This document shows positions 1 to 32,000 of a stretch of 32,000 bases of DNA, piece by piece. Made by a program: the position numbers and the translations under genes. The notes beneath the pieces were generated by a model. That model saw only the letters and a list, made by a program, of their open reading frames with translations. It had not been told where the DNA came from and did not search any database. The DNA lies in NCBI RefSeq assembly GCF_000025665.1, contig NC_013926.1, forward strand, positions 990,001 to 1,022,000. The letters run 5' to 3'. Origin of the DNA: Aciduliprofundum boonei T469 (GTDB lineage: Archaea; Thermoplasmatota; Thermoplasmata; Thermoplasmatales; Aciduliprofundaceae). Positions within the stretch are counted from its first letter, which is position 1; each line of letters starts with the position of its first letter.

Positions 1-70
1 ACTTTTTCTTGGATATCGTTCATTGTTGAGCCTATGTTTTTAGTACTATTTAATTTTTGTTCCGTAATTT

Positions 71-1243
71 TTAATGGCTCATAATTTTCCAGAGCCCTTC
101 TATATCCTCAAACAAAACATTAGTGGAATTCACTCTCTTCTCACCTTTCTCCCCAGAGTACAGCACAACTAGGGCATATTCTGGCTCGTACTTTTCTATG
201 AAAGCTCTCATGCTCTTCTCAACCTTCTCTGGCTTTGCTTGGAGCTTTACCTCTATAGGCACTATTTTCCCATCTCTCTCCACTATGAAATCCACCTCTG
301 CCTTTGACTTCGTTCTCCAGTATCTTGGCTCCAAGCCCATCTTAATTAGCTCGGAGAGAACATAGTTTTCAAATAGTAACCCGTCCATCTCCCTAGGATA
401 GAATCCTGCGACGGAATTACGCAGACCCGTGTCCAAGAAGTATATCTTTGGCTGCTTTGTTATTTCTCTGGACCTATTCGTGAAGAATGGGGGCACTTCC
501 ACTATTATCCCGCTCTTCCTCAATGCATCCAAATATTTTCTCAATGTTTGATAAGATATTCCCAAGGCATTAGCCATATTTGAATAGGATAGCAGAGTTC
601 CACTGTTTACGGCTATGTACTTGGACAATCTCTCAACCATGCCTATGTTCTCTATTGAAAAACTTCTGCTCACATCCTTCAGTATCATAGTTTCGTGCAA
701 ATTCCTCAAATGCTCTTTTTTCATCTCTATGCTCTCTTCCAAAACCACGCGGGGAAAACCACCATAGAGAGTATGCTCCCACACAGCCCTTTTCAATATC
801 TCTTCATCCAAAACCTTGTAACCCTTTGCTCTGAGAAATTCGTGGATGTTGAAGGTATTGAGTCTCAAAATACCAACTCTCCCAACCAGAAAAGATAGAA
901 CATCCTTGCTTAAGATGATCTCGGATGAGGAAGTGATCCAGAGCCTGTGTCCCGTATCTGCTAGATACTTTAACTTTGAACCGGGATCTTTGCAGTACTG
1001 CACTTCATCAAGCACTGCCAAATCATAGCCCTCTATGTACTGCACCATGAATTTCTTAATATCCTCATCAAATAATCTCCTCGCATCTGGATCATCAAAC
1101 AAAACATAGGAAGAATTATGCCCTTTCATCAGCTCTTTTAGCATTGTAGTTTTCCCCGATTGCCGTGGGCCCACGAGCGCAACTACGGAATAACTGTCGG
1201 CTACCTTCTTGAATTTATCTTCCAAATCTCTGTGAACATACAT
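71..1243 (-). CDS. AAA+ ATPase of the archaeal AAA_14/DUF4143 family
   Basis: 390-aa ORF. Walker A GPRQSGKT and Walker B-like AVLDEVQ. C-terminal IYFLDTGLRN, LFENYV and EVDFIV motifs are typical of DUF4143 ATPases. Confidence 0.85.
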   Translation of the reverse strand: MYVHRDLEDKFKKVADSYSVVALVGPRQSGKTTMLKELMKGHNSSYVLFDDPDARRLFDEDIKKFMVQYIEGYDLAVLDEVQYCKDPGSKLKYLADTGHRLWITSSSEIILSKDVLSFLVGRVGILRLNTFNIHEFLRAKGYKVLDEEILKRAVWEHTLYGGFPRVVLEESIEMKKEHLRNLHETMILKDVSRSFSIENIGMVERLSKYIAVNSGTLLSYSNMANALGISYQTLRKYLDALRKSGIIVEVPPFFTNRSREITKQPKIYFLDTGLRNSVAGFYPREMDGLLFENYVLSELIKMGLEPRYWRTKSKAEVDFIVERDGKIVPIEVKLQAKPEKVEKSMRAFIEKYEPEYALVVLYSGEKGEKRVNSTNVLFEDIEGLWKIMSH

Positions 1244-1499
1244 ACATGTTTCTCATGGCTTATAGCTATATTAATCTTACCAAAATTGAAATGTGGTTAA
1301 ATTCTAGTCCAACTAAAATTAAAATAAGATTCAAAAATAGAAAGGAAGATTGTTATTCTTCACTTTCTTGCACGGCGTAAATTACTATTAAACCACTCTT
1401 CTCGTAAACTTTCTTGAATATTGCATGCTCTTTGTCTGCGGACAAACCGAATATGTTCAGATATATAGTTTCTTCATCTTCCACTGTATCATCTCCAAT

Positions 1500-1856
1500 T
1501 CATCCATACGCATTTATCCACTCGGACTTCTTTCCCTCTACCTTTTCGTTCTTTCCATCCTTAAGAACCTTGGACACGAACTCGCATAGATATTCAGGAT
1601 TGTCTTCAAACATAGCAACCATAGTCATTTGGAGTGCTTCATCATCTGGCAGCACATCCATCAACATCTTTTGCATTCCTATTTTCAGTATGAAATTGAT
1701 GTAATCGTCCATGCTATCTAACTCATCACCTACCATGGCATCTATTACCTTCTTGAAATGTCCAACCTGCCGGTAAATCTCCTTATCTACGATTGCAGTG
1801 TAGCTGTTATTCTCAGGCACATCTTCCATCTTTTCCACACATTCTTCCACACTCAT
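1500..1856 (-). CDS. Acidic hypothetical protein (118 aa from the internal ATG)
   Basis: The ORF track gives 1500..1949, but its first 31 codons overlap the relE-like gene. The ATG at 1856 is preceded by GGTGAT. After the TGA stop at 1500-1502, 48 further in-frame sense codons follow (see findings). Confidence 0.55.
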   Translation of the reverse strand: MSVEECVEKMEDVPENNSYTAIVDKEIYRQVGHFKKVIDAMVGDELDSMDDYINFILKIGMQKMLMDVLPDDEALQMTMVAMFEDNPEYLCEFVSKVLKDGKNEKVEGKKSEWINAYG

Positions 1857-1917
1857 AGGATCACCACTTAACCTTTGGATACGGAGAATAAATAGATTTT
1901 CACGAAGTATCAAAAAA

Positions 1918-2181
1918 TCATTTATATGTAGTTTCAGACCTTTTCTCAATTTTCACAATAAGTACTTCTTTTCTTTGCTTATCTATCATATATAAAATCC
2001 TGTATCTACCAACTCTTTTTCTCCTTATATTTTCATAGCCTTCAACCTTTATGGTTCCTTTATGCCAAGGATCTTTTCCTATCTCTATTACTGCTTCTTT
2101 TATTTTCTCTTTCAATTTTTCATCTTTTAATCCTTTAATCTGTCTCCTGCTTTTAGGAGAGAAAAGAATGTCGTAGCTCAT
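1918..2181 (-). CDS. relE: RelE/ParE-family type II toxin
   Basis: 87 aa. The C-terminal RYRILYMIDKQRKEVLIVKIEKRSETTY pattern is typical of RelE/ParE. It overlaps the upstream antitoxin gene by 4 nt. Confidence 0.8.
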   Translation of the reverse strand: MSYDILFSPKSRRQIKGLKDEKLKEKIKEAVIEIGKDPWHKGTIKVEGYENIRRKRVGRYRILYMIDKQRKEVLIVKIEKRSETTYK

Positions 2182-2372
2182 TCAAAAACTTCCTCCATCT
2201 TGTAGTAGTGTCCTTTTTCTCTCTCATCAACTGCTTCTATGATATCTCGCATATCTTCCTCTGTTAGTATCTCATCCCTGTTTACTATTCTTACCACTAT
2301 CTTATCATCTTTTATCTTTACAGGAGAGACGAGTTTTAAAACGCCATTCTCGTATATGGCTTCTACTTCCAT
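2178..2372 (-). CDS. DUF104-type (AF2212-like) antitoxin
   Basis: 64 aa. The N-terminal MEVEAIYENGVLKL signature is typical of archaeal DUF104 antitoxins. There is a 4-nt overlap with the toxin gene. Confidence 0.75.
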   Translation of the reverse strand: MEVEAIYENGVLKLVSPVKIKDDKIVVRIVNRDEILTEEDMRDIIEAVDEREKGHYYKMEEVFE

Positions 2373-2392
2373 AATTATACATTCTTCTCTCC

Positions 2393-2400
2393 TATTTTAA
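2393..2400 (-). promoter_or_regulatory. TATA-like box for the antitoxin-toxin operon
   Basis: TTAAAATA on the minus strand, centred about 24 nt upstream of the ATG at 2372. This is consistent with a leaderless archaeal transcript. Confidence 0.4.
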
Positions 2401-2436
2401 GGTTTTTCCCATAAGTGTTGAAAATTACGGGAAAAG

Positions 2437-2447
2437 TTTAAAATAAA
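2437..2447 (+). promoter_or_regulatory. TATA-like box with purine-rich BRE for the RNase J-like gene
   Basis: TTTAAAATAAA preceded by GAAAAG, centred about 26 nt upstream of the ATG at 2469. Confidence 0.4.
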
Positions 2448-2468
2448 GGATTCAGGTATGTCCAAAGT

Positions 2469-4028
2469 ATGCAACTGAAAATCTATGATGGAGCAGAGAG
2501 TATTGGTGGCTCTAAGATTTATCTTAGAGATGGAAACCATGGAATTTTCTTGGATTTTGGGCTGAATTTCAACATTATGGGCAAGTACTTTAAAGAGTTC
2601 ATATCTATGCGTGCAATTCGTGGATTGAACGACCCTATAGAGATGAATTTGTTACCACCCATAGATGTTTATAGAGAGGATTTGATTCCTTCAGATCTGA
2701 ATACTTCTAACTGGGAGAGAATACCCGTGGATGCTGTGCTTCTCACCCATGCGCACATGGACCATTACGGGATGATTGGATATCTGAGATTTGACATACC
2801 CCTCGTTGCCTCGCCCGAGACTCTGGCAATAATAAAGGCGTATCAAGATGCAGGAAAATCAGATAATGCAACATCTGTGATATACGGAGCTAAGAGGGAA
2901 GAAGATTCGAGCTCAATGCCAATTTTGAAAAGCAAGGGAAACAGCATAAAGAACAATGAGGAAAAGATTAGAAAGTACCTGATGCTCAGAAGGTTGATTC
3001 CAACTGAAGAGCTAAGCTATGAGGAAATTGACTTTCTGTGCTTGCAGAGCACGGAAGAGAGGATGGATTATATTGCAGAAATGCTTGAATTTGGCCATCT
3101 GGAGTCTTTGCCCTTCAAAGTCAATGCTCATCCCGTGGATCATTCTATATACGGAGCTGTTGGATACATAATAGAGGATGGAAACTCAAAGAAAATAGCA
3201 TACACTGGAGACTTCAGGATGCATGGAGAGAGAGGAGAAGAAACTTTGAAGTTCACCAATAAAGCAAAGGGAAGCGATGTTCTTATAATTGAAGGGACTA
3301 GGCTAGAGGATGATAGGGAGCATCATTACACCACGGAGCAGGATGTTTTTGAGAATTGCTCTGCAGTTGTGGGTGATGAGAAAGGATTGATAATCGCTGA
3401 TTTCTCGGCCAGGAACTTTGAGAGGTTGAACATGTTCGCCAAGATAGCCAAGGAAAATGGAAGAAATTTGGTTGTCACGGATAAGGATGCTTACGCCATA
3501 ACTGGACTATTAACTGCAGGCACTGAGATTGATGTTGAAAATATAATGGTGTACGACAAGCCCCAAGATAGAGTGGGATGGTGGCAGAAAATGCTAGCAT
3601 ACCATGATCTTTGGGAAGATAAGTATGTGGCTCCTGTAGAAATAAGAGAATATCCTGGAAATTACATACTTGCTTTTTCCCTCTACGACATGCCAAACAT
3701 GATGGACATCAAAACCCAGGGAGGAATGTACTTATACTCTTCAACGGAGGCTTTCACGGAGGACATGGAGCTGGACTTTGTCACACTAAGCAACTGGCTA
3801 AGCAGGTACGGGATGAGAAGTGTTGGCTTTCATATGGAAGGCAATAAGCCCAAGTTTGATGAAGGATACCACGCATCTGGCCATGCAAGCGAGGAGGAGA
3901 TACGAAGTATGATAGATTCCATAGATCCTGATATAATCATACCTGTGCACACCACAAACCCATATTGGTTTGCGCAGAACTTTAATAATACCCTAATTCT
4001 GGGAAATAGGGAGAGCTTAAACTTTTAG
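2469..4028 (+). CDS. Metallo-beta-lactamase / beta-CASP nuclease, RNase J-like
   Basis: 519 aa. HxHxDH motif LLTHAHMDHYG. beta-CASP-like motifs YTGDFRM, YHASGHAS and IIPVHT. N-terminal GAESIGGSKIYL resembles the RNase J N-terminus. Confidence 0.65.
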   Translation: MQLKIYDGAESIGGSKIYLRDGNHGIFLDFGLNFNIMGKYFKEFISMRAIRGLNDPIEMNLLPPIDVYREDLIPSDLNTSNWERIPVDAVLLTHAHMDHYGMIGYLRFDIPLVASPETLAIIKAYQDAGKSDNATSVIYGAKREEDSSSMPILKSKGNSIKNNEEKIRKYLMLRRLIPTEELSYEEIDFLCLQSTEERMDYIAEMLEFGHLESLPFKVNAHPVDHSIYGAVGYIIEDGNSKKIAYTGDFRMHGERGEETLKFTNKAKGSDVLIIEGTRLEDDREHHYTTEQDVFENCSAVVGDEKGLIIADFSARNFERLNMFAKIAKENGRNLVVTDKDAYAITGLLTAGTEIDVENIMVYDKPQDRVGWWQKMLAYHDLWEDKYVAPVEIREYPGNYILAFSLYDMPNMMDIKTQGGMYLYSSTEAFTEDMELDFVTLSNWLSRYGMRSVGFHMEGNKPKFDEGYHASGHASEEEIRSMIDSIDPDIIIPVHTTNPYWFAQNFNNTLILGNRESLNF

Positions 4029-4105
4029 GTCTACTAAGGAAATCATAGTAATTTAACTACTTATTATATCTTGCTTATCAATATGATAATATGGTAGCAT
4101 GGATA

Positions 4106-4490
4106 TTACCTGATATAGGACGGGGCTGCATTAATCTTTTTAACGCCTATCCTATTTATGACATCTATAATATCTCCTTTGCTAATCTGGGTTTTACTCT
4201 TCTTTCCAAGGTATCTTCTTAATTAATGTCGCACAATATTGAAGATATCTGCGCTAGTAAACCCTTCTGTGATACTTGCTATTTCACTCCAGTTTATATT
4301 CTCATCCACCTGAAAGTCCTTCATTCTAGCTGAATGTTATTTCCCATGTGTTATCGCTTGCATCCCTCCTACTTCCAAGTCCATCTATTTCATCTATGAA
4401 GAGAACTACATTTCCTTTTTTCAGGTTCCCCCAACCCACTTGCTCAGCATTTCCGATTTTTCCATCACATACGTATTCATGAACCTTCAT
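4106..4490 (-). pseudogene. Decayed C-terminal half of a classical AAA+ (Cdc48/PAN-like) ATPase
   Basis: Three consecutive minus-strand reading segments, broken by stops and frameshifts. They read KGNVVLFIDEIDGLGSRRDASDN (Walker B), then NWSEIASITEGFTSADIFNIVRH (AAA lid, compare TEGFSGADI), then LRRYLGKKSKTQISKGDIIDVINRI. No Walker A part is present. Confidence 0.7.
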
Positions 4491-4509
4491 ACTATTTCCC
4501 CTTCCTATA

Positions 4510-7182
4510 TTACATTAGCTCTATGTGTACATAGTTAGCTGCATCACTATACACTTCATCATAAAGATCTTTAACCTCTCCCTTTGAAGAGAAATAAATT
4601 ATTTGCCAACCTTTATTGCTCAGTTCCTTTAATATATCAAACATTCTTCTAAGACGATCAGGATCCGCTTTTATAAACGGGTCGTCCAGAATGAAAAATC
4701 CTTTTTCGTTAAGTATTTTTTCTGCCAGATAGAGACGAATGGCAAAGTAAAGTTGGTCAATGGCCCCTCCAGAAAGCTGTGCAGCAGATAAAACCACACC
4801 ATCATTTCTCTCCACCTTTATTTCTTTTGTCTCTGTGTCATAGAAAACATTTACATACAGGCCATCGGTGATTCTATTAAAGTATTCTATTGCTTTACTA
4901 TCCTCTCCAAACACTTCAGTAACTTTCTCTCGCTCTTCTTCTTCAATCTCTTTGAATATATTTCTGGCAACTAGGATGTACTTTCTTCGCAGTTTATTGT
5001 TTTCTATGAATTCACTCAAAAGTTTCTGTATTCTGTTCAAATCACCTATTCCATTACATTTTATCTCTTCATCTGGGGATAGCGGGGTTAGTATTATTTC
5101 TGGCTCATTACATTCAAGAATGGCTTTTGCAACCCTTTCTATATCTCTAAATTCCTCTTCATACTCCTTCATTTTCTCTTCAAGCACTTGAATTTCATTT
5201 TGCAAAGACTCTAACTTCTCTTTAAGCTTGTTTTCAACCTGCTGATTATATTCAACATCCACTTCAACATCCCTATACTGTTCAAGAGCCTTTAGCTCTT
5301 TTTTCCAAGCATCCAGTTCCTCATCCAGGTCCCCACTTTCATGATCAAACAGTGTTCGAAGTTTCTCCCGGAGTTTATTCACTTCATTTTTAACATCATT
5401 TTTCTTTATTATAATAGATTCTAATTCGTCTATGCTCTCCACCCCATATTTTTTCATTAAGGATGAAATTTCATCCTTGGCGTTTTGGATTTTGGATTTT
5501 AAATCAGTCATGTCCTTCTCCAACCCCACTCTATCTTCTTGTAACTTCTTCAGTTTTCCCTCCAGTTCACTTAGGTATTTTATTAATTTTTCATATTCTT
5601 CTCTTATTCTTTCTATGTCCCCTATATACAAGTTTACATTTTCCTTTACAGGTATATCCAATTTACCAACAAGCTTCATAATTTCATCCTTTGCTGTCTG
5701 GAGGTTATCGCTCAGTTTTTTGCAATCACTTTTTTTACTATTATAAAGTTGCTTAGCGATATCCAAATCTCTTTGTGCATCATCTTTTCTTTTTTCCAGT
5801 ATAGAAAGCTGGTATTCTATATCGCTTTTGGTAGGTTTTACTTCCAATACTGGGGTAATATCATTTATTATCTCTTCCCATGTATCTTCTTTTTTCTCAC
5901 CCTTTACCATCCGGTACTGTACGTATCCTAATAATAAACCTATCGATGCAAATGCAAGTCCTCCGGCTATAGACAATATTGAACCTAAAATTGCTCCAGC
6001 TGCTATTGCTGTTATACCAGTTACAAAAGAAAAGATCATAATATAATTGAACACTTTCCTTATAGATTGTGATTTTTCTAAATTCCAAGAGGTGTTTTTC
6101 AGATCTTCAATCCTTTTTTGAATATTCTTCTTAGTAATGTAATTCCATGCGTAATCTGCCATCTTTTTCTCCTGGGATGCACGATTTACTTCATTTTCAA
6201 GCTCATTTAATTTCTTATCACATTCAATATAGTCGGGTTCTATCCTGTTTACCTCATTTATATAATTCTCCAGTGTGTCTGCTAACTCTTTTTGTTTTTT
6301 AAGTTTGTTTAATTTCTCTTCTAAAGCTTTCTTCTCAGCTATGACATTATCCTGGTCTTTGATAATATCATTATGTTTATTAACTAGTTTTTGAAGTTCT
6401 TTATTGTACTTTGATAGATCATCATTATACTTTTTCCAAGCGTCTAGATCATCTTCTTTATATTTCTCATAATTTTTAAGTTCATTCAGTTTCTCAGTTA
6501 GATCATTCAATAGTTGTTCTCCAGCCATAAGCTTATTCTTCTTTTGCACAAGATGCAACTTTTCTAGATGATTGGAAATCTCCCTTTCTTCTCTTTTTTT
6601 GCTTATCAATTGTATTTCCATCTCTTCAATATTGTTTTCTTTTAAATCATTAATAAGAGCGTTAATACGTTTCAAAAGGTCATCTGCTTTATCAATTCTA
6701 CTTTTCAGTTTATGATCTCTCTGTGAATTGCTGAATCTACCTGTATCTGTGATCTTTCCCACATCAAGTAACTTTCTTTGAATACTTCCAACAATATCAA
6801 CTTTGGACCCAGTAAGTCTCTCAGTTAGATTGTTATAATAATCATCTTCATACTTTATTGATAAGTCACTATCTCGTATGACAAATATGTTTCTGAAATC
6901 CTCTGCGGAGATATCCTCTGTCAGATACCCATCTTGTGGTAACTTGTACTCTTTACCTTCATATTCCAGTATAACATAACCTTCGGGAGTGCCTTCAATT
7001 CTATTGATTTTATCAAAAAGGGAGTTATATCCCCTCTCCATCATAATTTTCAGTAGAGCATCGACAATCAAGGTCTTTCCCTTCTCATTTTTACCCCATA
7101 AAATATTGAAGTTTTTTAACTCAAACTCTCCAGTATCTGAAAGAGGACCGTATCTGAAAATTCGAAAGTTCTTTATCTTCAT
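4510..7182 (-). CDS. Rad50/SbcC-like SMC-family ATPase with a central transmembrane hairpin
   Basis: 890 aa. Walker A GKNEKGKT. Long heptad-like K/E/L-rich arms. Signature LSGGAIDQLYFAIRL and Walker B FFILDDPF. Residues about 377-422 (nt 5917-6054) form about 45 hydrophobic residues (IMIFSFVTGITAIAAGAILGSILSIAGGLAFASIGLLLGY). No CxxC hook is present. Confidence 0.85.
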   Translation of the reverse strand: MKIKNFRIFRYGPLSDTGEFELKNFNILWGKNEKGKTLIVDALLKIMMERGYNSLFDKINRIEGTPEGYVILEYEGKEYKLPQDGYLTEDISAEDFRNIFVIRDSDLSIKYEDDYYNNLTERLTGSKVDIVGSIQRKLLDVGKITDTGRFSNSQRDHKLKSRIDKADDLLKRINALINDLKENNIEEMEIQLISKKREEREISNHLEKLHLVQKKNKLMAGEQLLNDLTEKLNELKNYEKYKEDDLDAWKKYNDDLSKYNKELQKLVNKHNDIIKDQDNVIAEKKALEEKLNKLKKQKELADTLENYINEVNRIEPDYIECDKKLNELENEVNRASQEKKMADYAWNYITKKNIQKRIEDLKNTSWNLEKSQSIRKVFNYIMIFSFVTGITAIAAGAILGSILSIAGGLAFASIGLLLGYVQYRMVKGEKKEDTWEEIINDITPVLEVKPTKSDIEYQLSILEKRKDDAQRDLDIAKQLYNSKKSDCKKLSDNLQTAKDEIMKLVGKLDIPVKENVNLYIGDIERIREEYEKLIKYLSELEGKLKKLQEDRVGLEKDMTDLKSKIQNAKDEISSLMKKYGVESIDELESIIIKKNDVKNEVNKLREKLRTLFDHESGDLDEELDAWKKELKALEQYRDVEVDVEYNQQVENKLKEKLESLQNEIQVLEEKMKEYEEEFRDIERVAKAILECNEPEIILTPLSPDEEIKCNGIGDLNRIQKLLSEFIENNKLRRKYILVARNIFKEIEEEEREKVTEVFGEDSKAIEYFNRITDGLYVNVFYDTETKEIKVERNDGVVLSAAQLSGGAIDQLYFAIRLYLAEKILNEKGFFILDDPFIKADPDRLRRMFDILKELSNKGWQIIYFSSKGEVKDLYDEVYSDAANYVHIELM

Positions 7183-8270
7183 TACAGCACCTCCATCATA
7201 GCCTTGAGCACATACTCAGTAATTCTCCTTTTATCCTCTTCAGAATAGTCCAGAGCATTTAGTTTTTCGGAAAACTGTAGAAATAATGGATCATTCAATA
7301 TCCTTGTGAGATCCTGAACGTGATTTGTAATATCTGATATTTGGGATGAATATTTCTCTTTCAAAACATCAAGATATTGTTGAATATCCCCCTCTGAAGT
7401 GGCGTGTTTTGCTCTATTTATGTATCCACTTATCTCTATCATCACTTTGTAATTTTTATCAGTGCCGGAAAATAGCGGCTCTATCTCACTTTTTATTTGC
7501 TCTAAAGGATCAATCTCTTCAAGGGGATCTATGTATATCTTCTTTTTTTCGTAATGGAAAGTATCTATAGAGTACTCCTGTGGAGGCTCTCCCACCGTAA
7601 AAAGATTAACCTTTCTTCTACCAATTTCTTTAGTGGTTATGGACACAGGAGATCCAGGATAAACAAAATATCCATTATTGGGTAGTTTGATAACCTCGAA
7701 ATTTGTGTGGAAATGTCCTGCAAGTACATAGGAAATAGGTAAGTCTTTAAAATACGCAGTCTTCACAGGCATATAACGTTTGGTTCCCTCGTCTCCAAAA
7801 CCTTTGAGCCAACCGAAGGCATCTGTGAGTTCGCCGTGGAAAATGAGTATGTTTGTCTTAGAATTGTCCATAAGTTTTCCCATCTCATATAACCTTTCGA
7901 GGATCTCTTCCTCAGTGAGGTTTTCAAAGGGCAGACCCCAGAAAACTGAGGTGTCCTCAGAATATGGCTGCTTAAAATCATGAATCACTACTACATTTTT
8001 GCCCCAGTAAAGGGATTCTTCAAAAATTTCATAATCATGGTTCCCTGGAAGAATGAGTGTGGTGAATGTTGAGTTTTCAAATAGAGATCTTATATGGGGC
8101 CTTAGCTTTTCACCATCCACACCCTTGTCAAACATGTCACCTGCAATTACTAGAATGTCAATTTCATTCTTATTGCCAATTTCTATTATCTTCTCTAGAG
8201 CCTGCCACCTTTCATCATCCACATTTCGGAGATGGATATCTCCGGTATGAAGTATTTTCATAGAAATCAT
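7182..8270 (-). CDS. Mre11/SbcD-like calcineurin-fold metallophosphoesterase nuclease
   Basis: 362 aa. Phosphoesterase motifs HTGDIHL, IAGDMFD, LPGNHD, IFHGEL and LAGHFH. Its TAA stop overlaps the ATG of the downstream ATPase gene by 1 nt (TAATG at 7180-7184). Confidence 0.85.
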   Translation of the reverse strand: MISMKILHTGDIHLRNVDDERWQALEKIIEIGNKNEIDILVIAGDMFDKGVDGEKLRPHIRSLFENSTFTTLILPGNHDYEIFEESLYWGKNVVVIHDFKQPYSEDTSVFWGLPFENLTEEEILERLYEMGKLMDNSKTNILIFHGELTDAFGWLKGFGDEGTKRYMPVKTAYFKDLPISYVLAGHFHTNFEVIKLPNNGYFVYPGSPVSITTKEIGRRKVNLFTVGEPPQEYSIDTFHYEKKKIYIDPLEEIDPLEQIKSEIEPLFSGTDKNYKVMIEISGYINRAKHATSEGDIQQYLDVLKEKYSSQISDITNHVQDLTRILNDPLFLQFSEKLNALDYSEEDKRRITEYVLKAMMEVL

Positions 8271-8288
8271 AAAGTTTTATGATGAAGA

Positions 8289-8302
8289 TTTATAAATATA
8301 TT
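8289..8302 (-). promoter_or_regulatory. TATA-like box for the Mre11/Rad50-like pair
   Basis: The A/T-only stretch TTTATAAATATATT is centred about 25 nt upstream of the ATG at 8270. It lies in the 88-nt gap downstream of the CARF genes. Confidence 0.4.
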
Positions 8303-8358
8303 GTGCCGAAGTAATCTAAACTGAGAATGGGGATTTTTATTACATAACTCCAAGAAAC

Positions 8359-9096
8359 CTACTTTATTTTATCTAAGAATTCCACCAGCACTTTTCCCCT
8401 TTCTGTCAATTGTACTTTTCCATCTTTCATCTCTATGTACTTGTGGTTCTTGAAGTATGCGATTGCCCTATCTGCATTCTCCCTTATCTCTTTCTTGAAC
8501 TCTTCCAGTGTCTTTGGAGTTTTCAGTGTTTTGAGCATCTCTTCCCATTCCTTATTTTCTTGGCTCTCAAAGTTCATGGTGGGCAATTTCTCTATTATTC
8601 CCTTCTCAGCGTGATAAGCATCCACAGAGAGCTTTGTTCCTCTCCTTATGCTCAGATGGCTATAGTACTCTTTCTTATGCACCACATTCATGGTTGCCAA
8701 GTATAAAGCTAGAGAGCCCAACTTGTGGCCACAGCTCACATTAAGCTTTATGTCCACATCCTCTTCTTGTATATGCGAGGAAATGTGATCATCCATTGCC
8801 CTGTACATTATCCTGTATGACTCATCGTAATTAGTTAAATTCACCTTTATGAGCTTGAAGTTTCCTATTTTTTCCACAAGCTTTGCAAATAACTCCTGCT
8901 CCTCATAGCTCAATTCTTTAATCGTTCTCTCAAACTCTTCGTTGGAATAATCGGAGAATATCAGGAGCTTGTCAAATTCCCCTGCGTACTCCATTCCCTC
9001 CAAGAATTTCTCCACTTCCTCGTTGTTCAACTTCTTCCTTATATCCTCGTCACTCTTGTAGGTGTAAATCGTGAGAGTGGAAGCGAAAAGCTTCAT
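8359..9096 (-). CDS. CARF-domain protein with C-terminal winged helix-turn-helix domain (wHTH; Csa3-like regulator)
   Basis: 245 aa. CARF signature [DN]x[ST]xxx[RK] present as NVSCGHK (nt 8722-8742). Rossmann-like N-terminal beta strand MKLFASTL. The C-terminus YFKNHKYIEMKDGKVQLTERGKVLVEFL is wHTH-like. Confidence 0.6.
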   Translation of the reverse strand: MKLFASTLTIYTYKSDEDIRKKLNNEEVEKFLEGMEYAGEFDKLLIFSDYSNEEFERTIKELSYEEQELFAKLVEKIGNFKLIKVNLTNYDESYRIMYRAMDDHISSHIQEEDVDIKLNVSCGHKLGSLALYLATMNVVHKKEYYSHLSIRRGTKLSVDAYHAEKGIIEKLPTMNFESQENKEWEEMLKTLKTPKTLEEFKKEIRENADRAIAYFKNHKYIEMKDGKVQLTERGKVLVEFLDKIK

Positions 9097-9728
9097 AGTG
9101 CATTACCTCCGAAGAGATATGCAGCGCTGTTGGCAACCAAAATCTTCGTTCTCCCATTCTTCTCCTCCCTTATGAGATTTGCTAGTATTAACCTGCTCTT
9201 TGCATCCGATATCGTGGAATAGCCCTTGTTAAGCTTGCTTTTCAATGTCTTCATGTCCATTTTCCCACCTTGGCTGTGTATTAGGGCTTGCAGAATCTGC
9301 ACCGCCGTGGAATCGCTTTCATTCATTTTAAAAAAGTTCCTCTGGCTCGTGGATAACCTTATGGGCACTCTCTTTATTGTAGTCTTTCCGTTCTCTGTGA
9401 CTAGGTATATTATTGGAATGTCCATCAGGGCTGCCTTGAGAGCCAATGAGAATGACATTATCTTCGTTCCCCCAGTTATGTTTGCCACAGATGTGTTGTC
9501 TATGTGCTCATTCACCTTTGTTATGCAATCGTAGAAGTTCATCGGGTCCACTTGCACCGCCTTGACATTTGAAAGCTCTTTCTTCACCTCATTTAATGCT
9601 TTTTCAACTTTCTCTTTCTCTTCATCGTTCACATATCCGTAAAACACCACATTCTCATCCGGTTTGAGTTTCTTGGCTGCTTCTATAACCACCTTCGATG
9701 TCCAGCCTAGCGTGGATAGCAGTTTCAT
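9093..9728 (-). CDS. CARF-domain protein with C-terminal wHTH (Csa3-like regulator)
   Basis: CARF signature NITGGTK (nt 9462-9482). First-strand motif KLLSTLGWTS. C-terminal wHTH ILQALIHSQGGKMDMKTLKSKL...ANLIREEKNGRTKIL. The ORF track starts at 9755, but the ATG at 9728 has GAGGAG 6 nt upstream. ATGA overlap with the next gene. Confidence 0.7.
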   Translation of the reverse strand: MKLLSTLGWTSKVVIEAAKKLKPDENVVFYGYVNDEEKEKVEKALNEVKKELSNVKAVQVDPMNFYDCITKVNEHIDNTSVANITGGTKIMSFSLALKAALMDIPIIYLVTENGKTTIKRVPIRLSTSQRNFFKMNESDSTAVQILQALIHSQGGKMDMKTLKSKLNKGYSTISDAKSRLILANLIREEKNGRTKILVANSAAYLFGGNAL

Positions 9729-9777
9729 TTTTATCTCCTCATGGCGATTAACCATCTTAAAGAATATATTACTTTCT

Positions 9778-9798
9778 ACGAAGTTTTCAAAAGTTCGT
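9778..9798. promoter_or_regulatory. 21-bp near-perfect palindrome, candidate operator in the divergent promoter region
   Basis: ACGAAGTTTT-C-AAAAGTTCGT; the arms match 9 of 10 positions. It lies next to a TATA-like AATATATT (9763-9771) upstream of the CARF gene. GTTCGT/TTCGT half-site-like copies recur at 9924-9929 and 9974-9979. Confidence 0.4.
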
Positions 9799-10031
9799 GA
9801 AAGATGTTAAATAATACCCAAGGATGATTTTTCTACCTTAAAATGGGGGTATTGAAAATGCAAGGTAGAATGTATAATCGGACATCTTATCCGAAAATAC
9901 CGATTGCGTCAAAGCATTGTAGATTTCGTATTGTAAATGCAAATTATCTGGCTACAGAGCATTTGTGTCGATGGTTCGTTATTCTAATGAGCGATAAATC
10001 TCCTATACCTCGCAGAGGAAACTATGCGAGC

Positions 10032-11159
10032 ATGGTGGCAAAGGCGAGGAGCACTTTGCCCTTGCTATTGCCATTTGGATGCTCATATGTTCTTCTAAAC
10101 ATTGAGATAATTGGCAACGAGATGAATCTGATTGTAAAGTCTCCATACAAAGGCGAAGCCATACCTATAGATAGATTGGGACTCTTAGCTTATATGGCAA
10201 TTGAAATATTGAAGAGAGGAAGTTACAGAAAAGATCCTTTTATGAGTAAATATGAGAAATACTACGATAAGTTTAGAGAGTACATACCCGAAGATTACAG
10301 GATAACGGTGAACGGAGAGTATACAACTTTTAATTACCGCACATTGGAAGAGATTTATCAGAAATTTCCAGAGATCATTGAAGATCTAAGTGGTGTACAT
10401 TCCCCTGTAAATCCCCCCCAATGCCAGAGCTGCCCATTTAAAAATGCATGTGCGTATTTATCCGCAACTGCTGATCTCATGGATTTGCATATGTTAGATT
10501 TTTTTCACAACATTCCAAGAATATATCATGCCCTTAGAAATGCGGGGGTAAACGCTCTTCTTTATATAGGAATATACATGTTCAATCGCTTTCGGTACTT
10601 GAATGTTGATGAGAGCTTAATAAGTGCTGCAGAGTATCTGTCAGAGGGAAAAAACGTAGCCATATATGTCAGGTTTGGTATAGAGCCAAGAAATCGCATG
10701 TTTCTATCGCTGCTGGATGGAAATGTATACAAGGATGCCTACCAGCTGGTTTTGAAGAACCCGAATATGAGAATTTTTGACGAGAGTGGCGATGTGACTG
10801 ATGAGCTTGTTATAAAGAGCCTCATTCTAAGATCCTTATTAACATCTAGAAACTCCAATGAAATAAACAAGTTTCTCAAAGATTATCCTGAGAACGAGAA
10901 GTACATTCTCTATTTCTCCTTCTTAACCAATAATCCTTTCGCAGAGAACATATTCTATGCAAGGGGAACCGTTGACGAGAACGATCCTTCAACCATGTAC
11001 CTGAACGAGAAAAACGGAGTGGTTGATCTATTAAGCACGATATACAATTCTAAATTGTATAAAGATGGATACATAGAAGTTGATAAAGAAAATTTGAAGG
11101 TTTATCCCACAAAAAAGTTGTTGAACACTCTTAGCTCTCTTTGCATGGGGGGAGAATAA
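10032..11159 (+). CDS. Hypothetical protein A with Cas4-like Cys arrangement (paralogue of the next gene)
   Basis: 375 aa from the ATG at 10032; the ORF is open from 9843. Cys17 lies in the context FGCSYVLL, and CQSCPFKNAC (C-x2-C-x5-C, nt 10422-10451) starts at codon 131. ITVNGEYTTFNY aligns with IRINGENVDVHFN in protein B. Confidence 0.7.
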   Translation: MVAKARSTLPLLLPFGCSYVLLNIEIIGNEMNLIVKSPYKGEAIPIDRLGLLAYMAIEILKRGSYRKDPFMSKYEKYYDKFREYIPEDYRITVNGEYTTFNYRTLEEIYQKFPEIIEDLSGVHSPVNPPQCQSCPFKNACAYLSATADLMDLHMLDFFHNIPRIYHALRNAGVNALLYIGIYMFNRFRYLNVDESLISAAEYLSEGKNVAIYVRFGIEPRNRMFLSLLDGNVYKDAYQLVLKNPNMRIFDESGDVTDELVIKSLILRSLLTSRNSNEINKFLKDYPENEKYILYFSFLTNNPFAENIFYARGTVDENDPSTMYLNEKNGVVDLLSTIYNSKLYKDGYIEVDKENLKVYPTKKLLNTLSSLCMGGE

Positions 11160-11995
11160 TGATTCCGGGAGATTTCCTATACACAAACTACTTTTGCAGA
11201 TCGGCCCTCTTGCTAACCCGTGATTTCTACTCAGATTACAAGCCAAACATGGATTACATCGTGTTAAAATTGATGGGGAAAAAGATATTTTTCAGGCGTA
11301 AAGGTAATGATTTCATACTGGTCAATCAATATGGAGAAAAGAGCATATTAAGGAAAACTAAAGCATGGATAAAAGTTCTGATTGCCAAGGCACTGAAGGA
11401 TTCTGGAGAGAATTTCAGAGATATAAGAATAAATGGTGAGAATGTGGATGTTCATTTTAATGATCTGCTTATAATCGGAGAGGTTGCATCGCAGATTAAC
11501 ACCTTCACCTTGGAGAGACTTACAAACCATTCATCTGGAAATCTTGGGTGCAAAGTTCCCTGCCCTTTTAAAAGATACTGCCAGGATGGCATAGAACCAA
11601 CTACATCCTACGATCCTCAAAAAAATCTCTATTATCTCACTCTTTACTCATCCATAGTGGATTTAATTCTTAGCTCGGATATTCTGTTAGCTGGCATAAA
11701 TGTAGTTGATAGGTACATTGACAATTTTGGAAATTTGCAGAGAAAATTAAACGGAATTTTAGCCAAACTCTCACAGGAGATAGGTTATGATAGAGCAGAT
11801 GCACTTCTCTGGCTTGGAAGAAAGGTTATGATGGGAGAGAGGGTTAAAGACACAGAGCTAAACTTGGAAGATTATGGAGGATACATAACAAGAGTTGGGA
11901 AGTGGATAATACCCACAGACAAATTCTGGAATCTGGTTTATGGAGAGGGGAAAGAGGAGAAGATAAGAGGGTTGTACGAGATTTGGGGTGATTGA
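11159..11995 (+). CDS. Hypothetical protein B with Cas4-like Cys arrangement (paralogue of the preceding gene)
   Basis: 278 aa from the ATG at 11159, which overlaps the upstream TAA (TAATG) and follows GGGGGGAG. Cys13 lies in the context YFCRSALLL. CKVPCPFKRYC (C-x3-C-x5-C, nt 11549-11581) also starts at codon 131. Confidence 0.7.
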   Translation: MIPGDFLYTNYFCRSALLLTRDFYSDYKPNMDYIVLKLMGKKIFFRRKGNDFILVNQYGEKSILRKTKAWIKVLIAKALKDSGENFRDIRINGENVDVHFNDLLIIGEVASQINTFTLERLTNHSSGNLGCKVPCPFKRYCQDGIEPTTSYDPQKNLYYLTLYSSIVDLILSSDILLAGINVVDRYIDNFGNLQRKLNGILAKLSQEIGYDRADALLWLGRKVMMGERVKDTELNLEDYGGYITRVGKWIIPTDKFWNLVYGEGKEEKIRGLYEIWGD

Positions 11996-11996
11996 G

Positions 11997-13103
11997 ATGA
12001 GGGAGAAATACATATCCGCAATTAATGAGATTGAGAAGTACTATGCGTTTCCAGATAAGCATAGAGAGCTCATGAAGATCATTCCCCTTGTGAAGAATGG
12101 TATATTCCTCATATACGGTTATTATGGGTACGGTAAGACTGTGTATGCAGATTTAATTGGCAAGGTTCTCTTCGGCGTGAATTCTTCTCAAGGCAAGGTA
12201 AACTTGAGCAACGAGCTTGGCATACACGATGTGTTCTTCTGGATAGATGCTGGGCAATTGGCAAAGGGAAAGGAGGTAATAGAGCCAAGGGGAATAATAA
12301 GCTCTCCGTTTAAATTCATAAACGAGCTGCAGAGAGGAAATGGCAGGATATACAACACTCTCTTATCCCTAATGAGCGAGAAAAAGATAGTGTACAGGGA
12401 TAGAGTATTTAGCACTCCTGATTTCGTCATGCTGATGGACGCAAATCCAATGGACTCTTCCTCTGTTAAGATACCAAGAGCGTTACTGGACAGGGTAACT
12501 GCAAGCTTCACCATGCTCACGCCCAACGAGGATGAGAGGGAGAAATTGATGTATTTAGAGCACTCTTCACCGCTCGATGCCGTTGAGCCAATGCTCACCT
12601 ACGAAGACATGCAGAAGATATGGAGCGAGGTGGAGAGAATAAAAGTCCCAGAGGGTTTGGTATTCTTATTAACGCACTTGATACACAATTATTTGAATGC
12701 CTGTGAGAAGGGAAACAAAGAGTATTTCACGCCAGAGATGATGAGGAGCATGTGCGAAGGATGCAGGTGGAGAGTAGAGCCATGCTCAGAGCTTCTAGAG
12801 CCTCTCGGGCAGAGATGGTGGATTGATGCCATAAAGATTGCAAAAGCGAGGGCCTATTTTGAAGGGAGAGAGGTAAACGAAGAGGATGTGTTCTTTGCAG
12901 TTAAGTATGTTCTGCCCCATAGGGTACATCTTAGAGAGGACATAAAGATAGCCTATGTATCCCCTGAGCTTTGGGCTGAGAAGTTGGTAGAGAGGATAAA
13001 AACGGAGCTAGAAACGAGGTGGATTCCAGCCTTGAATGGAAATGAGAAAGCTTTGAGAGATTCTGAAAGAACGCTTCATTTCATCTTGGAGGGGAGAGAA
13101 TGA
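11997..13103 (+). CDS. MoxR-family AAA+ ATPase (divergent)
   Basis: Walker A GYYGYGKT (nt 12117-12140). Walker B region FKFINELQRGNGRIYNTLLSLMSEKKI. Sensor/Arg-finger region FVMLMDANPMDSSSVKIPRALLDRV. The ATG at 11997 follows GGGGTGAT; an alternative GTG lies at 11988. C-terminal C-x16-C-x2-C-x6-C cluster. Confidence 0.8.
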   Translation: MREKYISAINEIEKYYAFPDKHRELMKIIPLVKNGIFLIYGYYGYGKTVYADLIGKVLFGVNSSQGKVNLSNELGIHDVFFWIDAGQLAKGKEVIEPRGIISSPFKFINELQRGNGRIYNTLLSLMSEKKIVYRDRVFSTPDFVMLMDANPMDSSSVKIPRALLDRVTASFTMLTPNEDEREKLMYLEHSSPLDAVEPMLTYEDMQKIWSEVERIKVPEGLVFLLTHLIHNYLNACEKGNKEYFTPEMMRSMCEGCRWRVEPCSELLEPLGQRWWIDAIKIAKARAYFEGREVNEEDVFFAVKYVLPHRVHLREDIKIAYVSPELWAEKLVERIKTELETRWIPALNGNEKALRDSERTLHFILEGRE

Positions 13104-14515
13104 ATGTTGAGAACATAATGAAAGAAGTTAGCTCTGAGTTCGGAAAGGTCATGCCTTTGAAAATAGTGGACGATGCTCCATCCGCGTACTTTGACTGGGA
13201 AAGCGTCACGCTGCCAAAGAGGTTCTTAGATTGGGATGATGAAATGATAAAGAATGTAATAAGGCACGAATTTGGCCATCTATTTTTCTCTCCCCGAAAC
13301 CCGGATGTGGGTGTGGTAATCAACTACATAGCTAGCTTGTTTGGTTACGAGAATCCATGGCTCTTTACGAACATTCTCACAGATTTGATTGTGGATACCA
13401 CGAATATGGAAGTGTTCGGAGAAGAGTACCTGCGTTTTCTGGAGAGGAGCATAGAAAATGCGGATAAAGGAAGAACCTTGAGAGTGATGGCCGGGGTTTA
13501 TCATGAAAAGGCTGAAAAGCTAAATCTAAAAACCTCACTTCCAAAAAATCATATAGGTAAGGAAATATACAAAATACTCAACAACAATGAGACGGATTTT
13601 TACCTGAGAGTTATAGAGATTGCAAAGTTGTTCTTACCCTATTATGATTTTCAAACACCACTTCATTTCAGGATACTCATATTTTCCGATGACTCGCCGG
13701 CAGAGATTGCAAAATCTCTCATAAAGGTGAAGGTTGGAAGCGATGTGATGGACGAGCTAAGGAGATTGGCAGGAGAAAGGGGAGGATTCTTGATATCCGA
13801 TCCAGTCATGGTCGCATACGAGAAGATGAAGATGGTTTCCACATACTTGGAGCTTGAGGAGAGTATGGAAGGCATGGAGAGCAAACAGATCAACTATGGG
13901 CCTTGGAGCATCGGTGACGAGCCCTACGAGCTGGACATGACTAAAACTCTAACCAGTTACGGCATAGTGCTTCCCGGAGTTTATTCTACAAAATCCGAGA
14001 GCATAGACATGGGAAACGAGAGAGAAGGAAAAAGCTACAGAGACTCAATAATAATCTTGGATTGTAGTGGCTCTATGGAAGGAGAGCCTTTTGAGAGAGC
14101 TAGAGAAGCTGCGTATGTTATGGCCAGAGAGATCCAGAAAGCCGGGAAGAAAGTAGGGCTAATCCCATTCTCCGGGTATGTCATTGAAGATAGGGTGGTG
14201 TATCCCACAACCGATTCTTCAAGATTGAACGATATACTCACTAGAATCAAGCCGGGGGGAGGTACAATGCTTCAATACGCGCTCCAATTCGCTTTGCAAT
14301 TCGGGAAAGAATACTATGTTTACATATTATCCGATTCTGATGTTTACGATGTGCGTTCCACAGAGGAGCTTTTGGATGAGTTTAGGGGAAGATGCACTTT
14401 CTTCCTCATATCTTATGAAGAGGTAAACAGGTGGTTTGAAAAGGATGGAATAAAGATTGTTGAGATCTCTCCAGATGGTATTGTTAAGAGAGCTTATGAG
14501 GAGGTGAAAAAATGA
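13100..14515 (+). CDS. Putative zinc metallopeptidase (HExxH, DUF2201_N-like) fused to a von Willebrand factor A (vWA) domain
   Basis: 471 aa. HEFGH at nt 13265-13279, with downstream NILTDLIVDT. vWA MIDAS motif DCSGS at nt 14060-14074, followed by GLIPFSG and GGGT. ATGA overlap with the MoxR gene. Confidence 0.8.
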   Translation: MNVENIMKEVSSEFGKVMPLKIVDDAPSAYFDWESVTLPKRFLDWDDEMIKNVIRHEFGHLFFSPRNPDVGVVINYIASLFGYENPWLFTNILTDLIVDTTNMEVFGEEYLRFLERSIENADKGRTLRVMAGVYHEKAEKLNLKTSLPKNHIGKEIYKILNNNETDFYLRVIEIAKLFLPYYDFQTPLHFRILIFSDDSPAEIAKSLIKVKVGSDVMDELRRLAGERGGFLISDPVMVAYEKMKMVSTYLELEESMEGMESKQINYGPWSIGDEPYELDMTKTLTSYGIVLPGVYSTKSESIDMGNEREGKSYRDSIIILDCSGSMEGEPFERAREAAYVMAREIQKAGKKVGLIPFSGYVIEDRVVYPTTDSSRLNDILTRIKPGGGTMLQYALQFALQFGKEYYVYILSDSDVYDVRSTEELLDEFRGRCTFFLISYEEVNRWFEKDGIKIVEISPDGIVKRAYEEVKK

Positions 14516-15183
14516 AGAATTTAGATAAGTATGTTAAGGACCTAACGGAAAGGATAAAGATAAACTATGAAGGTTTGAAAATATCCGAAAAGGGTACGGA
14601 AATGGAGAAGAAAGCTTACATGGGCTTTTACATTCCTTACCCAAAAACTCTAGATAACGATATAATCATTGGAAGTGAAGTTGATGAAATGGCACCTATC
14701 AGAAGATCCTCAATAGTTGTTTGGAGAATAACCCCAAGTGGTTTTGAGCTCATATCTGCTAAGGACCAAAAATTTGAGCACAAGGTTAGGAAAATGATTG
14801 AAGAGACAAGAGACAAGGTGGTTTACACTTACGATGAAACAAAGCTATCTCCCAATATTACCCGACTGCTTCAAAGAAGAAGGCTAAAGGACTTGGAAGA
14901 ATCTGTTGAGAGATTATCATTGCACATGGATAAAAGCGACATACCTGTGCCTTGGGATCCAATTGATTTTGATGATGTATCAGAAGCTTGGAGAAGTGGA
15001 GATACGAGGATTGTGAACCTTCACTGCGTTGCCGAAGCCCTGCGTATTTATTCCATCTACCTAATAGTGAAAGTCACAGAGATGATAAGAAGCTTGAACA
15101 CCGTAACCCTAGACCAGTTCATGGTGAAAGGAAACTCCAATGGGAAGATAAAACTTCCAAAGCTGGTGGATTCGACTTACTAA
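14512..15183 (+). CDS. Hypothetical protein, last gene of the MoxR-vWA operon
   Basis: 223 aa. ATGA overlap with the upstream gene, preceded by GAGGAGGTGA. I recognise no motif. Confidence 0.7.
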   Translation: MKNLDKYVKDLTERIKINYEGLKISEKGTEMEKKAYMGFYIPYPKTLDNDIIIGSEVDEMAPIRRSSIVVWRITPSGFELISAKDQKFEHKVRKMIEETRDKVVYTYDETKLSPNITRLLQRRRLKDLEESVERLSLHMDKSDIPVPWDPIDFDDVSEAWRSGDTRIVNLHCVAEALRIYSIYLIVKVTEMIRSLNTVTLDQFMVKGNSNGKIKLPKLVDSTY

Positions 15184-15278
15184 ATCACTCAATTTTCATA
15201 CCACCACCTTACTTTATTTTATGTAATATTTACTTCGGAAGAATATTTTTATTTACCTTATAAATAGATATAATTGAG

Positions 15279-15542
15279 ATGAGTAAAATGGTGAAATATA
15301 TGAGTAAGGATTACGGAATAGTGGAGGAAGTAAAGATTGAGGGTGTAAAGAATGTGTCTGAGAGAATTGCAGCGGAATATAAGTATATCATAGAGAAATA
15401 TGGAATTCCAGAAAAAGATTGGAAATTGATAAGTCAAGCCATAGTTAAAGAAAAAGATGGAAGATCTTTTGATGTGTTGAATATAGAGTTTCCAGATGGA
15501 CATATTAAGATCATCTATTTCGATAGAAGTTTGATCTACTGA
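15279..15542 (+). CDS. Small hypothetical protein
   Basis: 87-aa ORF with protein-like K/E/I composition. A/T-rich TATA-like sequences lie at 15241-15266. The start is ambiguous among the ATGs at 15279, 15288 and 15300. Confidence 0.5.
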   Translation: MSKMVKYMSKDYGIVEEVKIEGVKNVSERIAAEYKYIIEKYGIPEKDWKLISQAIVKEKDGRSFDVLNIEFPDGHIKIIYFDRSLIY

Positions 15543-15720
15543 AAGATTTCTGAGAAGTTGGGAGAAGTTAGAAAGTAATTATGGAGATAAGAGAGCATGT
15601 TGCAGCTATAATAAAATCTACAAATTGTTGGGGTAAATTAGGTAAAATCTCTCTCATGTTTATGAACTTGTTTTGAAGATCCGTGACAAGCTATTCAGAT
15701 GAATTGTTTATGAAATGGAA

Positions 15721-16413
15721 TTACAGCTCTTTCAGGATGTCCTCTTTCTTCCTCTTGTAATCTTCCTCGCTTATCAGCCCGTCATCCAATAGTTCTTTCA
15801 AGCCCTTTAACCTCTCCTTTACTTCCATCTGGACACTTTGCTTTTGTTTTTGTTGCTGGACATTCTTTTGCTGTTGGGCTTTCTTTTGTTGCTTTGCTAA
15901 CTTCCTCATCTCCCTTTCGTATTCTTCTTCCGCCCAGAGTTGATATACCATGGGATGTGTGATGTATATCTCAAACGCTACCTCAAAGGCAAATGCCGTT
16001 GTGAAAAAGAGGTAAACCCAGAAAAATGTAGCTATCGCAGTGTGTAAATCATTAATTGGGCTCGCAAAATAATCGAAATTTCCGCTCCAATACACTATGA
16101 GGTAGAGGGATGCCAGAGCCATCAGAACATACCCACCTGTGTTGCAGCACAACCTTGAAAACCACACTCTCTTTGACTTTCTCCAGAGAGCATACGGGAT
16201 GAAGTAAAGGTAGAGAACAAACGGAATGGCAATTGCGAAGAATATTAACTTGGAGAGTGTATTCCCACTTGAAAGTATATAGTGCCTAAACACTTGTGGG
16301 TTAAATGCATGCAACCCGTAAAGTCCCGTGAAGAAATAGAAAGCGAAAAATATTGCAAAGATTATGTCATAGTAGTATATGAACGCACCCAGATAATCCT
16401 TCTTCTTCGCCAT
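15721..16413 (-). CDS. Multi-pass membrane protein with Gln-rich linker and C-terminal SHOCT domain
   Basis: 230 aa with about 5 hydrophobic segments. The linker reads QQKKAQQQKNVQQQKQKQ. The C-terminal LKELLDDGLISEEDYKRKKEDILKEL matches the SHOCT pattern. Confidence 0.7.
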   Translation of the reverse strand: MAKKKDYLGAFIYYYDIIFAIFFAFYFFTGLYGLHAFNPQVFRHYILSSGNTLSKLIFFAIAIPFVLYLYFIPYALWRKSKRVWFSRLCCNTGGYVLMALASLYLIVYWSGNFDYFASPINDLHTAIATFFWVYLFFTTAFAFEVAFEIYITHPMVYQLWAEEEYEREMRKLAKQQKKAQQQKNVQQQKQKQSVQMEVKERLKGLKELLDDGLISEEDYKRKKEDILKEL

Positions 16414-16423
16414 CTACATCACC

Positions 16424-17269
16424 TCACAATACACCTCCGTAGATTATCGCTCCACCTTCCATCTTCGGTATCTCCCATTCTTCCTCATCCTTCATGTTTA
16501 TGTAAATTATCGCTTTCAAATCTTCATTGTTCAAAGTCAATTTCTCTGGATGTTCTCTATCCACCACAACAACCATTCCCTTTCCACGCTTGACATACCA
16601 GAACAGCTCTCCCTCAACCTTGTCAATCACCTTTCCATCCCTGTATAACTCAACGAAACCATAGATGTGCTTTTTGAGAACGGGTGGCATTTTGGGGTGC
16701 AACCTTATCATGTCTCCTTCCAATCCCTCACCGTCTTTCTTCATCCTTATCTCTCCCCTGTATTCTTTCACGGGATAACCCCAGCCAACAACTCTCAAAG
16801 TCCCGTTCTTCAACTCTACCTTGTCTATCAACCCCGCATGGAGCTTCCAGAGGGTCTCGTTATCAACCAAGTATCTCGCTTTCCTTGTGGATATGTGGTA
16901 GAATTCCTCATCCTCCGTTATCCACTCAAACCAATCGCTCTTTGCGAAGGTATCGTTTATGTGTATGACCTCGTAATTGATTTCTCCCCCGATTAACTTG
17001 TTCTTTACGAGGATTATTCCCTTTCCCGTCTCCAAAATCCCTTCCACATACGGCAGGTACTCTCCCACGAACACTCTCTTTCTCCAAGGTTCTACACAAT
17101 CCAAGCATACCAGAGATTCCATCTCTATGGTTCCGTAAATGAATGGGTCTTCGCCGTACCTTTGCGGTTTAATCGTTATTTTGCCACTCTTGAACACGAA
17201 CCCGCCAACCCAAACTACATCTCCTCTATACTCTCTCCAATCATACTCATCATAATACATTCTCACCAC
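16424..17269 (-). CDS. Hypothetical protein co-transcribed with the recombinase
   Basis: 281-aa ORF overlapping the 3' end of the recombinase gene by 20 nt. I recognise no motif. Confidence 0.65.
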   Translation of the reverse strand: MVRMYYDEYDWREYRGDVVWVGGFVFKSGKITIKPQRYGEDPFIYGTIEMESLVCLDCVEPWRKRVFVGEYLPYVEGILETGKGIILVKNKLIGGEINYEVIHINDTFAKSDWFEWITEDEEFYHISTRKARYLVDNETLWKLHAGLIDKVELKNGTLRVVGWGYPVKEYRGEIRMKKDGEGLEGDMIRLHPKMPPVLKKHIYGFVELYRDGKVIDKVEGELFWYVKRGKGMVVVVDREHPEKLTLNNEDLKAIIYINMKDEEEWEIPKMEGGAIIYGGVL

Positions 17270-17843
17270 CTCTAAATCCGCTCCATCCAGCAGTTCTTAC
17301 TTTTATTTCCTCCACATCCTCATCAGTGAAGGGTAGGTTTAGATAGTGGTTCATTGCAGTAATCGTAGTATGGCCTTGGGACATTGCTATCAAAGGCATT
17401 GCGTTTGGATAACTGACTACGAGCCAACTCTCCCATGTCTTGCGGAATGTTTTTACGCTTATATTCCCCAGCCCTGCTTTCTTTCCCCAGAAGGTTAGCA
17501 TGTTGTTTAGGGTTATTCTATCTGGCATTTTATCTACATACAGAATAAAATTCTCCACATGCGTTATTCCTTGCGTGGAGAGATAAACATACCTTTCCTT
17601 CATCGTTCTCTTCTTCTTTCTGGACGCTTCGGGAGGGAGATAAATGCTCCTCGTTTTCTTGTCAAACCACTCTGGATGTTTTTGAAACCTTTGCAATTCT
17701 ATGTATCTCATCCCCGTGTAGAGCAGGGCATTTATTATCTCCCTGTACCTGTATTTCAGGTCCTTGCGAAAGATTGTGTCAAGGAATGTGTCATATTCCT
17801 TTGGGCGCAGTATCCTTACACCATTCTTTATTATCGTTCTCAT
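17250..17843 (-). CDS. Tyrosine recombinase/integrase, catalytic domain only
   Basis: 197 aa. Arg box LLYTGMRYIEL. HxxR-like position KTFRKTW. C-terminal MSQGHTTITAMNHYL carries the candidate Tyr nucleophile. There is no N-terminal core-binding domain. Confidence 0.7.
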   Translation of the reverse strand: MRTIIKNGVRILRPKEYDTFLDTIFRKDLKYRYREIINALLYTGMRYIELQRFQKHPEWFDKKTRSIYLPPEASRKKKRTMKERYVYLSTQGITHVENFILYVDKMPDRITLNNMLTFWGKKAGLGNISVKTFRKTWESWLVVSYPNAMPLIAMSQGHTTITAMNHYLNLPFTDEDVEEIKVRTAGWSGFRGGENVL

Positions 17844-17885
17844 TTAAACATATATAATCCACTTTGGAAATAAAACACCTTCGTT

Positions 17886-18092
17886 TCGTTTATTTTAAAC
17901 GATACTAAAACTGCCCCTTCATTTATATACTCCATGGCTTTGAAAAGGCATTTATGGGGCTCTAATAGTGTCGTTTTATCTTTAAACGAAATCATTTATC
18001 CATTTATGCATTTATCTTGCTGTTGAAAATGGAGGAATGTAGGGAATTTATACCTCGTTTATTGGTTTATGAGGATAACAAGATTCATTTAT
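17886..18092. repeat. Iteron/palindrome cluster upstream of the recombinase gene
   Basis: Perfect palindrome TCGTTTA-TTT-TAAACGA at 17886-17902 and a related TCGTTT-N7-AAACGA at 17971-17989. Six copies of CATTTAT start at 17920, 17949, 17993, 18001, 18009 and 18086; three of them are in strict 8-bp tandem at 17993-18016. Confidence 0.6.
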
Positions 18093-18178
18093 CTATTTAT
18101 AAATGTAGATATGCAGATAATCTCAATGGCCAAAGTTATCATATTTAGCCCATAAGTTATCAGTAGAAAATAAAAAAA

Positions 18179-18832
18179 TCAAAGAAGTTTCTGGCGGAGT
18201 TGCTCGTAGTCTATCCCTGCTTTCTCGGCAAGCTTCTTCAATTCTCTCTCGGCATTCATTACTAAATCTCTCGCTCTCTCTTTCCACATTTCAAAGTTCT
18301 TTTTCACTTCTTCAATTCCTTGCTCGGATATCTCTAAAACTTCCAAAACATGCATTATTCTGCTCTTCATCGCATCTCCAAAGAACTTTTCATAGCTATC
18401 GTACATGCGTTTAAATTCGTTCTCTTCGCTGTGAAGGCATTTCAGGGACTTAATTATGCCATCCATGTCAATTAAGCCTCCCCTATTTACCCAATCTATT
18501 ATATCATTCTCTATTATGCCTTTGGCATACATTTCCACAGTTTTGGCATTTTCCCTTATGATTGCTGACATTTTTCTAACAACATCATCTTCTCCATCCA
18601 TTACCCGTATAAATGCGAGATTCGCATCCCAGTACTTGCTTGCAAGCCCGGACATGTGCGAGCCTGCAATCCAGCCAATTTGTTTTCCTTCGTAATGCTC
18701 TTTCCTTATGTAAAAGAACCATCTCAGCTCGTCCAGCTCCTCTTTCTCCTTGGATCCATACTTCACTCCCTTCTCGCTAGTAGGATAGCCCATCTTTCCC
18801 ACATATTCCCAAAATTTCTTTTCTTCATTCAT
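18179..18832 (-). CDS. Hypothetical protein
   Basis: 217-aa ORF with protein-like composition. I recognise no motif. Confidence 0.65.
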   Translation of the reverse strand: MNEEKKFWEYVGKMGYPTSEKGVKYGSKEKEELDELRWFFYIRKEHYEGKQIGWIAGSHMSGLASKYWDANLAFIRVMDGEDDVVRKMSAIIRENAKTVEMYAKGIIENDIIDWVNRGGLIDMDGIIKSLKCLHSEENEFKRMYDSYEKFFGDAMKSRIMHVLEVLEISEQGIEEVKKNFEMWKERARDLVMNAERELKKLAEKAGIDYEQLRQKLL

Positions 18833-18896
18833 TTTTCATCACCATGTTTGCCATTGTTTCCAATATTATTAAATTTATTGCCGAAATTATTCCGAT

Positions 18897-18924
18897 AAGA
18901 ATAAATACTGCCATGCCATTTATT
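18897..18924 (+). promoter_or_regulatory. TATA-like box embedded in an inverted repeat upstream of the HTH-CBS gene
   Basis: AATAAATA at 18900-18907 is centred about 27 nt upstream of the ATG at 18930. AATAAAT (18900-18906) and ATTTATT (18918-18924) form an inverted repeat around ACTGCCATGCC. Confidence 0.4.
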
Positions 18925-18929
18925 GTTTT

Positions 18930-19484
18930 ATGATACCATCTTTGAGTAGCATAAAGGAGCGAAGAAGAAGGCTGGGGTGGAGTCAAAAAGAGCTGGCAAA
19001 AAGGAGTGGAGTGTCACAATCAGCAATAACGAAGATAGAGAAGGGTGACATGAACCCATCTTACACGCTAGCGGTGAAGATTTTCAATGCCCTGGATGAA
19101 GGAGAGCGAGAGAAGTACAAGGGAAAGAAAGCAAAGGATTTGATGAACACTACTGTGATATCTTTATCTCCCAAGGATAGAGTGAAAAAAGCAAGAGAGT
19201 TGATGAAAGAGCACGGGATAAGTCAGATACCGGTGGTGGAGAGAGATAAGGTTGTGGGGATGATCACGGAGAATGATATTCTGGAGGGATACGAAAAGCA
19301 CGGAGCTGGGATAGTTGATCTCTTGGTTGAGGATGTTATGGGTCCTCCGCCAATTGCAGTGAGAAAAGATACGAGCATGGATGCCATTGTTGAGCTTTTG
19401 AAGCAGGAGCAGGCGTTGCTCGTCGTGGAGAATGATGAGCTCTTGGGAATAATCACCAAAGCAGACATAGTTTACAAGGGATGA
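18930..19484 (+). CDS. XRE-type HTH transcriptional regulator fused to a CBS-domain pair
   Basis: 184 aa. HTH LGWSQKELAKRSGVSQSAITKIEKG. Two CBS repeats, including ISQIPVVERDKVVGMITENDIL and ALLVVENDELLGIITKADIV. Confidence 0.85.
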   Translation: MIPSLSSIKERRRRLGWSQKELAKRSGVSQSAITKIEKGDMNPSYTLAVKIFNALDEGEREKYKGKKAKDLMNTTVISLSPKDRVKKARELMKEHGISQIPVVERDKVVGMITENDILEGYEKHGAGIVDLLVEDVMGPPPIAVRKDTSMDAIVELLKQEQALLVVENDELLGIITKADIVYKG

Positions 19485-19596
19485 AAGTTCGTGAAATATT
19501 TGATATATGACTTATCAAATGTTTCTCCGATGAACACACCAACAAATTTTTTAGGCACTCAATATGGAGAAAATTCGGTTAAGGAGGCGAGGTAGA

Positions 19597-19707
19597 ATGT
19601 TGACGGATTCCTTGATAGAAGGATATGTAAAAACGAGGGAGAAAGAATACCTAATGGCGTTAATGCAAGTTATGAGTGAAATGGAAATAAAGGAGTTTGC
19701 ATCGTGA
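19597..19707 (+). CDS. Possible small ORF (36 aa) upstream of the 189-aa gene
   Basis: The ATG at 19597 lies 9 nt after AGGAGG. The product reads MLTDSLIEGYVKTREKEYLMALMQVMSEMEIKEFAS, and the stop is 10 nt before the next gene. An in-frame upstream ATG at 19564 would give 47 aa. The ORF is below the track length cut-off. Confidence 0.3.
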   Translation: MLTDSLIEGYVKTREKEYLMALMQVMSEMEIKEFAS

Positions 19708-19717
19708 GGTGATGTGA

Positions 19718-20287
19718 ATGGACATGATAGATGTGTTTTTAGGGGTCATGCAAGTGGATGGCGGGGATGTAATCCTGCATTTCAATTGGGATGCCGATAC
19801 ACGGAATTTGATGGAAATACAAGAGGAATTTGAAATCGATGGAAAAATATACATAACTTTAGCTGCACCCTTGCAGGACATAGGAACCTTGAAAGATTAT
19901 GGCATAATAAACAAAGGAAATAAAACCACATTCAACGATACGGTGAATAAAATTCTTGAAAGATGGAACTTCTTTAAAGAGAAATTGAAAAATGGAGAAA
20001 TAGAAATGCAAATACTCGCAGAAAATCCATTCATTGTAATAGACGATGATAAAAGATTCGCTTTTTTCTTGTTTTACAATATAATATTCCTTGCAGAGAT
20101 AATTGGAAAGTATAGAAGAAAGGAGACATACAAAAAATTGAGAATACGATTCTCATCCCTTGAGTACGGAGAAGGAGAATTGGATGGCACGATTAAATTG
20201 AAAGTAAAAGAAATTGACACCACCGATAACGAGGAACTATCTTCAGCATTAGTAGAAGCAGTATTGAAAGAAGAGGGAGATATATAA
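19718..20287 (+). CDS. Hypothetical protein
   Basis: 189-aa ORF preceded by GGTGATG. I recognise no motif. Confidence 0.65.
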   Translation: MDMIDVFLGVMQVDGGDVILHFNWDADTRNLMEIQEEFEIDGKIYITLAAPLQDIGTLKDYGIINKGNKTTFNDTVNKILERWNFFKEKLKNGEIEMQILAENPFIVIDDDKRFAFFLFYNIIFLAEIIGKYRRKETYKKLRIRFSSLEYGEGELDGTIKLKVKEIDTTDNEELSSALVEAVLKEEGDI

Positions 20288-20572
20288 TGGTATTTCGTGA
20301 ATAGAGGCATTGAGAGTTTAATTATTATGTTTTCACTTTCAGAATTATCTTTTAGGAAGTTAATATTTACATATATAATGTGGGGTTCTACTATTCATAA
20401 ATACCCCCAGATTTTAAGTTAGCTAGTGACATTTATTTTCACATGTCAATCTGTAGCGCTCTTTAACCAAGATAATATCTCTTATCGCCCTAGAGTTTAT
20501 AGCTTCTTCAATTAGTGCATGTTAATTAAATGTTAATCATATTCATATATTCTGTTTATTATTACGCGTATC

Positions 20573-20821
20573 ATGGATGCTAAATTATTAGCATTTCTAA
20601 AGGACGGTAAGTACAGAATTAAAACATTGGAGTTACTATATAAAAAGCCAAGACTTTCCAGCGAGTTGGCCACTTTATTGAACATAAATAGGGCATCTAT
20701 GAGTAGGATTCTAAGTGATCTAAAGAAGAAGGATCTCGTCGAATCTACATCCGATGGAACTAGAACTGTTGTTTATACTATTACAGAAAAGGGGAAAAAA
20801 TGTCTGGAGGAGTTAAAATGA
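20573..20821 (+). CDS. Small winged-helix transcriptional regulator (ArsR/MarR-like)
   Basis: 82 aa. RLSSELATLLNINRASMSRILSDLKKKDLVES, then a wing TRTVVYTITEKG. Its stop overlaps the ATG of the next gene (ATGA at 20818-20821). Confidence 0.75.
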   Translation: MDAKLLAFLKDGKYRIKTLELLYKKPRLSSELATLLNINRASMSRILSDLKKKDLVESTSDGTRTVVYTITEKGKKCLEELK

Positions 20822-22002
20822 GTAATGTAAATGGGAGAATACTAAATCAAAATGGAGGTAATATAATGTTAAATGAGAAGAGAAAACTAAAGAATAAAGC
20901 AATTGATTTCTTAAAGAGTTTTGGTGAAACAGATGAAGATAAAAGAAAAATAGAAGCAAAGTTCAGAAATATAAATGGAAAAACAGGTAGATACAATGTT
21001 CCTGATGATTTATGGCAAAAAAGAACGGCTAGAAAAAATAGAGTCTTAATTTCATGGAAGACTGTGAAAAAGAACGGTCTTACTTTAGAACAACTTGAAA
21101 CTTTTTACGGAGGTGTAGTTGTAGAATTTATTAACGATGATTACTTCAAAGAAGATCCAGATGATGAACTATTCAACAAACTTAAAAGTAGATTAGGTTC
21201 GGATGAGATAGTATCATCTATGATATCTATTAGAAATGAGGATGGTACATCTTCTTCACAAAAAGAAAGGGCGGCTATGGAAAAATTAGAAAAAGAATTC
21301 CCGGATTACAAAGAACATATAATAAAAAGAAAAGGAGGTGTGAGATATCGCGGTACAGGTAATGATGTTTGGGAAGGTTTTATCTACTATTCAATCAAAG
21401 GTGGGCAGCAAGATACCAGGAATGCATATGACGAAACAGGAATTAAACCCCCTCAACTATTTAATCCGGCCTCTGAGTATGCCAATGAAGAGGTATCGTT
21501 AGACATTGATCTTGTTTTGATTTATTTTGCAATGTTTAGTATAGATAAAGATTCTCTTGACACTCAAAAGAGAGATAAGTATGAGATGCTACTAAAAAGA
21601 TTGGAATATGTATTGGAAAATACTGAATATGATGAAGGAAACCTTTTGGAATACTGCAGAAATCACCCTAGTTTACTTTTGGATGAGGGGAAATTGTATG
21701 ATCCAATCCAAGTAGAAGAAATAAAAATTACTGATTTTGCAATTGATGACAAGAATGATCCACGCTCTATAGACATTGCTCACGATGAGGCAGTTAATAA
21801 AGAGAAATATTACTTTGACAAAAAACATGGGTGTATTTTAACCGCTGCTAGACCAACAAATCTCTTCTGGTCAAGGCATTCCTCCAACATGATGCAGCAA
21901 AATTACACTTTAGAGGAGTACTTTATGAAAGAAGAAGAAAGAGTAAAAAAGCGAAAAGAGAAGCTCAATTATAACAAATCAAAAAAGTTTTTATATGATT
22001 AA
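20818..22002 (+). CDS. Putative restriction endonuclease (possible HNH / beta-beta-alpha-Me type)
   Basis: About 394 aa from the ATG at 20818; the track start at 20800 is also possible. The C-terminal IDIAHDEAVNK...PTNLFWSRHSSNMMQQN has H...N...N spacing reminiscent of His-Me finger nucleases. It lies between a regulator and a DNA methyltransferase. Confidence 0.4.
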   Translation: MSNVNGRILNQNGGNIMLNEKRKLKNKAIDFLKSFGETDEDKRKIEAKFRNINGKTGRYNVPDDLWQKRTARKNRVLISWKTVKKNGLTLEQLETFYGGVVVEFINDDYFKEDPDDELFNKLKSRLGSDEIVSSMISIRNEDGTSSSQKERAAMEKLEKEFPDYKEHIIKRKGGVRYRGTGNDVWEGFIYYSIKGGQQDTRNAYDETGIKPPQLFNPASEYANEEVSLDIDLVLIYFAMFSIDKDSLDTQKRDKYEMLLKRLEYVLENTEYDEGNLLEYCRNHPSLLLDEGKLYDPIQVEEIKITDFAIDDKNDPRSIDIAHDEAVNKEKYYFDKKHGCILTAARPTNLFWSRHSSNMMQQNYTLEEYFMKEEERVKKRKEKLNYNKSKKFLYD

Positions 22003-22016
22003 TGTATATTTAACAT

Positions 22017-24575
22017 GTGATTAACATGATTAAAAGAAATAGCTTGGAAATAATCGAAAGTTTTTTACAGAGGTATAATATCAAATTAAATGTAAAAAGA
22101 TATCTCAAGAAATATTTGGTGGATTCAGATGAATATCAAGAGCTTCCAGATGATATAATTGATAGAATTATTGCTGATGGTTATAATCAAAACAGTGACC
22201 TTGTTAAAAAGATAGCTGAGTATTTTCTTAAAAAATACAATATTTATTTTGGAAGAATTCAAAAAGAGCAACTGAAAAAGTTTATAGATTATGGGTTTCA
22301 AAAAGATTTAGATATTTTAATTCAATTAATTCATCAAGACCTTCCAAAAGATTTGGATATACATAAAGAGATAGTAAAACTTATAAAGGATAATGGTCTA
22401 AAAAATGATCCTACTCCATATATAAATAATTTAAAGAATGCTATTAAAAAGAGAGATGAGAAACGTATTACCGATTATCTATTGTTTCTTTACTCTCGTT
22501 TAGTTAACCTAAATGAAAGAAAATATATGTCTCTATATTCTATATTCAAGGAAAATGAGGCAGAAATAAGAAAGGAACTTACTAATTTAGATTATCTTAA
22601 ATTAAAAGAATATTGTGACGATAAAACTAAATTAAAAAGGGAAGAAGCTGTCAAAAAATTTAATAGTGCGTATATGAATTTGCTTGAAAAAGAGAGCGGA
22701 GAAATAGAGAAAGCAGGATTGATTTATTTTGTGGTAGATCAAAAACTTTTTGACCATTTCAAAAATGAAAAAGATTTCTTCTCGTACCTTTTTGAATTGA
22801 TTAAAAAAGCATATTCTGAGTTGAAAAATCATAGAACATTAGCAATTAAGGTTCATAATATTTTTTCAAGAGGAATCAATATAAAATGGAAAATATATTC
22901 TTATTTAACAATTTATGCGGAAAAGTTTAGGAGAGAAAAAGAAAATAGAGGATACTACAAACCCTGGGAAATTTGTGAAGATGTATTAAAACACAAATTT
23001 AAAATCTATTTGAATGAGTATGATAGAAGAGTATTAACGGATTTTTATAAGAATGATCTTCCAAAAGGATATCTAAAAAGAAGTAAAAAGTTACAAAATA
23101 AAGAAGTTATAGAAACCATAGAGTTTTTCAAAAAAATTAACTATGGTTTTTCTTTTGAAGATTGTTTTATACTAAAAACAGATGAATTTACTAAAAATTC
23201 AAAGGGTATTGAATTTATAAAGAATGAAAATGAATTACTACTAATCTTTAATAAGCATCAATTTGATGATAGAAAAATTCCCTGCCCTGTGTGTGGAGGA
23301 TTAAAAATTTCAGGAAATTCATATCCTCAAATTGGAGTTAAAAGCTGGGAATGTAAAAATCCACTATGCGCTGCTAGAAGTAAAACAAATAGAGGAAAGA
23401 GATATTCCAAGAGATCTATATTAATGCAAGAAGCAGCCTTTGACTTTTCTAAGGAGAATCAAATACCAAAAGAGCTTATTAAGGTATGGAGAAAAGATGT
23501 GGTATTGGAGTGGAACTATAACTCACTGTATTCTATGTTGGTAAAATATTTTACTTTTGTTGGGGATAAAATAATTCTATTAAATGCAGAAAAGCCAAAA
23601 TTATTTAGTCTCATAGCATCAAAGGAGAAGCGAATACCACAAAATATGCAAACAAGAGATTTTTTAGATTTTTCTGTTAAAAATAGAAACGAGTTTGATG
23701 CTTTTTTCAATTCTCAATTTTTCAAATTATTTTTGTATAAAAAAGATGATTATAAATCTTCTAGTTTAAATTTGAATTTAAATATGGATAACAACAAGAT
23801 GAAGATAATTGTAGGTGATAGCTATAAGGTTTTAGAACTATTTAAGAACAAAATAACAAATATGGTTACTTCACCACCATATTATAATGCAAGGGAATAT
23901 TCTAAATGGGACAATCTATTTAATTATCTTAACGACATATATAACATTATTTTAAAGGCACATGATGCTTTAATTAAAGGTGGTGTGTTTTTTTATAATA
24001 TAGGTGATATTTTTGATAATGAGAATATAATTGTAAAATCAAAGATGGGTGAGAAAAGAATCCCCTTAGGTGCATATACTATTTTGATTTTTGAAAAAGC
24101 AGGTTTTGAGTTATTAGATGATATAATTTGGTATAAAGGTGAACCTCAAAGTAACAGGCATAAGAATGATGGAATGTACACACCTTACTATCAAAGACCA
24201 ACCAATTGTTATGAACATATGTTTATATTTAAGAAAGAGGGAGATGTAATCATAAATAAAGATAAGGATGAAATAAAAATAAAGAGTAACATTATTAAAT
24301 TTGCCCCTGTGGTTAAAATTGGTAAAGGTGGAGAGAATAGGTATGGGCATACTGCACCTTTTCCCAAGATGATCCCGTTACTATCTATTTCCACCTTTAC
24401 TAACCAAGGAGATATTGTACTAGACCCTTTCTCTGGTAGTGGTACAACACCAATAGTTGCATCTATAAATGGGCGTAAGGCTATAGGCATTGAAATTAAT
24501 AAAGAATATGCATTGCTTTCTATAAAGAAGGCAAAGGATGAAAACTTAGATGCTGAGTTAATAGATCTAAATTGA
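22017..24575 (+). CDS. Beta-class N4/N6 DNA methyltransferase domain fused to a ~590-aa N-terminal region with a zinc ribbon
   Basis: 852 aa. Motif IV TSPPYYN precedes motif I LDPFSGSGTTPIVA, and DIIWYKGEP lies between them. Zinc ribbon CPVCGG...CKNPLC. The start is either GTG 22017 or ATG 22026. Confidence 0.85.
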   Translation: MINMIKRNSLEIIESFLQRYNIKLNVKRYLKKYLVDSDEYQELPDDIIDRIIADGYNQNSDLVKKIAEYFLKKYNIYFGRIQKEQLKKFIDYGFQKDLDILIQLIHQDLPKDLDIHKEIVKLIKDNGLKNDPTPYINNLKNAIKKRDEKRITDYLLFLYSRLVNLNERKYMSLYSIFKENEAEIRKELTNLDYLKLKEYCDDKTKLKREEAVKKFNSAYMNLLEKESGEIEKAGLIYFVVDQKLFDHFKNEKDFFSYLFELIKKAYSELKNHRTLAIKVHNIFSRGINIKWKIYSYLTIYAEKFRREKENRGYYKPWEICEDVLKHKFKIYLNEYDRRVLTDFYKNDLPKGYLKRSKKLQNKEVIETIEFFKKINYGFSFEDCFILKTDEFTKNSKGIEFIKNENELLLIFNKHQFDDRKIPCPVCGGLKISGNSYPQIGVKSWECKNPLCAARSKTNRGKRYSKRSILMQEAAFDFSKENQIPKELIKVWRKDVVLEWNYNSLYSMLVKYFTFVGDKIILLNAEKPKLFSLIASKEKRIPQNMQTRDFLDFSVKNRNEFDAFFNSQFFKLFLYKKDDYKSSSLNLNLNMDNNKMKIIVGDSYKVLELFKNKITNMVTSPPYYNAREYSKWDNLFNYLNDIYNIILKAHDALIKGGVFFYNIGDIFDNENIIVKSKMGEKRIPLGAYTILIFEKAGFELLDDIIWYKGEPQSNRHKNDGMYTPYYQRPTNCYEHMFIFKKEGDVIINKDKDEIKIKSNIIKFAPVVKIGKGGENRYGHTAPFPKMIPLLSISTFTNQGDIVLDPFSGSGTTPIVASINGRKAIGIEINKEYALLSIKKAKDENLDAELIDLN

Positions 24576-24730
24576 TTTATATTGATCTAGCATATAGTAA
24601 ATTAAACACTAAACTCATAAGAGGTTTATTTCTTGTATTTATTTACCCACTATATAAGATGAGAAGCTTCAAATAAAGTAACAAACTTAAAAATAAACAT
24701 TATTTCTCTCAATTAGAAATTAAAACATCA

Positions 24731-26431
24731 TCAAGCAATGAATTTATCTTCTTCTTCCGAAGCGTATATGCGTATGGGAACTTTCACCACTCCCAATCTC
24801 AACAGCCCAACGGAGTATCCCGCCTCTTTCGCATTATGCCTTATGGTTATGTATCTCTCCTCTTGGGGAACGAACTTGTAGAACTTTCTCACATCTTCGG
24901 ATATGTAATCGTGATAAAGGAGAAGGTGCATTTCGGTGTTTTCCATTATGGCCCTTGTGTATTTGTTCAAGAAGGCATCGTTTGCCGATTGCGTTAAGAG
25001 GGTTAATCCCGTTTGAAAGTGCCTTGTGTGCCTTGCCATCCAACTCAACATCTCCGCAGCTCTTTCGTGGCTCCAGAGATGATGAACCTCATCCACATAT
25101 ACCAATTTCTTCCTGTCCTCATACTTCTTCATCTTTATGTGTGCGTATATGTAGTCAATAATCATAGTCATGAAGAATGCGAGAAGATTATCTGGGACAT
25201 CTCCCAAGTCAAAATTAACTATGTCCTTCTCCATCTTGAAATTCGTTTTTCTATTGAGGAAAGCGAGAGAACCTTTCTTGAATATCTCCAGAACCATAGA
25301 TACTCTCTTTAACTTCTCCTCCTTGGCACAACGCTCTATCAAATCTTCCATTATCGGATGTTCGTTCTCCCTGTAAAGCTGGTTCAGGATTACATCCAAG
25401 AGAGCCATCTCCTCCCCGTTCATCTGGAAAAGAGTTTCTAACATCGCAATTACACTTCTCACCTTGTTTGCCACTTCCTCTCCTCTCAATTCCAGAGGGT
25501 TTATCACATGTTTTCCCTGCCAGAGATTTATGTTTATTCCTCCCAGAGCTTTGAATGTCCCAGCGTTCTCGCTCAAAGGGTCTATGGCGTAAATCATCAC
25601 ATCAGGATTGACATTGTAAGCCCTCAAAATCGTGAGTTTCTCAAAGTAAGATTTACCCGAACCTGTCTTACCGAAAATGAGCATGTTTTGTGAGGGTAAA
25701 TAAAATCGATCCACGAAAACGGGTGTGCTGTTTATGTCGTTTATCCCGTAGAGTATCATGTCCTCTCCTAACACTCCCGCAAACTCGGAAATGAAAGGAA
25801 ATGAGGCAGTTATGACATCGGTATGAACGAACCTTCCCTTGTAGTATGGGATGTTCCTGTCCATCATGGGTAGCGTGGATTTGAATATAGCCCAAACCCT
25901 GTAATAGCCCTTGATTAACTTGAAATTCATGGCTTGTAATGCACTTTCTATTTTCCCCAGAGTTTCCTCCGCTTCCTTGTAGGTTCTTCCCTTTACCGCG
26001 ATACTGAGGGTTAGAAAGTATGCGTGGGTTTTCCTTGCGGAGATTAAATCCTTTAACTTCGATAAGGAATCATACTCTAATTTGAGTTTAGAATACTTTG
26101 GCGATGTTTCTCCCGTTGTTAGTAATTCTGCCTTTATGTTCGTCAAATCCGTGTGTATGAGAGCAATTGCCTTCTCATCCTTCAACCTGTCCAGATGTAA
26201 GCTTATATCCACATTCATGTATGAGGAGAGCAAGTTCCTCAAATAGCCATATTCTAACATCGTGGGGTATTCTTTCGGGAGAAGTGGGAAGATGTATAAC
26301 CTCTTGATTTTCGCTTCTATGTGGTTCTTGTAAATCTCTATCTTTGGTTTTAGAACATTCTTTAAGTTGATTGGCTGCAATCTCAACCTCATCTTTTCCT
26401 TGTCAAAGATTATGTCCTTCTTAATTACCAT
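24731..26431 (-). CDS. VirB4/TrbE/CedB-like conjugation-type ATPase
   Basis: 566 aa. Walker A GKTGSGKS (nt 25649-25672). Walker B KLVYVDEVHHLW. LTLLTQSANDAF motif. The N-terminal domain resembles VirB4 N-domains. Confidence 0.75.
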   Translation of the reverse strand: MVIKKDIIFDKEKMRLRLQPINLKNVLKPKIEIYKNHIEAKIKRLYIFPLLPKEYPTMLEYGYLRNLLSSYMNVDISLHLDRLKDEKAIALIHTDLTNIKAELLTTGETSPKYSKLKLEYDSLSKLKDLISARKTHAYFLTLSIAVKGRTYKEAEETLGKIESALQAMNFKLIKGYYRVWAIFKSTLPMMDRNIPYYKGRFVHTDVITASFPFISEFAGVLGEDMILYGINDINSTPVFVDRFYLPSQNMLIFGKTGSGKSYFEKLTILRAYNVNPDVMIYAIDPLSENAGTFKALGGININLWQGKHVINPLELRGEEVANKVRSVIAMLETLFQMNGEEMALLDVILNQLYRENEHPIMEDLIERCAKEEKLKRVSMVLEIFKKGSLAFLNRKTNFKMEKDIVNFDLGDVPDNLLAFFMTMIIDYIYAHIKMKKYEDRKKLVYVDEVHHLWSHERAAEMLSWMARHTRHFQTGLTLLTQSANDAFLNKYTRAIMENTEMHLLLYHDYISEDVRKFYKFVPQEERYITIRHNAKEAGYSVGLLRLGVVKVPIRIYASEEEDKFIA

Positions 26432-26835
26432 TCCTCATCCCCCCTCGCTTTCTCTATCAGAGCGTCCTTGATTGCCCAATAACCCAGCATGTTTATGAAA
26501 AACGATGAAAGGTATGCTCCAAGAATGTATGCTTGAAAGCGTGGAGAGAGTGAAAAGAGAAGAAAGAACATCCCCGTGAGGAACGGGGCTATGTATCTGA
26601 ACTTACCCGTGATTTCCTCCCTGTAATTGAGGAAGGTTATCAAAACCCCTCCTATTGCGAGAAGGTAGAGAATAGATGAGGCGATTATGCTTGTCCAAGC
26701 GATGAAGAAGAATAAAACCGATGAGAATAGAGCAATCTTGTAAAACTCCTCTGGGCTAACTCTCCAATCTATATCAAACGGCAATCTCTTTACTTTCTTT
26801 TCTTCCTTCTTTTTCTTGCGGAATAGTCCCATCAC
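26425..26835 (-). CDS. Small polytopic membrane protein
   Basis: 136 aa with 3-4 hydrophobic helices and a basic N-terminus KKKKEEKKVKR. It overlaps both neighbouring genes. Confidence 0.65.
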   Translation of the reverse strand: MMGLFRKKKKEEKKVKRLPFDIDWRVSPEEFYKIALFSSVLFFFIAWTSIIASSILYLLAIGGVLITFLNYREEITGKFRYIAPFLTGMFFLLFSLSPRFQAYILGAYLSSFFINMLGYWAIKDALIEKARGDEEW

Positions 26836-27572
26836 ATCACCTCCTTGTAGATGTTGATTAGTTCCTGTCCTTTGAGAACCCTGTATCCTATGCCCATGTT
26901 GGTTAGCCCTACGGAGAGAATATCAATTCTCTCTCTTATCTTGTCCCACGCAATCTTTGCCCTTACTTCCTTCTTTCCCGTTATCTCGAAGGCATTTACT
27001 CCCACGACTATGAAGTATCTTTGAATGTATAGCCCCTCGCAAGCTTCTCGGATTAAGTCCTTGTAATCGTTTGCAGTTGGGGTATCATTGACAACCGTAT
27101 CTAAAAACGGCTGGTAATTCAACCTCTCGGTATGAACAACGAACTGCAACGGGAAATCACAGGAATTTAACATGCTTTCGTATTTGAGCAATAATCCTAT
27201 CCTATCCTCATCGCTCATGAATGCGTAGCTTATGCCATTCACTTCCAAAACGGAAAAGTAATACTTCCCGTTGAAAAGAACCTCTCCGAAATAGAGAGAT
27301 AATGGCAAAGATGGGATTTCGTTCTTCATTCGGAGTTTTAGGTATTGCCAGAATTCTAAACCATCGAATTTCTTAAACGCCATTATAGCCGATAAGGGCA
27401 GGAAGAAGATTAGGAGATACATCGCATGAACCAGCATGGATAAGCCACTGAACACTCCTAAATACATCACGAATTTTAGAATGTCCTCTATCTTTATCGT
27501 TCCAAACGCTATCTTCCTGCCGAGATTTTCCGGTACTGCTGCGTATTTCAAGTTCTCATCCTCCACCGCCAT
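26832..27572 (-). CDS. Membrane-hairpin protein with a VirB4-N-terminal-like soluble domain (possible VirB3-like role)
   Basis: 246 aa. TM hairpin FVMYLGVFSGLSMLVHAMYLLIFFLPLSAIMAF. This is followed by YYFSVLEVNGISYAFMSDEDRIGLLLKYESML, which resembles the first domain of VirB4-type ATPases. Confidence 0.4.
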   Translation of the reverse strand: MAVEDENLKYAAVPENLGRKIAFGTIKIEDILKFVMYLGVFSGLSMLVHAMYLLIFFLPLSAIMAFKKFDGLEFWQYLKLRMKNEIPSLPLSLYFGEVLFNGKYYFSVLEVNGISYAFMSDEDRIGLLLKYESMLNSCDFPLQFVVHTERLNYQPFLDTVVNDTPTANDYKDLIREACEGLYIQRYFIVVGVNAFEITGKKEVRAKIAWDKIRERIDILSVGLTNMGIGYRVLKGQELINIYKEVM

Positions 27573-28824
27573 TATTTCTCCTCCTTAAATAGTCATAAGC
27601 GTGGTACGCAGTCCTTCCTATCAGATAAGCACCTGTTCCTACCGCTCCCGCAGTTGCTCCTCCAAGAGTATTCCCGTGTGTCTGGTTGAAAGCTCTATGC
27701 CCAATAGCAAAGCCATGCGTTCCTGCTGCCGCATACTTTCCTGCTGCCTGTCCCAAACTTCCTTTGAGTGCCACAGCTCCAACCGCTCCACCGCCAGAAC
27801 CACCCGTTATCGTTGCTCTCTCCGCTCCCTTTATCGCTATCATGTTCATCAGTCCAGCCCCAACGGTTAGCCCTCTGGAGAGATGTTCTCCCGCTCTGCC
27901 AAATCCTATACCAGAGAGGATGAACGGCTCTTTTGCGAGGAGATAAATAGCTCCAACGGAGATTACCATACCAGCAATCACGAAGGTTATGTGATTTGCC
28001 ACAGGCCCCACAAGCATTAGGGGTATTATCATCACGAAGGGCAAGAACACCAAATCCACCGCCAAGAACCACAACCTCTCTCCTATGCTGGTAGTCCAAG
28101 GAGTGAGCAATAATACGGCAGCAATCGGTAAGAGAACGATAAGCACGGCAAAGAGAACATCCCTGACTACCACAACCATTAACAGCATTAGGGTAAAATC
28201 CACAGATAAGAAACTCCAGATGTATTTTAAGAGGAGTTGCTCAAGGGTTGAAACAAGAAATGCAGTTGTTGGTGGTTGTAATTGAGATTTGATGTAATTG
28301 TAGAATGTGGGTTCTTTCCACGCTCCCAAAGCCCCGATGTTTATGTTGTAAAGAACCATGTATGCGTATTTGCCCATCATGATTAGGTAATTCACCACAT
28401 AAATGCTCCCGTATGCAAGGATTAACGCTATGATTAATCTTGGGATTATGCTCTTTAACCTTCCAAAGAAACTCTCGAATAAATCGGCATAGAGATACAT
28501 TAGCCCCACAATCCAAAGCATGAACACTATGAGAGCATTTACAATCTTCTCCACGATTACCCCGTTCAAGTATATGGCTGCACTCATCATGCCGTGTATT
28601 CCCGTCGTGGATACATCCTTGTAGTTCGGGAGATTGAGAAGGTTTGGAAACAATTCCGAAGGTCTCATGAGATAAAGAAATCCTTTCCATGCCATGTCCG
28701 CAATCTGATAGTTGAGGAACATGGCAAAAAAAGTTAATGCAGCCGATACCGCAATCGCTATGCCCCACCAAACTGCTGAGTCCACACCGAAAAGCCCTTC
28801 CTCCTTTTCCCACACAATCCTCAT
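27556..28824 (-). CDS. VirB6/TrbL-like polytopic membrane protein with Gly/Ala-rich C-terminal tail
   Basis: 422 aa with at least 7 hydrophobic segments. The C-terminus reads GGSGGGAVGAVALKGSLGQAAGKYAAAGTHG...RRRNNGGGG. Confidence 0.5.
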   Translation of the reverse strand: MRIVWEKEEGLFGVDSAVWWGIAIAVSAALTFFAMFLNYQIADMAWKGFLYLMRPSELFPNLLNLPNYKDVSTTGIHGMMSAAIYLNGVIVEKIVNALIVFMLWIVGLMYLYADLFESFFGRLKSIIPRLIIALILAYGSIYVVNYLIMMGKYAYMVLYNINIGALGAWKEPTFYNYIKSQLQPPTTAFLVSTLEQLLLKYIWSFLSVDFTLMLLMVVVVRDVLFAVLIVLLPIAAVLLLTPWTTSIGERLWFLAVDLVFLPFVMIIPLMLVGPVANHITFVIAGMVISVGAIYLLAKEPFILSGIGFGRAGEHLSRGLTVGAGLMNMIAIKGAERATITGGSGGGAVGAVALKGSLGQAAGKYAAAGTHGFAIGHRAFNQTHGNTLGGATAGAVGTGAYLIGRTAYHAYDYLRRRNNGGGG

Positions 28825-30042
28825 TTAGCCACCTCCGAAGACCCAATTGACGAGTTCGAACATCGCTGGATAACCAAGCACGATTATTGCGAGGATGAGA
28901 GTTCCCACGCTCACCTTCCAGAGCATTTCCTTCGCTAACATCTTCCTCTCCTCGCTATCGCTAAACCATAGTATTCCCTCTCTAACCCAAGCCACCGCTA
29001 CCAAAAATCCCGTGAATGCAGCTATGCCCTGCCAAAATGGAGGGTATTGTTCGCTTGTGGAGTATGCTCCATAGTTGTAAGCGTATTTCTCATCCACATT
29101 CTCAAATATAACATAGGGAGAGTTGTTGAACGCTTCTCCCTTCCCGTTGTTCTCAAAGGCAATACCGATGTGCGAGTTCCTTATGTAGATGTAAGAGTTG
29201 TTATTTCCACGAAGAATGAAACTCACATTTCCTTCCACTATGCCTATTCCTCCATAAGTCCATTCACCATCCCCGTATGAATAATACTTGTTGTTGAGCA
29301 TCATATCATGATTGAAGAAGAACTCATCCACATTCTCCAGCCACAAATCTGGGGTATGGCTATCTATGATACACACGCTATTGTCATCGAAATTAACCAC
29401 TCCCACATCACGAATTACAATTCCCGGTTCTTCTACGAGGGAATTGCTGCTTATGTCCAGAGAATCACCCATGAAACTGACATCCGAACCCTTGCCCCCG
29501 TCCAATTGAATGGGTGTGCCTTCGGAGCTGTCATACACATAGTTGTAGAAATCTATGTCCGTAAATCCGTTTGCGTTGATTTGTGTATCGTAGAGCCATC
29601 CTATCTCTTGGTTGCCGTTTTCTGGATTAGTGAATTGTAATCCGAAAACTACATATTTGCAGTTCTGGACTATTATCGTGGATTTCTGAAATCCTGTAAA
29701 GCCGATTACATAGTTATACACATTCTTGACTGTTATAGTCATGGATTGCGTGGAGAGATGAAGCCATCCCGTTGCCGTCTTCTTGTACATGTAGATGTTG
29801 AAAAGCAAAAGAGGTTCTCCGTTTATGTATGTTATCTGGACAGGGTCATGGTGTATGTTCCCGTTGCTGTCCATGTAATTGCTCCAATCTGCCCAAGTGT
29901 CGTATGCGTCTTGGTCTCCGTCTATTTCCAGAGTGTTCTGGTTGATTATCGTGGTATCTGCCTTTGCGTTCTGCGTGGGTATGAGGAAGATTAAAAGAGA
30001 GGAAATGATTAAAATTCCCACAATGAGAGCTTTTGCCTTCAT
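28825..30042 (-). CDS. Secreted protein with C-terminal VirB2/TrbC-like two-helix membrane domain
   Basis: 405 aa. Signal peptide ending NAKA. An approximately 300-aa ectodomain with beta-helix-like repeats (NVSFILRGNNNSYIYIRNSHIGIAFENNG). C-terminal hairpin (nt 28828-29043) with the loop WFSDSEERKMLAKE. Confidence 0.6.
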   Translation of the reverse strand: MKAKALIVGILIISSLLIFLIPTQNAKADTTIINQNTLEIDGDQDAYDTWADWSNYMDSNGNIHHDPVQITYINGEPLLLFNIYMYKKTATGWLHLSTQSMTITVKNVYNYVIGFTGFQKSTIIVQNCKYVVFGLQFTNPENGNQEIGWLYDTQINANGFTDIDFYNYVYDSSEGTPIQLDGGKGSDVSFMGDSLDISSNSLVEEPGIVIRDVGVVNFDDNSVCIIDSHTPDLWLENVDEFFFNHDMMLNNKYYSYGDGEWTYGGIGIVEGNVSFILRGNNNSYIYIRNSHIGIAFENNGKGEAFNNSPYVIFENVDEKYAYNYGAYSTSEQYPPFWQGIAAFTGFLVAVAWVREGILWFSDSEERKMLAKEMLWKVSVGTLILAIIVLGYPAMFELVNWVFGGG

Positions 30043-30045
30043 TTT

Positions 30046-31008
30046 CTACCACGCCCCTACCAGCCATCCCGCTATAATCCACATAGCACCCAATACCGCT
30101 ATGGCAACGATTATCGTCCCCACGAATGCGTTTAGAGATTTCTCTTTCGCCTTCTTTTTCTTGTCTGGGTCGCTGGAAAAGTAATTCACCGCCACATTCA
30201 CCCAGAGTATAGATATGATTATTCCTCCCGTGATGGATAGGAGTTCCTGCATTCTCTCCACTTCATACTCCACATAAGTTTGATTTACCGCTCCCGTGTG
30301 CCCAAACCAGCCACCGAGTATGCCAAAGAAACCTCCTCCACCGTGCCACGATGAACCTCCTCCCCACCAACTTCCTCCTCCACCGCTCCAACTACCACCT
30401 CCGCCACTCCATCCACCTCCTCCCCACCATCCGCCAGAACCACCAGAACTGCTCTGCTTGTTGTAGGTGATGTTTAGATATACCCAATCTATGTAGAAAT
30501 GCCCACTTGCCCAACCGCTACTCCAACCAGCTTTTACCTCTACCCTCTTTCCTACATACTTCTTGACAAAGCTCGTTATGTTCATAGTTCCGATTTCCCA
30601 CTTGCCCCTTGTTGTAGGGAAATATTGCTTCGTTCCCGATATGTCTAAATAAATTCTCAGGCTTTGAGAGTAAAGAGAATTGTAATACTTCATGCTCAAA
30701 GTTGCGGATTTTATCAGGGTTGAGTTTATGTCTGGCAAGGTTAAGTATTGATAGATGTAGGCATAAGCATATTCTACACCCTCGCCATAGTGGCTATGCG
30801 TCCAAAAATACGCCTCTCCATTTTGGAAAACACATCCCACATAATACCCTTGATAATCATGATATCTTGCTACACTCCAATTCCCACCACCGCTATCAAA
30901 GCTCGGATTTTTTAGAAACTGCTCCGTCACGATTTTTGCATGTGCCCCTCCAACCACAAGCATTCCGATTAAGAGCAGGGAAATTAGCAGGGTTGTAATC
31001 CTTTTCAC
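30046..31008 (-). CDS. Secreted jelly-roll-like domain, Gly/Trp linker and VirB2/TrbC-like C-terminal domain
   Basis: 320 aa. Signal peptide ending GGAHA. The N-terminal FLKNPSFDSGGGNWSV resembles the start of CBM4_9/galactose-binding-like domains. G/W/S linker at residues 186-238. C-terminal hairpin with the loop YFSSDPDKKKKAKE. Confidence 0.6.
   Translation of the reverse strand: MKRITTLLISLLLIGMLVVGGAHAKIVTEQFLKNPSFDSGGGNWSVARYHDYQGYYVGCVFQNGEAYFWTHSHYGEGVEYAYAYIYQYLTLPDINSTLIKSATLSMKYYNSLYSQSLRIYLDISGTKQYFPTTRGKWEIGTMNITSFVKKYVGKRVEVKAGWSSGWASGHFYIDWVYLNITYNKQSSSGGSGGWWGGGGWSGGGGSWSGGGGSWWGGGSSWHGGGGFFGILGGWFGHTGAVNQTYVEYEVERMQELLSITGGIIISILWVNVAVNYFSSDPDKKKKAKEKSLNAFVGTIIVAIAVLGAMWIIAGWLVGAW
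30295..30453 (-). repeat. Low-complexity coding repeat (Gly/Trp/Ser linker)
   Basis: The plus strand shows reiterated CCACC/CCTCC units. These encode SSSGGSGGWWGGGGWSGGGGSWSGGGGSWWGGGSSWHGGGGFFGILGGWFGH. Confidence 0.8.
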
Positions 31009-32000
31009 AATATCACCCCCACTATGTCAAACGCTCCTACTGCCCATCCCGCAAGGAGCCATATAGTTCCCAGCACCGCCATGGCGATTATGAGCGTTGC
31101 GAGGAGAGCTTTTAGAGCGTTCTCTTTTGCCCGTGATTTCCTATCGGGGTCATCGGAGAAGAAATCCAGCGCCTCTTTCACCCAGAGAACACTTATCACA
31201 GCACCGCCAACTATGGCTAATGCCCTCTGGATGTTCCCCACCACATACTCCACATAGGTTGCGTTCCCAGAGGTATTACCTGCAAACCAAACTCCTCCAC
31301 TTCCATGCCAAAATCCTCCTCCTCCACTCCAACCGCTACCGCTTCCCCACCAGCCACCAGAGCCACCTCCACTCCAAGAGCCACCATTGCCCCACCAACC
31401 TCCGCTACCGCTTGATGATACCTTATAAGTTATCGTGAGAGAAACATTGTAAAGGGTTGTTTCCACATACTTAAGCTTAGAACCACTTACTATGTGCAAA
31501 CCTGCTAAAACATACAAGGATTTTCCAGCATATTGCTTTACAATATCCGTTAAATTTGCTGTGTATATCTTCTCATAAGCCATACCAAGTTGGCTTTCCC
31601 ATCCCTCATTTGAAACATTGTATCCATCCTTTACAGCCACCCAAACATATTCCTTTGTACTAGAATCTTCATCGGCTTCATAATCTAACGAAAAAGTTGC
31701 GTTTATTATATCTCCATTCGGGATGTTAATCTTTTGCCAAATATAGCCATACCCTTCACCTAAAGTTGTCTCATCATCACTTCTCGCTTGAACCACATCA
31801 TACCATCGTCCTTTGTTGGAGTAATGGTATAAAAGCCAATCTATGCGCGAATCTCCCGCATGTGTATAAGTCCAATAAGCGCTATTGTTCGAAGATGTGA
31901 AGGTATTATCTTGAACTAATTGCTCCGTTTTTATGGTCTCTGCACTCACTTTTCCAGAGGATAAGAGTATGGATGTCAAGATTAGTACCACGAAAGATAG
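31005..32000 (-). CDS. Paralogue of the preceding gene (jelly-roll-like domain, Gly/Trp linker, VirB2/TrbC-like domain); 5' end may lie beyond the window
   Basis: The track starts at GTG 31991, but the frame stays open to nt 32000 (LSF before VVLILTSILLSSGKVSA). G/W/S linker at residues 192-237. C-terminal hairpin with the loop FFSDDPDRKSRAKE. ATGA overlap with the downstream gene. Confidence 0.6.
   Translation of the reverse strand, partial: LSFVVLILTSILLSSGKVSAETIKTEQLVQDNTFTSSNNSAYWTYTHAGDSRIDWLLYHYSNKGRWYDVVQARSDDETTLGEGYGYIWQKINIPNGDIINATFSLDYEADEDSSTKEYVWVAVKDGYNVSNEGWESQLGMAYEKIYTANLTDIVKQYAGKSLYVLAGLHIVSGSKLKYVETTLYNVSLTITYKVSSSGSGGWWGNGGSWSGGGSGGWWGSGSGWSGGGGFWHGSGGVWFAGNTSGNATYVEYVVGNIQRALAIVGGAVISVLWVKEALDFFSDDPDRKSRAKENALKALLATLIIAMAVLGTIWLLAGWAVGAFDIVGVIL
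31281..31418 (-). repeat. Low-complexity coding repeat (Gly/Trp/Ser linker)
   Basis: Encodes SSSGSGGWWGNGGSWSGGGSGGWWGSGSGWSGGGGFWHGSGGVWF. Confidence 0.8.

What the first reader, a model, noticed from the sequence alone, without database searches (positions are those of the whole stretch)
4510..15183. Island architecture: CARF-wHTH hub flanked by two different putative effector modules
The two CARF regulators (8359-9755) lie between a membrane-tethered Mre11/Rad50-like nuclease pair and the MoxR-vWA operon. The nuclease pair is on the same strand with its own TATA-like box at 8289-8302. The MoxR-vWA operon is divergent and shares the control region. The whole block is bracketed by a TA pair and a pseudogene on one side and an integrase-bearing element on the other. 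If the CARF proteins respond to cyclic oligonucleotides, this would be a transcriptionally wired, signal-inducible second line of defence. I know of no description of that arrangement for SbcCD-like or MoxR-vWA modules.
Basis: inference. Interest (0 to 1): 0.7.

Follow-up and report, generated by a model that had tools for sequence, protein, structure and literature searches.

The report
Paired CARF regulators beside MoxR-vWA operon
In this archaeon, two paired sensor-regulator genes are linked across distant relatives to the neighbouring MoxR-vWA operon, whereas the membrane-anchored Mre11/Rad50-like nuclease pair on their other side is an unrelated cassette that was inserted there.

Summary
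The window comes from Aciduliprofundum boonei T469.

Only half of the "hub with two effector arms" idea survives comparison with related loci. I found ten independent loci that carry the CARF1+CARF2 pair.
- **MoxR-vWA arm, supported.** Three loci, spanning the deepest split in the family (36-39% identity), place the pair next to an orthologous MoxR, HExxH-vWA and small-protein module. In A. boonei the module is divergent from the pair. In two distant lineages all five genes lie on one strand, closely spaced, and probably form one operon. This points to a real functional link.
- **Mre11/Rad50-like arm, not supported.** The membrane-anchored pair sits next to the CARF pair only in A. boonei. It belongs to a large family that occurs elsewhere without CARF genes. 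It arrived as a three-gene cassette that split an otherwise conserved junction between CARF2 and an RNase J-like gene. The cassette has lower GC, a decayed third gene and its own promoter-like element.

No specific shared operator was found. The apparent shared motif is a general promoter element of this organism. No cas genes or cyclases lie near any of the loci, so cyclic-oligoadenylate control is untested.

Published precedents exist. Csa3a binds the mre11-rad50 operon promoter in Sulfolobus, and CARF proteins have been reported with vWA-MoxR modules near type III CRISPR loci. I rate this a new variant of a known kind, of moderate interest.

The parts
1918..2372 (-). Flank: ParE-type toxin (1918-2181) and AF2212-like antitoxin (2178-2372).
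   Evidence: Pfam ParE_toxin E 7.7e-9 and AF2212-like E 5.5e-7.
2469..4028 (+). Intact RNase J-like beta-CASP metallo-beta-lactamase gene (519 aa). In relatives it is the conserved convergent neighbour of CARF2.
   Evidence: Pfam Lactamase_B_2 and RMMBL. NCBIfam RNase J family E 4e-16, far below that model's cut-off. Full-length orthologues of 48-76% identity lie next to CARF2 in L007, L009, L011, L016, L017 and L033.
4335..4421 (-). Decayed remnant of the NERD-AAA gene that follows the Rad50-like gene in locus L003. It is the third gene of the inserted cassette.
   Evidence: tblastn with the L003 977-aa protein: residues 815-843 match at 65% identity, E 1.4e-6. No long ORF exists in 4029-4509.
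4510..7182 (-). Rad50/SbcC-like ABC ATPase (890 aa). A two-helix hydrophobic hairpin (residues 377-421) replaces the zinc hook.
   Evidence: The C-terminal head matches Rad50 structures at E 8e-6. NCBIfam Rad50_Sulf E 1.5e-13 and Pfam AAA_15/AAA_27, all below their cut-offs. The hydrophobic hairpin is conserved in L003 and L004 homologues.
7182..8270 (-). Mre11/SbcD-like metallophosphoesterase (362 aa). Its stop overlaps the start of the Rad50-like gene.
   Evidence: Pfam Metallophos E 3.4e-18. Best solved-structure match 2q8u, Mre11/SbcD, E 2e-8. More than 1000 homologues, about 45% identical, in archaea and bacteria.
8271..8358 (-). Spacer between CARF2 and the Mre11-like gene. It holds a BRE/TATA-like element at about 8289-8312, which looks like the cassette's own promoter.
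   Evidence: Sequence. The ACTTCGG-N4-TATA layout recurs at many unrelated promoters in the window. The site ranks only 167th with a position-weight matrix built from CARF and MoxR promoters.
8359..9096 (-). CARF2: a diverged CARF-like domain plus a C-terminal winged helix (245 aa). It always follows CARF1, and in most loci read the two genes overlap by a few bases.
   Evidence: Family-level Pfam hits. PADLOC CARF3 E 3e-7. Invariant N-x-S-x-G-H-K motif that aligns with the NITGGTK motif of CARF1. Orthologues in nine other loci.
9093..9728 (-). CARF1 (Aboo_1039): a Csa3-like CARF plus winged-helix protein (211 aa from the likely start at 9728; the ORF extends to 9755).
   Evidence: Pfam Csa3_N and CARF_Card1 above their cut-offs. 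PADLOC CARF3 E 8e-133. Family profile hits Can2 and Crn1 structures. 16 homologue clusters in total.
9729..9857 (.). Shared 129-nt control region with two back-to-back promoters. TATA for CARF1 is at about 9762-9772 (-) and TATA for the operon at about 9806-9816 (+). The imperfect palindrome ACGAAGTTTTCAAAAGTTCGT lies between them at 9778-9798.
   Evidence: Sequence. The CARF1 promoter is conserved in L033, L007, L009 and L016. The operon promoter is 22/23 identical in L032. The palindrome is unique in the window, but each arm matches the general promoter element.
9858..11159 (+). U438 (433 aa): a rare protein with four conserved Cys (C37, C189-x2-C192-x5-C198) in a Cas4-like pattern. The catalytic residues of that nuclease fold are not conserved. 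The C-terminus looks like a winged helix.
   Evidence: Only 3 close homologues and 8 cluster representatives among 1.84 billion proteins. Alignment. The top solved-structure hits are Cas4 but are not significant, E 0.45-0.69.
11159..11995 (+). U284 (about 278 aa): a paralogue of the N-terminal four-Cys domain of U438.
   Evidence: hhalign against the U438 family gives probability 91%, E 1e-6. Orthologue in L032 at 60% identity.
11988..13103 (+). MoxR-like AAA+ ATPase (368-371 aa). Its Walker B motif is N-E rather than D-E, and it has an invariant four-Cys insert.
   Evidence: Pfam AAA_lid_2 and AAA_5 at or above their cut-offs; bpMoxR below its cut-off. Orthologues at 86% (L032), 73% (L015), 47% (L014) and 46% (L018) identity. 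Alignment.
13100..14515 (+). vWA protein (471 aa) with an N-terminal HExxH domain and an intact metal-binding MIDAS motif.
   Evidence: Pfam VWA_2 E 8e-11. Invariant H56-E57-x-x-H60 and D321-x-S323-G-S325 across five orthologues.
14512..15183 (+). U223: the small last gene of the operon. A positional orthologue follows the vWA gene in every related locus.
   Evidence: Orthologues in L032 (48%) and L015 (38%). Weak but colinear similarity to the L014 and L018 proteins.
17250..17843 (-). Flank: tyrosine-recombinase fragment (197 aa, catalytic domain only), at the edge of mobile DNA that extends to the end of the window.
   Evidence: Pfam Phage_integrase E 5.5e-8. NCBIfam XerA weak. A methyltransferase and type IV secretion-like genes lie further on.

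Best explanation
The block is a composite of three units with different histories.

**Unit 1: the CARF1-CARF2 bicistron.**
- It is conserved across this lineage of vent archaea.
- The stop and start codons overlap in most of the loci read. One CARF domain is canonical and the other is degenerate.
- From this I infer a heterodimeric, ligand-responsive transcription factor of the Csa3 type.

**Unit 2: a MoxR ATPase, an HExxH-vWA protein and a small partner.**
- In A. boonei two paralogous four-Cys, Cas4-like proteins precede them.
- This unit is functionally tied to the CARF pair. In two distant lineages MoxR-vWA-Ux-CARF1-CARF2 lie on one strand, closely spaced, as a probable operon.
- In A. boonei the two units are transcribed divergently from back-to-back promoters whose TATA boxes are about 35-45 bp apart.
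- Inferred mechanism: a nucleotide-type ligand bound by the CARF domains changes how the winged helices bind the 129-nt spacer. This sets expression of the MoxR operon and of the pair itself. The MoxR-vWA machine then remodels or processes a target in an ATP-dependent way.

**Unit 3: the Mre11-like nuclease, the membrane-anchored Rad50-like ATPase and a decayed NERD-AAA gene.**
- This is an independent, horizontally spread cassette that resembles B. subtilis SbcE/SbcF.
- It landed between CARF2 and the RNase J-like gene and brought its own promoter.
- It is most likely not part of the CARF circuit.

**Shown here:** the gene content, the conservation patterns and the insertion.
**Inferred:** heterodimer formation, ligand binding, DNA binding and what the MoxR module does.
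For: **Pair conservation.** CARF1 and CARF2 orthologues are adjacent in ten distinct loci.

**MoxR link.**
- L014 and L018/L035 carry CARF proteins 31-37% identical to the window's. Their MoxR is 46-47% identical and their vWA protein 29-33% identical.
- In both loci MoxR, the vWA protein and a small protein lie directly upstream of CARF1 on the same strand.
- L014 also has a U438 homologue with the same four Cys.
- In L014 an identical 15-nt element lies upstream of both gene groups.
- Both families are rare: 16 CARF1 clusters and 8 U438 representatives in 1.84 billion proteins.
- The five-gene operon is kept as a unit in L032.
- The CARF1 and operon promoters are conserved between relatives.

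**Cassette independence.**
- In L003 the pair is followed by a NERD-AAA gene. In L004 it lies beside GmrSD. Neither locus has CARF genes.
- In L009, L011 and L033 the 3' ends of CARF2 and the RNase J-like gene overlap. In the window they are 4.3 kb apart.
- A remnant of the NERD-AAA gene lies at 4335-4421.
- GC is 34.8% for the two cassette genes against 40.8% for the CARF-MoxR block.
- The promoter-like element at 8289-8312 matches only the general promoter pattern.
Against: - In at least four CARF-pair loci (L007, L009, L011, L033) no MoxR-vWA gene lies on the stretch read, which reaches about 8-10 kb on most sides but only about 2.6 kb downstream in L033. Adjacency is therefore not obligatory.
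- L032 and L033 come from one sample. If they come from one genome, the operon and the pair are unlinked there.
- No specific operator could be separated from the general promoter element.
- No ligand source (cas10 or another cyclase) was seen in any locus.
- The CARF assignment for CARF2 rests on hits below the curated cut-offs and one shared motif. The profile-profile comparison with CARF1 gave a probability of only 11%.
- Both structure models were unusable, with pLDDT of 39 and 41.
- L033 has the canonical NurA-HerA-Mre11-Rad50 operon divergent from the pair. Csa3a regulates such genes in Sulfolobus. Some link between this pair and double-strand-break nucleases therefore cannot be excluded.
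- No oligo-T terminator is evident after CARF2, so read-through into the cassette is possible.
Confidence: 0.55

Rival explanations
1. The CARF pair is a cyclic-oligoadenylate-responsive hub that transcriptionally induces both flanking modules, forming a second line of defence.
For: - The Mre11-like gene lies 88 nt downstream of CARF2 on the same strand, with no obvious terminator between them.
- Its promoter shares the ACTTCGG-TATA layout with the CARF1 promoter.
- A close relative (L033) has a canonical Mre11-Rad50 operon divergent from the pair.
- Csa3a binds the nurA-mre11-rad50-herA promoter in S. islandicus (PMC5587795).
- The CARF1 profile resembles the cA4-binding proteins Can2 and Crn1.
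Against: - The nuclease pair is adjacent in only 1 of 10 CARF-pair loci.
- It occurs without CARF genes in L003 and L004, and its family is far larger than the CARF family.
- It is an insertion into a conserved junction.
- The shared motif is a general promoter element, and the site scores poorly with the regulon matrix.
- No cas or cyclase genes lie near any locus.
Confidence: 0.1
2. The CARF pair acts at the protein level inside the MoxR-vWA system, for example as a ligand-gated partner, a client or a ring nuclease, rather than mainly as a transcription factor for it.
For: - In L014 and L018 the pair forms the last two genes of the MoxR-vWA gene string, as expected for subunits.
- vWA-MoxR ternary systems combine sensors and effectors as proteins (PMC7159879).
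- CARF domains coupled to vWA-MoxR-VMAP modules have been reported near type III CRISPR loci (PMC10910872).
- CARF1 weakly resembles the ring nuclease Crn1.
Against: - Both proteins end in winged-helix-like domains.
- Most pair loci have no MoxR nearby, which suits a regulator that acts on distant genes better than an obligate subunit.
- The A. boonei arrangement, divergent with back-to-back promoters, is typical of regulator-target pairs.
Confidence: 0.15
3. All the adjacency is incidental. The CARF pair is a stand-alone lineage-specific regulator, and both neighbouring modules are unrelated cargo of a variable, recombination-prone region.
For: - The region upstream of CARF1 differs in almost every locus: a short-chain dehydrogenase, an amidohydrolase, an MBL-fold protein, NurA-HerA, or MoxR.
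- The window is rich in mobile DNA.
- Only three loci show the MoxR link.
Against: - Three juxtapositions of two very rare families would need to arise by chance, in two different arrangements and across 36% protein identity. Divergence of all five shared genes is roughly parallel.
- The L014 and L018 neighbourhoods are otherwise housekeeping genes, not mobile islands.
Confidence: 0.12

Closest known systems
Csa3a/Csa3b CARF plus winged-helix transcription factors of Sulfolobales (PMC8844856, PMC8699464, PMC5587795)
   Same: CARF1 has an N-terminal Csa3-type CARF domain, a C-terminal winged helix and a similar length of about 210 aa. Csa3a binds cA4 and activates nearby and distant promoters, including nurA-mre11-rad50-herA.
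   Different: Here there are two different CARF plus winged-helix proteins encoded as a coupled pair. The second has a degenerate first CARF motif. None of the ten loci lies next to cas genes. The conserved partner is a MoxR-vWA module, not a CRISPR adaptation or interference module.
vWA-MoxR ternary conflict systems (PMC7159879) and the CARF-coupled vWA-MoxR-VMAP modules reported near type III CRISPR loci (PMC10910872)
   Same: A MoxR AAA+ ATPase and a vWA protein with an intact MIDAS motif are encoded in tandem with a third small, fast-evolving protein. They are associated with CARF domains. There is a weak match to the bpMoxR model.
   Different: No VMAP, beta-propeller, iSTAND or recognisable effector domain was found. 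The vWA protein carries an N-terminal HExxH domain. MoxR has an N-E Walker B motif and a four-Cys insert. The CARF proteins are separate winged-helix proteins, not fusions to effector-associated domains. There is no CRISPR locus nearby. The hosts are archaea, apparently DHVE2-type.
SbcE/SbcF (YhaN/YhaO) of Bacillus subtilis (PMC2811018)
   Same: An SMC/SbcC-like ATPase has a hydrophobic central domain in place of the CxxC hook. It is encoded directly after an SbcD-like nuclease gene.
   Different: Sequence membership was not established: Pfam AAA_27 scores 19.3 bits against a cut-off of 22. The family studied here is spread through archaea and some bacteria, and it sits beside GmrSD or NERD-AAA genes. 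That suggests a defence role rather than a repair or competence role.
Canonical archaeal Mre11-Rad50 in the NurA-HerA-Mre11-Rad50 operon
   Same: The phosphoesterase motifs and the ABC-ATPase heads are shared, and the two genes overlap.
   Different: There is no zinc hook and there are no herA or nurA partners. All equivalog models score far below their cut-offs. The canonical operon is a separate entity, seen in L033.

Membership tests
Csa3-type CARF plus winged-helix regulators | N-terminal CARF (Rossmann-like) domain with the two ligand-binding loops | tested here: met
   CARF1: Csa3_N 34.2 bits (cut-off 27) and CARF_Card1 30.8 bits (cut-off 24.6). Invariant STLGW and NITGGTK loops. CARF2 has only hits below the cut-offs and keeps only the second loop, N-x-S-x-G-H-K.
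Csa3-type CARF plus winged-helix regulators | [quoted passage not shown] | tested here: inconclusive
   CARF1 residues 147-209 give weak ArsR/SmtB, DUF6432 and Sta1 hits. The full-length TIGR01884 match scores 35 bits against a cut-off of 60. For CARF2, HTH_45 hits 3 of 9 members. Neither structure model was usable.
Csa3-type CARF plus winged-helix regulators | Encoded in or beside CRISPR-cas loci | tested here: not met
   No Cas family appears among the genes called in L007, L009, L011, L013, L014, L033 and L035, which cover up to 8-10 kb on each side. The window has no CRISPR array.
Csa3-type CARF plus winged-helix regulators | Binds cyclic oligoadenylate as a homodimer | not testable with these tools
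   The paired genes suggest a heterodimer instead. Testing this needs biochemistry.
vWA-MoxR ternary systems | MoxR-clade AAA+ ATPase | tested here: inconclusive
   AAA_lid_2 scores 29.2 (cut-off 22.7) and AAA_5 scores 22.4 (cut-off 22). bpMoxR scores 16.3 against a cut-off of 27. The Walker B motif is N-E rather than D-E.
vWA-MoxR ternary systems | vWA protein with a MIDAS motif, encoded next to MoxR | tested here: met
   VWA_2 scores 43 bits (cut-off 27). Invariant DxSGS, T and D residues. The genes overlap by 4 nt.
vWA-MoxR ternary systems | Third component of the VMAP, beta-propeller or FtsH type, with effector domains | tested here: not met
   U223, U438 and U284 hit nothing in Pfam, NCBIfam, PADLOC or PHROGs.
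SbcE/SbcF (YhaN/YhaO) | SMC-like ATPase with a hydrophobic central domain instead of a CxxC hook, paired with an SbcD-like nuclease | tested here: met
   Hydrophobic hairpin at residues 377-421 and no CxxC. The adjacent Metallophos/SbcD-like gene overlaps it.
SbcE/SbcF (YhaN/YhaO) | Sequence membership in the YhaN family (Pfam AAA_27) | tested here: inconclusive
   AAA_27 scores 19.3 bits against a cut-off of 22, and only residues 1-46 match. No YhaN sequence was available for a direct comparison.
Cas4 / PD-(D/E)xK iron-sulfur nucleases (for U438 and U284) | Four-Cys pattern C...CxxCx5C around a PD-(D/E)xK core with catalytic D, E and K | tested here: inconclusive
   The Cys pattern is invariant. 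The top solved-structure hits are Cas4, but at E 0.45-0.69. PDDEXK_1 gives E 0.3. The catalytic residues are not conserved in the alignment.

The most novel reading that the evidence does not exclude
CARF1 and CARF2 form an obligate heterodimeric CARF plus winged-helix sensor. Together with a MoxR ATPase, an HExxH-vWA protein, a small partner and two inactivated Cas4-like four-Cys proteins, the sensor makes up a CRISPR-independent, nucleotide-signal-controlled system of DHVE2-type vent archaea. The system would serve conflict or stress responses. It would be the first CARF transcription factor known to work as a heterodimer, and the first CARF-controlled MoxR-vWA machine in archaea.
Probability: 0.3. 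Interest if true: 0.7.

Novelty: new variant of a known kind. Interest (0 to 1): 0.5.

Why it matters
CARF sensors are studied almost entirely as receivers of type III CRISPR signals. This family of paired CARF plus winged-helix genes never sits next to cas genes, yet it is repeatedly linked to a MoxR-vWA machine.

If the link is functional, three things follow:
- CARF signalling would extend to a new class of output.
- It would provide a testable case of an asymmetric, heterodimeric CARF receptor.
- It would give a handle on what archaeal MoxR-vWA modules do.

The negative result also matters. The striking membrane-anchored Mre11/Rad50-like pair should be studied as a stand-alone, widely spread cassette, not as a CARF effector.

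Tried and rejected
1. **A specific shared operator.** A position-weight matrix built from CARF1 and MoxR-operon promoters ranked the Mre11-like promoter only 167th in the window. The ACTTCG(G/T)-TATA layout recurs at many unrelated promoters, including ORF149, ORF87, U217, the RNase J-like gene and AF2212. I read it as a general BRE-like element. The palindrome at 9778-9798 is then simply two such elements back to back.
2. **Direct repeats as attachment sites.** The repeats at 9790/19484 and 8360/15210 share 13-nt exact cores, which is at chance level. For the first pair, 3 of 100 shuffles did as well. No tRNA genes are present.
3. **Structure prediction.** CARF2 as a single sequence and U438 with four sequences gave pLDDT of 39 and 41. 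No fold search was therefore run.
5. **Viral-contig scans.** Scans with CARF1 and MoxR profiles found nothing. The Mre11-like profile found only distant SbcD relatives of 24-30% identity.
6. **Rfam and tandem-repeat scans.** No RNA family and no CRISPR array.
7. **Literature.** I found no mention of the Aboo locus tags and no statement on whether A. boonei has a type III CRISPR system.
8. **Whether L032 and L033 come from one genome.** They come from the same sample, but composition could not settle the question.

Full report
**Source and gene content**

The window comes from Aciduliprofundum boonei T469. CARF1 is Aboo_1039, and the Mre11-like protein is annotated as an A. boonei metallophosphoesterase. 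The same 17-kb stretch is present in the draft assembly of the strain, differing by one mismatch and one gap.

On the minus strand:
- A Rad50-like ATPase (4510-7182).
- An Mre11/SbcD-like phosphoesterase (7182-8270).
- CARF2 (8359-9096).
- CARF1 (9093-9728, with the ORF extending to 9755).

On the plus strand lies a tight five-gene operon (9858-15183). Its gene boundaries overlap or nearly abut:
- U438.
- U284.
- A MoxR-like AAA+ ATPase.
- A vWA protein.
- U223.

The flanks are as follows:
- A ParE/AF2212-like toxin-antitoxin pair (1918-2372).
- An intact RNase J-like beta-CASP gene (2469-4028).
- An integrase fragment (17250-17843).
- Further on, a low-GC methyltransferase region and type IV secretion-like genes.

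**The nuclease pair**

- The Mre11-like protein has the phosphoesterase motifs. Its best solved-structure match is T. maritima Mre11/SbcD (E 2e-8).
- The Rad50-like protein matches the C-terminal half of P. furiosus Rad50 (E 8e-6).
- It has no CxxC hook. A 45-residue hydrophobic hairpin (residues 377-421) sits in the middle of the coiled coil. The hairpin is conserved in homologues that are 48% and about 40% identical.
- The membrane tether is therefore real, and it is in the ATPase subunit.
- The closest described system is B. subtilis SbcE/SbcF. SbcE is an SbcC-like protein whose unique central domain is hydrophobic and lacks CxxC, and it is encoded next to an SbcD-like gene (PMC2811018). 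Sequence membership was not established, because AAA_27 scores below its cut-off.

**The two CARF proteins**

- CARF1 is a solid Csa3-type CARF protein. Csa3_N and CARF_Card1 score above their cut-offs, and the PADLOC CARF3 model gives E 8e-133. A profile of its 16 homologue clusters hits Can2 (E 1e-6) and the ring nuclease Crn1.
- Its C-terminal third gives weak ArsR/SmtB-type winged-helix hits.
- CARF2 is much more diverged. As a family, 8 of 9 members hit HFX_2341_N, 5 of 9 hit CARF_Card1 and 3 of 9 hit a winged-helix model.
- Its invariant N-x-S-x-G-H-K loop aligns with the NITGGTK loop of CARF1. The profile-profile probability is low, at 11%.
- In most of the loci read, the CARF1 stop overlaps the CARF2 start by a few bases. 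I read this as translational coupling and a probable heterodimer. That reading is an inference.

**Neighbourhoods of the CARF pair**

I recovered ten distinct loci that carry both genes.

| Locus | CARF1 identity to window | Upstream of CARF1 | Downstream of CARF2 |
|---|---|---|---|
| window (A. boonei) | 100% | divergent MoxR-vWA operon | Mre11/Rad50-like cassette, then RNase J-like gene |
| L033/L034 | 70% | divergent canonical NurA-HerA-Mre11-Rad50 (zinc hook) | RNase J-like gene |
| L007 | 63% | short-chain dehydrogenase | ammonium transporter, then RNase J-like gene |
| L009 | 55% | amidohydrolase | RNase J-like gene |
| L016 | 50% | not examined | RNase J-like gene |
| L011 | 49% | MBL-fold protein | RNase J-like gene |
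| L017 | 47% | not examined | RNase J-like gene |
| L013 | 39% | no MoxR on the 8 kb read | contig ends |
| L014 | 37% | MoxR-vWA-small protein, same strand | U190 and U368 (a U438 homologue), convergent |
| L018/L035 | 36% | MoxR-vWA-small protein, same strand | TldD/PmbA genes |

Three points follow from these loci:
- In the six relatives at 47-70% identity, the pair is followed by the convergent RNase J-like gene. In three of them the 3' ends of the two genes overlap.
- In L014 and L018/L035 the order is (cupin)-MoxR-vWA-small protein-CARF1-CARF2 on one strand. MoxR is 46-47% identical to the window's and the vWA protein 29-33%.
- L014 also carries a 368-aa homologue of U438 with the same Cys pattern. 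Its two gene groups share an identical 15-nt element upstream of their TATA boxes.

No cas gene appears in any of these loci.

**The MoxR-vWA module**

- The five-gene operon is conserved as a unit in L032. Identities there are U438 50%, U284 60%, MoxR 86%, vWA 66% and U223 48%. Part of it is also present in L015.
- U438 belongs to a very small family: three close homologues and eight representatives in 1.84 billion proteins.
- U438 and U284 are paralogues (hhalign probability 91%). They share four Cys spaced as in Cas4 (one N-terminal Cys plus CxxCx5C). The best solved-structure hits are Cas4, but they are not significant, and the catalytic residues are not conserved.
- MoxR has an N-E Walker B motif and an invariant four-Cys insert.
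- The vWA protein has an invariant HExxH motif and an intact MIDAS motif.
- Nothing in the module matches known defence or phage families.
- Two rare gene sets are adjacent in three lineages, in two arrangements, with roughly parallel divergence. That is strong comparative evidence for a functional link.
- At least four pair loci have no MoxR on the stretch read, so the link does not require adjacency.

**The nuclease pair is an insertion**

- Its homologues form a large family. More than 1000 clusters score E below 1e-5, and the top 120 are about 353 aa and 43-58% identical. They occur in Altiarchaeales, Methanophagales, Atribacteria and others.
- In L003 the pair is followed by a 977-aa NERD-AAA gene. 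In L004 it lies beside GmrSD. Neither locus has CARF genes.
- In the window, 4335-4421 is a remnant of that NERD-AAA gene (65% identity over 29 residues, E 1e-6). So a three-gene cassette was acquired and its last gene has decayed.
- The cassette fills exactly the 4.3 kb that separates CARF2 from the RNase J-like gene. In relatives those two genes abut or overlap.
- GC is 34.8% for the two cassette genes against 40.8% for the CARF-MoxR block. Coiled-coil coding bias contributes to this difference.

**Control regions**

- The CARF1 promoter (BRE-like element, TATA and Shine-Dalgarno sequence) is conserved in relatives and fixes the start codon at 9728.
- The operon promoter is 22/23 identical in L032.
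- The two TATA boxes face away from each other about 35-45 bp apart. The imperfect palindrome 9778-9798 lies between them and is unique in the window.
- The half-site ACTTCG(G/T) followed by a TATA box also occurs at the Mre11-like gene, ORF149 and ORF87. Variants occur at U217, the RNase J-like gene and the AF2212 promoter.
- A matrix built from the putative regulon ranks the Mre11-like site only 167th.
- I therefore treat the motif as a general promoter element of this organism. No specific operator has been identified, and the transcriptional wiring remains an inference from gene arrangement.

**Comparison with what is known**

- Csa3a of S. islandicus binds the promoter of nurA-mre11-rad50-herA and the promoters of SMC-like genes (PMC5587795). 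Csa3 binds cA4 (PMC8844856, PMC8699464).
- CARF proteins coupled to vWA-MoxR-VMAP modules have been reported near type III CRISPR loci (PMC10910872). The ternary vWA-MoxR conflict systems are described in PMC7159879.
- The present system differs in several ways:
  - It has two separate CARF plus winged-helix proteins.
  - It has no CRISPR context.
  - Its vWA protein carries an HExxH domain.
  - It includes Cas4-like four-Cys proteins.
  - It lacks a recognisable third component or effector.
  - Its hosts are archaea.
- I classify it as a new variant of a known kind.

**Verdict**

The MoxR-vWA arm is supported by conservation. The Mre11/Rad50-like arm is best explained as an unrelated inserted cassette.
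- One caveat keeps a weak link to double-strand-break nucleases open. L033 places a canonical Mre11-Rad50 operon next to the pair, and Csa3a offers a precedent.
- Cyclic-oligoadenylate control is untested.

Noticed in passing
window 2469-4028; L007, L009, L011, L016, L017, L033: An RNase J-like beta-CASP gene is the conserved convergent neighbour of CARF2 in all relatives of 47-70% identity. In three of them the 3' ends overlap. It could simply be inherited gene order, or it could be a further target or partner of the pair. The draft assembly of the same strain differs from the window by one mismatch and one gap, which I did not locate. A frameshift there may be why the draft annotates this gene as two fragments.
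   Followed up: partly
L033 1651-8141: In the closest relative with long context (70% CARF1 identity), the canonical NurA-HerA-Mre11-Rad50 (zinc hook) operon is divergent from the CARF pair. This recalls Csa3a control of that operon in Sulfolobus.
   Followed up: partly
window 4029-4509 (remnant at 4335-4421): A non-coding stretch holds a decayed fragment of an AAA+ Walker B region. It is homologous to the NERD-AAA gene that follows the Rad50-like gene in L003.
   Followed up: yes
window 11988-13103 and orthologues in L014, L018, L032: This MoxR subfamily has Asn instead of Asp in the Walker B motif (FKF[IV]NE). It also has an invariant four-Cys insert (C239, C256, C259, C266) ahead of the lid domain. 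Together with the four-Cys proteins U438 and U284, this makes the module unusually rich in metal- or iron-sulfur-type sites.
   Followed up: partly
window promoters at about 1908, 2421, 8312, 9784, 9792, 15232, 18880 and 19486: Many unrelated genes carry ACTTCG(G/T), or a close variant, 3-6 nt upstream of the TATA box. This looks like an extended BRE-type element typical of this organism.
   Followed up: partly
L014 4350-4697; L018 935-1357: A small cupin gene lies directly upstream of MoxR in both distant loci where the MoxR-vWA and CARF genes lie on one strand. No cupin gene is present in the A. boonei locus.
   Followed up: no
window 19500-24600: A low-GC segment (30%) encodes an 852-aa protein with a C-terminal N6/N4 DNA methyltransferase domain and several proteins with no family match. 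It is probably foreign DNA.
   Followed up: no
window 24731-31991: A type IV secretion-like block includes a TraG/VirB4-type ATPase and two paralogous pilin-like genes. Their internal repeats (30335-30435, 31297-31403) are C-rich on the plus strand. This suggests an integrated conjugative element.
   Followed up: no
window 71-1243: An AAA_14/DUF4143 ATPase with an embedded HTH lies at the left edge of the window, next to the toxin-antitoxin pair.
   Followed up: no

Follow-up and report, generated by a model that had tools for sequence, protein, structure and literature searches.

A MoxR ATPase paired with a vWA protein is an established type of chaperone for assembly and remodelling (PMC9976466, PMC3893208): NorQD inserts metal (PMC9976466), and RavA–ViaA assists Fe–S or respiratory complexes (PMC3893208). 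Ternary conflict systems centred on a MoxR–vWA core have also been proposed (Kaur, Burroughs, Iyer and Aravind 2020; PMC7159879). In the window, by which we mean the whole stretch of 32,000 nucleotides from Aciduliprofundum boonei T469 that was analysed, such a pair lies in an operon with two paralogous four-cysteine proteins and a protein with a predicted DEDD exonuclease fold. The reading we favour, still tentatively, is that the operon encodes an undescribed, lineage-restricted complex that handles DNA ends in repair or defence, and that the MoxR/vWA pair would be needed for its assembly or activation.

Organisation of the operon

The features discussed are as follows.

8359..9096, - strand: second CARF/Csa3-like wHTH protein, 245 aa
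9093..9755, - strand: CARF-wHTH (Csa3-type) protein, 220 aa (PADLOC CARF3, E 7.9e-133; Pfam Csa3_N and CARF_Card1)
9807..9816, + strand: TATA-like box (TTAAATAATA), read from the sequence; putative operon promoter
9858..11159, + strand: g1, 433 aa
11159..11995, + strand: g2, 278 aa, a shorter paralogue of g1
11997..13103, + strand: g3, 368 aa, MoxR-class AAA+ ATPase
13100..14515, + strand: g4, 471 aa, HExxH domain and vWA
14512..15183, + strand: g5, 223 aa, DEDD/RNase H-like exonuclease fold
15193..15222, + strand: T-rich tracts (TTTT, CTTTATTTTAT), read from the sequence, just past the g5 stop codon

The sequence-only reading had described five coupled genes on the + strand, and the open reading frames and all of its junctions were found as described: TAATG at 11157-11161 between g1 and g2; TGA at 11993-11995, one nucleotide and then ATG at 11997 between g2 and g3, with GGGGTGAT at 11985-11992; and ATGA at 13100-13103 (g3/g4) and at 14512-14515 (g4/g5). 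Its account of the operon thus stands, with corrections to the start of g1, the Walker B motif of g3 and the 'orphan' status of g5. It had begun g1 at 10032, whereas the true start, at 9858, adds 58 residues which are kept in a 51%-identical homologue and which include the first invariant cysteine, C37; P0001-P0003 share this start and N-terminus. The TATA-like box lies ∼45 nt 5' of this start, inside the 102-bp intergenic region that separates g1 from the divergent CARF-wHTH gene at 9093..9755, and the T-rich tracts form a putative archaeal oligo-T terminator at the operon end. The divergently transcribed 220-aa CARF-wHTH protein is probably a ligand-responsive regulator that acts either on the operon or on the SbcCD-like operon to which it belongs. 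A homologue of the 245-aa protein (31% identity) flanks a stand-alone g2-like gene at another locus (L021).

Predicted properties of the five proteins

The MoxR-type motifs claimed for g3 hold as regards its AAA+ class: the protein matches Pfam AAA_lid_2 and AAA_5, its profile matches the MoxR structure 2r44_A in the PDB (E 8.4e-17), and it has a Walker A motif (G41-YYGYGKT48), a sensor-1 residue (N150) and R166. The Pfam bpMoxR model scored 16.3 bits against the operon, below its 27-bit cutoff. The Walker B motif, however, is not D-E but a non-canonical N109-E110, present in 9/9 homologues and aligned to the A-D-E of 2r44; the g3 ring may on this account act as a slow ATP switch. Ahead of the lid there is a Cys4 insert (C236, C253, C256 and C263). 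For g4, the combination of HExxH and MIDAS motifs proposed earlier is borne out. The N-terminal domain of ∼300 aa, which has a Pfam match in none of seven members, carries an invariant HExxH (H56-H60, nt 13265-13279; alignment A12) together with D95, D99, T101 and N102. The C-terminal vWA domain (Pfam VWA_2 at 7.8e-11; VWA also matched) has a complete MIDAS, formed by DCSGS 321-325 (nt 14060-14074), T389 and D412, and resembles the CobT, BchD and CoxE types.

The paralogy of g1 and g2 and their Cas4-like cysteine pattern, as first suggested, are confirmed by an hhalign comparison of the two (probability 98.1%, E 1e-13, 156 columns) and by four invariant cysteines common to both. In g1 these are C37, C189, C192 and C198 (C-Xn-C-X2-C-X5-C) in the N-terminal domain; a C-terminal domain of ∼230 aa closes with a winged-helix-like G-Y-I...P-T-K-K-L motif. 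In g2 they are C13, C131, C135 and C141, accompanied by an N-terminal MIPxDxLYTNxxCR and a C-terminal GY...IPxDKFW motif (alignments A3 and A7). The evidence for a Cas4-like fold is weak: the matches are at motif level and non-significant, those of g1 to Cas4/PDDEXK_1 being C-terminal, hhalign against a genuine PDDEXK_1 neighbour aligned only 20 columns, and the AF2 model of g1 is poor (pLDDT 59.7). Over 13 g1/g2 sequences the only invariant positions are the four cysteines and one leucine, and the D...(D/E)xK nuclease residues are conserved in none. The two proteins, which had been taken for Fe–S nuclease-like effectors, are thus unlikely to be active nucleases.

The cysteines, as the only universally conserved feature of g1/g2, would fit a machine in which g3 and g4 load or repair a metal or Fe–S centre in g1 and g2, these being the end products and possibly unconnected with DNA. 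The characterised pairs that insert metals (NorQD, PMC9976466) or assist Fe–S and respiratory complexes (RavA–ViaA, PMC3893208), the type of vWA domain in g4 and the Cys4 insert of g3 speak for the same interpretation. Set against it, a known metalloenzyme gene was a conserved neighbour at none of the loci compared, and one branch of the Cys-domain family stands alone, with neither MoxR nor vWA on the contigs seen. Cofactor insertion would also leave unexplained the fold of g5, the canonical nuclease of a distant locus and the embedding among NurA, HerA, Mre11 and Rad50 (both below), and we regard it as unlikely.

The name 'orphan' fits g5 in that the protein itself matches no family, but it is not without a recognisable fold. 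Its AF2 model, built from eight sequences (pLDDT 73.8 overall, ∼88 in the core), retrieves PolB exonuclease domains, NrnC, Nibbler, RRP6 and DnaQ from the PDB with Foldseek, and one homologue matches Pfam RNase_H_2 (E 0.029). The ExoI glutamate (E56) and an ExoIII-like H171-x3-E175 are kept (alignments A5 and A8) and W148-D149-P150 is invariant, while the first ExoI aspartate is lost (G54). On the modelled fold, g5 is the likeliest candidate for the catalytic part of the operon; since its DEDD set is incomplete, no component is demonstrably an active nuclease.

Relatives and their neighbourhoods

The five-gene order, whose conservation had been proposed as a check, recurs in ∼8 independent contigs, all from DHVE2/Aciduliprofundum-type vent archaea. 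Order and tight junctions are kept in L001, L002 and L017 and partly in L009-L014, a recurrence far beyond chance, although the neighbourhoods sampled are few and all belong to a single archaeal clade, so that common ancestry inflates the apparent co-occurrence. The family is very rare (18 representatives among 1.84 billion proteins), and in GTDB the operon is found in only two DHVE2 species representatives. Relative to L002, g3 is 64% and g4 45% identical, as against 22-32% for g1, g2 and g5. By this measure g3 and g4 are the conserved, slowly evolving core of the operon.

Patchy distribution and the much faster evolution of g1, g2 and g5 would both suit an anti-virus or anti-plasmid system, in which the MoxR/vWA pair and HExxH peptidase license nuclease-like g1/g2, with g5, to destroy invading or host DNA. 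So would the tandem duplication of the g1–g2 pair in L015, the literature proposal of MoxR–vWA conflict systems (PMC7159879) and the island in the window, which holds PDC-S01, CARF3, an SbcCD-like pair, a methyltransferase with mad8 and an integrase. The SbcCD-like pair is LmuB-like; it has no Rad50 zinc hook and resembles a defence paralogue. The operon proteins had no match in PADLOC, PHROG or viral contigs, in line with the earlier view that this is no catalogued defence system, and none would be expected for a new one. The defence-island context holds in this genome, but at L002 and L017 the operon is flanked by housekeeping genes. Synteny of the beta-CASP and RHH neighbours also links the window with the very divergent L015, suggesting that the module has long been inherited vertically. 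Together with the missing catalytic residues of g1/g2 and the integration of the module into an essential resection operon in one lineage, this makes dedicated defence rather improbable, if less so than cofactor insertion.

In that lineage (L005-L008), homologues of g2 (25 bits by hmmsearch) and g5 lead a tight operon ordered g2-g5-NurA-HerA-Mre11-Rad50, with g3-g4 next door; its Rad50 carries the canonical CPVC hook. At L010, HerA lies directly 5' of g1 and is 44% identical to the HerA of the L005-L008 lineage. At the distant locus L022, the gene for a genuine PDDEXK_1 nuclease (E 3.5e-15) comes first, with a pair of g1-like genes and one for a MoxR protein after it. Csa3-type wHTH regulators, fused to CARF or P-loop domains, adjoin the module in four lineages. 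This recurrence beside DNA-break-repair genes argues for a DNA-end-handling machine, and, with housekeeping flanks at L002 and L017 and NurA-HerA-Mre11-Rad50 contexts at L006 and L010, the link to resection has more in its favour than an appeal to a generic defence island. The SbcCD-like pair next to the operon in the window points the same way, whereas its lack of a hook, and the absence of repair genes near the operon at L002 and L017, speak against this reading.

Downstream of the module, L002 and L005 encode very large secreted proteins (an S8 peptidase of 1406 aa and a protein of at least 965 aa, respectively), and an archaeal virus offers a MoxR/vWA precedent (cited in PMC7159879). The pair might accordingly assemble an extracellular or surface structure, like the tail of Acidianus two-tailed virus, with g1, g2 and g5 as unrelated passengers. 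However, the two large proteins show no homology with one another, the window, L009 and L017 have no such protein, secretion is predicted for none of the five operon proteins and no viral homologues were found; we consider this highly improbable.

In the DNA-end-handling reading, g1 and g2 would form a heteromer that binds metal or an Fe–S cluster and that uses the Cys domain, the winged-helix-like C-termini and, in some relatives, a C2H2 finger to recognise DNA, probably at its ends. The g5 protein would trim 3' ends, or merely hold them. Through its MIDAS, g4 would dock the complex onto the g3 ring, a possible slow switch that would remodel or license it, and the HExxH domain might carry out a proteolytic activation step. 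The module would act alongside HerA–NurA and Mre11–Rad50-type resection machines and be expressed under Csa3-type regulators; in Sulfolobus, Csa3a activates nurA, herA, mre11, rad50 and SMC-like genes (PMC5587795). Of the earlier interpretation, the architecture, core and paralogy are retained, and the nuclease effectors and generic defence island are replaced.

Comparison with known systems

Like RavA–ViaA, NorQ–NorD, CbbQ–CbbO and CoxD–CoxE, the operon has an adjacent, coupled ATPase and a MIDAS-complete vWA protein. It departs from these modules in the N-E rather than D-E Walker B and the pre-lid Cys4 insert of g3, in the novel N-terminal HExxH domain of g4, which lacks a Pfam match, and in having Cas4-like and DEDD-like partners and no metalloenzyme client gene. 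With the ternary conflict systems (PMC7159879) it shares a MoxR–vWA core with fast-diverging partners, some of nucleic-acid-targeting folds, and at times a peptidase domain is joined to the vWA protein. A third component of the VMAP or beta-propeller kind was not seen with the operon. Those systems occur mostly in multicellular bacteria; the operon is confined to DHVE2 archaea and linked to resection genes.

The iron–sulfur 'staple' of Cas4/AddB/RecB-family PD-(D/E)xK nucleases has the identical C-Xn-C-X2-C-X5-C arrangement to g1/g2, with a similar N-terminal T-x3-C-R-W helix motif and a compatible predicted alpha-beta-beta-beta-alpha-beta order. The two best PDB profile matches are AddB and Cas4, and RecB-family exonucleases lead the BFVD fold matches, although all database matches to these families are non-significant and limited to the last ∼45-65 residues. 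Unlike them, g1/g2 have no conserved D...(D/E)xK or QxxxY and bear extra C-terminal winged-helix-like domains. The fold and secondary-structure order of g5 agree with DEDD (DnaQ-like) 3'-5' exonucleases such as the archaeal family-B polymerase domain, and the ExoI glutamate and ExoIII-like H-x3-[D/E] are retained. The g5 family differs in replacing the first ExoI aspartate with G, K or A, in not conserving the ExoII acidic residue, and in having an N-terminal helical extension, its own conserved PWDP motif and no Pfam family. Finally, although g1–g5 are not homologous to NurA, HerA, Mre11 or Rad50 and not every locus shows the association, g2/g5 homologues share an operon with these resection genes in one lineage, and another has HerA next to the module.

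The operon and its products

Five plus-strand genes of the window, referred to here as g1 to g5, are translationally coupled:

9858-11159, +, g1, Cas4-like four-cysteine protein
11159-11995, +, g2, Cas4-like four-cysteine protein
11997-13103, +, g3, MoxR-class AAA+ ATPase
13100-14515, +, g4, HExxH-vWA protein
14512-15183, +, g5, protein with a predicted DEDD fold

From g1 to g5 the genes are joined by TAATG, by a 1-nt gap with GGGGTGAT ahead of it, by ATGA and by ATGA again, as the sequence-only reading had them. That reading placed the start of g1 at 10032; the real start is at 9858, since the N-terminus is conserved in three homologues, each of 433 aa (96-97%, 82% and 51% identity). The N-terminal 90 residues are conserved in all three and include the first invariant cysteine, C37.

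The five-gene order did prove to be conserved. It recurs, with the same tight junctions, in the comparison loci L001, L002-4, L009, L010/11, L012, L013, L014 and L017/18, which are metagenomic or MAG contigs. The operon is no chance arrangement. Among the relatives, those with a named source belong to a DHVE2 group archaeon and to Aciduliprofundum sp. JdFR-45, so that the window, too, probably stems from this clade of vent-dwelling Thermoplasmatota. Identity to L002 is 64% for g3 and 45% for g4, against 22% for g1, 32% for g2 and 29% for g5; judged by these values, the conserved core is g3 plus g4, and g1, g2 and g5 diverge much faster. In the JdFR-45 locus (L015, 4606-8907) two tandem g1-g2 pairs, evidently a duplication, precede the MoxR gene. 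An inserted C2H2 zinc finger is found in several g1-like relatives, including the L015 copies and the distant P0040, P0048 and P0051.

The profile matches of g3 identify it as a MoxR-class AAA+ ATPase, as first proposed: PDB 2r44_A is matched with an E-value of 8.4e-17, and Pfam AAA_lid_2 (29.2 bits) and AAA_5 (22.1 bits) each score at or above cutoff. Walker A is canonical (GxxGxGKT), reading G41-Y-Y-G-Y-G-K-T48 in 9/9 sequences. Walker B, which had been listed among the MoxR-type motifs, departs from hhhhDE: residues 107-110 (window 12315-12326) are F-I-N109-E110 in all nine homologues, and N109-E110 aligns with A-D-E of the MoxR structure 2r44, the Mg-binding Asp being replaced by Asn. This substitution suggests slow hydrolysis, and hints that the g3 ring is a slow-hydrolysing switch and not a motor. 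A Cys4 insert (C236, C253, C256 and C263) lies between core and lid. The MoxR protein of Hecatella (L016, 32% identity) is encoded by a solitary gene and was judged uninformative.

Both motifs recognised earlier in g4, the HExxH module and the vWA MIDAS, are present and invariant in the alignment. The C-terminal vWA domain scores 43 bits with Pfam VWA_2 (cutoff 27), its MIDAS is complete (DxSxS...T...D; D321, S323, S325, T389 and D412 in 7 sequences), and the PDB profile search matched this part of the protein alone. Within the N-terminal domain of ∼300 residues, the zinc-binding motif H56-E57-x-x-H60 is accompanied by invariant D95, D99, T101 and N102, of which D95 and D99 are candidate zinc ligands. 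No profile match to a peptidase or DUF2201_N family was found for this half, residues 1-300 giving no Pfam match at E up to 1 in any of the 7 members.

The proposed paralogy of g1 and g2 is clear from hhalign (probability 98.1%, E 1e-13, 156 columns). An alignment of their shared domain in 13 sequences shows only one Leu and four Cys unchanged throughout (C37, C189, C192 and C198 in g1; C13, C131, C135 and C141 in g2). The pattern, C-Xn-C-X2-C-X5-C with the first spacing in g2 ranging from X2 to X5, matches that of the Cas4/AddB iron-sulfur ‘staple’, in agreement with the Cas4-like pattern noted earlier. Across the same 13 sequences neither D...(D/E)xK nor QxxxY is conserved, nor is any acidic or Lys column. 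Family profiles score below cutoff (PDDEXK_1, 11.6 bits against 22; TIGR00372, 13.5 against 65), tails only are matched by Cas4 and PDDEXK_1 models, drawn from three libraries (E 0.01-0.3), and the top two PDB profile matches are AddB (E 0.15) and Cas4 (E 0.77). The predicted structure of g1, with a pLDDT of 59.7, has a strand/helix order compatible with a PD-(D/E)xK fold; searches with this low-confidence model gave a RecB-family exonuclease first in BFVD (E 0.11) and nothing beyond noise with Foldseek against the PDB. These ties to Cas4 agree with one another but are weak. With no conserved nuclease motif, a poor g1 model and a blank Foldseek comparison with the PDB, we describe g1 and g2 as Cas4-like cysteine-cluster domains, probably without catalytic activity; they fall outside the definition of Cas4 and we do not call them members of that family. 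Both C-termini carry, on a predicted helix-hairpin-helix, G-Y-I...P-T-[DK]-K motifs that resemble each other, and the hhalign match between them is weak (E 1.3e-3, probability 18%).

The description of g5 as an orphan stands as regards family membership, although not as regards fold. Its structure model, built from 8 sequences (mean pLDDT 73.8, core about 88), has the order beta-beta-beta-alpha-beta-alpha-beta-alpha. Foldseek placed archaeal PolB exonuclease domains first (probability 1.00, TM(query) 0.46), followed by NrnC, Nibbler, RRP6 and DnaQ and, lower, some retroviral integrase cores; all E-values are 6e-3 or weaker, and DEDD exonucleases dominate the list. One g5 homologue matched Pfam RNase_H_2 at E 0.029. 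The predicted fold is thus RNase H-like, of the DEDD type. E56, the Glu of ExoI, and an ExoIII-like H171-x3-[E/D]175 are kept, but the full catalytic set (ExoI DxE, ExoII D, ExoIII D) is absent: G, K or A stands in place of the first ExoI Asp, and the residue at the ExoII position varies. Therefore g5 is not a canonical DEDD exonuclease.

Resection genes, regulators and flanks

The surroundings of the operon, with the corresponding genes of two comparison loci, are as follows:

Window 71-1243, -, DUF4143/AAA_14 ATPase (PADLOC candidate defence family PDC-S01, E 1.5e-81)
Window 1500-1949, -, and 2469-4028, +, RHH-like/beta-CASP genes
L015 2041-4537, RHH-like/beta-CASP genes
L012 3550-3822, RHH-like gene
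Window 4510-8270, -, SbcC/Rad50-like ABC ATPase (890 aa) and Mre11-like phosphoesterase (362 aa), co-oriented with the two CARF genes
Window 8359-9755, -, two tandem CARF/Csa3-type wHTH genes, divergent from g1
Window 17250-32000, probable integrated conjugative or defence element, with a low-GC (25-34%) segment holding a type II methyltransferase (852 aa, E 5e-172)
Window 17250-17843, tyrosine integrase of the element (197 aa)
Window 24731-26431, mad8/HerA/TraG-like ATPase of the element
Window 30046-31991, two T4SS-pilin-like proteins of the element

The most informative comparative result is the recurrent link to DNA-end resection genes. In L005-L008 homologues of g2 (25 bits with the g2 profile) and of g5 open one tight NurA-HerA-Mre11-Rad50 operon, whose Rad50 has the canonical CPVC hook, and g3-g4 come after a divergent gene pair. 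In one lineage the module is physically built into the essential operon for DNA-end resection in archaea. The gene directly upstream of g1 in L010 encodes a HerA with 44% identity to the L005-L008 one, and in the window the SbcCD-like pair adjoins the operon. At the distant locus L022 a true PD-(D/E)xK nuclease gene (Pfam E 3.5e-15) is followed by two g1-like genes and a MoxR gene. When the Cys domain was compared with this single nuclease by hhalign, the Cys motif alone was aligned; a tblastn search of phages with the nuclease gave no match, and its phmmer matches to internalins in the PDB were spurious.

The SbcCD-like pair of the window was rejected as a canonical Mre11-Rad50, having no zinc hook and only 25% identity. 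Since its ATPase is without the CxxC hook and resembles Lamassu LmuB (PADLOC models, E 3.5e-13), the pair looks like a defence-type SbcCD/Lamassu-like paralogue, and not the housekeeping complex.

The other neighbour that recurs is a regulator with a Csa3-type winged helix. The 220-aa CARF-wHTH protein of the window matches PADLOC CARF3 model PDLC01872 (E 8e-133); the window has neither a CRISPR array nor a cas gene. A homologue of the 245-aa CARF protein, encoded at 6492-6965 of the distant contig L021, adjoins a stand-alone g2-like gene. The position of the CARF genes is taken in two other lineages by a divergent pair upstream of the operon (L017 3448-5297, -; L005 5526-7516, -), consisting of a P-loop NTPase of 374 or 414 aa that carries a fused Csa3-type winged helix and is homologous between the two loci, and an unannotated protein of 242 or 249 aa. 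In Sulfolobus, Csa3a is a direct activator of nurA, herA, mre11, rad50 and SMC-like genes and, with them, of CRISPR adaptation genes (PMC5587795); the pairing of resection genes with a Csa3 regulator, as at these loci, thus has a precedent.

The defence-effector role put forward in the sequence-only reading seems rather unlikely. Some contexts do not fit a simple defence island. In L002 and L017 the flanks are housekeeping genes. A ∼95-aa ribbon-helix-helix-like protein adjoins the operon in three lineages (the window, L015 and L012), and together with a beta-CASP metallo-beta-lactamase nuclease (41% identity) it occupies syntenic positions in the window and in L015, a GC-rich and very divergent locus; the SbcCD-like pair and CARF genes of the window appear to have been inserted between these genes and the operon. 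The four-Cys family also has a stand-alone branch (365-372 aa; L021 4859-6495, L023 3639-5035, L024 561-2049), always followed by a homologous ∼179-aa protein and located next to tRNA-synthetase or FtsZ genes; the short contigs concerned carry neither a MoxR nor a vWA gene.

A role in the assembly of surface structures is very hard to credit. Large secreted proteins do follow the operon in L002 (13379-17596, an S8 peptidase with BNR-like repeats) and L005 (10280-13174, Ig/LTD-rich), but as the two are not homologous their presence is probably coincidental.

A proposed mechanism

The best explanation, which we hold tentatively and at a little less than even confidence, is a DNA-binding and end-trimming complex tied to the MoxR/vWA pair, acting with HerA-NurA and Mre11-Rad50 under Csa3 control. 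From the observed component identities and gene linkages we infer the following steps. Proteins g1 and g2 would pair as a DNA-binding heteromer that contains a metal or Fe-S centre; g5 would be the subunit that trims or holds the ends, and the MIDAS of g4 would connect this complex with the g3 ring. The ring may be a switch, given its N-E Walker B, and the HExxH domain of g4 may provide a proteolytic licensing step. The whole would work alongside HerA-NurA and Mre11-Rad50-type machines, with transcription set by Csa3-type regulators.

An alternative form, possible although doubtful, is that of an unrecognised accessory of archaeal HerA-NurA/Mre11-Rad50 resection. Here the dead Cas4 paralogues would be Fe-S DNA-end sensors with a DEDD-fold trimmer, loaded or licensed by a slow-switch MoxR and a peptidase-vWA adaptor, and turned on by Csa3-type regulators; DNA-break processing would then be linked with anti-virus signalling.

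The end-trimming complex, if real, would give a testable handle on the regulation of archaeal resection and on the role of inactivated Cas4-like Fe-S domains outside CRISPR. The linkage is surprising and testable for specialists in archaeal DNA repair or MoxR biology, with generalisation limited by the narrow clade, the DHVE2 vent archaea.

Distribution and comparison with known systems

The operon is rare. A set of 5.8 billion clustered proteins contains 3 homologues of g1 and 8 of g3, and a full HMMER search of 1.84 billion representatives with the Cys-domain profile found 18 proteins, no canonical Cas4 among them. A scan of GTDB species representatives gave 3 loci, a JGI metagenome scan with g4 gave 2, both of already known lineage, and a word-indexed protein search with the concatenated g1+g2+g5 alignment gave at least 5 close matches. 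IMG/VR viral contigs yielded nothing with g3, PHROG only weak vWA-domain matches for g4, and the window holds no CRISPR array, tRNA or Rfam match. Of the five proteins, three fall outside every described family, as does a fourth in its N-terminal half. That the operon is not a catalogued system, as had been supposed, agrees with the PADLOC v2 models, which left g2-g5 unmatched and gave g1 a weak Cas4 match in the tail only (E 0.013). Our search of the literature joining MoxR or vWA with Cas4, HerA/NurA or DUF2201 found no description of such an operon.

MoxR/vWA pairs are widespread; few of their clients are known, and nearly all of these are metalloenzymes. A pure cofactor-insertion machine, offered in the sequence-only reading as the alternative, is nevertheless improbable, as the fixed linkage to a client metalloenzyme seen for NorQD, CoxDE and CbbQO is absent in all contexts examined. 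If our preferred reading is true, the pair in this operon has clients resembling nucleic-acid-handling proteins.

The MoxR-vWA ternary conflict systems have a bpMoxR-type ATPase and, as their third component, a VMAP or beta-propeller protein (PMC7159879). The bpMoxR model scores 16.3 bits with g3 against a cutoff of 27, and no beta-propeller or VMAP-like gene was seen at any locus examined; on these comparisons the operon lies outside the definitions of the ternary systems, as of every PADLOC system. Its gene content places it instead in the broad class of MoxR/vWA chaperone modules, and it would work like them. It differs from those modules, however, in the atypical Walker B and Cys4 insert of its ATPase, its novel HExxH domain, its lack of a metalloenzyme client and its unprecedented set of partners.

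What the first reader, a model, noticed from the sequence alone, without database searches (positions are those of the whole stretch)
24731..32000. Archaeal type IV secretion / Ced-Ted-like operon of at least seven overlapping genes
All genes are on the minus strand with overlapping or abutting junctions at 31005-31008, 30042/30046, 28824/28825, 27556-27572, 26832-26835 and 26425-26431. The set comprises a VirB4-like ATPase (GKTGSGKS, VYVDEVHH) and a VirB6/TrbL-like polytopic protein with a Gly-rich tail. It also has a TM-hairpin protein with a VirB4-N-like domain, a small membrane protein, and three secreted proteins ending in VirB2/TrbC-like hairpins. Established knowledge: archaeal conjugative plasmids and the Ced/Ted DNA-import systems use VirB4-like ATPases, VirB6-like channels and VirB2-like pilins. 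No relaxase or coupling protein is visible in the window, so the direction of DNA transfer (export or import) is open. Combined with the recombinase, this looks like an integrated conjugative or pT26-2-like element.
Basis: partly seen in the sequence, partly recalled or inferred. Interest (0 to 1): 0.65.

Follow-up and report, generated by a model that had tools for sequence, protein, structure and literature searches.

The report
Conjugation pilus operon of archaeal ICE
This is the DNA-transfer (type IV secretion) operon of a mobile element integrated in the genome of the vent archaeon Aciduliprofundum boonei T469; the element was catalogued in 2011, but it carries bacterial-style pilins, a coupling protein and a relaxase-like gene that recent reviews say archaeal conjugation systems lack.

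Summary
Seven tightly packed minus-strand genes lie at 24731-32000. They are the last 7 genes of an 11-gene operon that runs to about 35926, beyond the window edge.

The source is Aciduliprofundum boonei T469. By gene counting, the genes are Aboo_1056 to Aboo_1062.

The proteins are:
- a VirB4 ATPase of the monoderm (MPF-FATA, CD1110-like) type;
- a conserved VirB4 partner, made of a VirB3-like hairpin and a TrsD/VirB4-N-like domain;
- a small membrane protein;
- a polytopic VirB6 candidate, with only weak fold support;
- paralogous VirB2-type pilins (Pfam PF18895 family), several fused to an N-terminal beta-sandwich (CBM-like) domain by a Gly/Trp linker.

A VirD4-type coupling protein (Aboo_1016), a ribbon-helix-helix protein and a MobA/VirD2-like mini-relaxase (Aboo_1015) lie about 38-41 kb to the left. 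Two related copies show that these genes belong to the same backbone.

In this copy the backbone is split by a 29-kb defence island that includes a type III-A CRISPR-Cas system.

The locus is the single archaeal ICE listed by Guglielmini et al. 2011. It is not a Ced, Ted or pT26-2 system. The pilin array, the pilin fusions, the relaxase assignment and the CRISPR cargo were not described in the papers I searched.

The parts
24731..26431 (-). VirB4-type ATPase, 566 aa (Aboo_1056 by gene counting). Walker A is GKTGSGKS at residue 254 and Walker B is VYVDEVHH at residue 444. It lacks the first ~180 positions of full-length VirB4 profiles.
   Evidence: NCBIfam NF045971 (CD1110 family) 6.7e-62, profile positions 182-734/752; Mbov_0397 1.1e-42; CedD only 1.5e-6. 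Pfam TraG P-loop, AAA_10 and DUF87. The only PDB sequence hit is 4AG5, VirB4 CTD, 1.6e-8. Best plasmid relatives are the Pontibacillus CD1110-type VirB4 (27% identity, 1e-43), haloarchaeal plasmids, and pGO1-type TrsE. The best PHROG hit is only 46.5 bits and partial. dN/dS 0.063.
26425..26835 (-). Small membrane protein, 135/136 aa, encoded between the two VirB4-related genes. It is conserved in the archaeal clade. Its function is unknown.
   Evidence: No Pfam, NCBIfam or PHROG hit. Hydrophobic segments. A gene of the same size sits at the same position in L009, L010, L012 and L019. dN/dS 0.086.
26832..27572 (-). VirB4 partner protein, 246 aa. It has an N-terminal two-helix membrane hairpin (VirB3/PrgI-like by position and topology) and a C-terminal TrsD/VirB4-N-terminal-like domain.
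   Evidence: NCBIfam: residues 102-244 match Mbov_0397 VirB4 positions 126-273/894 (4.3e-5) and CD1110 positions 20-164/752 (0.01). These abut the positions covered by the 566-aa protein. Only 3 of 5 family members give these hits. The family profile hits the gene immediately upstream of VirB4 in B. thuringiensis (2.7e-13), Pontibacillus (3.3e-9), Halorientalis and Natrinema plasmids (~3.5e-4). The Bt gene lies between a PrgI-family gene and VirB4. The direct comparison with pGO1 TrsD was negative.
27556..28824 (-). Polytopic membrane protein, 422 aa, with ~7 TM segments and a disordered Gly-rich C-terminal tail. It is the VirB6-type channel candidate.
   Evidence: TM prediction. AF2 model pLDDT 62.6, pTM 0.55. 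5 of the top 8 Foldseek PDB hits are TrwI/VirB6 chains of the R388 T4SS, but they are weak: E 0.3-0.8, TM 0.2-0.37. There is no Pfam, PDB-sequence or plasmid tblastn hit. The only profile hit in the comparison loci is the syntenic 795-aa Pontibacillus protein, E 0.15. Its position directly upstream of the VirB3-like and VirB4 genes matches MPF-FATA systems.
28825..30042 (-). Secreted 405-aa protein: signal peptide, ~300-aa extracellular region, and a C-terminal pilin-like two-helix hairpin.
   Evidence: Signal peptide and two C-terminal TM segments. The C-terminus aligns with the pilin module of the paralogs, 33% identity to the 160-aa pilin over the module. dN/dS 0.17.
30046..31008 (-). Pilin-fusion protein, 320 aa: signal peptide, beta-sandwich domain (~57-182), Gly/Trp-rich linker (184-243), and a VirB2-type hairpin (244-316).
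   Evidence: Pfam T4SS_pilin PF18895 is below threshold at 21.7 bits. The C-terminus is 57% identical over 75 aa (E 1e-17) to the 160-aa PF18895 pilin. The AF2 model has low confidence, pLDDT 47.6. Foldseek matches the beta domain to CBM4/CBM61/CBM6/CBM35 jelly-rolls, E ~1e-4. It is the fastest-evolving gene compared, dN/dS 0.28.
31005..32000 (-). Pilin-fusion paralog with the same architecture, cut by the window edge. The full protein is 342 aa and starts at 32033.
   Evidence: Pfam T4SS_pilin 19.6 bits and T4SS_CagC 17.9 bits, both below threshold. Alignment with the paralogs.
15721..17843 (-). ICE backbone 'integration' block: a SHOCT-domain membrane protein (15721-16413), a conserved 281-aa protein (16424-17269) and a short tyrosine recombinase of 197 aa (17250-17843).
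   Evidence: Pfam Phage_integrase 5.5e-8 and SHOCT. The block is conserved and syntenic in L009 and L019/L025. dN/dS is 0.085 for the integrase.
18025..24727 (.). Variable cargo slot between the integrase and VirB4. Here it holds a 217-aa protein, an HTH-CBS regulator, a 189-aa protein, an HTH protein, and a low-GC restriction-modification-like pair (20800-22002 and 22017-24575).
   Evidence: Pfam N6_N4_Mtase 2.5e-34, HTH_3 and CBS. GC is 0.32 against 0.43 for the operon. L009 and L019 hold different RM-like cargo at the same slot.
1..15719 (.). Right half of a 29.3-kb defence island inserted into the ICE backbone between the T4CP and SHOCT genes. The island spans window coordinates about -13556 to 15719.
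   Evidence: In the compact copy (L025) the T4CP stop codon is 7 nt from the sequence homologous to window 15719. L009 holds only a 1.9-kb AbiE pair there. Contents within the window: AAA/DUF4143 protein, ParE toxin-antitoxin, MBL nuclease, SbcC/SbcD-like pair, two Csa3/CARF-like proteins, and a MoxR-vWA cluster.

Best explanation
The seven genes are the distal part of an 11-gene mating-pair-formation (type IV secretion) operon. The operon belongs to an integrative conjugative element (ICE) in Aciduliprofundum boonei T469.

Proposed mechanism:
1. The element excises using its tyrosine recombinase (inferred).
2. A small MobA/VirD2-like relaxase, helped by a ribbon-helix-helix protein, nicks an oriT (inferred).
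3. The VirD4-type coupling protein hands the DNA to a membrane channel (inferred).
4. The channel is built from the VirB6-like polytopic protein, the VirB3-like/TrsD-like protein and the VirB4 ATPase.
5. VirB4 also powers assembly of a VirB2-type pilus from the 160-aa major pilin.
6. The large paralogs would act as minor pilins, displaying beta-sandwich, lectin-like domains on flexible Gly/Trp linkers. Together with the 744-aa Ig-like surface protein they would bind recipient cells (inferred).

Shown here: gene identities by profile searches, synteny, one shared backbone with the T4CP and the relaxase-like gene, integration at different chromosomal sites, and purifying selection.

Inferred: excision, nicking, pilus assembly, the adhesin role and the direction of transfer.
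For: - VirB4 identity.
- The VirB4 partner protein is conserved next to VirB4 in four other systems.
- A PF18895 pilin passes threshold in the operon and is clearly paralogous to the window proteins.
- Weak VirB6 fold hits plus synteny.
- T4CP (Aboo_1016; PF10412 2.5e-38) is 93% identical to the T4CP of relative L009.
- Relaxase-like Aboo_1015 conserves a Tyr and an H..PHxH cluster. 18 of 19 homologs hit Pfam Relaxase PF03432 (best 3.8e-9). The top PDB hit is a relaxase.
- An RHH protein lies next to it.
- The same backbone order (RHH, relaxase, T4CP, SHOCT, 281 aa, integrase, cargo, VirB4 ... pilins, 744, 79, 448, 81) occurs in two compact copies.
- Homology with three MAG copies ends at one base (38020) next to different host genes, one of them a tRNA-Arg.
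- dN/dS 0.06-0.28.
- Gene indices 1034/1035/1075 of Guglielmini 2011 map to Aboo_1015/1016/1056 with a constant offset of 19.
Against: - No att direct repeats were found at the homology limits, and excision is unproven.
- In this copy a 29-kb insertion separates the relaxase and T4CP from the operon, so the copy may no longer transfer.
- The relaxase-like protein itself scores below Pfam's threshold (16.8 against 24.6 bits). It is very short (172 aa) and has no helicase or C-terminal domain.
- VirB6 and pilin similarity to solved structures is weak or absent.
- No VirB8-, VirB1- or VirB5-like proteins were detected.
- Patescibacterial systems with similar parts are thought not to be conjugative (PMC12102498).
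Confidence: 0.75

Rival explanations
1. This is a domesticated or non-conjugative T4SS. The operon would build pili for cell-cell contact, DNA import (as in Ced/Ted) or uptake of molecules (as proposed for Patescibacteria), and the linked relaxase and T4CP would be irrelevant or decayed.
For: The parts list (short VirB4, TrsD-like partner, VirB3-like, VirB6-like, array of divergent PF18895 pilins) is the one described for Patescibacterial T4SS. In the window copy the T4CP and relaxase are 38-41 kb away. More distant relatives (L010, L012) show no T4CP within 10 kb.
Against: The T4CP, relaxase-like and RHH genes are intact. They are 80-93% identical between copies and always lie on the same backbone as an integrase. 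The element sits at different chromosomal sites. NCBIfam Ced models gave only a 27-bit CedD hit against 210 bits for conjugative VirB4. Ced and Ted lack a T4CP and a relaxase (PMC9905601).
Confidence: 0.13
2. This copy is an immobilised ICE remnant. Its backbone was broken by the 29-kb defence island, and it is retained because of its CRISPR-Cas and restriction cargo. The T4SS genes would be on their way to decay.
For: The 29.3-kb insertion lies exactly between the convergent T4CP and SHOCT genes, relative to two compact copies. No att repeats were found. An 82-aa degenerate pilin remnant lies in the operon.
Against: All 11 operon genes, the integrase, the T4CP and the relaxase-like gene are full length, with no frameshifts. 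Large cargo insertions are normal in functional ICEs. The dN/dS values show selection at family level, although they cannot speak for this single copy.
Confidence: 0.1
3. This is a pT26-2-like plasmid or a virus-like element whose ATPase is a HerA/FtsK-type packaging motor.
For: There are weak Pfam hits to DUF87/HerA (3.7e-7) and FtsK_SpoIIIE (0.0069). A PHROG family labelled 'terminase large subunit' hits at 4.1e-12 over residues 39-264.
Against: VirB4 models score far higher and cover the full length: 209.8 bits against 46.5 bits. The only PDB sequence hit is VirB4. The locus also has a T4CP, a relaxase-like gene and pilins. pT26-2 core proteins are reported to have no HMMER- or BLASTP-detectable similarity outside their family, and that family is reported from Thermococcales and Methanococcales (PMC6972569). 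No capsid or terminase genes are present.
Confidence: 0.02

Closest known systems
MPF-FATA conjugative T4SS of monoderm bacteria (CD1110/Tn916-like, pGO1 trs, Mycoplasma ICE Mbov_0395-0397 types)
   Same: The VirB4 scores best on these NCBIfam models. The gene order is the same: pilin-like, large membrane protein, VirB3-like, TrsD-like, VirB4, as in the Pontibacillus and B. thuringiensis plasmids. There is a VirD4-type T4CP, a MobA/VirD2-type relaxase domain and an RHH accessory protein.
   Different: The host is an archaeon. VirB4 identity to these systems is only 24-28%. The VirB3-like hairpin is fused to the TrsD-like domain, and an extra 136-aa membrane-protein gene sits between that gene and VirB4. 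There is no cell-wall hydrolase and no VirB8-like protein. There are multiple pilin paralogs with large N-terminal domains. The relaxase is only 172 aa.
Patescibacteria (CPR) T4SS (Quinonero-Coronel et al. 2025, PMC12102498)
   Same: After the archaeal clade, the next-best VirB4 hits in the protein database are Patescibacterial, at 26-29% identity and co-linear ~600-aa length. Both have a TrsD-like partner, VirB3, VirB6, and arrays of divergent PF18895 VirB2-like pilins.
   Different: Most CPR clusters lack a relaxase, and their T4CP is rarely linked. Here both lie on the same integrative backbone together with a recombinase. Pilins fused to beta-sandwich domains were not mentioned in the passages of that paper I read.
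The A. boonei T469 ICE of Guglielmini et al. 2011 (PMC3158045)
   Same: It is the same locus. Their VirB4, T4CP and MOB gene indices 1075/1035/1034 equal Aboo_1056/1016/1015 plus 19. Their VirB4 profile coverage of 0.51 fits the short VirB4.
   Different: That survey listed only the three marker genes and called the type 'other'. The operon anatomy, pilins, boundaries, cargo and extra copies were not described there.
Ced (Sulfolobales) and Ted (Thermoproteales) DNA-import systems (PMC9905601)
   Same: Both are archaeal systems with VirB4-like, VirB6-like and VirB2-like components. TedC, like the pilins here, has a cleavable signal peptide.
   Different: Ced and Ted are chromosomal, non-mobile importers without a T4CP, relaxase or integrase. 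The ATPase here scores 27 bits on the CedD model against 210 bits on conjugative VirB4. No Ced model hit any other protein.
Archaeal conjugative plasmids (Sulfolobus pNOB8/pING, Thermococcus pT33-3) and thaumarchaeal ICEs
   Same: These are archaeal self-transmissible elements with VirB4 and VirD4 homologs. The thaumarchaeal ICEs also have VirB6 and VirB3 homologs (PMC6563490).
   Different: Those elements are reported to lack recognisable relaxases and VirB2-type pilins (PMC9905601; PMC12857230). This element has candidates for both.

Membership tests
Conjugative T4SS / ICE (CONJscan-style definition) | VirB4-family ATPase | tested here: met
   NF045971 at 6.7e-62, below the curated equivalog cut-off because the N-terminal part is missing. 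The only PDB sequence hit is 4AG5 VirB4 CTD. Walker A and B motifs are present.
Conjugative T4SS / ICE (CONJscan-style definition) | Type IV coupling protein (VirD4/TraG) in the same element | tested here: met
   Aboo_1016, 602 aa, with PF10412 2.5e-38, PF02534 6.4e-25 and PF12696. It lies outside the window at about -15.3 to -13.5 kb. It is on the same backbone as the operon in L009 and L019/L025.
Conjugative T4SS / ICE (CONJscan-style definition) | Relaxase (MOB) | tested here: met
   The evidence is transitive. Aboo_1015 alone is below threshold (PF03432 16.8 bits against 24.6). However, 18 of 19 homologs hit PF03432 (best 3.8e-9), Tyr20 and H106/H113/H115 are conserved, and the top PDB hit is relaxase 9QQ7. 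Guglielmini 2011 also scored it as a MOB. Catalytic activity was not tested.
Conjugative T4SS / ICE (CONJscan-style definition) | Integrase, and integration at varying chromosomal sites | tested here: met
   A 197-aa tyrosine recombinase is present. Homology with three MAG copies stops at the same base next to different host genes, one of them tRNA-Arg.
Conjugative T4SS / ICE (CONJscan-style definition) | att repeats at the ends, or an excised circular form | tested here: not met
   No direct repeat of 13 nt or more was found between the available ends, and only chance-level 9-mers occur at the junctions. Excision cannot be tested with sequence alone.
Conjugative T4SS / ICE (CONJscan-style definition) | VirB6-type polytopic channel protein | tested here: inconclusive
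   There are about 7 TM segments. The top Foldseek hits are TrwI/VirB6 but weak (E 0.3-0.8). There are no Pfam or PDB profile hits. The syntenic Pontibacillus protein is the only local profile hit, at E 0.15.
Conjugative T4SS / ICE (CONJscan-style definition) | VirB3-like and TrsD-like VirB4 partner | tested here: met
   The NCBIfam coverage complements that of the ATPase. The family profile finds the VirB4-adjacent gene in four systems, 2.7e-13 to 3.7e-4. The VirB3 part is inferred from topology only. The direct comparison with pGO1 TrsD was negative.
VirB2/TrbC-type T4SS pilin (Pfam PF18895 T4SS_pilin) | Profile match above the gathering threshold | tested here: met
   The 160-aa operon paralog outside the window scores 34.9 bits against a cut-off of 26.6. 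The window proteins score 21.7 and 19.4 bits, below the cut-off. They are 57% identical to the 160-aa pilin over the module, E 1e-17.
VirB2/TrbC-type T4SS pilin (Pfam PF18895 T4SS_pilin) | Signal peptide followed by two hydrophobic helices joined by a charged loop | tested here: met
   The AF2 hairpin spans residues 244-316. No sequence-level link to any solved pilin was found.
Ced system | CedA, CedA1, CedA2 and CedB homologs; chromosomal importer without T4CP or relaxase | tested here: not met
   Only a 27-bit CedD hit on the ATPase, and no Ced model hit the other proteins at E<=1. A T4CP and a relaxase-like gene are present.
Ted system | TedA/TedB/TedC homologs, Thermoproteales, no T4CP or relaxase | not tested
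   No Ted profiles or sequences were on hand. The context (T4CP, relaxase-like gene, integrase, mobile backbone) argues against membership.
pT26-2 plasmid family | Seven core genes (t26-5p, 6p, 7p, 11p, 13p, 14p, 15p) with no detectable similarity outside the family | not tested
   No pT26-2 sequences were compared directly. The proteins here have clear bacterial T4SS homologs, unlike the pT26-2 core as described in PMC6972569. The recombinase gene here is a single intact 197-aa ORF in the middle of the element; SSV-family integrases, by contrast, are split in two on integration (abstract of PMC7253208).
Viral HerA/FtsK packaging ATPase | Best match to packaging ATPases, and capsid genes nearby | tested here: not met
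   The best PHROG hit is 46.5 bits and partial, against 209.8 bits on VirB4. No capsid or portal genes occur in the roughly 58 kb examined.

The most novel reading that the evidence does not exclude
A cultivable euryarchaeon carries a complete, bacterial-style, relaxase-dependent conjugation machine. It would assemble VirB2-type pili decorated with lectin-like domains, by way of pilin fusions. It is related to the monoderm and Patescibacterial T4SS lineage, and it carries an entire type III-A CRISPR-Cas system as cargo. If it is functional, this would be an archaeal conjugation system with both a recognisable relaxase and a conjugative pilin. It would also point to inter-domain exchange of this T4SS lineage.
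Probability: 0.4. Interest if true: 0.75.

Novelty: new variant of a known kind. Interest (0 to 1): 0.6.

Why it matters
[quoted passage not shown] They also state that VirB2 pilins in monoderm-type T4SS are known only from Patescibacteria (PMC9905601, PMC12857230).

This element was flagged once in a 2011 survey and apparently not followed up. It has candidates for every one of these parts, and its host, strain T469, can be grown in culture. That makes several questions directly testable:
- whether archaea perform relaxase-mediated ssDNA conjugation;
- how a VirB2 pilus is built through an archaeal envelope;
- what pilin-adhesin fusions do.

It also shows an ICE carrying a complete CRISPR-Cas system together with several other defence modules.

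Tried and rejected
1. Profile searches of the pilin module and of the VirB6-like family against PDB sequences gave only generic membrane-protein noise or nothing.
2. A Pfam scan of all 21 VirB6-like family members found no TrbL, VirB6 or PrgH hit.
3. phmmer of the 246-aa protein against full-length VirB4 homologs was negative. hhalign against pGO1 TrsD gave a probability below 1%.
4. Searches for att direct or inverted repeats at the ICE ends and at the island junctions found nothing above chance.
5. The genome-contig scan did not return the T469 genome itself. The flanks had to be reached through exact-protein look-ups.
6. A search with L009's T4CP fragment returned only one fragment. The T469 ortholog was found by walking past the cas genes instead.
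7. Cluster look-ups gave no organism names for the 32-62% identical relatives, so the taxonomic spread beyond Aciduliprofundum is unknown.
8. The AF2 model of the 320-aa fusion is of low confidence, so I claim only a fold class for its N-terminal domain.
9. I considered and rejected Ced/Ted membership, pT26-2 membership and a viral packaging ATPase. The reasons are in the membership tests.

Full report
OBSERVATION

The junctions are -7, -4, -17, 0, +3 and -4 nt. The last ORF runs off the window. On identical public contigs it is 342 aa and starts at 32033. The Walker A (GKTGSGKS) and Walker B (VYVDEVHH) motifs are present.

The genes are real. They recur in the same order on other contigs. Against a relative whose ATPase is 91% identical, dN/dS is 0.06-0.28.

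The seven genes are the distal part of an 11-gene cluster (24731-35926, gaps -17 to +7 nt). The four genes beyond the window encode a 308-aa pilin-fusion paralog, an 82-aa degenerate pilin remnant, a 160-aa pilin and a 744-aa Ig-like surface protein. A 177-nt intergenic region with a TTTATATA box about 32 nt upstream of the start codon precedes the cluster, and a T-rich stretch follows it.

SOURCE

Exact-sequence look-ups of neighbouring proteins give GenBank accessions from Aciduliprofundum boonei T469 (CP001941). Cas6 is Aboo_1021, Cas10 is Aboo_1028, the 160-aa pilin is Aboo_1065 and the 81-aa gene is Aboo_1070. The window is therefore in genome orientation. By counting, the window genes are Aboo_1056 (ATPase) to Aboo_1062.

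WHAT THE PROTEINS ARE

ATPase (566 aa). It is a VirB4.
- NCBIfam CD1110-family VirB4 6.7e-62, Mycoplasma ICE VirB4 1.1e-42, TraC 1e-26, and CedD only 1.5e-6.
- Its only PDB sequence match is the VirB4 C-terminal domain 4AG5.
- The closest plasmid proteins are a Pontibacillus CD1110-type VirB4, haloarchaeal plasmid VirB4s and staphylococcal TrsE, at 24-28% identity.
- After about 15 archaeal-type relatives, the next hits in the large protein database are Patescibacterial VirB4s of the same ~600-aa length.
- The best PHROG hit is 46.5 bits and partial, against 209.8 bits on VirB4.

246-aa protein. It has a two-helix membrane hairpin followed by a domain that matches the N-terminal part of two VirB4 models. 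The profile positions it covers abut those covered by the ATPase: 126-273 then 275-829 of 894, and 20-164 then 182-734 of 752.
- Only the three close family members reproduce this match.
- Pairwise and hhalign tests against full-length VirB4s and against pGO1 TrsD failed.
- A profile of the family finds the gene directly upstream of VirB4 in a B. thuringiensis plasmid (2.7e-13; located between a PrgI-family gene and VirB4), in Pontibacillus (3.3e-9) and in two haloarchaeal plasmids (~3.5e-4), among 803 ORFs.
- This fits the 'TrsD' component, described as a remote VirB4 N-terminal homolog of pGO1-type and Patescibacterial systems (PMC12102498). Here it is fused to a VirB3-like hairpin.

136-aa membrane protein. 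It is encoded between the 246-aa gene and the ATPase gene. It is conserved in the archaeal clade and has no detectable homologs elsewhere.

422-aa protein. It has about 7 TM segments and a disordered Gly-rich tail.
- It has no sequence-profile link to any family.
- Five of its top eight Foldseek PDB hits are TrwI/VirB6 chains of R388, but at E 0.3-0.8 and TM 0.2-0.37.
- Its only local profile hit is the syntenic 795-aa Pontibacillus protein, at E 0.15.
- VirB6 is the best guess from topology and position, but it is not demonstrated.

405-, 320- and 342-aa proteins. Each has a signal peptide and ends in a ~70-residue module: a hydrophobic helix, a DDPDRKxxAKE loop, then a second hydrophobic helix.
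- The 160-aa operon paralog passes Pfam T4SS_pilin PF18895 (34.9 bits against a 26.6-bit cut-off).
- It is 57% identical to the C-terminus of the 320-aa protein (E 1e-17).
- In the 320-aa protein the module follows a beta domain and a Gly/Trp-rich disordered linker.
- The beta domain resembles carbohydrate-binding-module jelly-rolls (E ~1e-4). The model is poor (pLDDT 47.6), so I claim only the fold class.

THE ELEMENT

Walking left past a type III-A CRISPR-Cas locus reaches three genes:
- a 602-aa VirD4/TraG coupling protein (Aboo_1016; PF10412 2.5e-38);
- a 172-aa protein (Aboo_1015);
- a ribbon-helix-helix protein.

Aboo_1015 is below threshold on Pfam Relaxase when tested alone. Its 21 homologs among 1.84 billion representatives conserve Tyr20, R64, P70 and H106/H113/H115 (the HYNTEHPHSH motif). 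18 of 19 homologs hit PF03432 (best 3.8e-9), and the family's top PDB hit is relaxase 9QQ7, aligned on that motif.

Guglielmini et al. 2011 reported one ICE in archaea, in A. boonei. Their gene indices are 1034 (MOB), 1035 (T4CP) and 1075 (VirB4, profile coverage 0.51). These equal Aboo_1015, 1016 and 1056 plus a constant 19, so this is that ICE.

Two other copies are compact: a metagenomic relative (L009) and a second copy in the T469 draft assembly (L019/L025). Their order is RHH, relaxase, T4CP, SHOCT protein, 281-aa protein, integrase, restriction-modification cargo, VirB4, and so on, within about 25 kb.

In the compact copy the T4CP stop codon is 7 nt from the sequence that matches window 15719. 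The 29.3 kb lying between them here (about -13556 to 15719) is therefore an insertion. It contains a 375-aa protein, a CRISPR array, cas genes, an AAA/DUF4143 protein, a ParE toxin-antitoxin, an MBL nuclease, an SbcCD-like pair, two Csa3-like proteins and a MoxR-vWA cluster.

Homology limits put the element at about -16464 to 38020, or 54.5 kb. At the right end, three Aciduliprofundum MAG copies diverge at the same base next to different host genes, one of them tRNA-Arg. No att repeats were found.

MECHANISM AND RIVALS

The best-supported reading is relaxase- and T4CP-dependent conjugative export through a VirB4/VirB3-TrsD/VirB6-like channel. A VirB2-type pilus would carry adhesin-like minor pilins. 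Confidence is 0.75; the steps that are inferred are marked as such in the Best explanation section.

Three rivals were considered:
- a non-conjugative, Patescibacteria- or Ced-like use of the pilus (0.13);
- an immobilised remnant kept for its defence cargo (0.10);
- a pT26-2-like or viral packaging module (0.02).

COMPARISON AND NOVELTY

The system is of the monoderm MPF-FATA kind and shares its parts list with Patescibacterial T4SS. It is not a Ced or Ted system, and it is not of the pT26-2 family.

The ICE call itself is already published. The papers I searched do not describe the operon anatomy, the pilin array and pilin fusions, the fused VirB3-TrsD-like protein, the family-level relaxase evidence, the CRISPR-Cas cargo or the extra copies.

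Current reviews say archaeal conjugative plasmids have no identified relaxase, and that VirB2 pilins in monoderm-type systems occur only in Patescibacteria. I therefore rate the finding as a new variant of a known kind, with interest 0.6.

Noticed in passing
window 1-15719, continuing to about -13556 (L014, L015, L017): A 29.3-kb defence island is inserted in the ICE backbone between the convergent T4CP and SHOCT genes. It holds a complete type III-A CRISPR-Cas system (cas10/csm, cas6, cas4, cas1, cas2 and an array of 9 or more repeats GTAGAAGAAGTACCATGTGGTGTGGAAAC). It also holds an AAA/DUF4143 protein, a ParE toxin-antitoxin, an MBL-fold nuclease, an SbcC/SbcD-like pair, two Csa3/CARF-like proteins and a MoxR-vWA cluster. 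The ICE is in effect carrying CRISPR-Cas.
   Followed up: partly
window 20800-24575: A low-GC (25-31%) gene pair: a 400-aa protein with no family hit, and an 852-aa protein with a C-terminal N6/N4 DNA methylase domain. It looks like a recently acquired restriction-modification module. Other copies (L009, L019) hold different RM-like cargo at the same slot.
   Followed up: partly
window 9843-15183: A five-gene plus-strand cluster (438, 284, 371, 471 and 223 aa) with a MoxR-type AAA ATPase and a vWA-domain protein. The other three proteins have no Pfam hits. It may be a MoxR-vWA defence or regulatory system.
   Followed up: no
L019/L025 (DS990517.1), plus other draft scaffolds named: The T469 draft assembly (GCA_000151085.1) holds two further copies, more than 90% identical, of VirB4, the T4CP, the pilin and the 744-aa protein. 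It also holds one further copy each of the relaxase-like protein and the integrase. Exact-sequence look-ups found these variants only on draft scaffolds, not on the 1.49-Mb finished contig. I could not tell whether they are real paralogs or a second strain in the draft.
   Followed up: partly
extended coordinates 36104-38037 (L004:201-2134); also L020, L021, L022: A three-gene module (81/79 aa, 446-448 aa, 79 aa; no family hits) forms the right end of the ICE. It also occurs alone elsewhere in the genome, once directly next to a 355-aa tyrosine integrase (L022). The 79/81-aa family has 34 cluster members. Its function is unknown; it may be an independent mobile or regulatory module.
   Followed up: partly
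about window -16467 to -16350 (L017 ~10000-10060; L025 8540-8650): The conserved backbone begins just upstream of the RHH gene with an inverted repeat, TTTGAGGTTCAAATTCTCAAA. This is a candidate oriT or promoter, judged by position only.
   Followed up: no
L007:71-145: In one Aciduliprofundum MAG copy, a tRNA-Arg(TCG) gene lies immediately outside the right boundary of the element. This suggests tRNA-adjacent integration for at least some copies. No tRNA lies at the T469 boundary.
   Followed up: partly
extended coordinates 32953-33201 (L004:5037-5285): An 82-aa ORF retains only a signal-peptide-like start and the second pilin helix. It looks like a degenerate pilin paralog inside the operon.
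   Followed up: no
L027 and L028 (Halorientalis and Natrinema plasmids): Haloarchaeal plasmid VirB4 loci also encode a protein of roughly 750 aa with Ig-like domains nearby, and a 534-573-aa protein upstream of VirB4 that matches the 246-aa family profile. This hints at a wider euryarchaeal T4SS lineage sharing these accessory parts.
   Followed up: partly
window 24731-26431 against PHROGs: phrog_2666, labelled 'terminase large subunit', matches residues 39-264 of this VirB4 at 4.1e-12. The label may be a mis-annotation of VirB4-like proteins found in phage records.
   Followed up: no
L010, L012, L013: More distant relatives (VirB4 39-51% identical) keep the four-gene core: a ~400-aa membrane protein, a ~255-aa protein, a ~140-aa protein and VirB4. 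Their neighbours are PF00004 AAA ATPases, PD-(D/E)XK nucleases, ParA and AbiE, and no T4CP lies within 10 kb. This may mean a different DNA-processing module in those elements.
   Followed up: no

What the first reader, a model, noticed from the sequence alone, without database searches (positions are those of the whole stretch)
28828..31235. Three paralogous VirB2/TrbC-like C-terminal modules fused to large secreted ectodomains
The last about 70 residues of all three secreted proteins align as hydrophobic helix, then a loop with the pattern aromatic-F-S-[SD]-[DS]-acidic/Pro-[DE]-[RK]-K-x-x-A-K-E, then a second hydrophobic helix:
- ...ILWVNVAVNYFSSDPDKKKKAKEKSLNAFVGTIIVAIAVLG...
- ...VLWVKEALDFFSDDPDRKSRAKENALKALLATLIIAMAVLG...
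- ...VAWVREGILWFSDSEERKMLAKEMLWKVSVGTLILAIIVLG...
This helix-loop-helix is the architecture of conjugative pilins (VirB2/TrbC/TraA, and archaeal CedA1/TedC). Known pilins are small and carry only a signal or leader sequence. Here the module follows 190-330 residue ectodomains: two jelly-roll/CBM-like and one beta-helix-like. Either the ectodomains are unusually long cleaved pro-regions, or the pilus or its base displays adhesin domains. I am not aware of either being described for archaeal systems.
Basis: partly seen in the sequence, partly recalled or inferred. Interest (0 to 1): 0.7.

Follow-up and report, generated by a model that had tools for sequence, protein, structure and literature searches.

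The report
Conjugative-type pilin modules fused to lectin domains
In a DNA-transfer-type (type IV secretion) gene cluster of the deep-sea archaeon Aciduliprofundum boonei, three adjacent genes join the building-block module of a mating pilus to large sugar-binding-like surface domains, which suggests a pilus carrying exchangeable "grappling hooks", an arrangement I could not find described for this kind of pilus.

Summary
Three co-directional, tightly packed genes each end in a ~79-86 aa helix-loop-helix module. These are A 28825-30042, B 30046-31008 and C 31005->32000 (Aboo_1060-1062 of A. boonei T469). The modules are paralogous: B-C 54% identity, E 1e-33; B-A 37%, E 9e-11.

The module belongs to the VirB2-type pilin family PF18895. 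The window proteins score just below Pfam's cut-off. The short 160-aa pilin that heads the same array, just outside the window (Aboo_1065), scores above it at 34.9 bits. A profile built only from stand-alone small pilins finds B, C and A (E 4e-27, 7e-27, 9e-13) and nothing else in the window.

Downstream lie a polytopic membrane protein, a split VirB4 ATPase and a small membrane protein.

B's ectodomain models as a CBM/lectin-like beta-sandwich, tethered by a ~57-aa disordered Gly/Ser/Trp linker. Ectodomains are swapped like cassettes between conserved signal peptides and modules.

Best reading, about 50% confidence: these are accessory pilins that co-assemble with the short pilin and display glycan-binding domains for partner recognition. 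A is a candidate tip subunit.

A fold search against solved pilins was uninformative. Cleavage and filament incorporation remain untested. I rate this a new variant of a known kind.

The parts
31941..32000 (-). Protein C (Aboo_1062): Sec signal peptide, first 11 codons cut off by the window end
   Evidence: Translation ...LSFVVLILTSILLSSGKVSA/ETIK. The full 342-aa sequence is P0088.
31425..31940 (-). Protein C ectodomain (~172 aa); related to B's modelled lectin/CBM-like domain by sequence only, C's own fold not modelled; 5 N-x-S/T sequons
   Evidence: Aligns with B's ectodomain at about 33% identity. Sequons counted. The ectodomain is replaced by a different cassette in P0003, while the signal peptide and module stay 79% and 99% identical.
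31266..31424 (-). Protein C Gly/Ser/Trp-rich linker (53 aa)
   Evidence: 97% G/S/W over 30 aa. The DNA contains imperfect 21-nt tandem repeats.
31008..31265 (-). Protein C VirB2-type pilin module (86 aa, helix-loop-helix)
   Evidence: PF18895 19.4 bits and PF16943 CagC 17.8 bits. Scores 87.7 bits against a profile of stand-alone pilins. 48% identical to the short pilin Aboo_1065, E 9e-28.
30937..31008 (-). Protein B (by position Aboo_1061; tag inferred from the neighbouring tags): Sec signal peptide. The GTG start overlaps C's stop codon
   Evidence: Translation MKRITTLLISLLLIGMLVVGGAHA/KIV. Junction sequence TTGTGA. Tags of A and C.
30457..30936 (-). Protein B ectodomain: beta-sandwich resembling carbohydrate-binding modules and lectins
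   Evidence: AF2 model has strands across residues 25-184, block pLDDT mostly about 60-93. Foldseek: TmCBM61 2xom E 6.6e-8, TM 0.61; also CBM4, CBM27, CBM15, a phage Kp7 tail fibre and a gingipain adhesin domain.
30286..30456 (-). Protein B Gly/Ser/Trp linker (57 aa), predicted disordered
   Evidence: 100% G/S/W over 30 aa. pLDDT about 26-34. 15-21-nt imperfect tandem repeats in the DNA.
30049..30285 (-). Protein B VirB2-type pilin module (79 aa)
   Evidence: PF18895 21.7 bits, E 2e-4. Scores 88.2 bits against the stand-alone pilin profile. AF2 model: helices 2-35 and 40-78, pLDDT 87. 57% identical to Aboo_1065.
29959..30042 (-). Protein A (Aboo_1060): Sec signal peptide
   Evidence: Translation MKAKALIVGILIISSLLIFLIPTQNAKA/DTT. 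Identity to ADD08869.1.
29065..29958 (-). Protein A ectodomain (~298 aa), fold undetermined, joined to the module without a flexible linker
   Evidence: No Pfam, PHROG, NCBIfam or PDB sequence match. Conserved with 420-605-aa relatives that sit in the same position upstream of the polytopic protein.
28828..29064 (-). Protein A pilin module (79 aa; helix 1 shorter, preceded by PPF)
   Evidence: Scores 42.4 bits, E 8.5e-13, against the stand-alone pilin profile. BLASTP to B E 9e-11 and to Aboo_1065 E 4e-10.
27556..28824 (-). 422-aa polytopic membrane protein with a Gly-rich tail, in the position of VirB6/CedA
   Evidence: Start codon abuts A's stop. Synteny is conserved in L001, L003, L007, L008, L011 and L012. 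No profile match to VirB6 families, so the assignment rests on position and architecture only.
26832..27572 (-). 246-aa protein: N-terminal membrane hairpin plus the N-terminal domain of VirB4 (split gene)
   Evidence: NCBIfam VirB4_plasma positions 126-273, E 4e-5, and CD1110 positions 20-164. The L008 orthologue hits Pfam TraC-like weakly.
26425..26835 (-). 136-aa small membrane protein between the two VirB4 parts
   Evidence: ORF with overlapping start and stop codons. Conserved position in all related loci.
24731..26431 (-). VirB4-type ATPase (566 aa)
   Evidence: Pfam TraG P-loop, AAA_10 and DUF87. NCBIfam CD1110-family VirB4 209.8 bits, TraC and VirB4_CagE. tblastn gives 2242 plasmid records, 1668 of them conjugative.

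Best explanation
The three genes are part of a pilin-gene array in a minimal archaeal type IV secretion-like (conjugation / DNA-exchange type) operon of Aciduliprofundum boonei T469.

Shown:
- Each protein has a Sec signal peptide, an extracellular domain, and a C-terminal module homologous to VirB2-type T4SS pilins (family PF18895).
- The array is headed, just outside the window, by a canonical short pilin. It is followed by a polytopic membrane protein, a split VirB4 ATPase and a small membrane protein.
- B's ectodomain is a lectin/CBM-like beta-sandwich on a long disordered Gly/Ser/Trp tether.
- Ectodomains have been exchanged between conserved flanks.

Inferred:
- After Sec export, the hairpin inserts with both ends outside and the basic loop in the cytoplasm, as for VirB2.
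- The VirB4-driven machine extracts pilins from the membrane and polymerises mainly the short pilin into a tube.
- B/C-type proteins co-polymerise through their pilin module, so that their N-terminal lectin domains hang off the outer surface of the pilus on flexible tethers. There they bind surface glycans of partner cells and so set partner specificity.
- A has a large linker-less ectodomain and cannot fit at every lattice position. It is conserved next to the VirB6-position gene, so it is the candidate tip or nucleating subunit, a functional analogue of VirB5.
For: Homology of the module to T4SS pilins:
- PF18895 near-threshold hits for B and C, and CagC for C.
- Short paralogues pass the cut-off: 31-34.5 bits and Aboo_1065 at 34.9 bits.
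- A stand-alone pilin profile hits B, C and A only.
- An exhaustive search of 1.84 billion representatives found 71 relatives. By my sorting of the table, roughly 30 are pilin-sized proteins, about 17 are C-terminal fusions and about 24 carry several modules.
- P0021 passes both PF18895 (263 bits) and PF04956 TrbC/VirB2 (144 bits).

Context:
- Tightly packed gene junctions, from 17-nt overlaps to a 3-nt gap, down to VirB4.
- Conserved synteny in six other loci, some with only the short pilin and some with the short pilin plus an A-type fusion.

Display rather than plain anchoring:
- Both helices are 34-39 residues, longer than a membrane span.
- The loop motif and the extramembrane start of helix 1, with its N-x-S/T sequon, are conserved between short and long paralogues.
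- The ectodomain is a confidently folded lectin-like domain.
- The linker is 36-62 aa and disordered.
- Mosaic pattern: C vs P0003 is 79% (signal peptide), 31% (ectodomain) and 99% (module); P0004 vs P0017 is 88%, 35% and 94%. This pattern is typical of receptor-binding proteins under diversification.

Published archaeal pilus structures:
- The 15 N-terminal residues of mature TedC are not resolved in the pilus map, and the authors conclude they are disordered (PMC9905601). That the N-terminus lies at the pilus periphery is my own recollection of conjugative-pilus structures, not something I read in that paper.
- In Sulfolobales, pilus-glycan recognition sets species-specific DNA exchange (PMC9905601).
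Against: - No direct evidence that A. boonei makes such a pilus, or that the fusions enter it.
- Foldseek of the module model against the PDB gave only generic hairpins (best E 1.3, no pilin among the 50 listed).
- Profile searches of the PDB found no CedA1, TedC, VirB2 or TraA.
- The window proteins themselves stay below Pfam's curated cut-off, and A has no Pfam hit.
- The polytopic protein has no detectable similarity to VirB6.
- No coupling protein or relaxase was found in the window or in the 14-kb T469 contig.
- A roughly 17-kDa domain on every subunit would crowd a roughly 8-nm tube, so incorporation must be sparse or rely on the tether.
- The deep model of the full-length protein rests on only 9 sequences.
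Confidence: 0.5

Rival explanations
1. Membrane-retained proteins. The pilin-derived hairpin serves only as a membrane anchor, or as a docking element for the T4SS channel. The ectodomains act below or within the S-layer, for example tying the machine to the envelope or stabilising cell-cell contact at the mating junction. They never enter a filament, and possibly no pilus is made.
For: - T4SSs of monoderm bacteria generally work without pili and use surface adhesins instead (review PMC12857230).
- The VirB4 is closest to the monoderm CD1110 / Mycoplasma-ICE type.
- A has no linker, and its roughly 298-aa ectodomain is hard to fit into a pilus lattice.
- The fold search gave no specific pilin match.
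Against: - A canonical short pilin passing PF18895 heads the array and is the universal member in related loci, so a polymer is the expected product.
- The fusions keep the complete module, including extramembrane helix ends and loop motif, at 38-57% identity to that pilin. A mere anchor would not need this.
- A 53-57-aa tether would rarely reach beyond an archaeal S-layer (own estimate).
- Cassette-like ectodomain turnover suggests recognition of variable external targets.
Confidence: 0.25
2. Long pro-regions. The ectodomain plus linker is cleaved off during or after export, and only the roughly 80-aa module is polymerised. The array then supplies sequence-variant major pilins.
For: - Bacterial VirB2, TrbC and TraA, and archaeal TedC, are made with leaders that are removed (PMC9905601).
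- The short pilins themselves carry a variable 35-55-aa stretch between the signal peptide and a conserved A-Q-A-K/A-N-G-S motif just before helix 1. This could be a processing site.
- The modules of the paralogues differ by roughly 45-70%.
Against: - The ectodomain is a well-folded lectin-like domain with N-glycosylation sequons and is conserved as a domain class across paralogues. This is costly for a discarded propeptide.
- No A-x-A-type site precedes the module in B and C, where the junction is G/S/W-rich.
- Diversification is concentrated in the ectodomain while the module is kept, the opposite of what is expected if the module were the variable exposed product.
Confidence: 0.1
3. Chance or convergent resemblance. 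The C-terminus is a generic two-helix membrane anchor unrelated to T4SS pilins.
For: - Foldseek and PDB profile searches return only generic hairpins and unrelated membrane proteins.
- Hydrophobic hairpins attract weak spurious Pfam hits such as Colicin_V and CrgA.
Against: - Significant, specific profile matches: stand-alone pilin profile E 4e-27, 7e-27 and 9e-13, with no hit to the other membrane proteins of the window.
- Short paralogues are above Pfam's curated threshold.
- A bridge to PF04956 exists through P0021.
- The genes are invariably next to VirB4 genes in seven loci.
Confidence: 0.03

Closest known systems
VirB2-like pilin arrays (PF18895 / PF04956) next to MPF-FATA-type VirB4 in Patescibacteria (PMC12102498; reviewed in PMC12857230)
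   Same: - Same Pfam pilin family.
- Monoderm-type VirB4.
- Tandem arrays of 2-11 divergent pilin paralogues beside virB4.
- Usually no relaxase nearby.
- A pilus is inferred but not yet seen.
   Different: - The host here is an archaeon (Aciduliprofundum).
- Most array members carry a 160-300-aa folded ectodomain in front of the pilin module, with Gly/Ser/Trp tethers and cassette exchange. The passages I read describe arrays of VirB2-like pilins and mention no such fusions.
Archaeal Ced and Ted DNA-import pili (CedA1, TedC; Beltran et al. 2023, PMC9905601)
   Same: - Archaeal VirB2-fold helix-loop-helix pilins.
- Encoded with a polytopic VirB6-like protein, small membrane proteins and a VirB4-like ATPase.
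- TedC has a Sec-type cleaved signal peptide and 15 N-terminal residues that are not resolved in the pilus map.
   Different: - No detectable sequence similarity to CedA1 or TedC chains in the PDB.
- The VirB4 is closer to the CD1110 / Mycoplasma-ICE type (209.8 bits) than to the one Ced ATPase model that scored, CedD (27 bits).
- Ced and Ted pilins are small proteins, with no ectodomain fusions reported in the passages I read.
Two-domain tip adhesins of chaperone-usher pili (FimH, PapG: lectin domain + pilin domain). Analogy from established knowledge
   Same: Same design logic: an N-terminal lectin domain joined to a C-terminal domain that is a copy of the polymerising subunit. This places a receptor-binding head on a fibre.
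   Different: - Unrelated folds and assembly pathway: Ig-like donor-strand exchange versus a lipid-embedded helical hairpin extracted by VirB4.
- The resemblance is functional only; there is no homology.
Ups type IV pili of Sulfolobales, which read S-layer glycans to give species-specific aggregation before Ced-mediated DNA exchange (cited in PMC9905601)
   Same: Pilus-borne glycan recognition that sets the partner for archaeal DNA exchange. This is the role proposed here for the lectin-like ectodomains.
   Different: - Ups pilins are type IV pilins with class III signal peptides and belong to a separate machine.
- Here the recognition domains would be built into the T4SS pilin genes themselves. 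The signal peptides are Sec/SPase I type.
Surface adhesins of Gram-positive conjugation systems (PrgB-type, LPxTG-anchored; PMC12857230)
   Same: Adhesin encoded in a monoderm T4SS operon that promotes mating-pair formation by binding envelope polymers of the recipient.
   Different: - Those are anchored covalently to peptidoglycan by sortase and have no pilin module.
- Here the anchor is a VirB2-type hairpin.

Membership tests
VirB2/TrbC-type T4SS pilins (Pfam PF18895 T4SS_pilin; related PF04956, PF16943) | The protein itself scores above the curated Pfam threshold | tested here: not met
   B 21.7 bits and C 19.4 bits against a cut-off of 26.6; A has no hit.
VirB2/TrbC-type T4SS pilins (Pfam PF18895 T4SS_pilin; related PF04956, PF16943) | Significant homology to bona fide family members (transitive test) | tested here: met
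   - Short pilins of orthologous arrays, and of T469 itself, pass the cut-off at 31-34.9 bits.
- They match the window modules at E 4e-10 to 9e-28.
- An independent stand-alone pilin profile gives E 4e-27, 7e-27 and 9e-13.
- P0021 links to PF04956.
VirB2/TrbC-type T4SS pilins (Pfam PF18895 T4SS_pilin; related PF04956, PF16943) | Two long hydrophobic helices joined by a short basic loop, preceded by a Sec-type leader | tested here: met
   AF2 helices 2-35 and 40-78 with loop S-D-P-D-K-K. Hydropathy and AXA-type signal peptides.
VirB2/TrbC-type T4SS pilins (Pfam PF18895 T4SS_pilin; related PF04956, PF16943) | Small protein: leader plus roughly 70-130-aa mature pilin | tested here: not met
   The proteins are 320-405 aa, with 160-300-aa ectodomains before the module. 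This is the anomaly of the finding.
VirB2/TrbC-type T4SS pilins (Pfam PF18895 T4SS_pilin; related PF04956, PF16943) | Fold superposes on solved conjugative pilins | tested here: inconclusive
VirB2/TrbC-type T4SS pilins (Pfam PF18895 T4SS_pilin; related PF04956, PF16943) | Encoded beside VirB4 and other T4SS membrane components | tested here: met
   Same operon as the VirB4 ATPase. Synteny is conserved in seven loci. The VirB6 equivalent is inferred by position only.
VirB2/TrbC-type T4SS pilins (Pfam PF18895 T4SS_pilin; related PF04956, PF16943) | Polymerises with lipid into a hollow helical pilus | not testable with these tools
   Needs filament isolation and cryo-EM.
Ced / Ted archaeal DNA-import systems | Sequence similarity of the pilin to CedA1 or TedC | tested here: not met
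   Profile searches of all PDB chains returned no pilin of any kind. I assume, from the structures reported in PMC9905601, that the Ced and Ted pilus entries are in that copy.
Ced / Ted archaeal DNA-import systems | ATPase of the Ced type | tested here: not met
   The only Ced ATPase model that scored was NCBIfam CedD: 27.2 bits against a cut-off of 600. The CD1110 VirB4 model gives 209.8 bits.
Ced / Ted archaeal DNA-import systems | Minimal gene set: pilin, polytopic protein, small membrane protein(s), VirB4; no relaxase | tested here: met
   Gene content of the window and of L013, L003 and L011. No relaxase or coupling-protein domains were found.
MPF-FATA conjugative T4SS / ICE | VirB4 of the FATA (CD1110 / Mycoplasma ICE) type | tested here: inconclusive
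   These are the best NCBIfam matches, but they fall below the equivalog cut-offs (209.8 against 325; 145.8 against 590). No phylogeny was made.
MPF-FATA conjugative T4SS / ICE | Coupling protein (VirD4) and relaxase in the element | tested here: not met
   None among the window ORFs of at least 90 aa scanned with Pfam, or in L013. Guglielmini et al. 2011 report one ICE in A. boonei (PMC3158045), but I could not tell whether it is this locus.
Type IV pilins / archaellins | Class III signal peptide with an N-terminal hydrophobic helix processed by prepilin peptidase | tested here: not met
   The signal peptides end in AKA, AHA or VSA (SPase I type), and the polymerisation-type module is C-terminal.

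The most novel reading that the evidence does not exclude
A VirB2-type (conjugative) pilus in an archaeon is decorated with, or tipped by, interchangeable lectin domains that are genetically fused to the pilin module. Recombination between conserved signal-peptide and linker/module flanks swaps the heads. The locus would then be a programmable partner-recognition system for archaeal DNA exchange, and the first adhesin-pilin fusion known for T4SS pili.
Probability: 0.4. Interest if true: 0.8.

Novelty: new variant of a known kind. Interest (0 to 1): 0.64.

Why it matters
- VirB2-type pilins are described as small proteins. In Gram-negative systems target recognition is usually assigned to a separate protein such as VirB5, and in Gram-positive systems to cell-wall-anchored adhesins.
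- A natural fusion of a lectin-like domain to the pilin module would show that the conjugative-pilus lattice tolerates large N-terminal cargo.
- It would also give a concrete, testable hypothesis for how archaea with S-layers choose partners for T4SS-mediated DNA exchange.
- It extends the recently noticed 'pilin arrays beside monoderm-type VirB4' from Patescibacteria to Archaea.
- A. boonei T469 is a cultured strain, so filament isolation, MS and cryo-EM are feasible.
- The genes are currently annotated only as hypothetical proteins.

Tried and rejected
1. **pT26-2 plasmid family.** My first guess was a member of this Thermococcales/Methanococcales family, with its VirB4-like ATPase and many transmembrane proteins (papers read). 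I rejected it: the window is Aciduliprofundum boonei T469, and the ATPase's best matches are Firmicute CD1110-type and haloarchaeal plasmid VirB4s.

2. **Sequence links to solved pilins.** PDB profile searches with the module (3- and 13-sequence alignments) and with the poly-pilin P0021 gave no pilin hit.

4. **Module-only word-indexed search.** It found a single fragment. The family became visible only through full-length queries and the exhaustive search.

5. **Genome-collection scan.**
   - The first alignment was too divergent for pattern design.
   - The second found only one Aciduliprofundum MAG.
   - The taxonomic range outside that genus therefore remains unnamed. Loci L006-L012 come from unnamed MAGs or metagenomes.

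6. **Protein A ectodomain.** No Pfam, PHROG, NCBIfam or PDB sequence match.

7. **The 422-aa polytopic protein.** No VirB6/TrbL signal in Pfam, NCBIfam or a PDB profile search, even with a 6-sequence alignment.

8. **Other checks.**
   - A PGF-CTERM/archaeosortase-type anchor and a type IV pilin were considered and rejected from the sequence (two long helices, SPase I signal peptides).
   - Literature searches for the locus tags and for VirB2-lectin fusions found nothing.

Full report
**What is in the sequence**

On the '-' strand, three ORFs lie head to tail: C (31005 to beyond 32000), B (30046-31008, 320 aa) and A (28825-30042, 405 aa). C's stop overlaps B's GTG start. B and A are 3 nt apart. 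A's stop abuts the start of the next gene.

The window ends 11 codons into C. The full protein is 342 aa, Aboo_1062 of Aciduliprofundum boonei T469, and A is Aboo_1060. All are annotated 'hypothetical protein'.

Each protein starts with a Sec/SPase I-type signal peptide ending AKA, AHA or VSA. None has a class III (type IV pilin) signal.

**The shared C-terminal module**

- The last 79-86 residues align with each other. B-C is 54% identical (E 1e-33) and B-A is 37% over 60 aa (E 9e-11).
- AlphaFold2 with a 12-sequence alignment models two helices of 34 and 39 residues joined by a four-residue turn, at mean pLDDT 87.
- The helices are much longer than a bilayer span.
- The loop carries the conserved F-S-[DS]-D-P-[DE]-[KR]-K...A-K-E motif.
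- A conserved N-x-S/T sequon sits just before helix 1.

**Is the module a T4SS pilin?**

Pfam places B and C just below the curated cut-off of PF18895 'T4SS_pilin' (21.7 and 19.4 bits against 26.6). C also hits the CagC (VirB2 homologue) family weakly, and A has no hit. Taken alone this is suggestive only. Four further results make it solid.

1. Related loci, and the T469 locus itself, begin the array with a short protein of 156-178 aa (160 aa in T469, Aboo_1065). This protein is essentially a signal peptide plus the module. It passes the Pfam cut-off at 31-34.9 bits. It matches the window modules with 38-57% identity, E 4e-10 to 9e-28.
2. I built a profile from 19 stand-alone, pilin-sized relatives only, with no window sequence included. 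It finds B (88 bits), C (88 bits) and A (42 bits) among 336 stop-to-stop ORFs of the window. It finds nothing else, including none of the other membrane proteins of the operon.
3. An exhaustive HMM search of 1.84 billion representative proteins returns 71 relatives at E <= 1e-3. By my own sorting of the table:
   - about 30 are small pilin-sized proteins;
   - about 17 carry the module at the C-terminus of a 250-605-aa protein;
   - about 24 contain 3-16 tandem modules.
4. One multi-module protein, P0021, passes both PF18895 (263 bits) and PF04956 TrbC/VirB2 (144 bits). This bridges to the classical family.

Against this, sequence profiles did not reach any solved pilin in the PDB. Foldseek with the module model returned only generic helical hairpins, with a best E of 1.3. 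I regard these results as uninformative for a two-helix fold. The more suitable libraries were unavailable.

**Genomic context**

Directly downstream lie four genes whose start and stop codons abut or overlap:
- a 422-aa polytopic membrane protein;
- a 246-aa protein, consisting of a membrane hairpin plus the N-terminal domain of VirB4;
- a 136-aa membrane protein;
- a 566-aa VirB4-type ATPase.

The ATPase matches Pfam TraG P-loop, AAA_10 and DUF87. Its NCBIfam matches are CD1110-family VirB4 at 209.8 bits and Mycoplasma-ICE VirB4 at 145.8 bits. By tblastn it matches 2242 plasmid records, 1668 of them conjugative.

The polytopic protein occupies the VirB6/CedA position but shows no detectable similarity to VirB6 families. 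That assignment is an inference.

A 14-kb assembly contig carrying an identical copy of protein A, with the same downstream genes, gives what I take to be the full T469 array. In order it contains:
- a 448-aa protein of unknown function;
- a 744-aa Ig-repeat (Big_7) membrane protein;
- the 160-aa short pilin;
- an 82-aa remnant, made of a signal peptide and the start of an ectodomain joined to the second helix only;
- a 308-aa lectin-type fusion;
- C, B and A;
- the 422-, 246- and 135-aa proteins and the 566-aa VirB4.

The same order recurs in an Aciduliprofundum MAG and in vent metagenomes (L001, L003, L004).

Simpler relatives have fewer pilin genes:
- L008/L009: Ig-repeat protein, a 124-aa pilin, one A-type fusion, the polytopic protein and a split VirB4.
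- L011 and L012: only a short pilin before the polytopic protein.

So the short pilin is the common core. The A type is a conserved addition in several lineages. The B/C type was seen only in the named Aciduliprofundum records and in closely related, unnamed metagenome sequences.

No coupling protein or relaxase was found in the window or in that contig. Guglielmini et al. (2011) reported one ICE in A. boonei, but I cannot say whether it is this locus. An integrase fragment and a low-GC methylase block lie nearby.

**The ectodomains**

The full-length model of B (9-sequence alignment) has three parts:
- a beta-sandwich across residues 25-184, with 10-residue block pLDDT of about 60-93;
- a disordered stretch at 187-247, pLDDT about 26-34;
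- the helical hairpin.

Foldseek places the sandwich among carbohydrate-binding modules and lectins. The best match is TmCBM61 (E 6.6e-8, TM 0.61). Others are CBM4, CBM27, CBM15, legume lectins, a Klebsiella phage tail-fibre domain and a gingipain adhesin domain.

C's ectodomain aligns with B's at about 33% identity. The linker is 36-62 aa of almost pure Gly/Ser/Trp, encoded by imperfect 15-21-nt repeats.

A has a roughly 298-aa ectodomain with no linker and no detectable relatives of known structure. Its fold is untested.

**Mosaic evolution**

Comparing parts of homologues shows cassette exchange.

| Pair | Signal peptide | Ectodomain | Module |
|---|---|---|---|
| C vs P0003 | 79% | 31% | 99% |
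| P0004 vs P0017 | 88% | 35% | 94% |
| A vs its orthologues | 80-88% | 72-74% | 70-71% |

P0003's ectodomain is 76% identical to that of P0008, whose module is only 75% identical. A-type orthologues, by contrast, are evenly conserved.

The repeat-rich linker DNA and the conserved 5' ends provide homology tracts for such exchange. The 82-aa remnant in T469 looks like a product of recombination. This pattern is what one expects of receptor-binding heads under diversification. It is not what one expects of a discarded propeptide.

**How it most likely works**

Shown: the domain architecture, the homology of the module, the operon context, the lectin-like fold of B, the disordered tether and the cassette exchange.

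Inferred:
- The hairpin inserts in the VirB2 manner, with its basic loop in the cytoplasm.
- The VirB4 machine polymerises mainly the short pilin.
- B/C-type proteins co-assemble through the same module. Their heads then hang from the pilus exterior on the tether and bind glycans of partner cells.

Published structures bear on this in two ways. The first 15 residues of mature TedC are not resolved in the pilus map, and the authors conclude they are disordered. Glycan reading by pili governs species-specific DNA exchange in Sulfolobales (PMC9905601). That the pilin N-terminus lies at the pilus periphery is my own recollection of conjugative-pilus structures, not something I read in that paper.

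By my own rough estimate, each subunit of a 7-9-nm tube has about 700 square angstroms of surface. A linker-less 298-aa head, as in A, cannot sit on every subunit. A is also conserved next to the VirB6-position gene. I therefore propose it as a tip or nucleating subunit, the functional counterpart of VirB5.

I give this whole picture about 50%. The rivals are:
- membrane-retained adhesins or channel parts without a filament, about 25%;
- long cleaved pro-regions, about 10%;
- a generic anchor unrelated to pilins, about 3%.

**Comparison with what is known**

The nearest described systems are two:
- the VirB2-like pilin arrays beside monoderm-type VirB4 in Patescibacteria, which share the Pfam family, the arrays of 2-11 paralogues and the unseen pilus (PMC12102498, PMC12857230);
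- the archaeal Ced and Ted pili (PMC9905601).

The passages I read describe small pilins, and nothing in them mentions ectodomain fusions. The design resembles FimH/PapG-type 'lectin domain + pilin domain' adhesins, but only by analogy.

Searches of the paper library for the locus tags, for Aciduliprofundum pili, and for VirB2 fusions found nothing. The library does not cover all journals. I therefore rate the finding as a new variant of a known kind.

**Verdict**

- The pilin-module interpretation is supported by profile and context evidence.
- The functional reading, displayed adhesin-pilins, is plausible but untested.
- Interest 0.64.

Noticed in passing
window 24731-27572 (-): The VirB4 gene is split. 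A 246-aa ORF (26832-27572) carries a membrane hairpin plus the VirB4 N-terminal domain. A 566-aa ORF (24731-26431) carries the rest. A 136-aa membrane-protein gene lies between them. The split is conserved in all related loci, so it is not a sequencing frameshift.
   Followed up: partly
L013 4128-5782 (A. boonei T469, just beyond window position 32000): The array continues outside the window with the canonical short pilin Aboo_1065 (160 aa, PF18895 34.9 bits), an 82-aa remnant and a further 308-aa lectin-type fusion. The remnant joins a signal peptide and the start of an ectodomain directly to the second pilin helix. Upstream is a 744-aa Ig-repeat (Big_7) membrane protein with a cytoplasmic tail, conserved in related loci.
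   Followed up: partly
Proteins P0021, P0026, P0029, P0063, P0079 (exhaustive search); locus L010 950-4393: 'Poly-pilins': single ORFs of 450-1775 aa made of 3-16 tandem VirB2-type pilin modules. P0021 has 11 repeats and passes both PF18895 and PF04956. I did not look for a description of these. They could be polyprotein precursors or membrane-embedded pseudo-filaments.
   Followed up: partly
window 30286-30456 and 31266-31424 (-); homologues P0003-P0023: The Gly/Ser/Trp-only linkers (e.g. GGWWGGGGWSGGGGSWSGGGGSWW) vary from 36 to 62 aa between homologues and are encoded by imperfect 15-21-nt repeats. The high tryptophan content is unusual for a flexible linker and is unexplained. Possibilities are glycan stacking or interaction with the membrane or S-layer interface.
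   Followed up: partly
window C vs P0003; P0004 vs P0017, P0020, P0022: Ectodomain cassette swapping: near-identical signal peptide and linker/module flanks (79-99%) enclose ectodomains that are only 25-35% identical.
   Followed up: yes
draft T469 proteins ABOONEI_2525, ABOONEI_2078, EDY34398.1, ABOONEI_2587: The draft assembly of A. boonei T469 holds three slightly different copies of the short pilin, on different contigs, and a second (partial) A-type record. The genome probably carries more than one copy of this cluster, consistent with a mobile element.
   Followed up: no
window 20000-24600 (+): A low-GC block (25-34% against about 40-45% around it) holds a 400-aa protein with no Pfam match and an 852-aa protein with a C-terminal N6_N4 DNA methylase domain. 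It sits next to the VirB4 gene and is probably a horizontally acquired restriction-modification-type insert.
   Followed up: no
window 16424-17843 (-): A 197-aa ORF with a tyrosine-recombinase (Phage_integrase) domain overlaps a 281-aa ORF of unknown function. It may be an integrase fragment marking an integrated element that includes the T4SS cluster.
   Followed up: no
window 4510-15183: Two groups of genes, not examined further.
- '-' strand: an 890-aa AAA_15/SMC-like ATPase with a calcineurin-like phosphoesterase (SbcCD-like pair), and two CARF/Csa3-like proteins (8359-9755).
- '+' strand: an operon with a MoxR-type AAA_5 ATPase and a VWA-domain protein (9843-15183).
   Followed up: no
L003 6373-7533 (-): In the Aciduliprofundum MAG, a secreted 386-aa protein with a GTSxxAP serine-peptidase-like motif lies just upstream of the pilin array. 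From memory the motif looks like that of sedolisin- or subtilase-type peptidases; I ran no family search on it. It is absent from the equivalent position in L001 and L013, so a role in pilin processing is doubtful.
   Followed up: no
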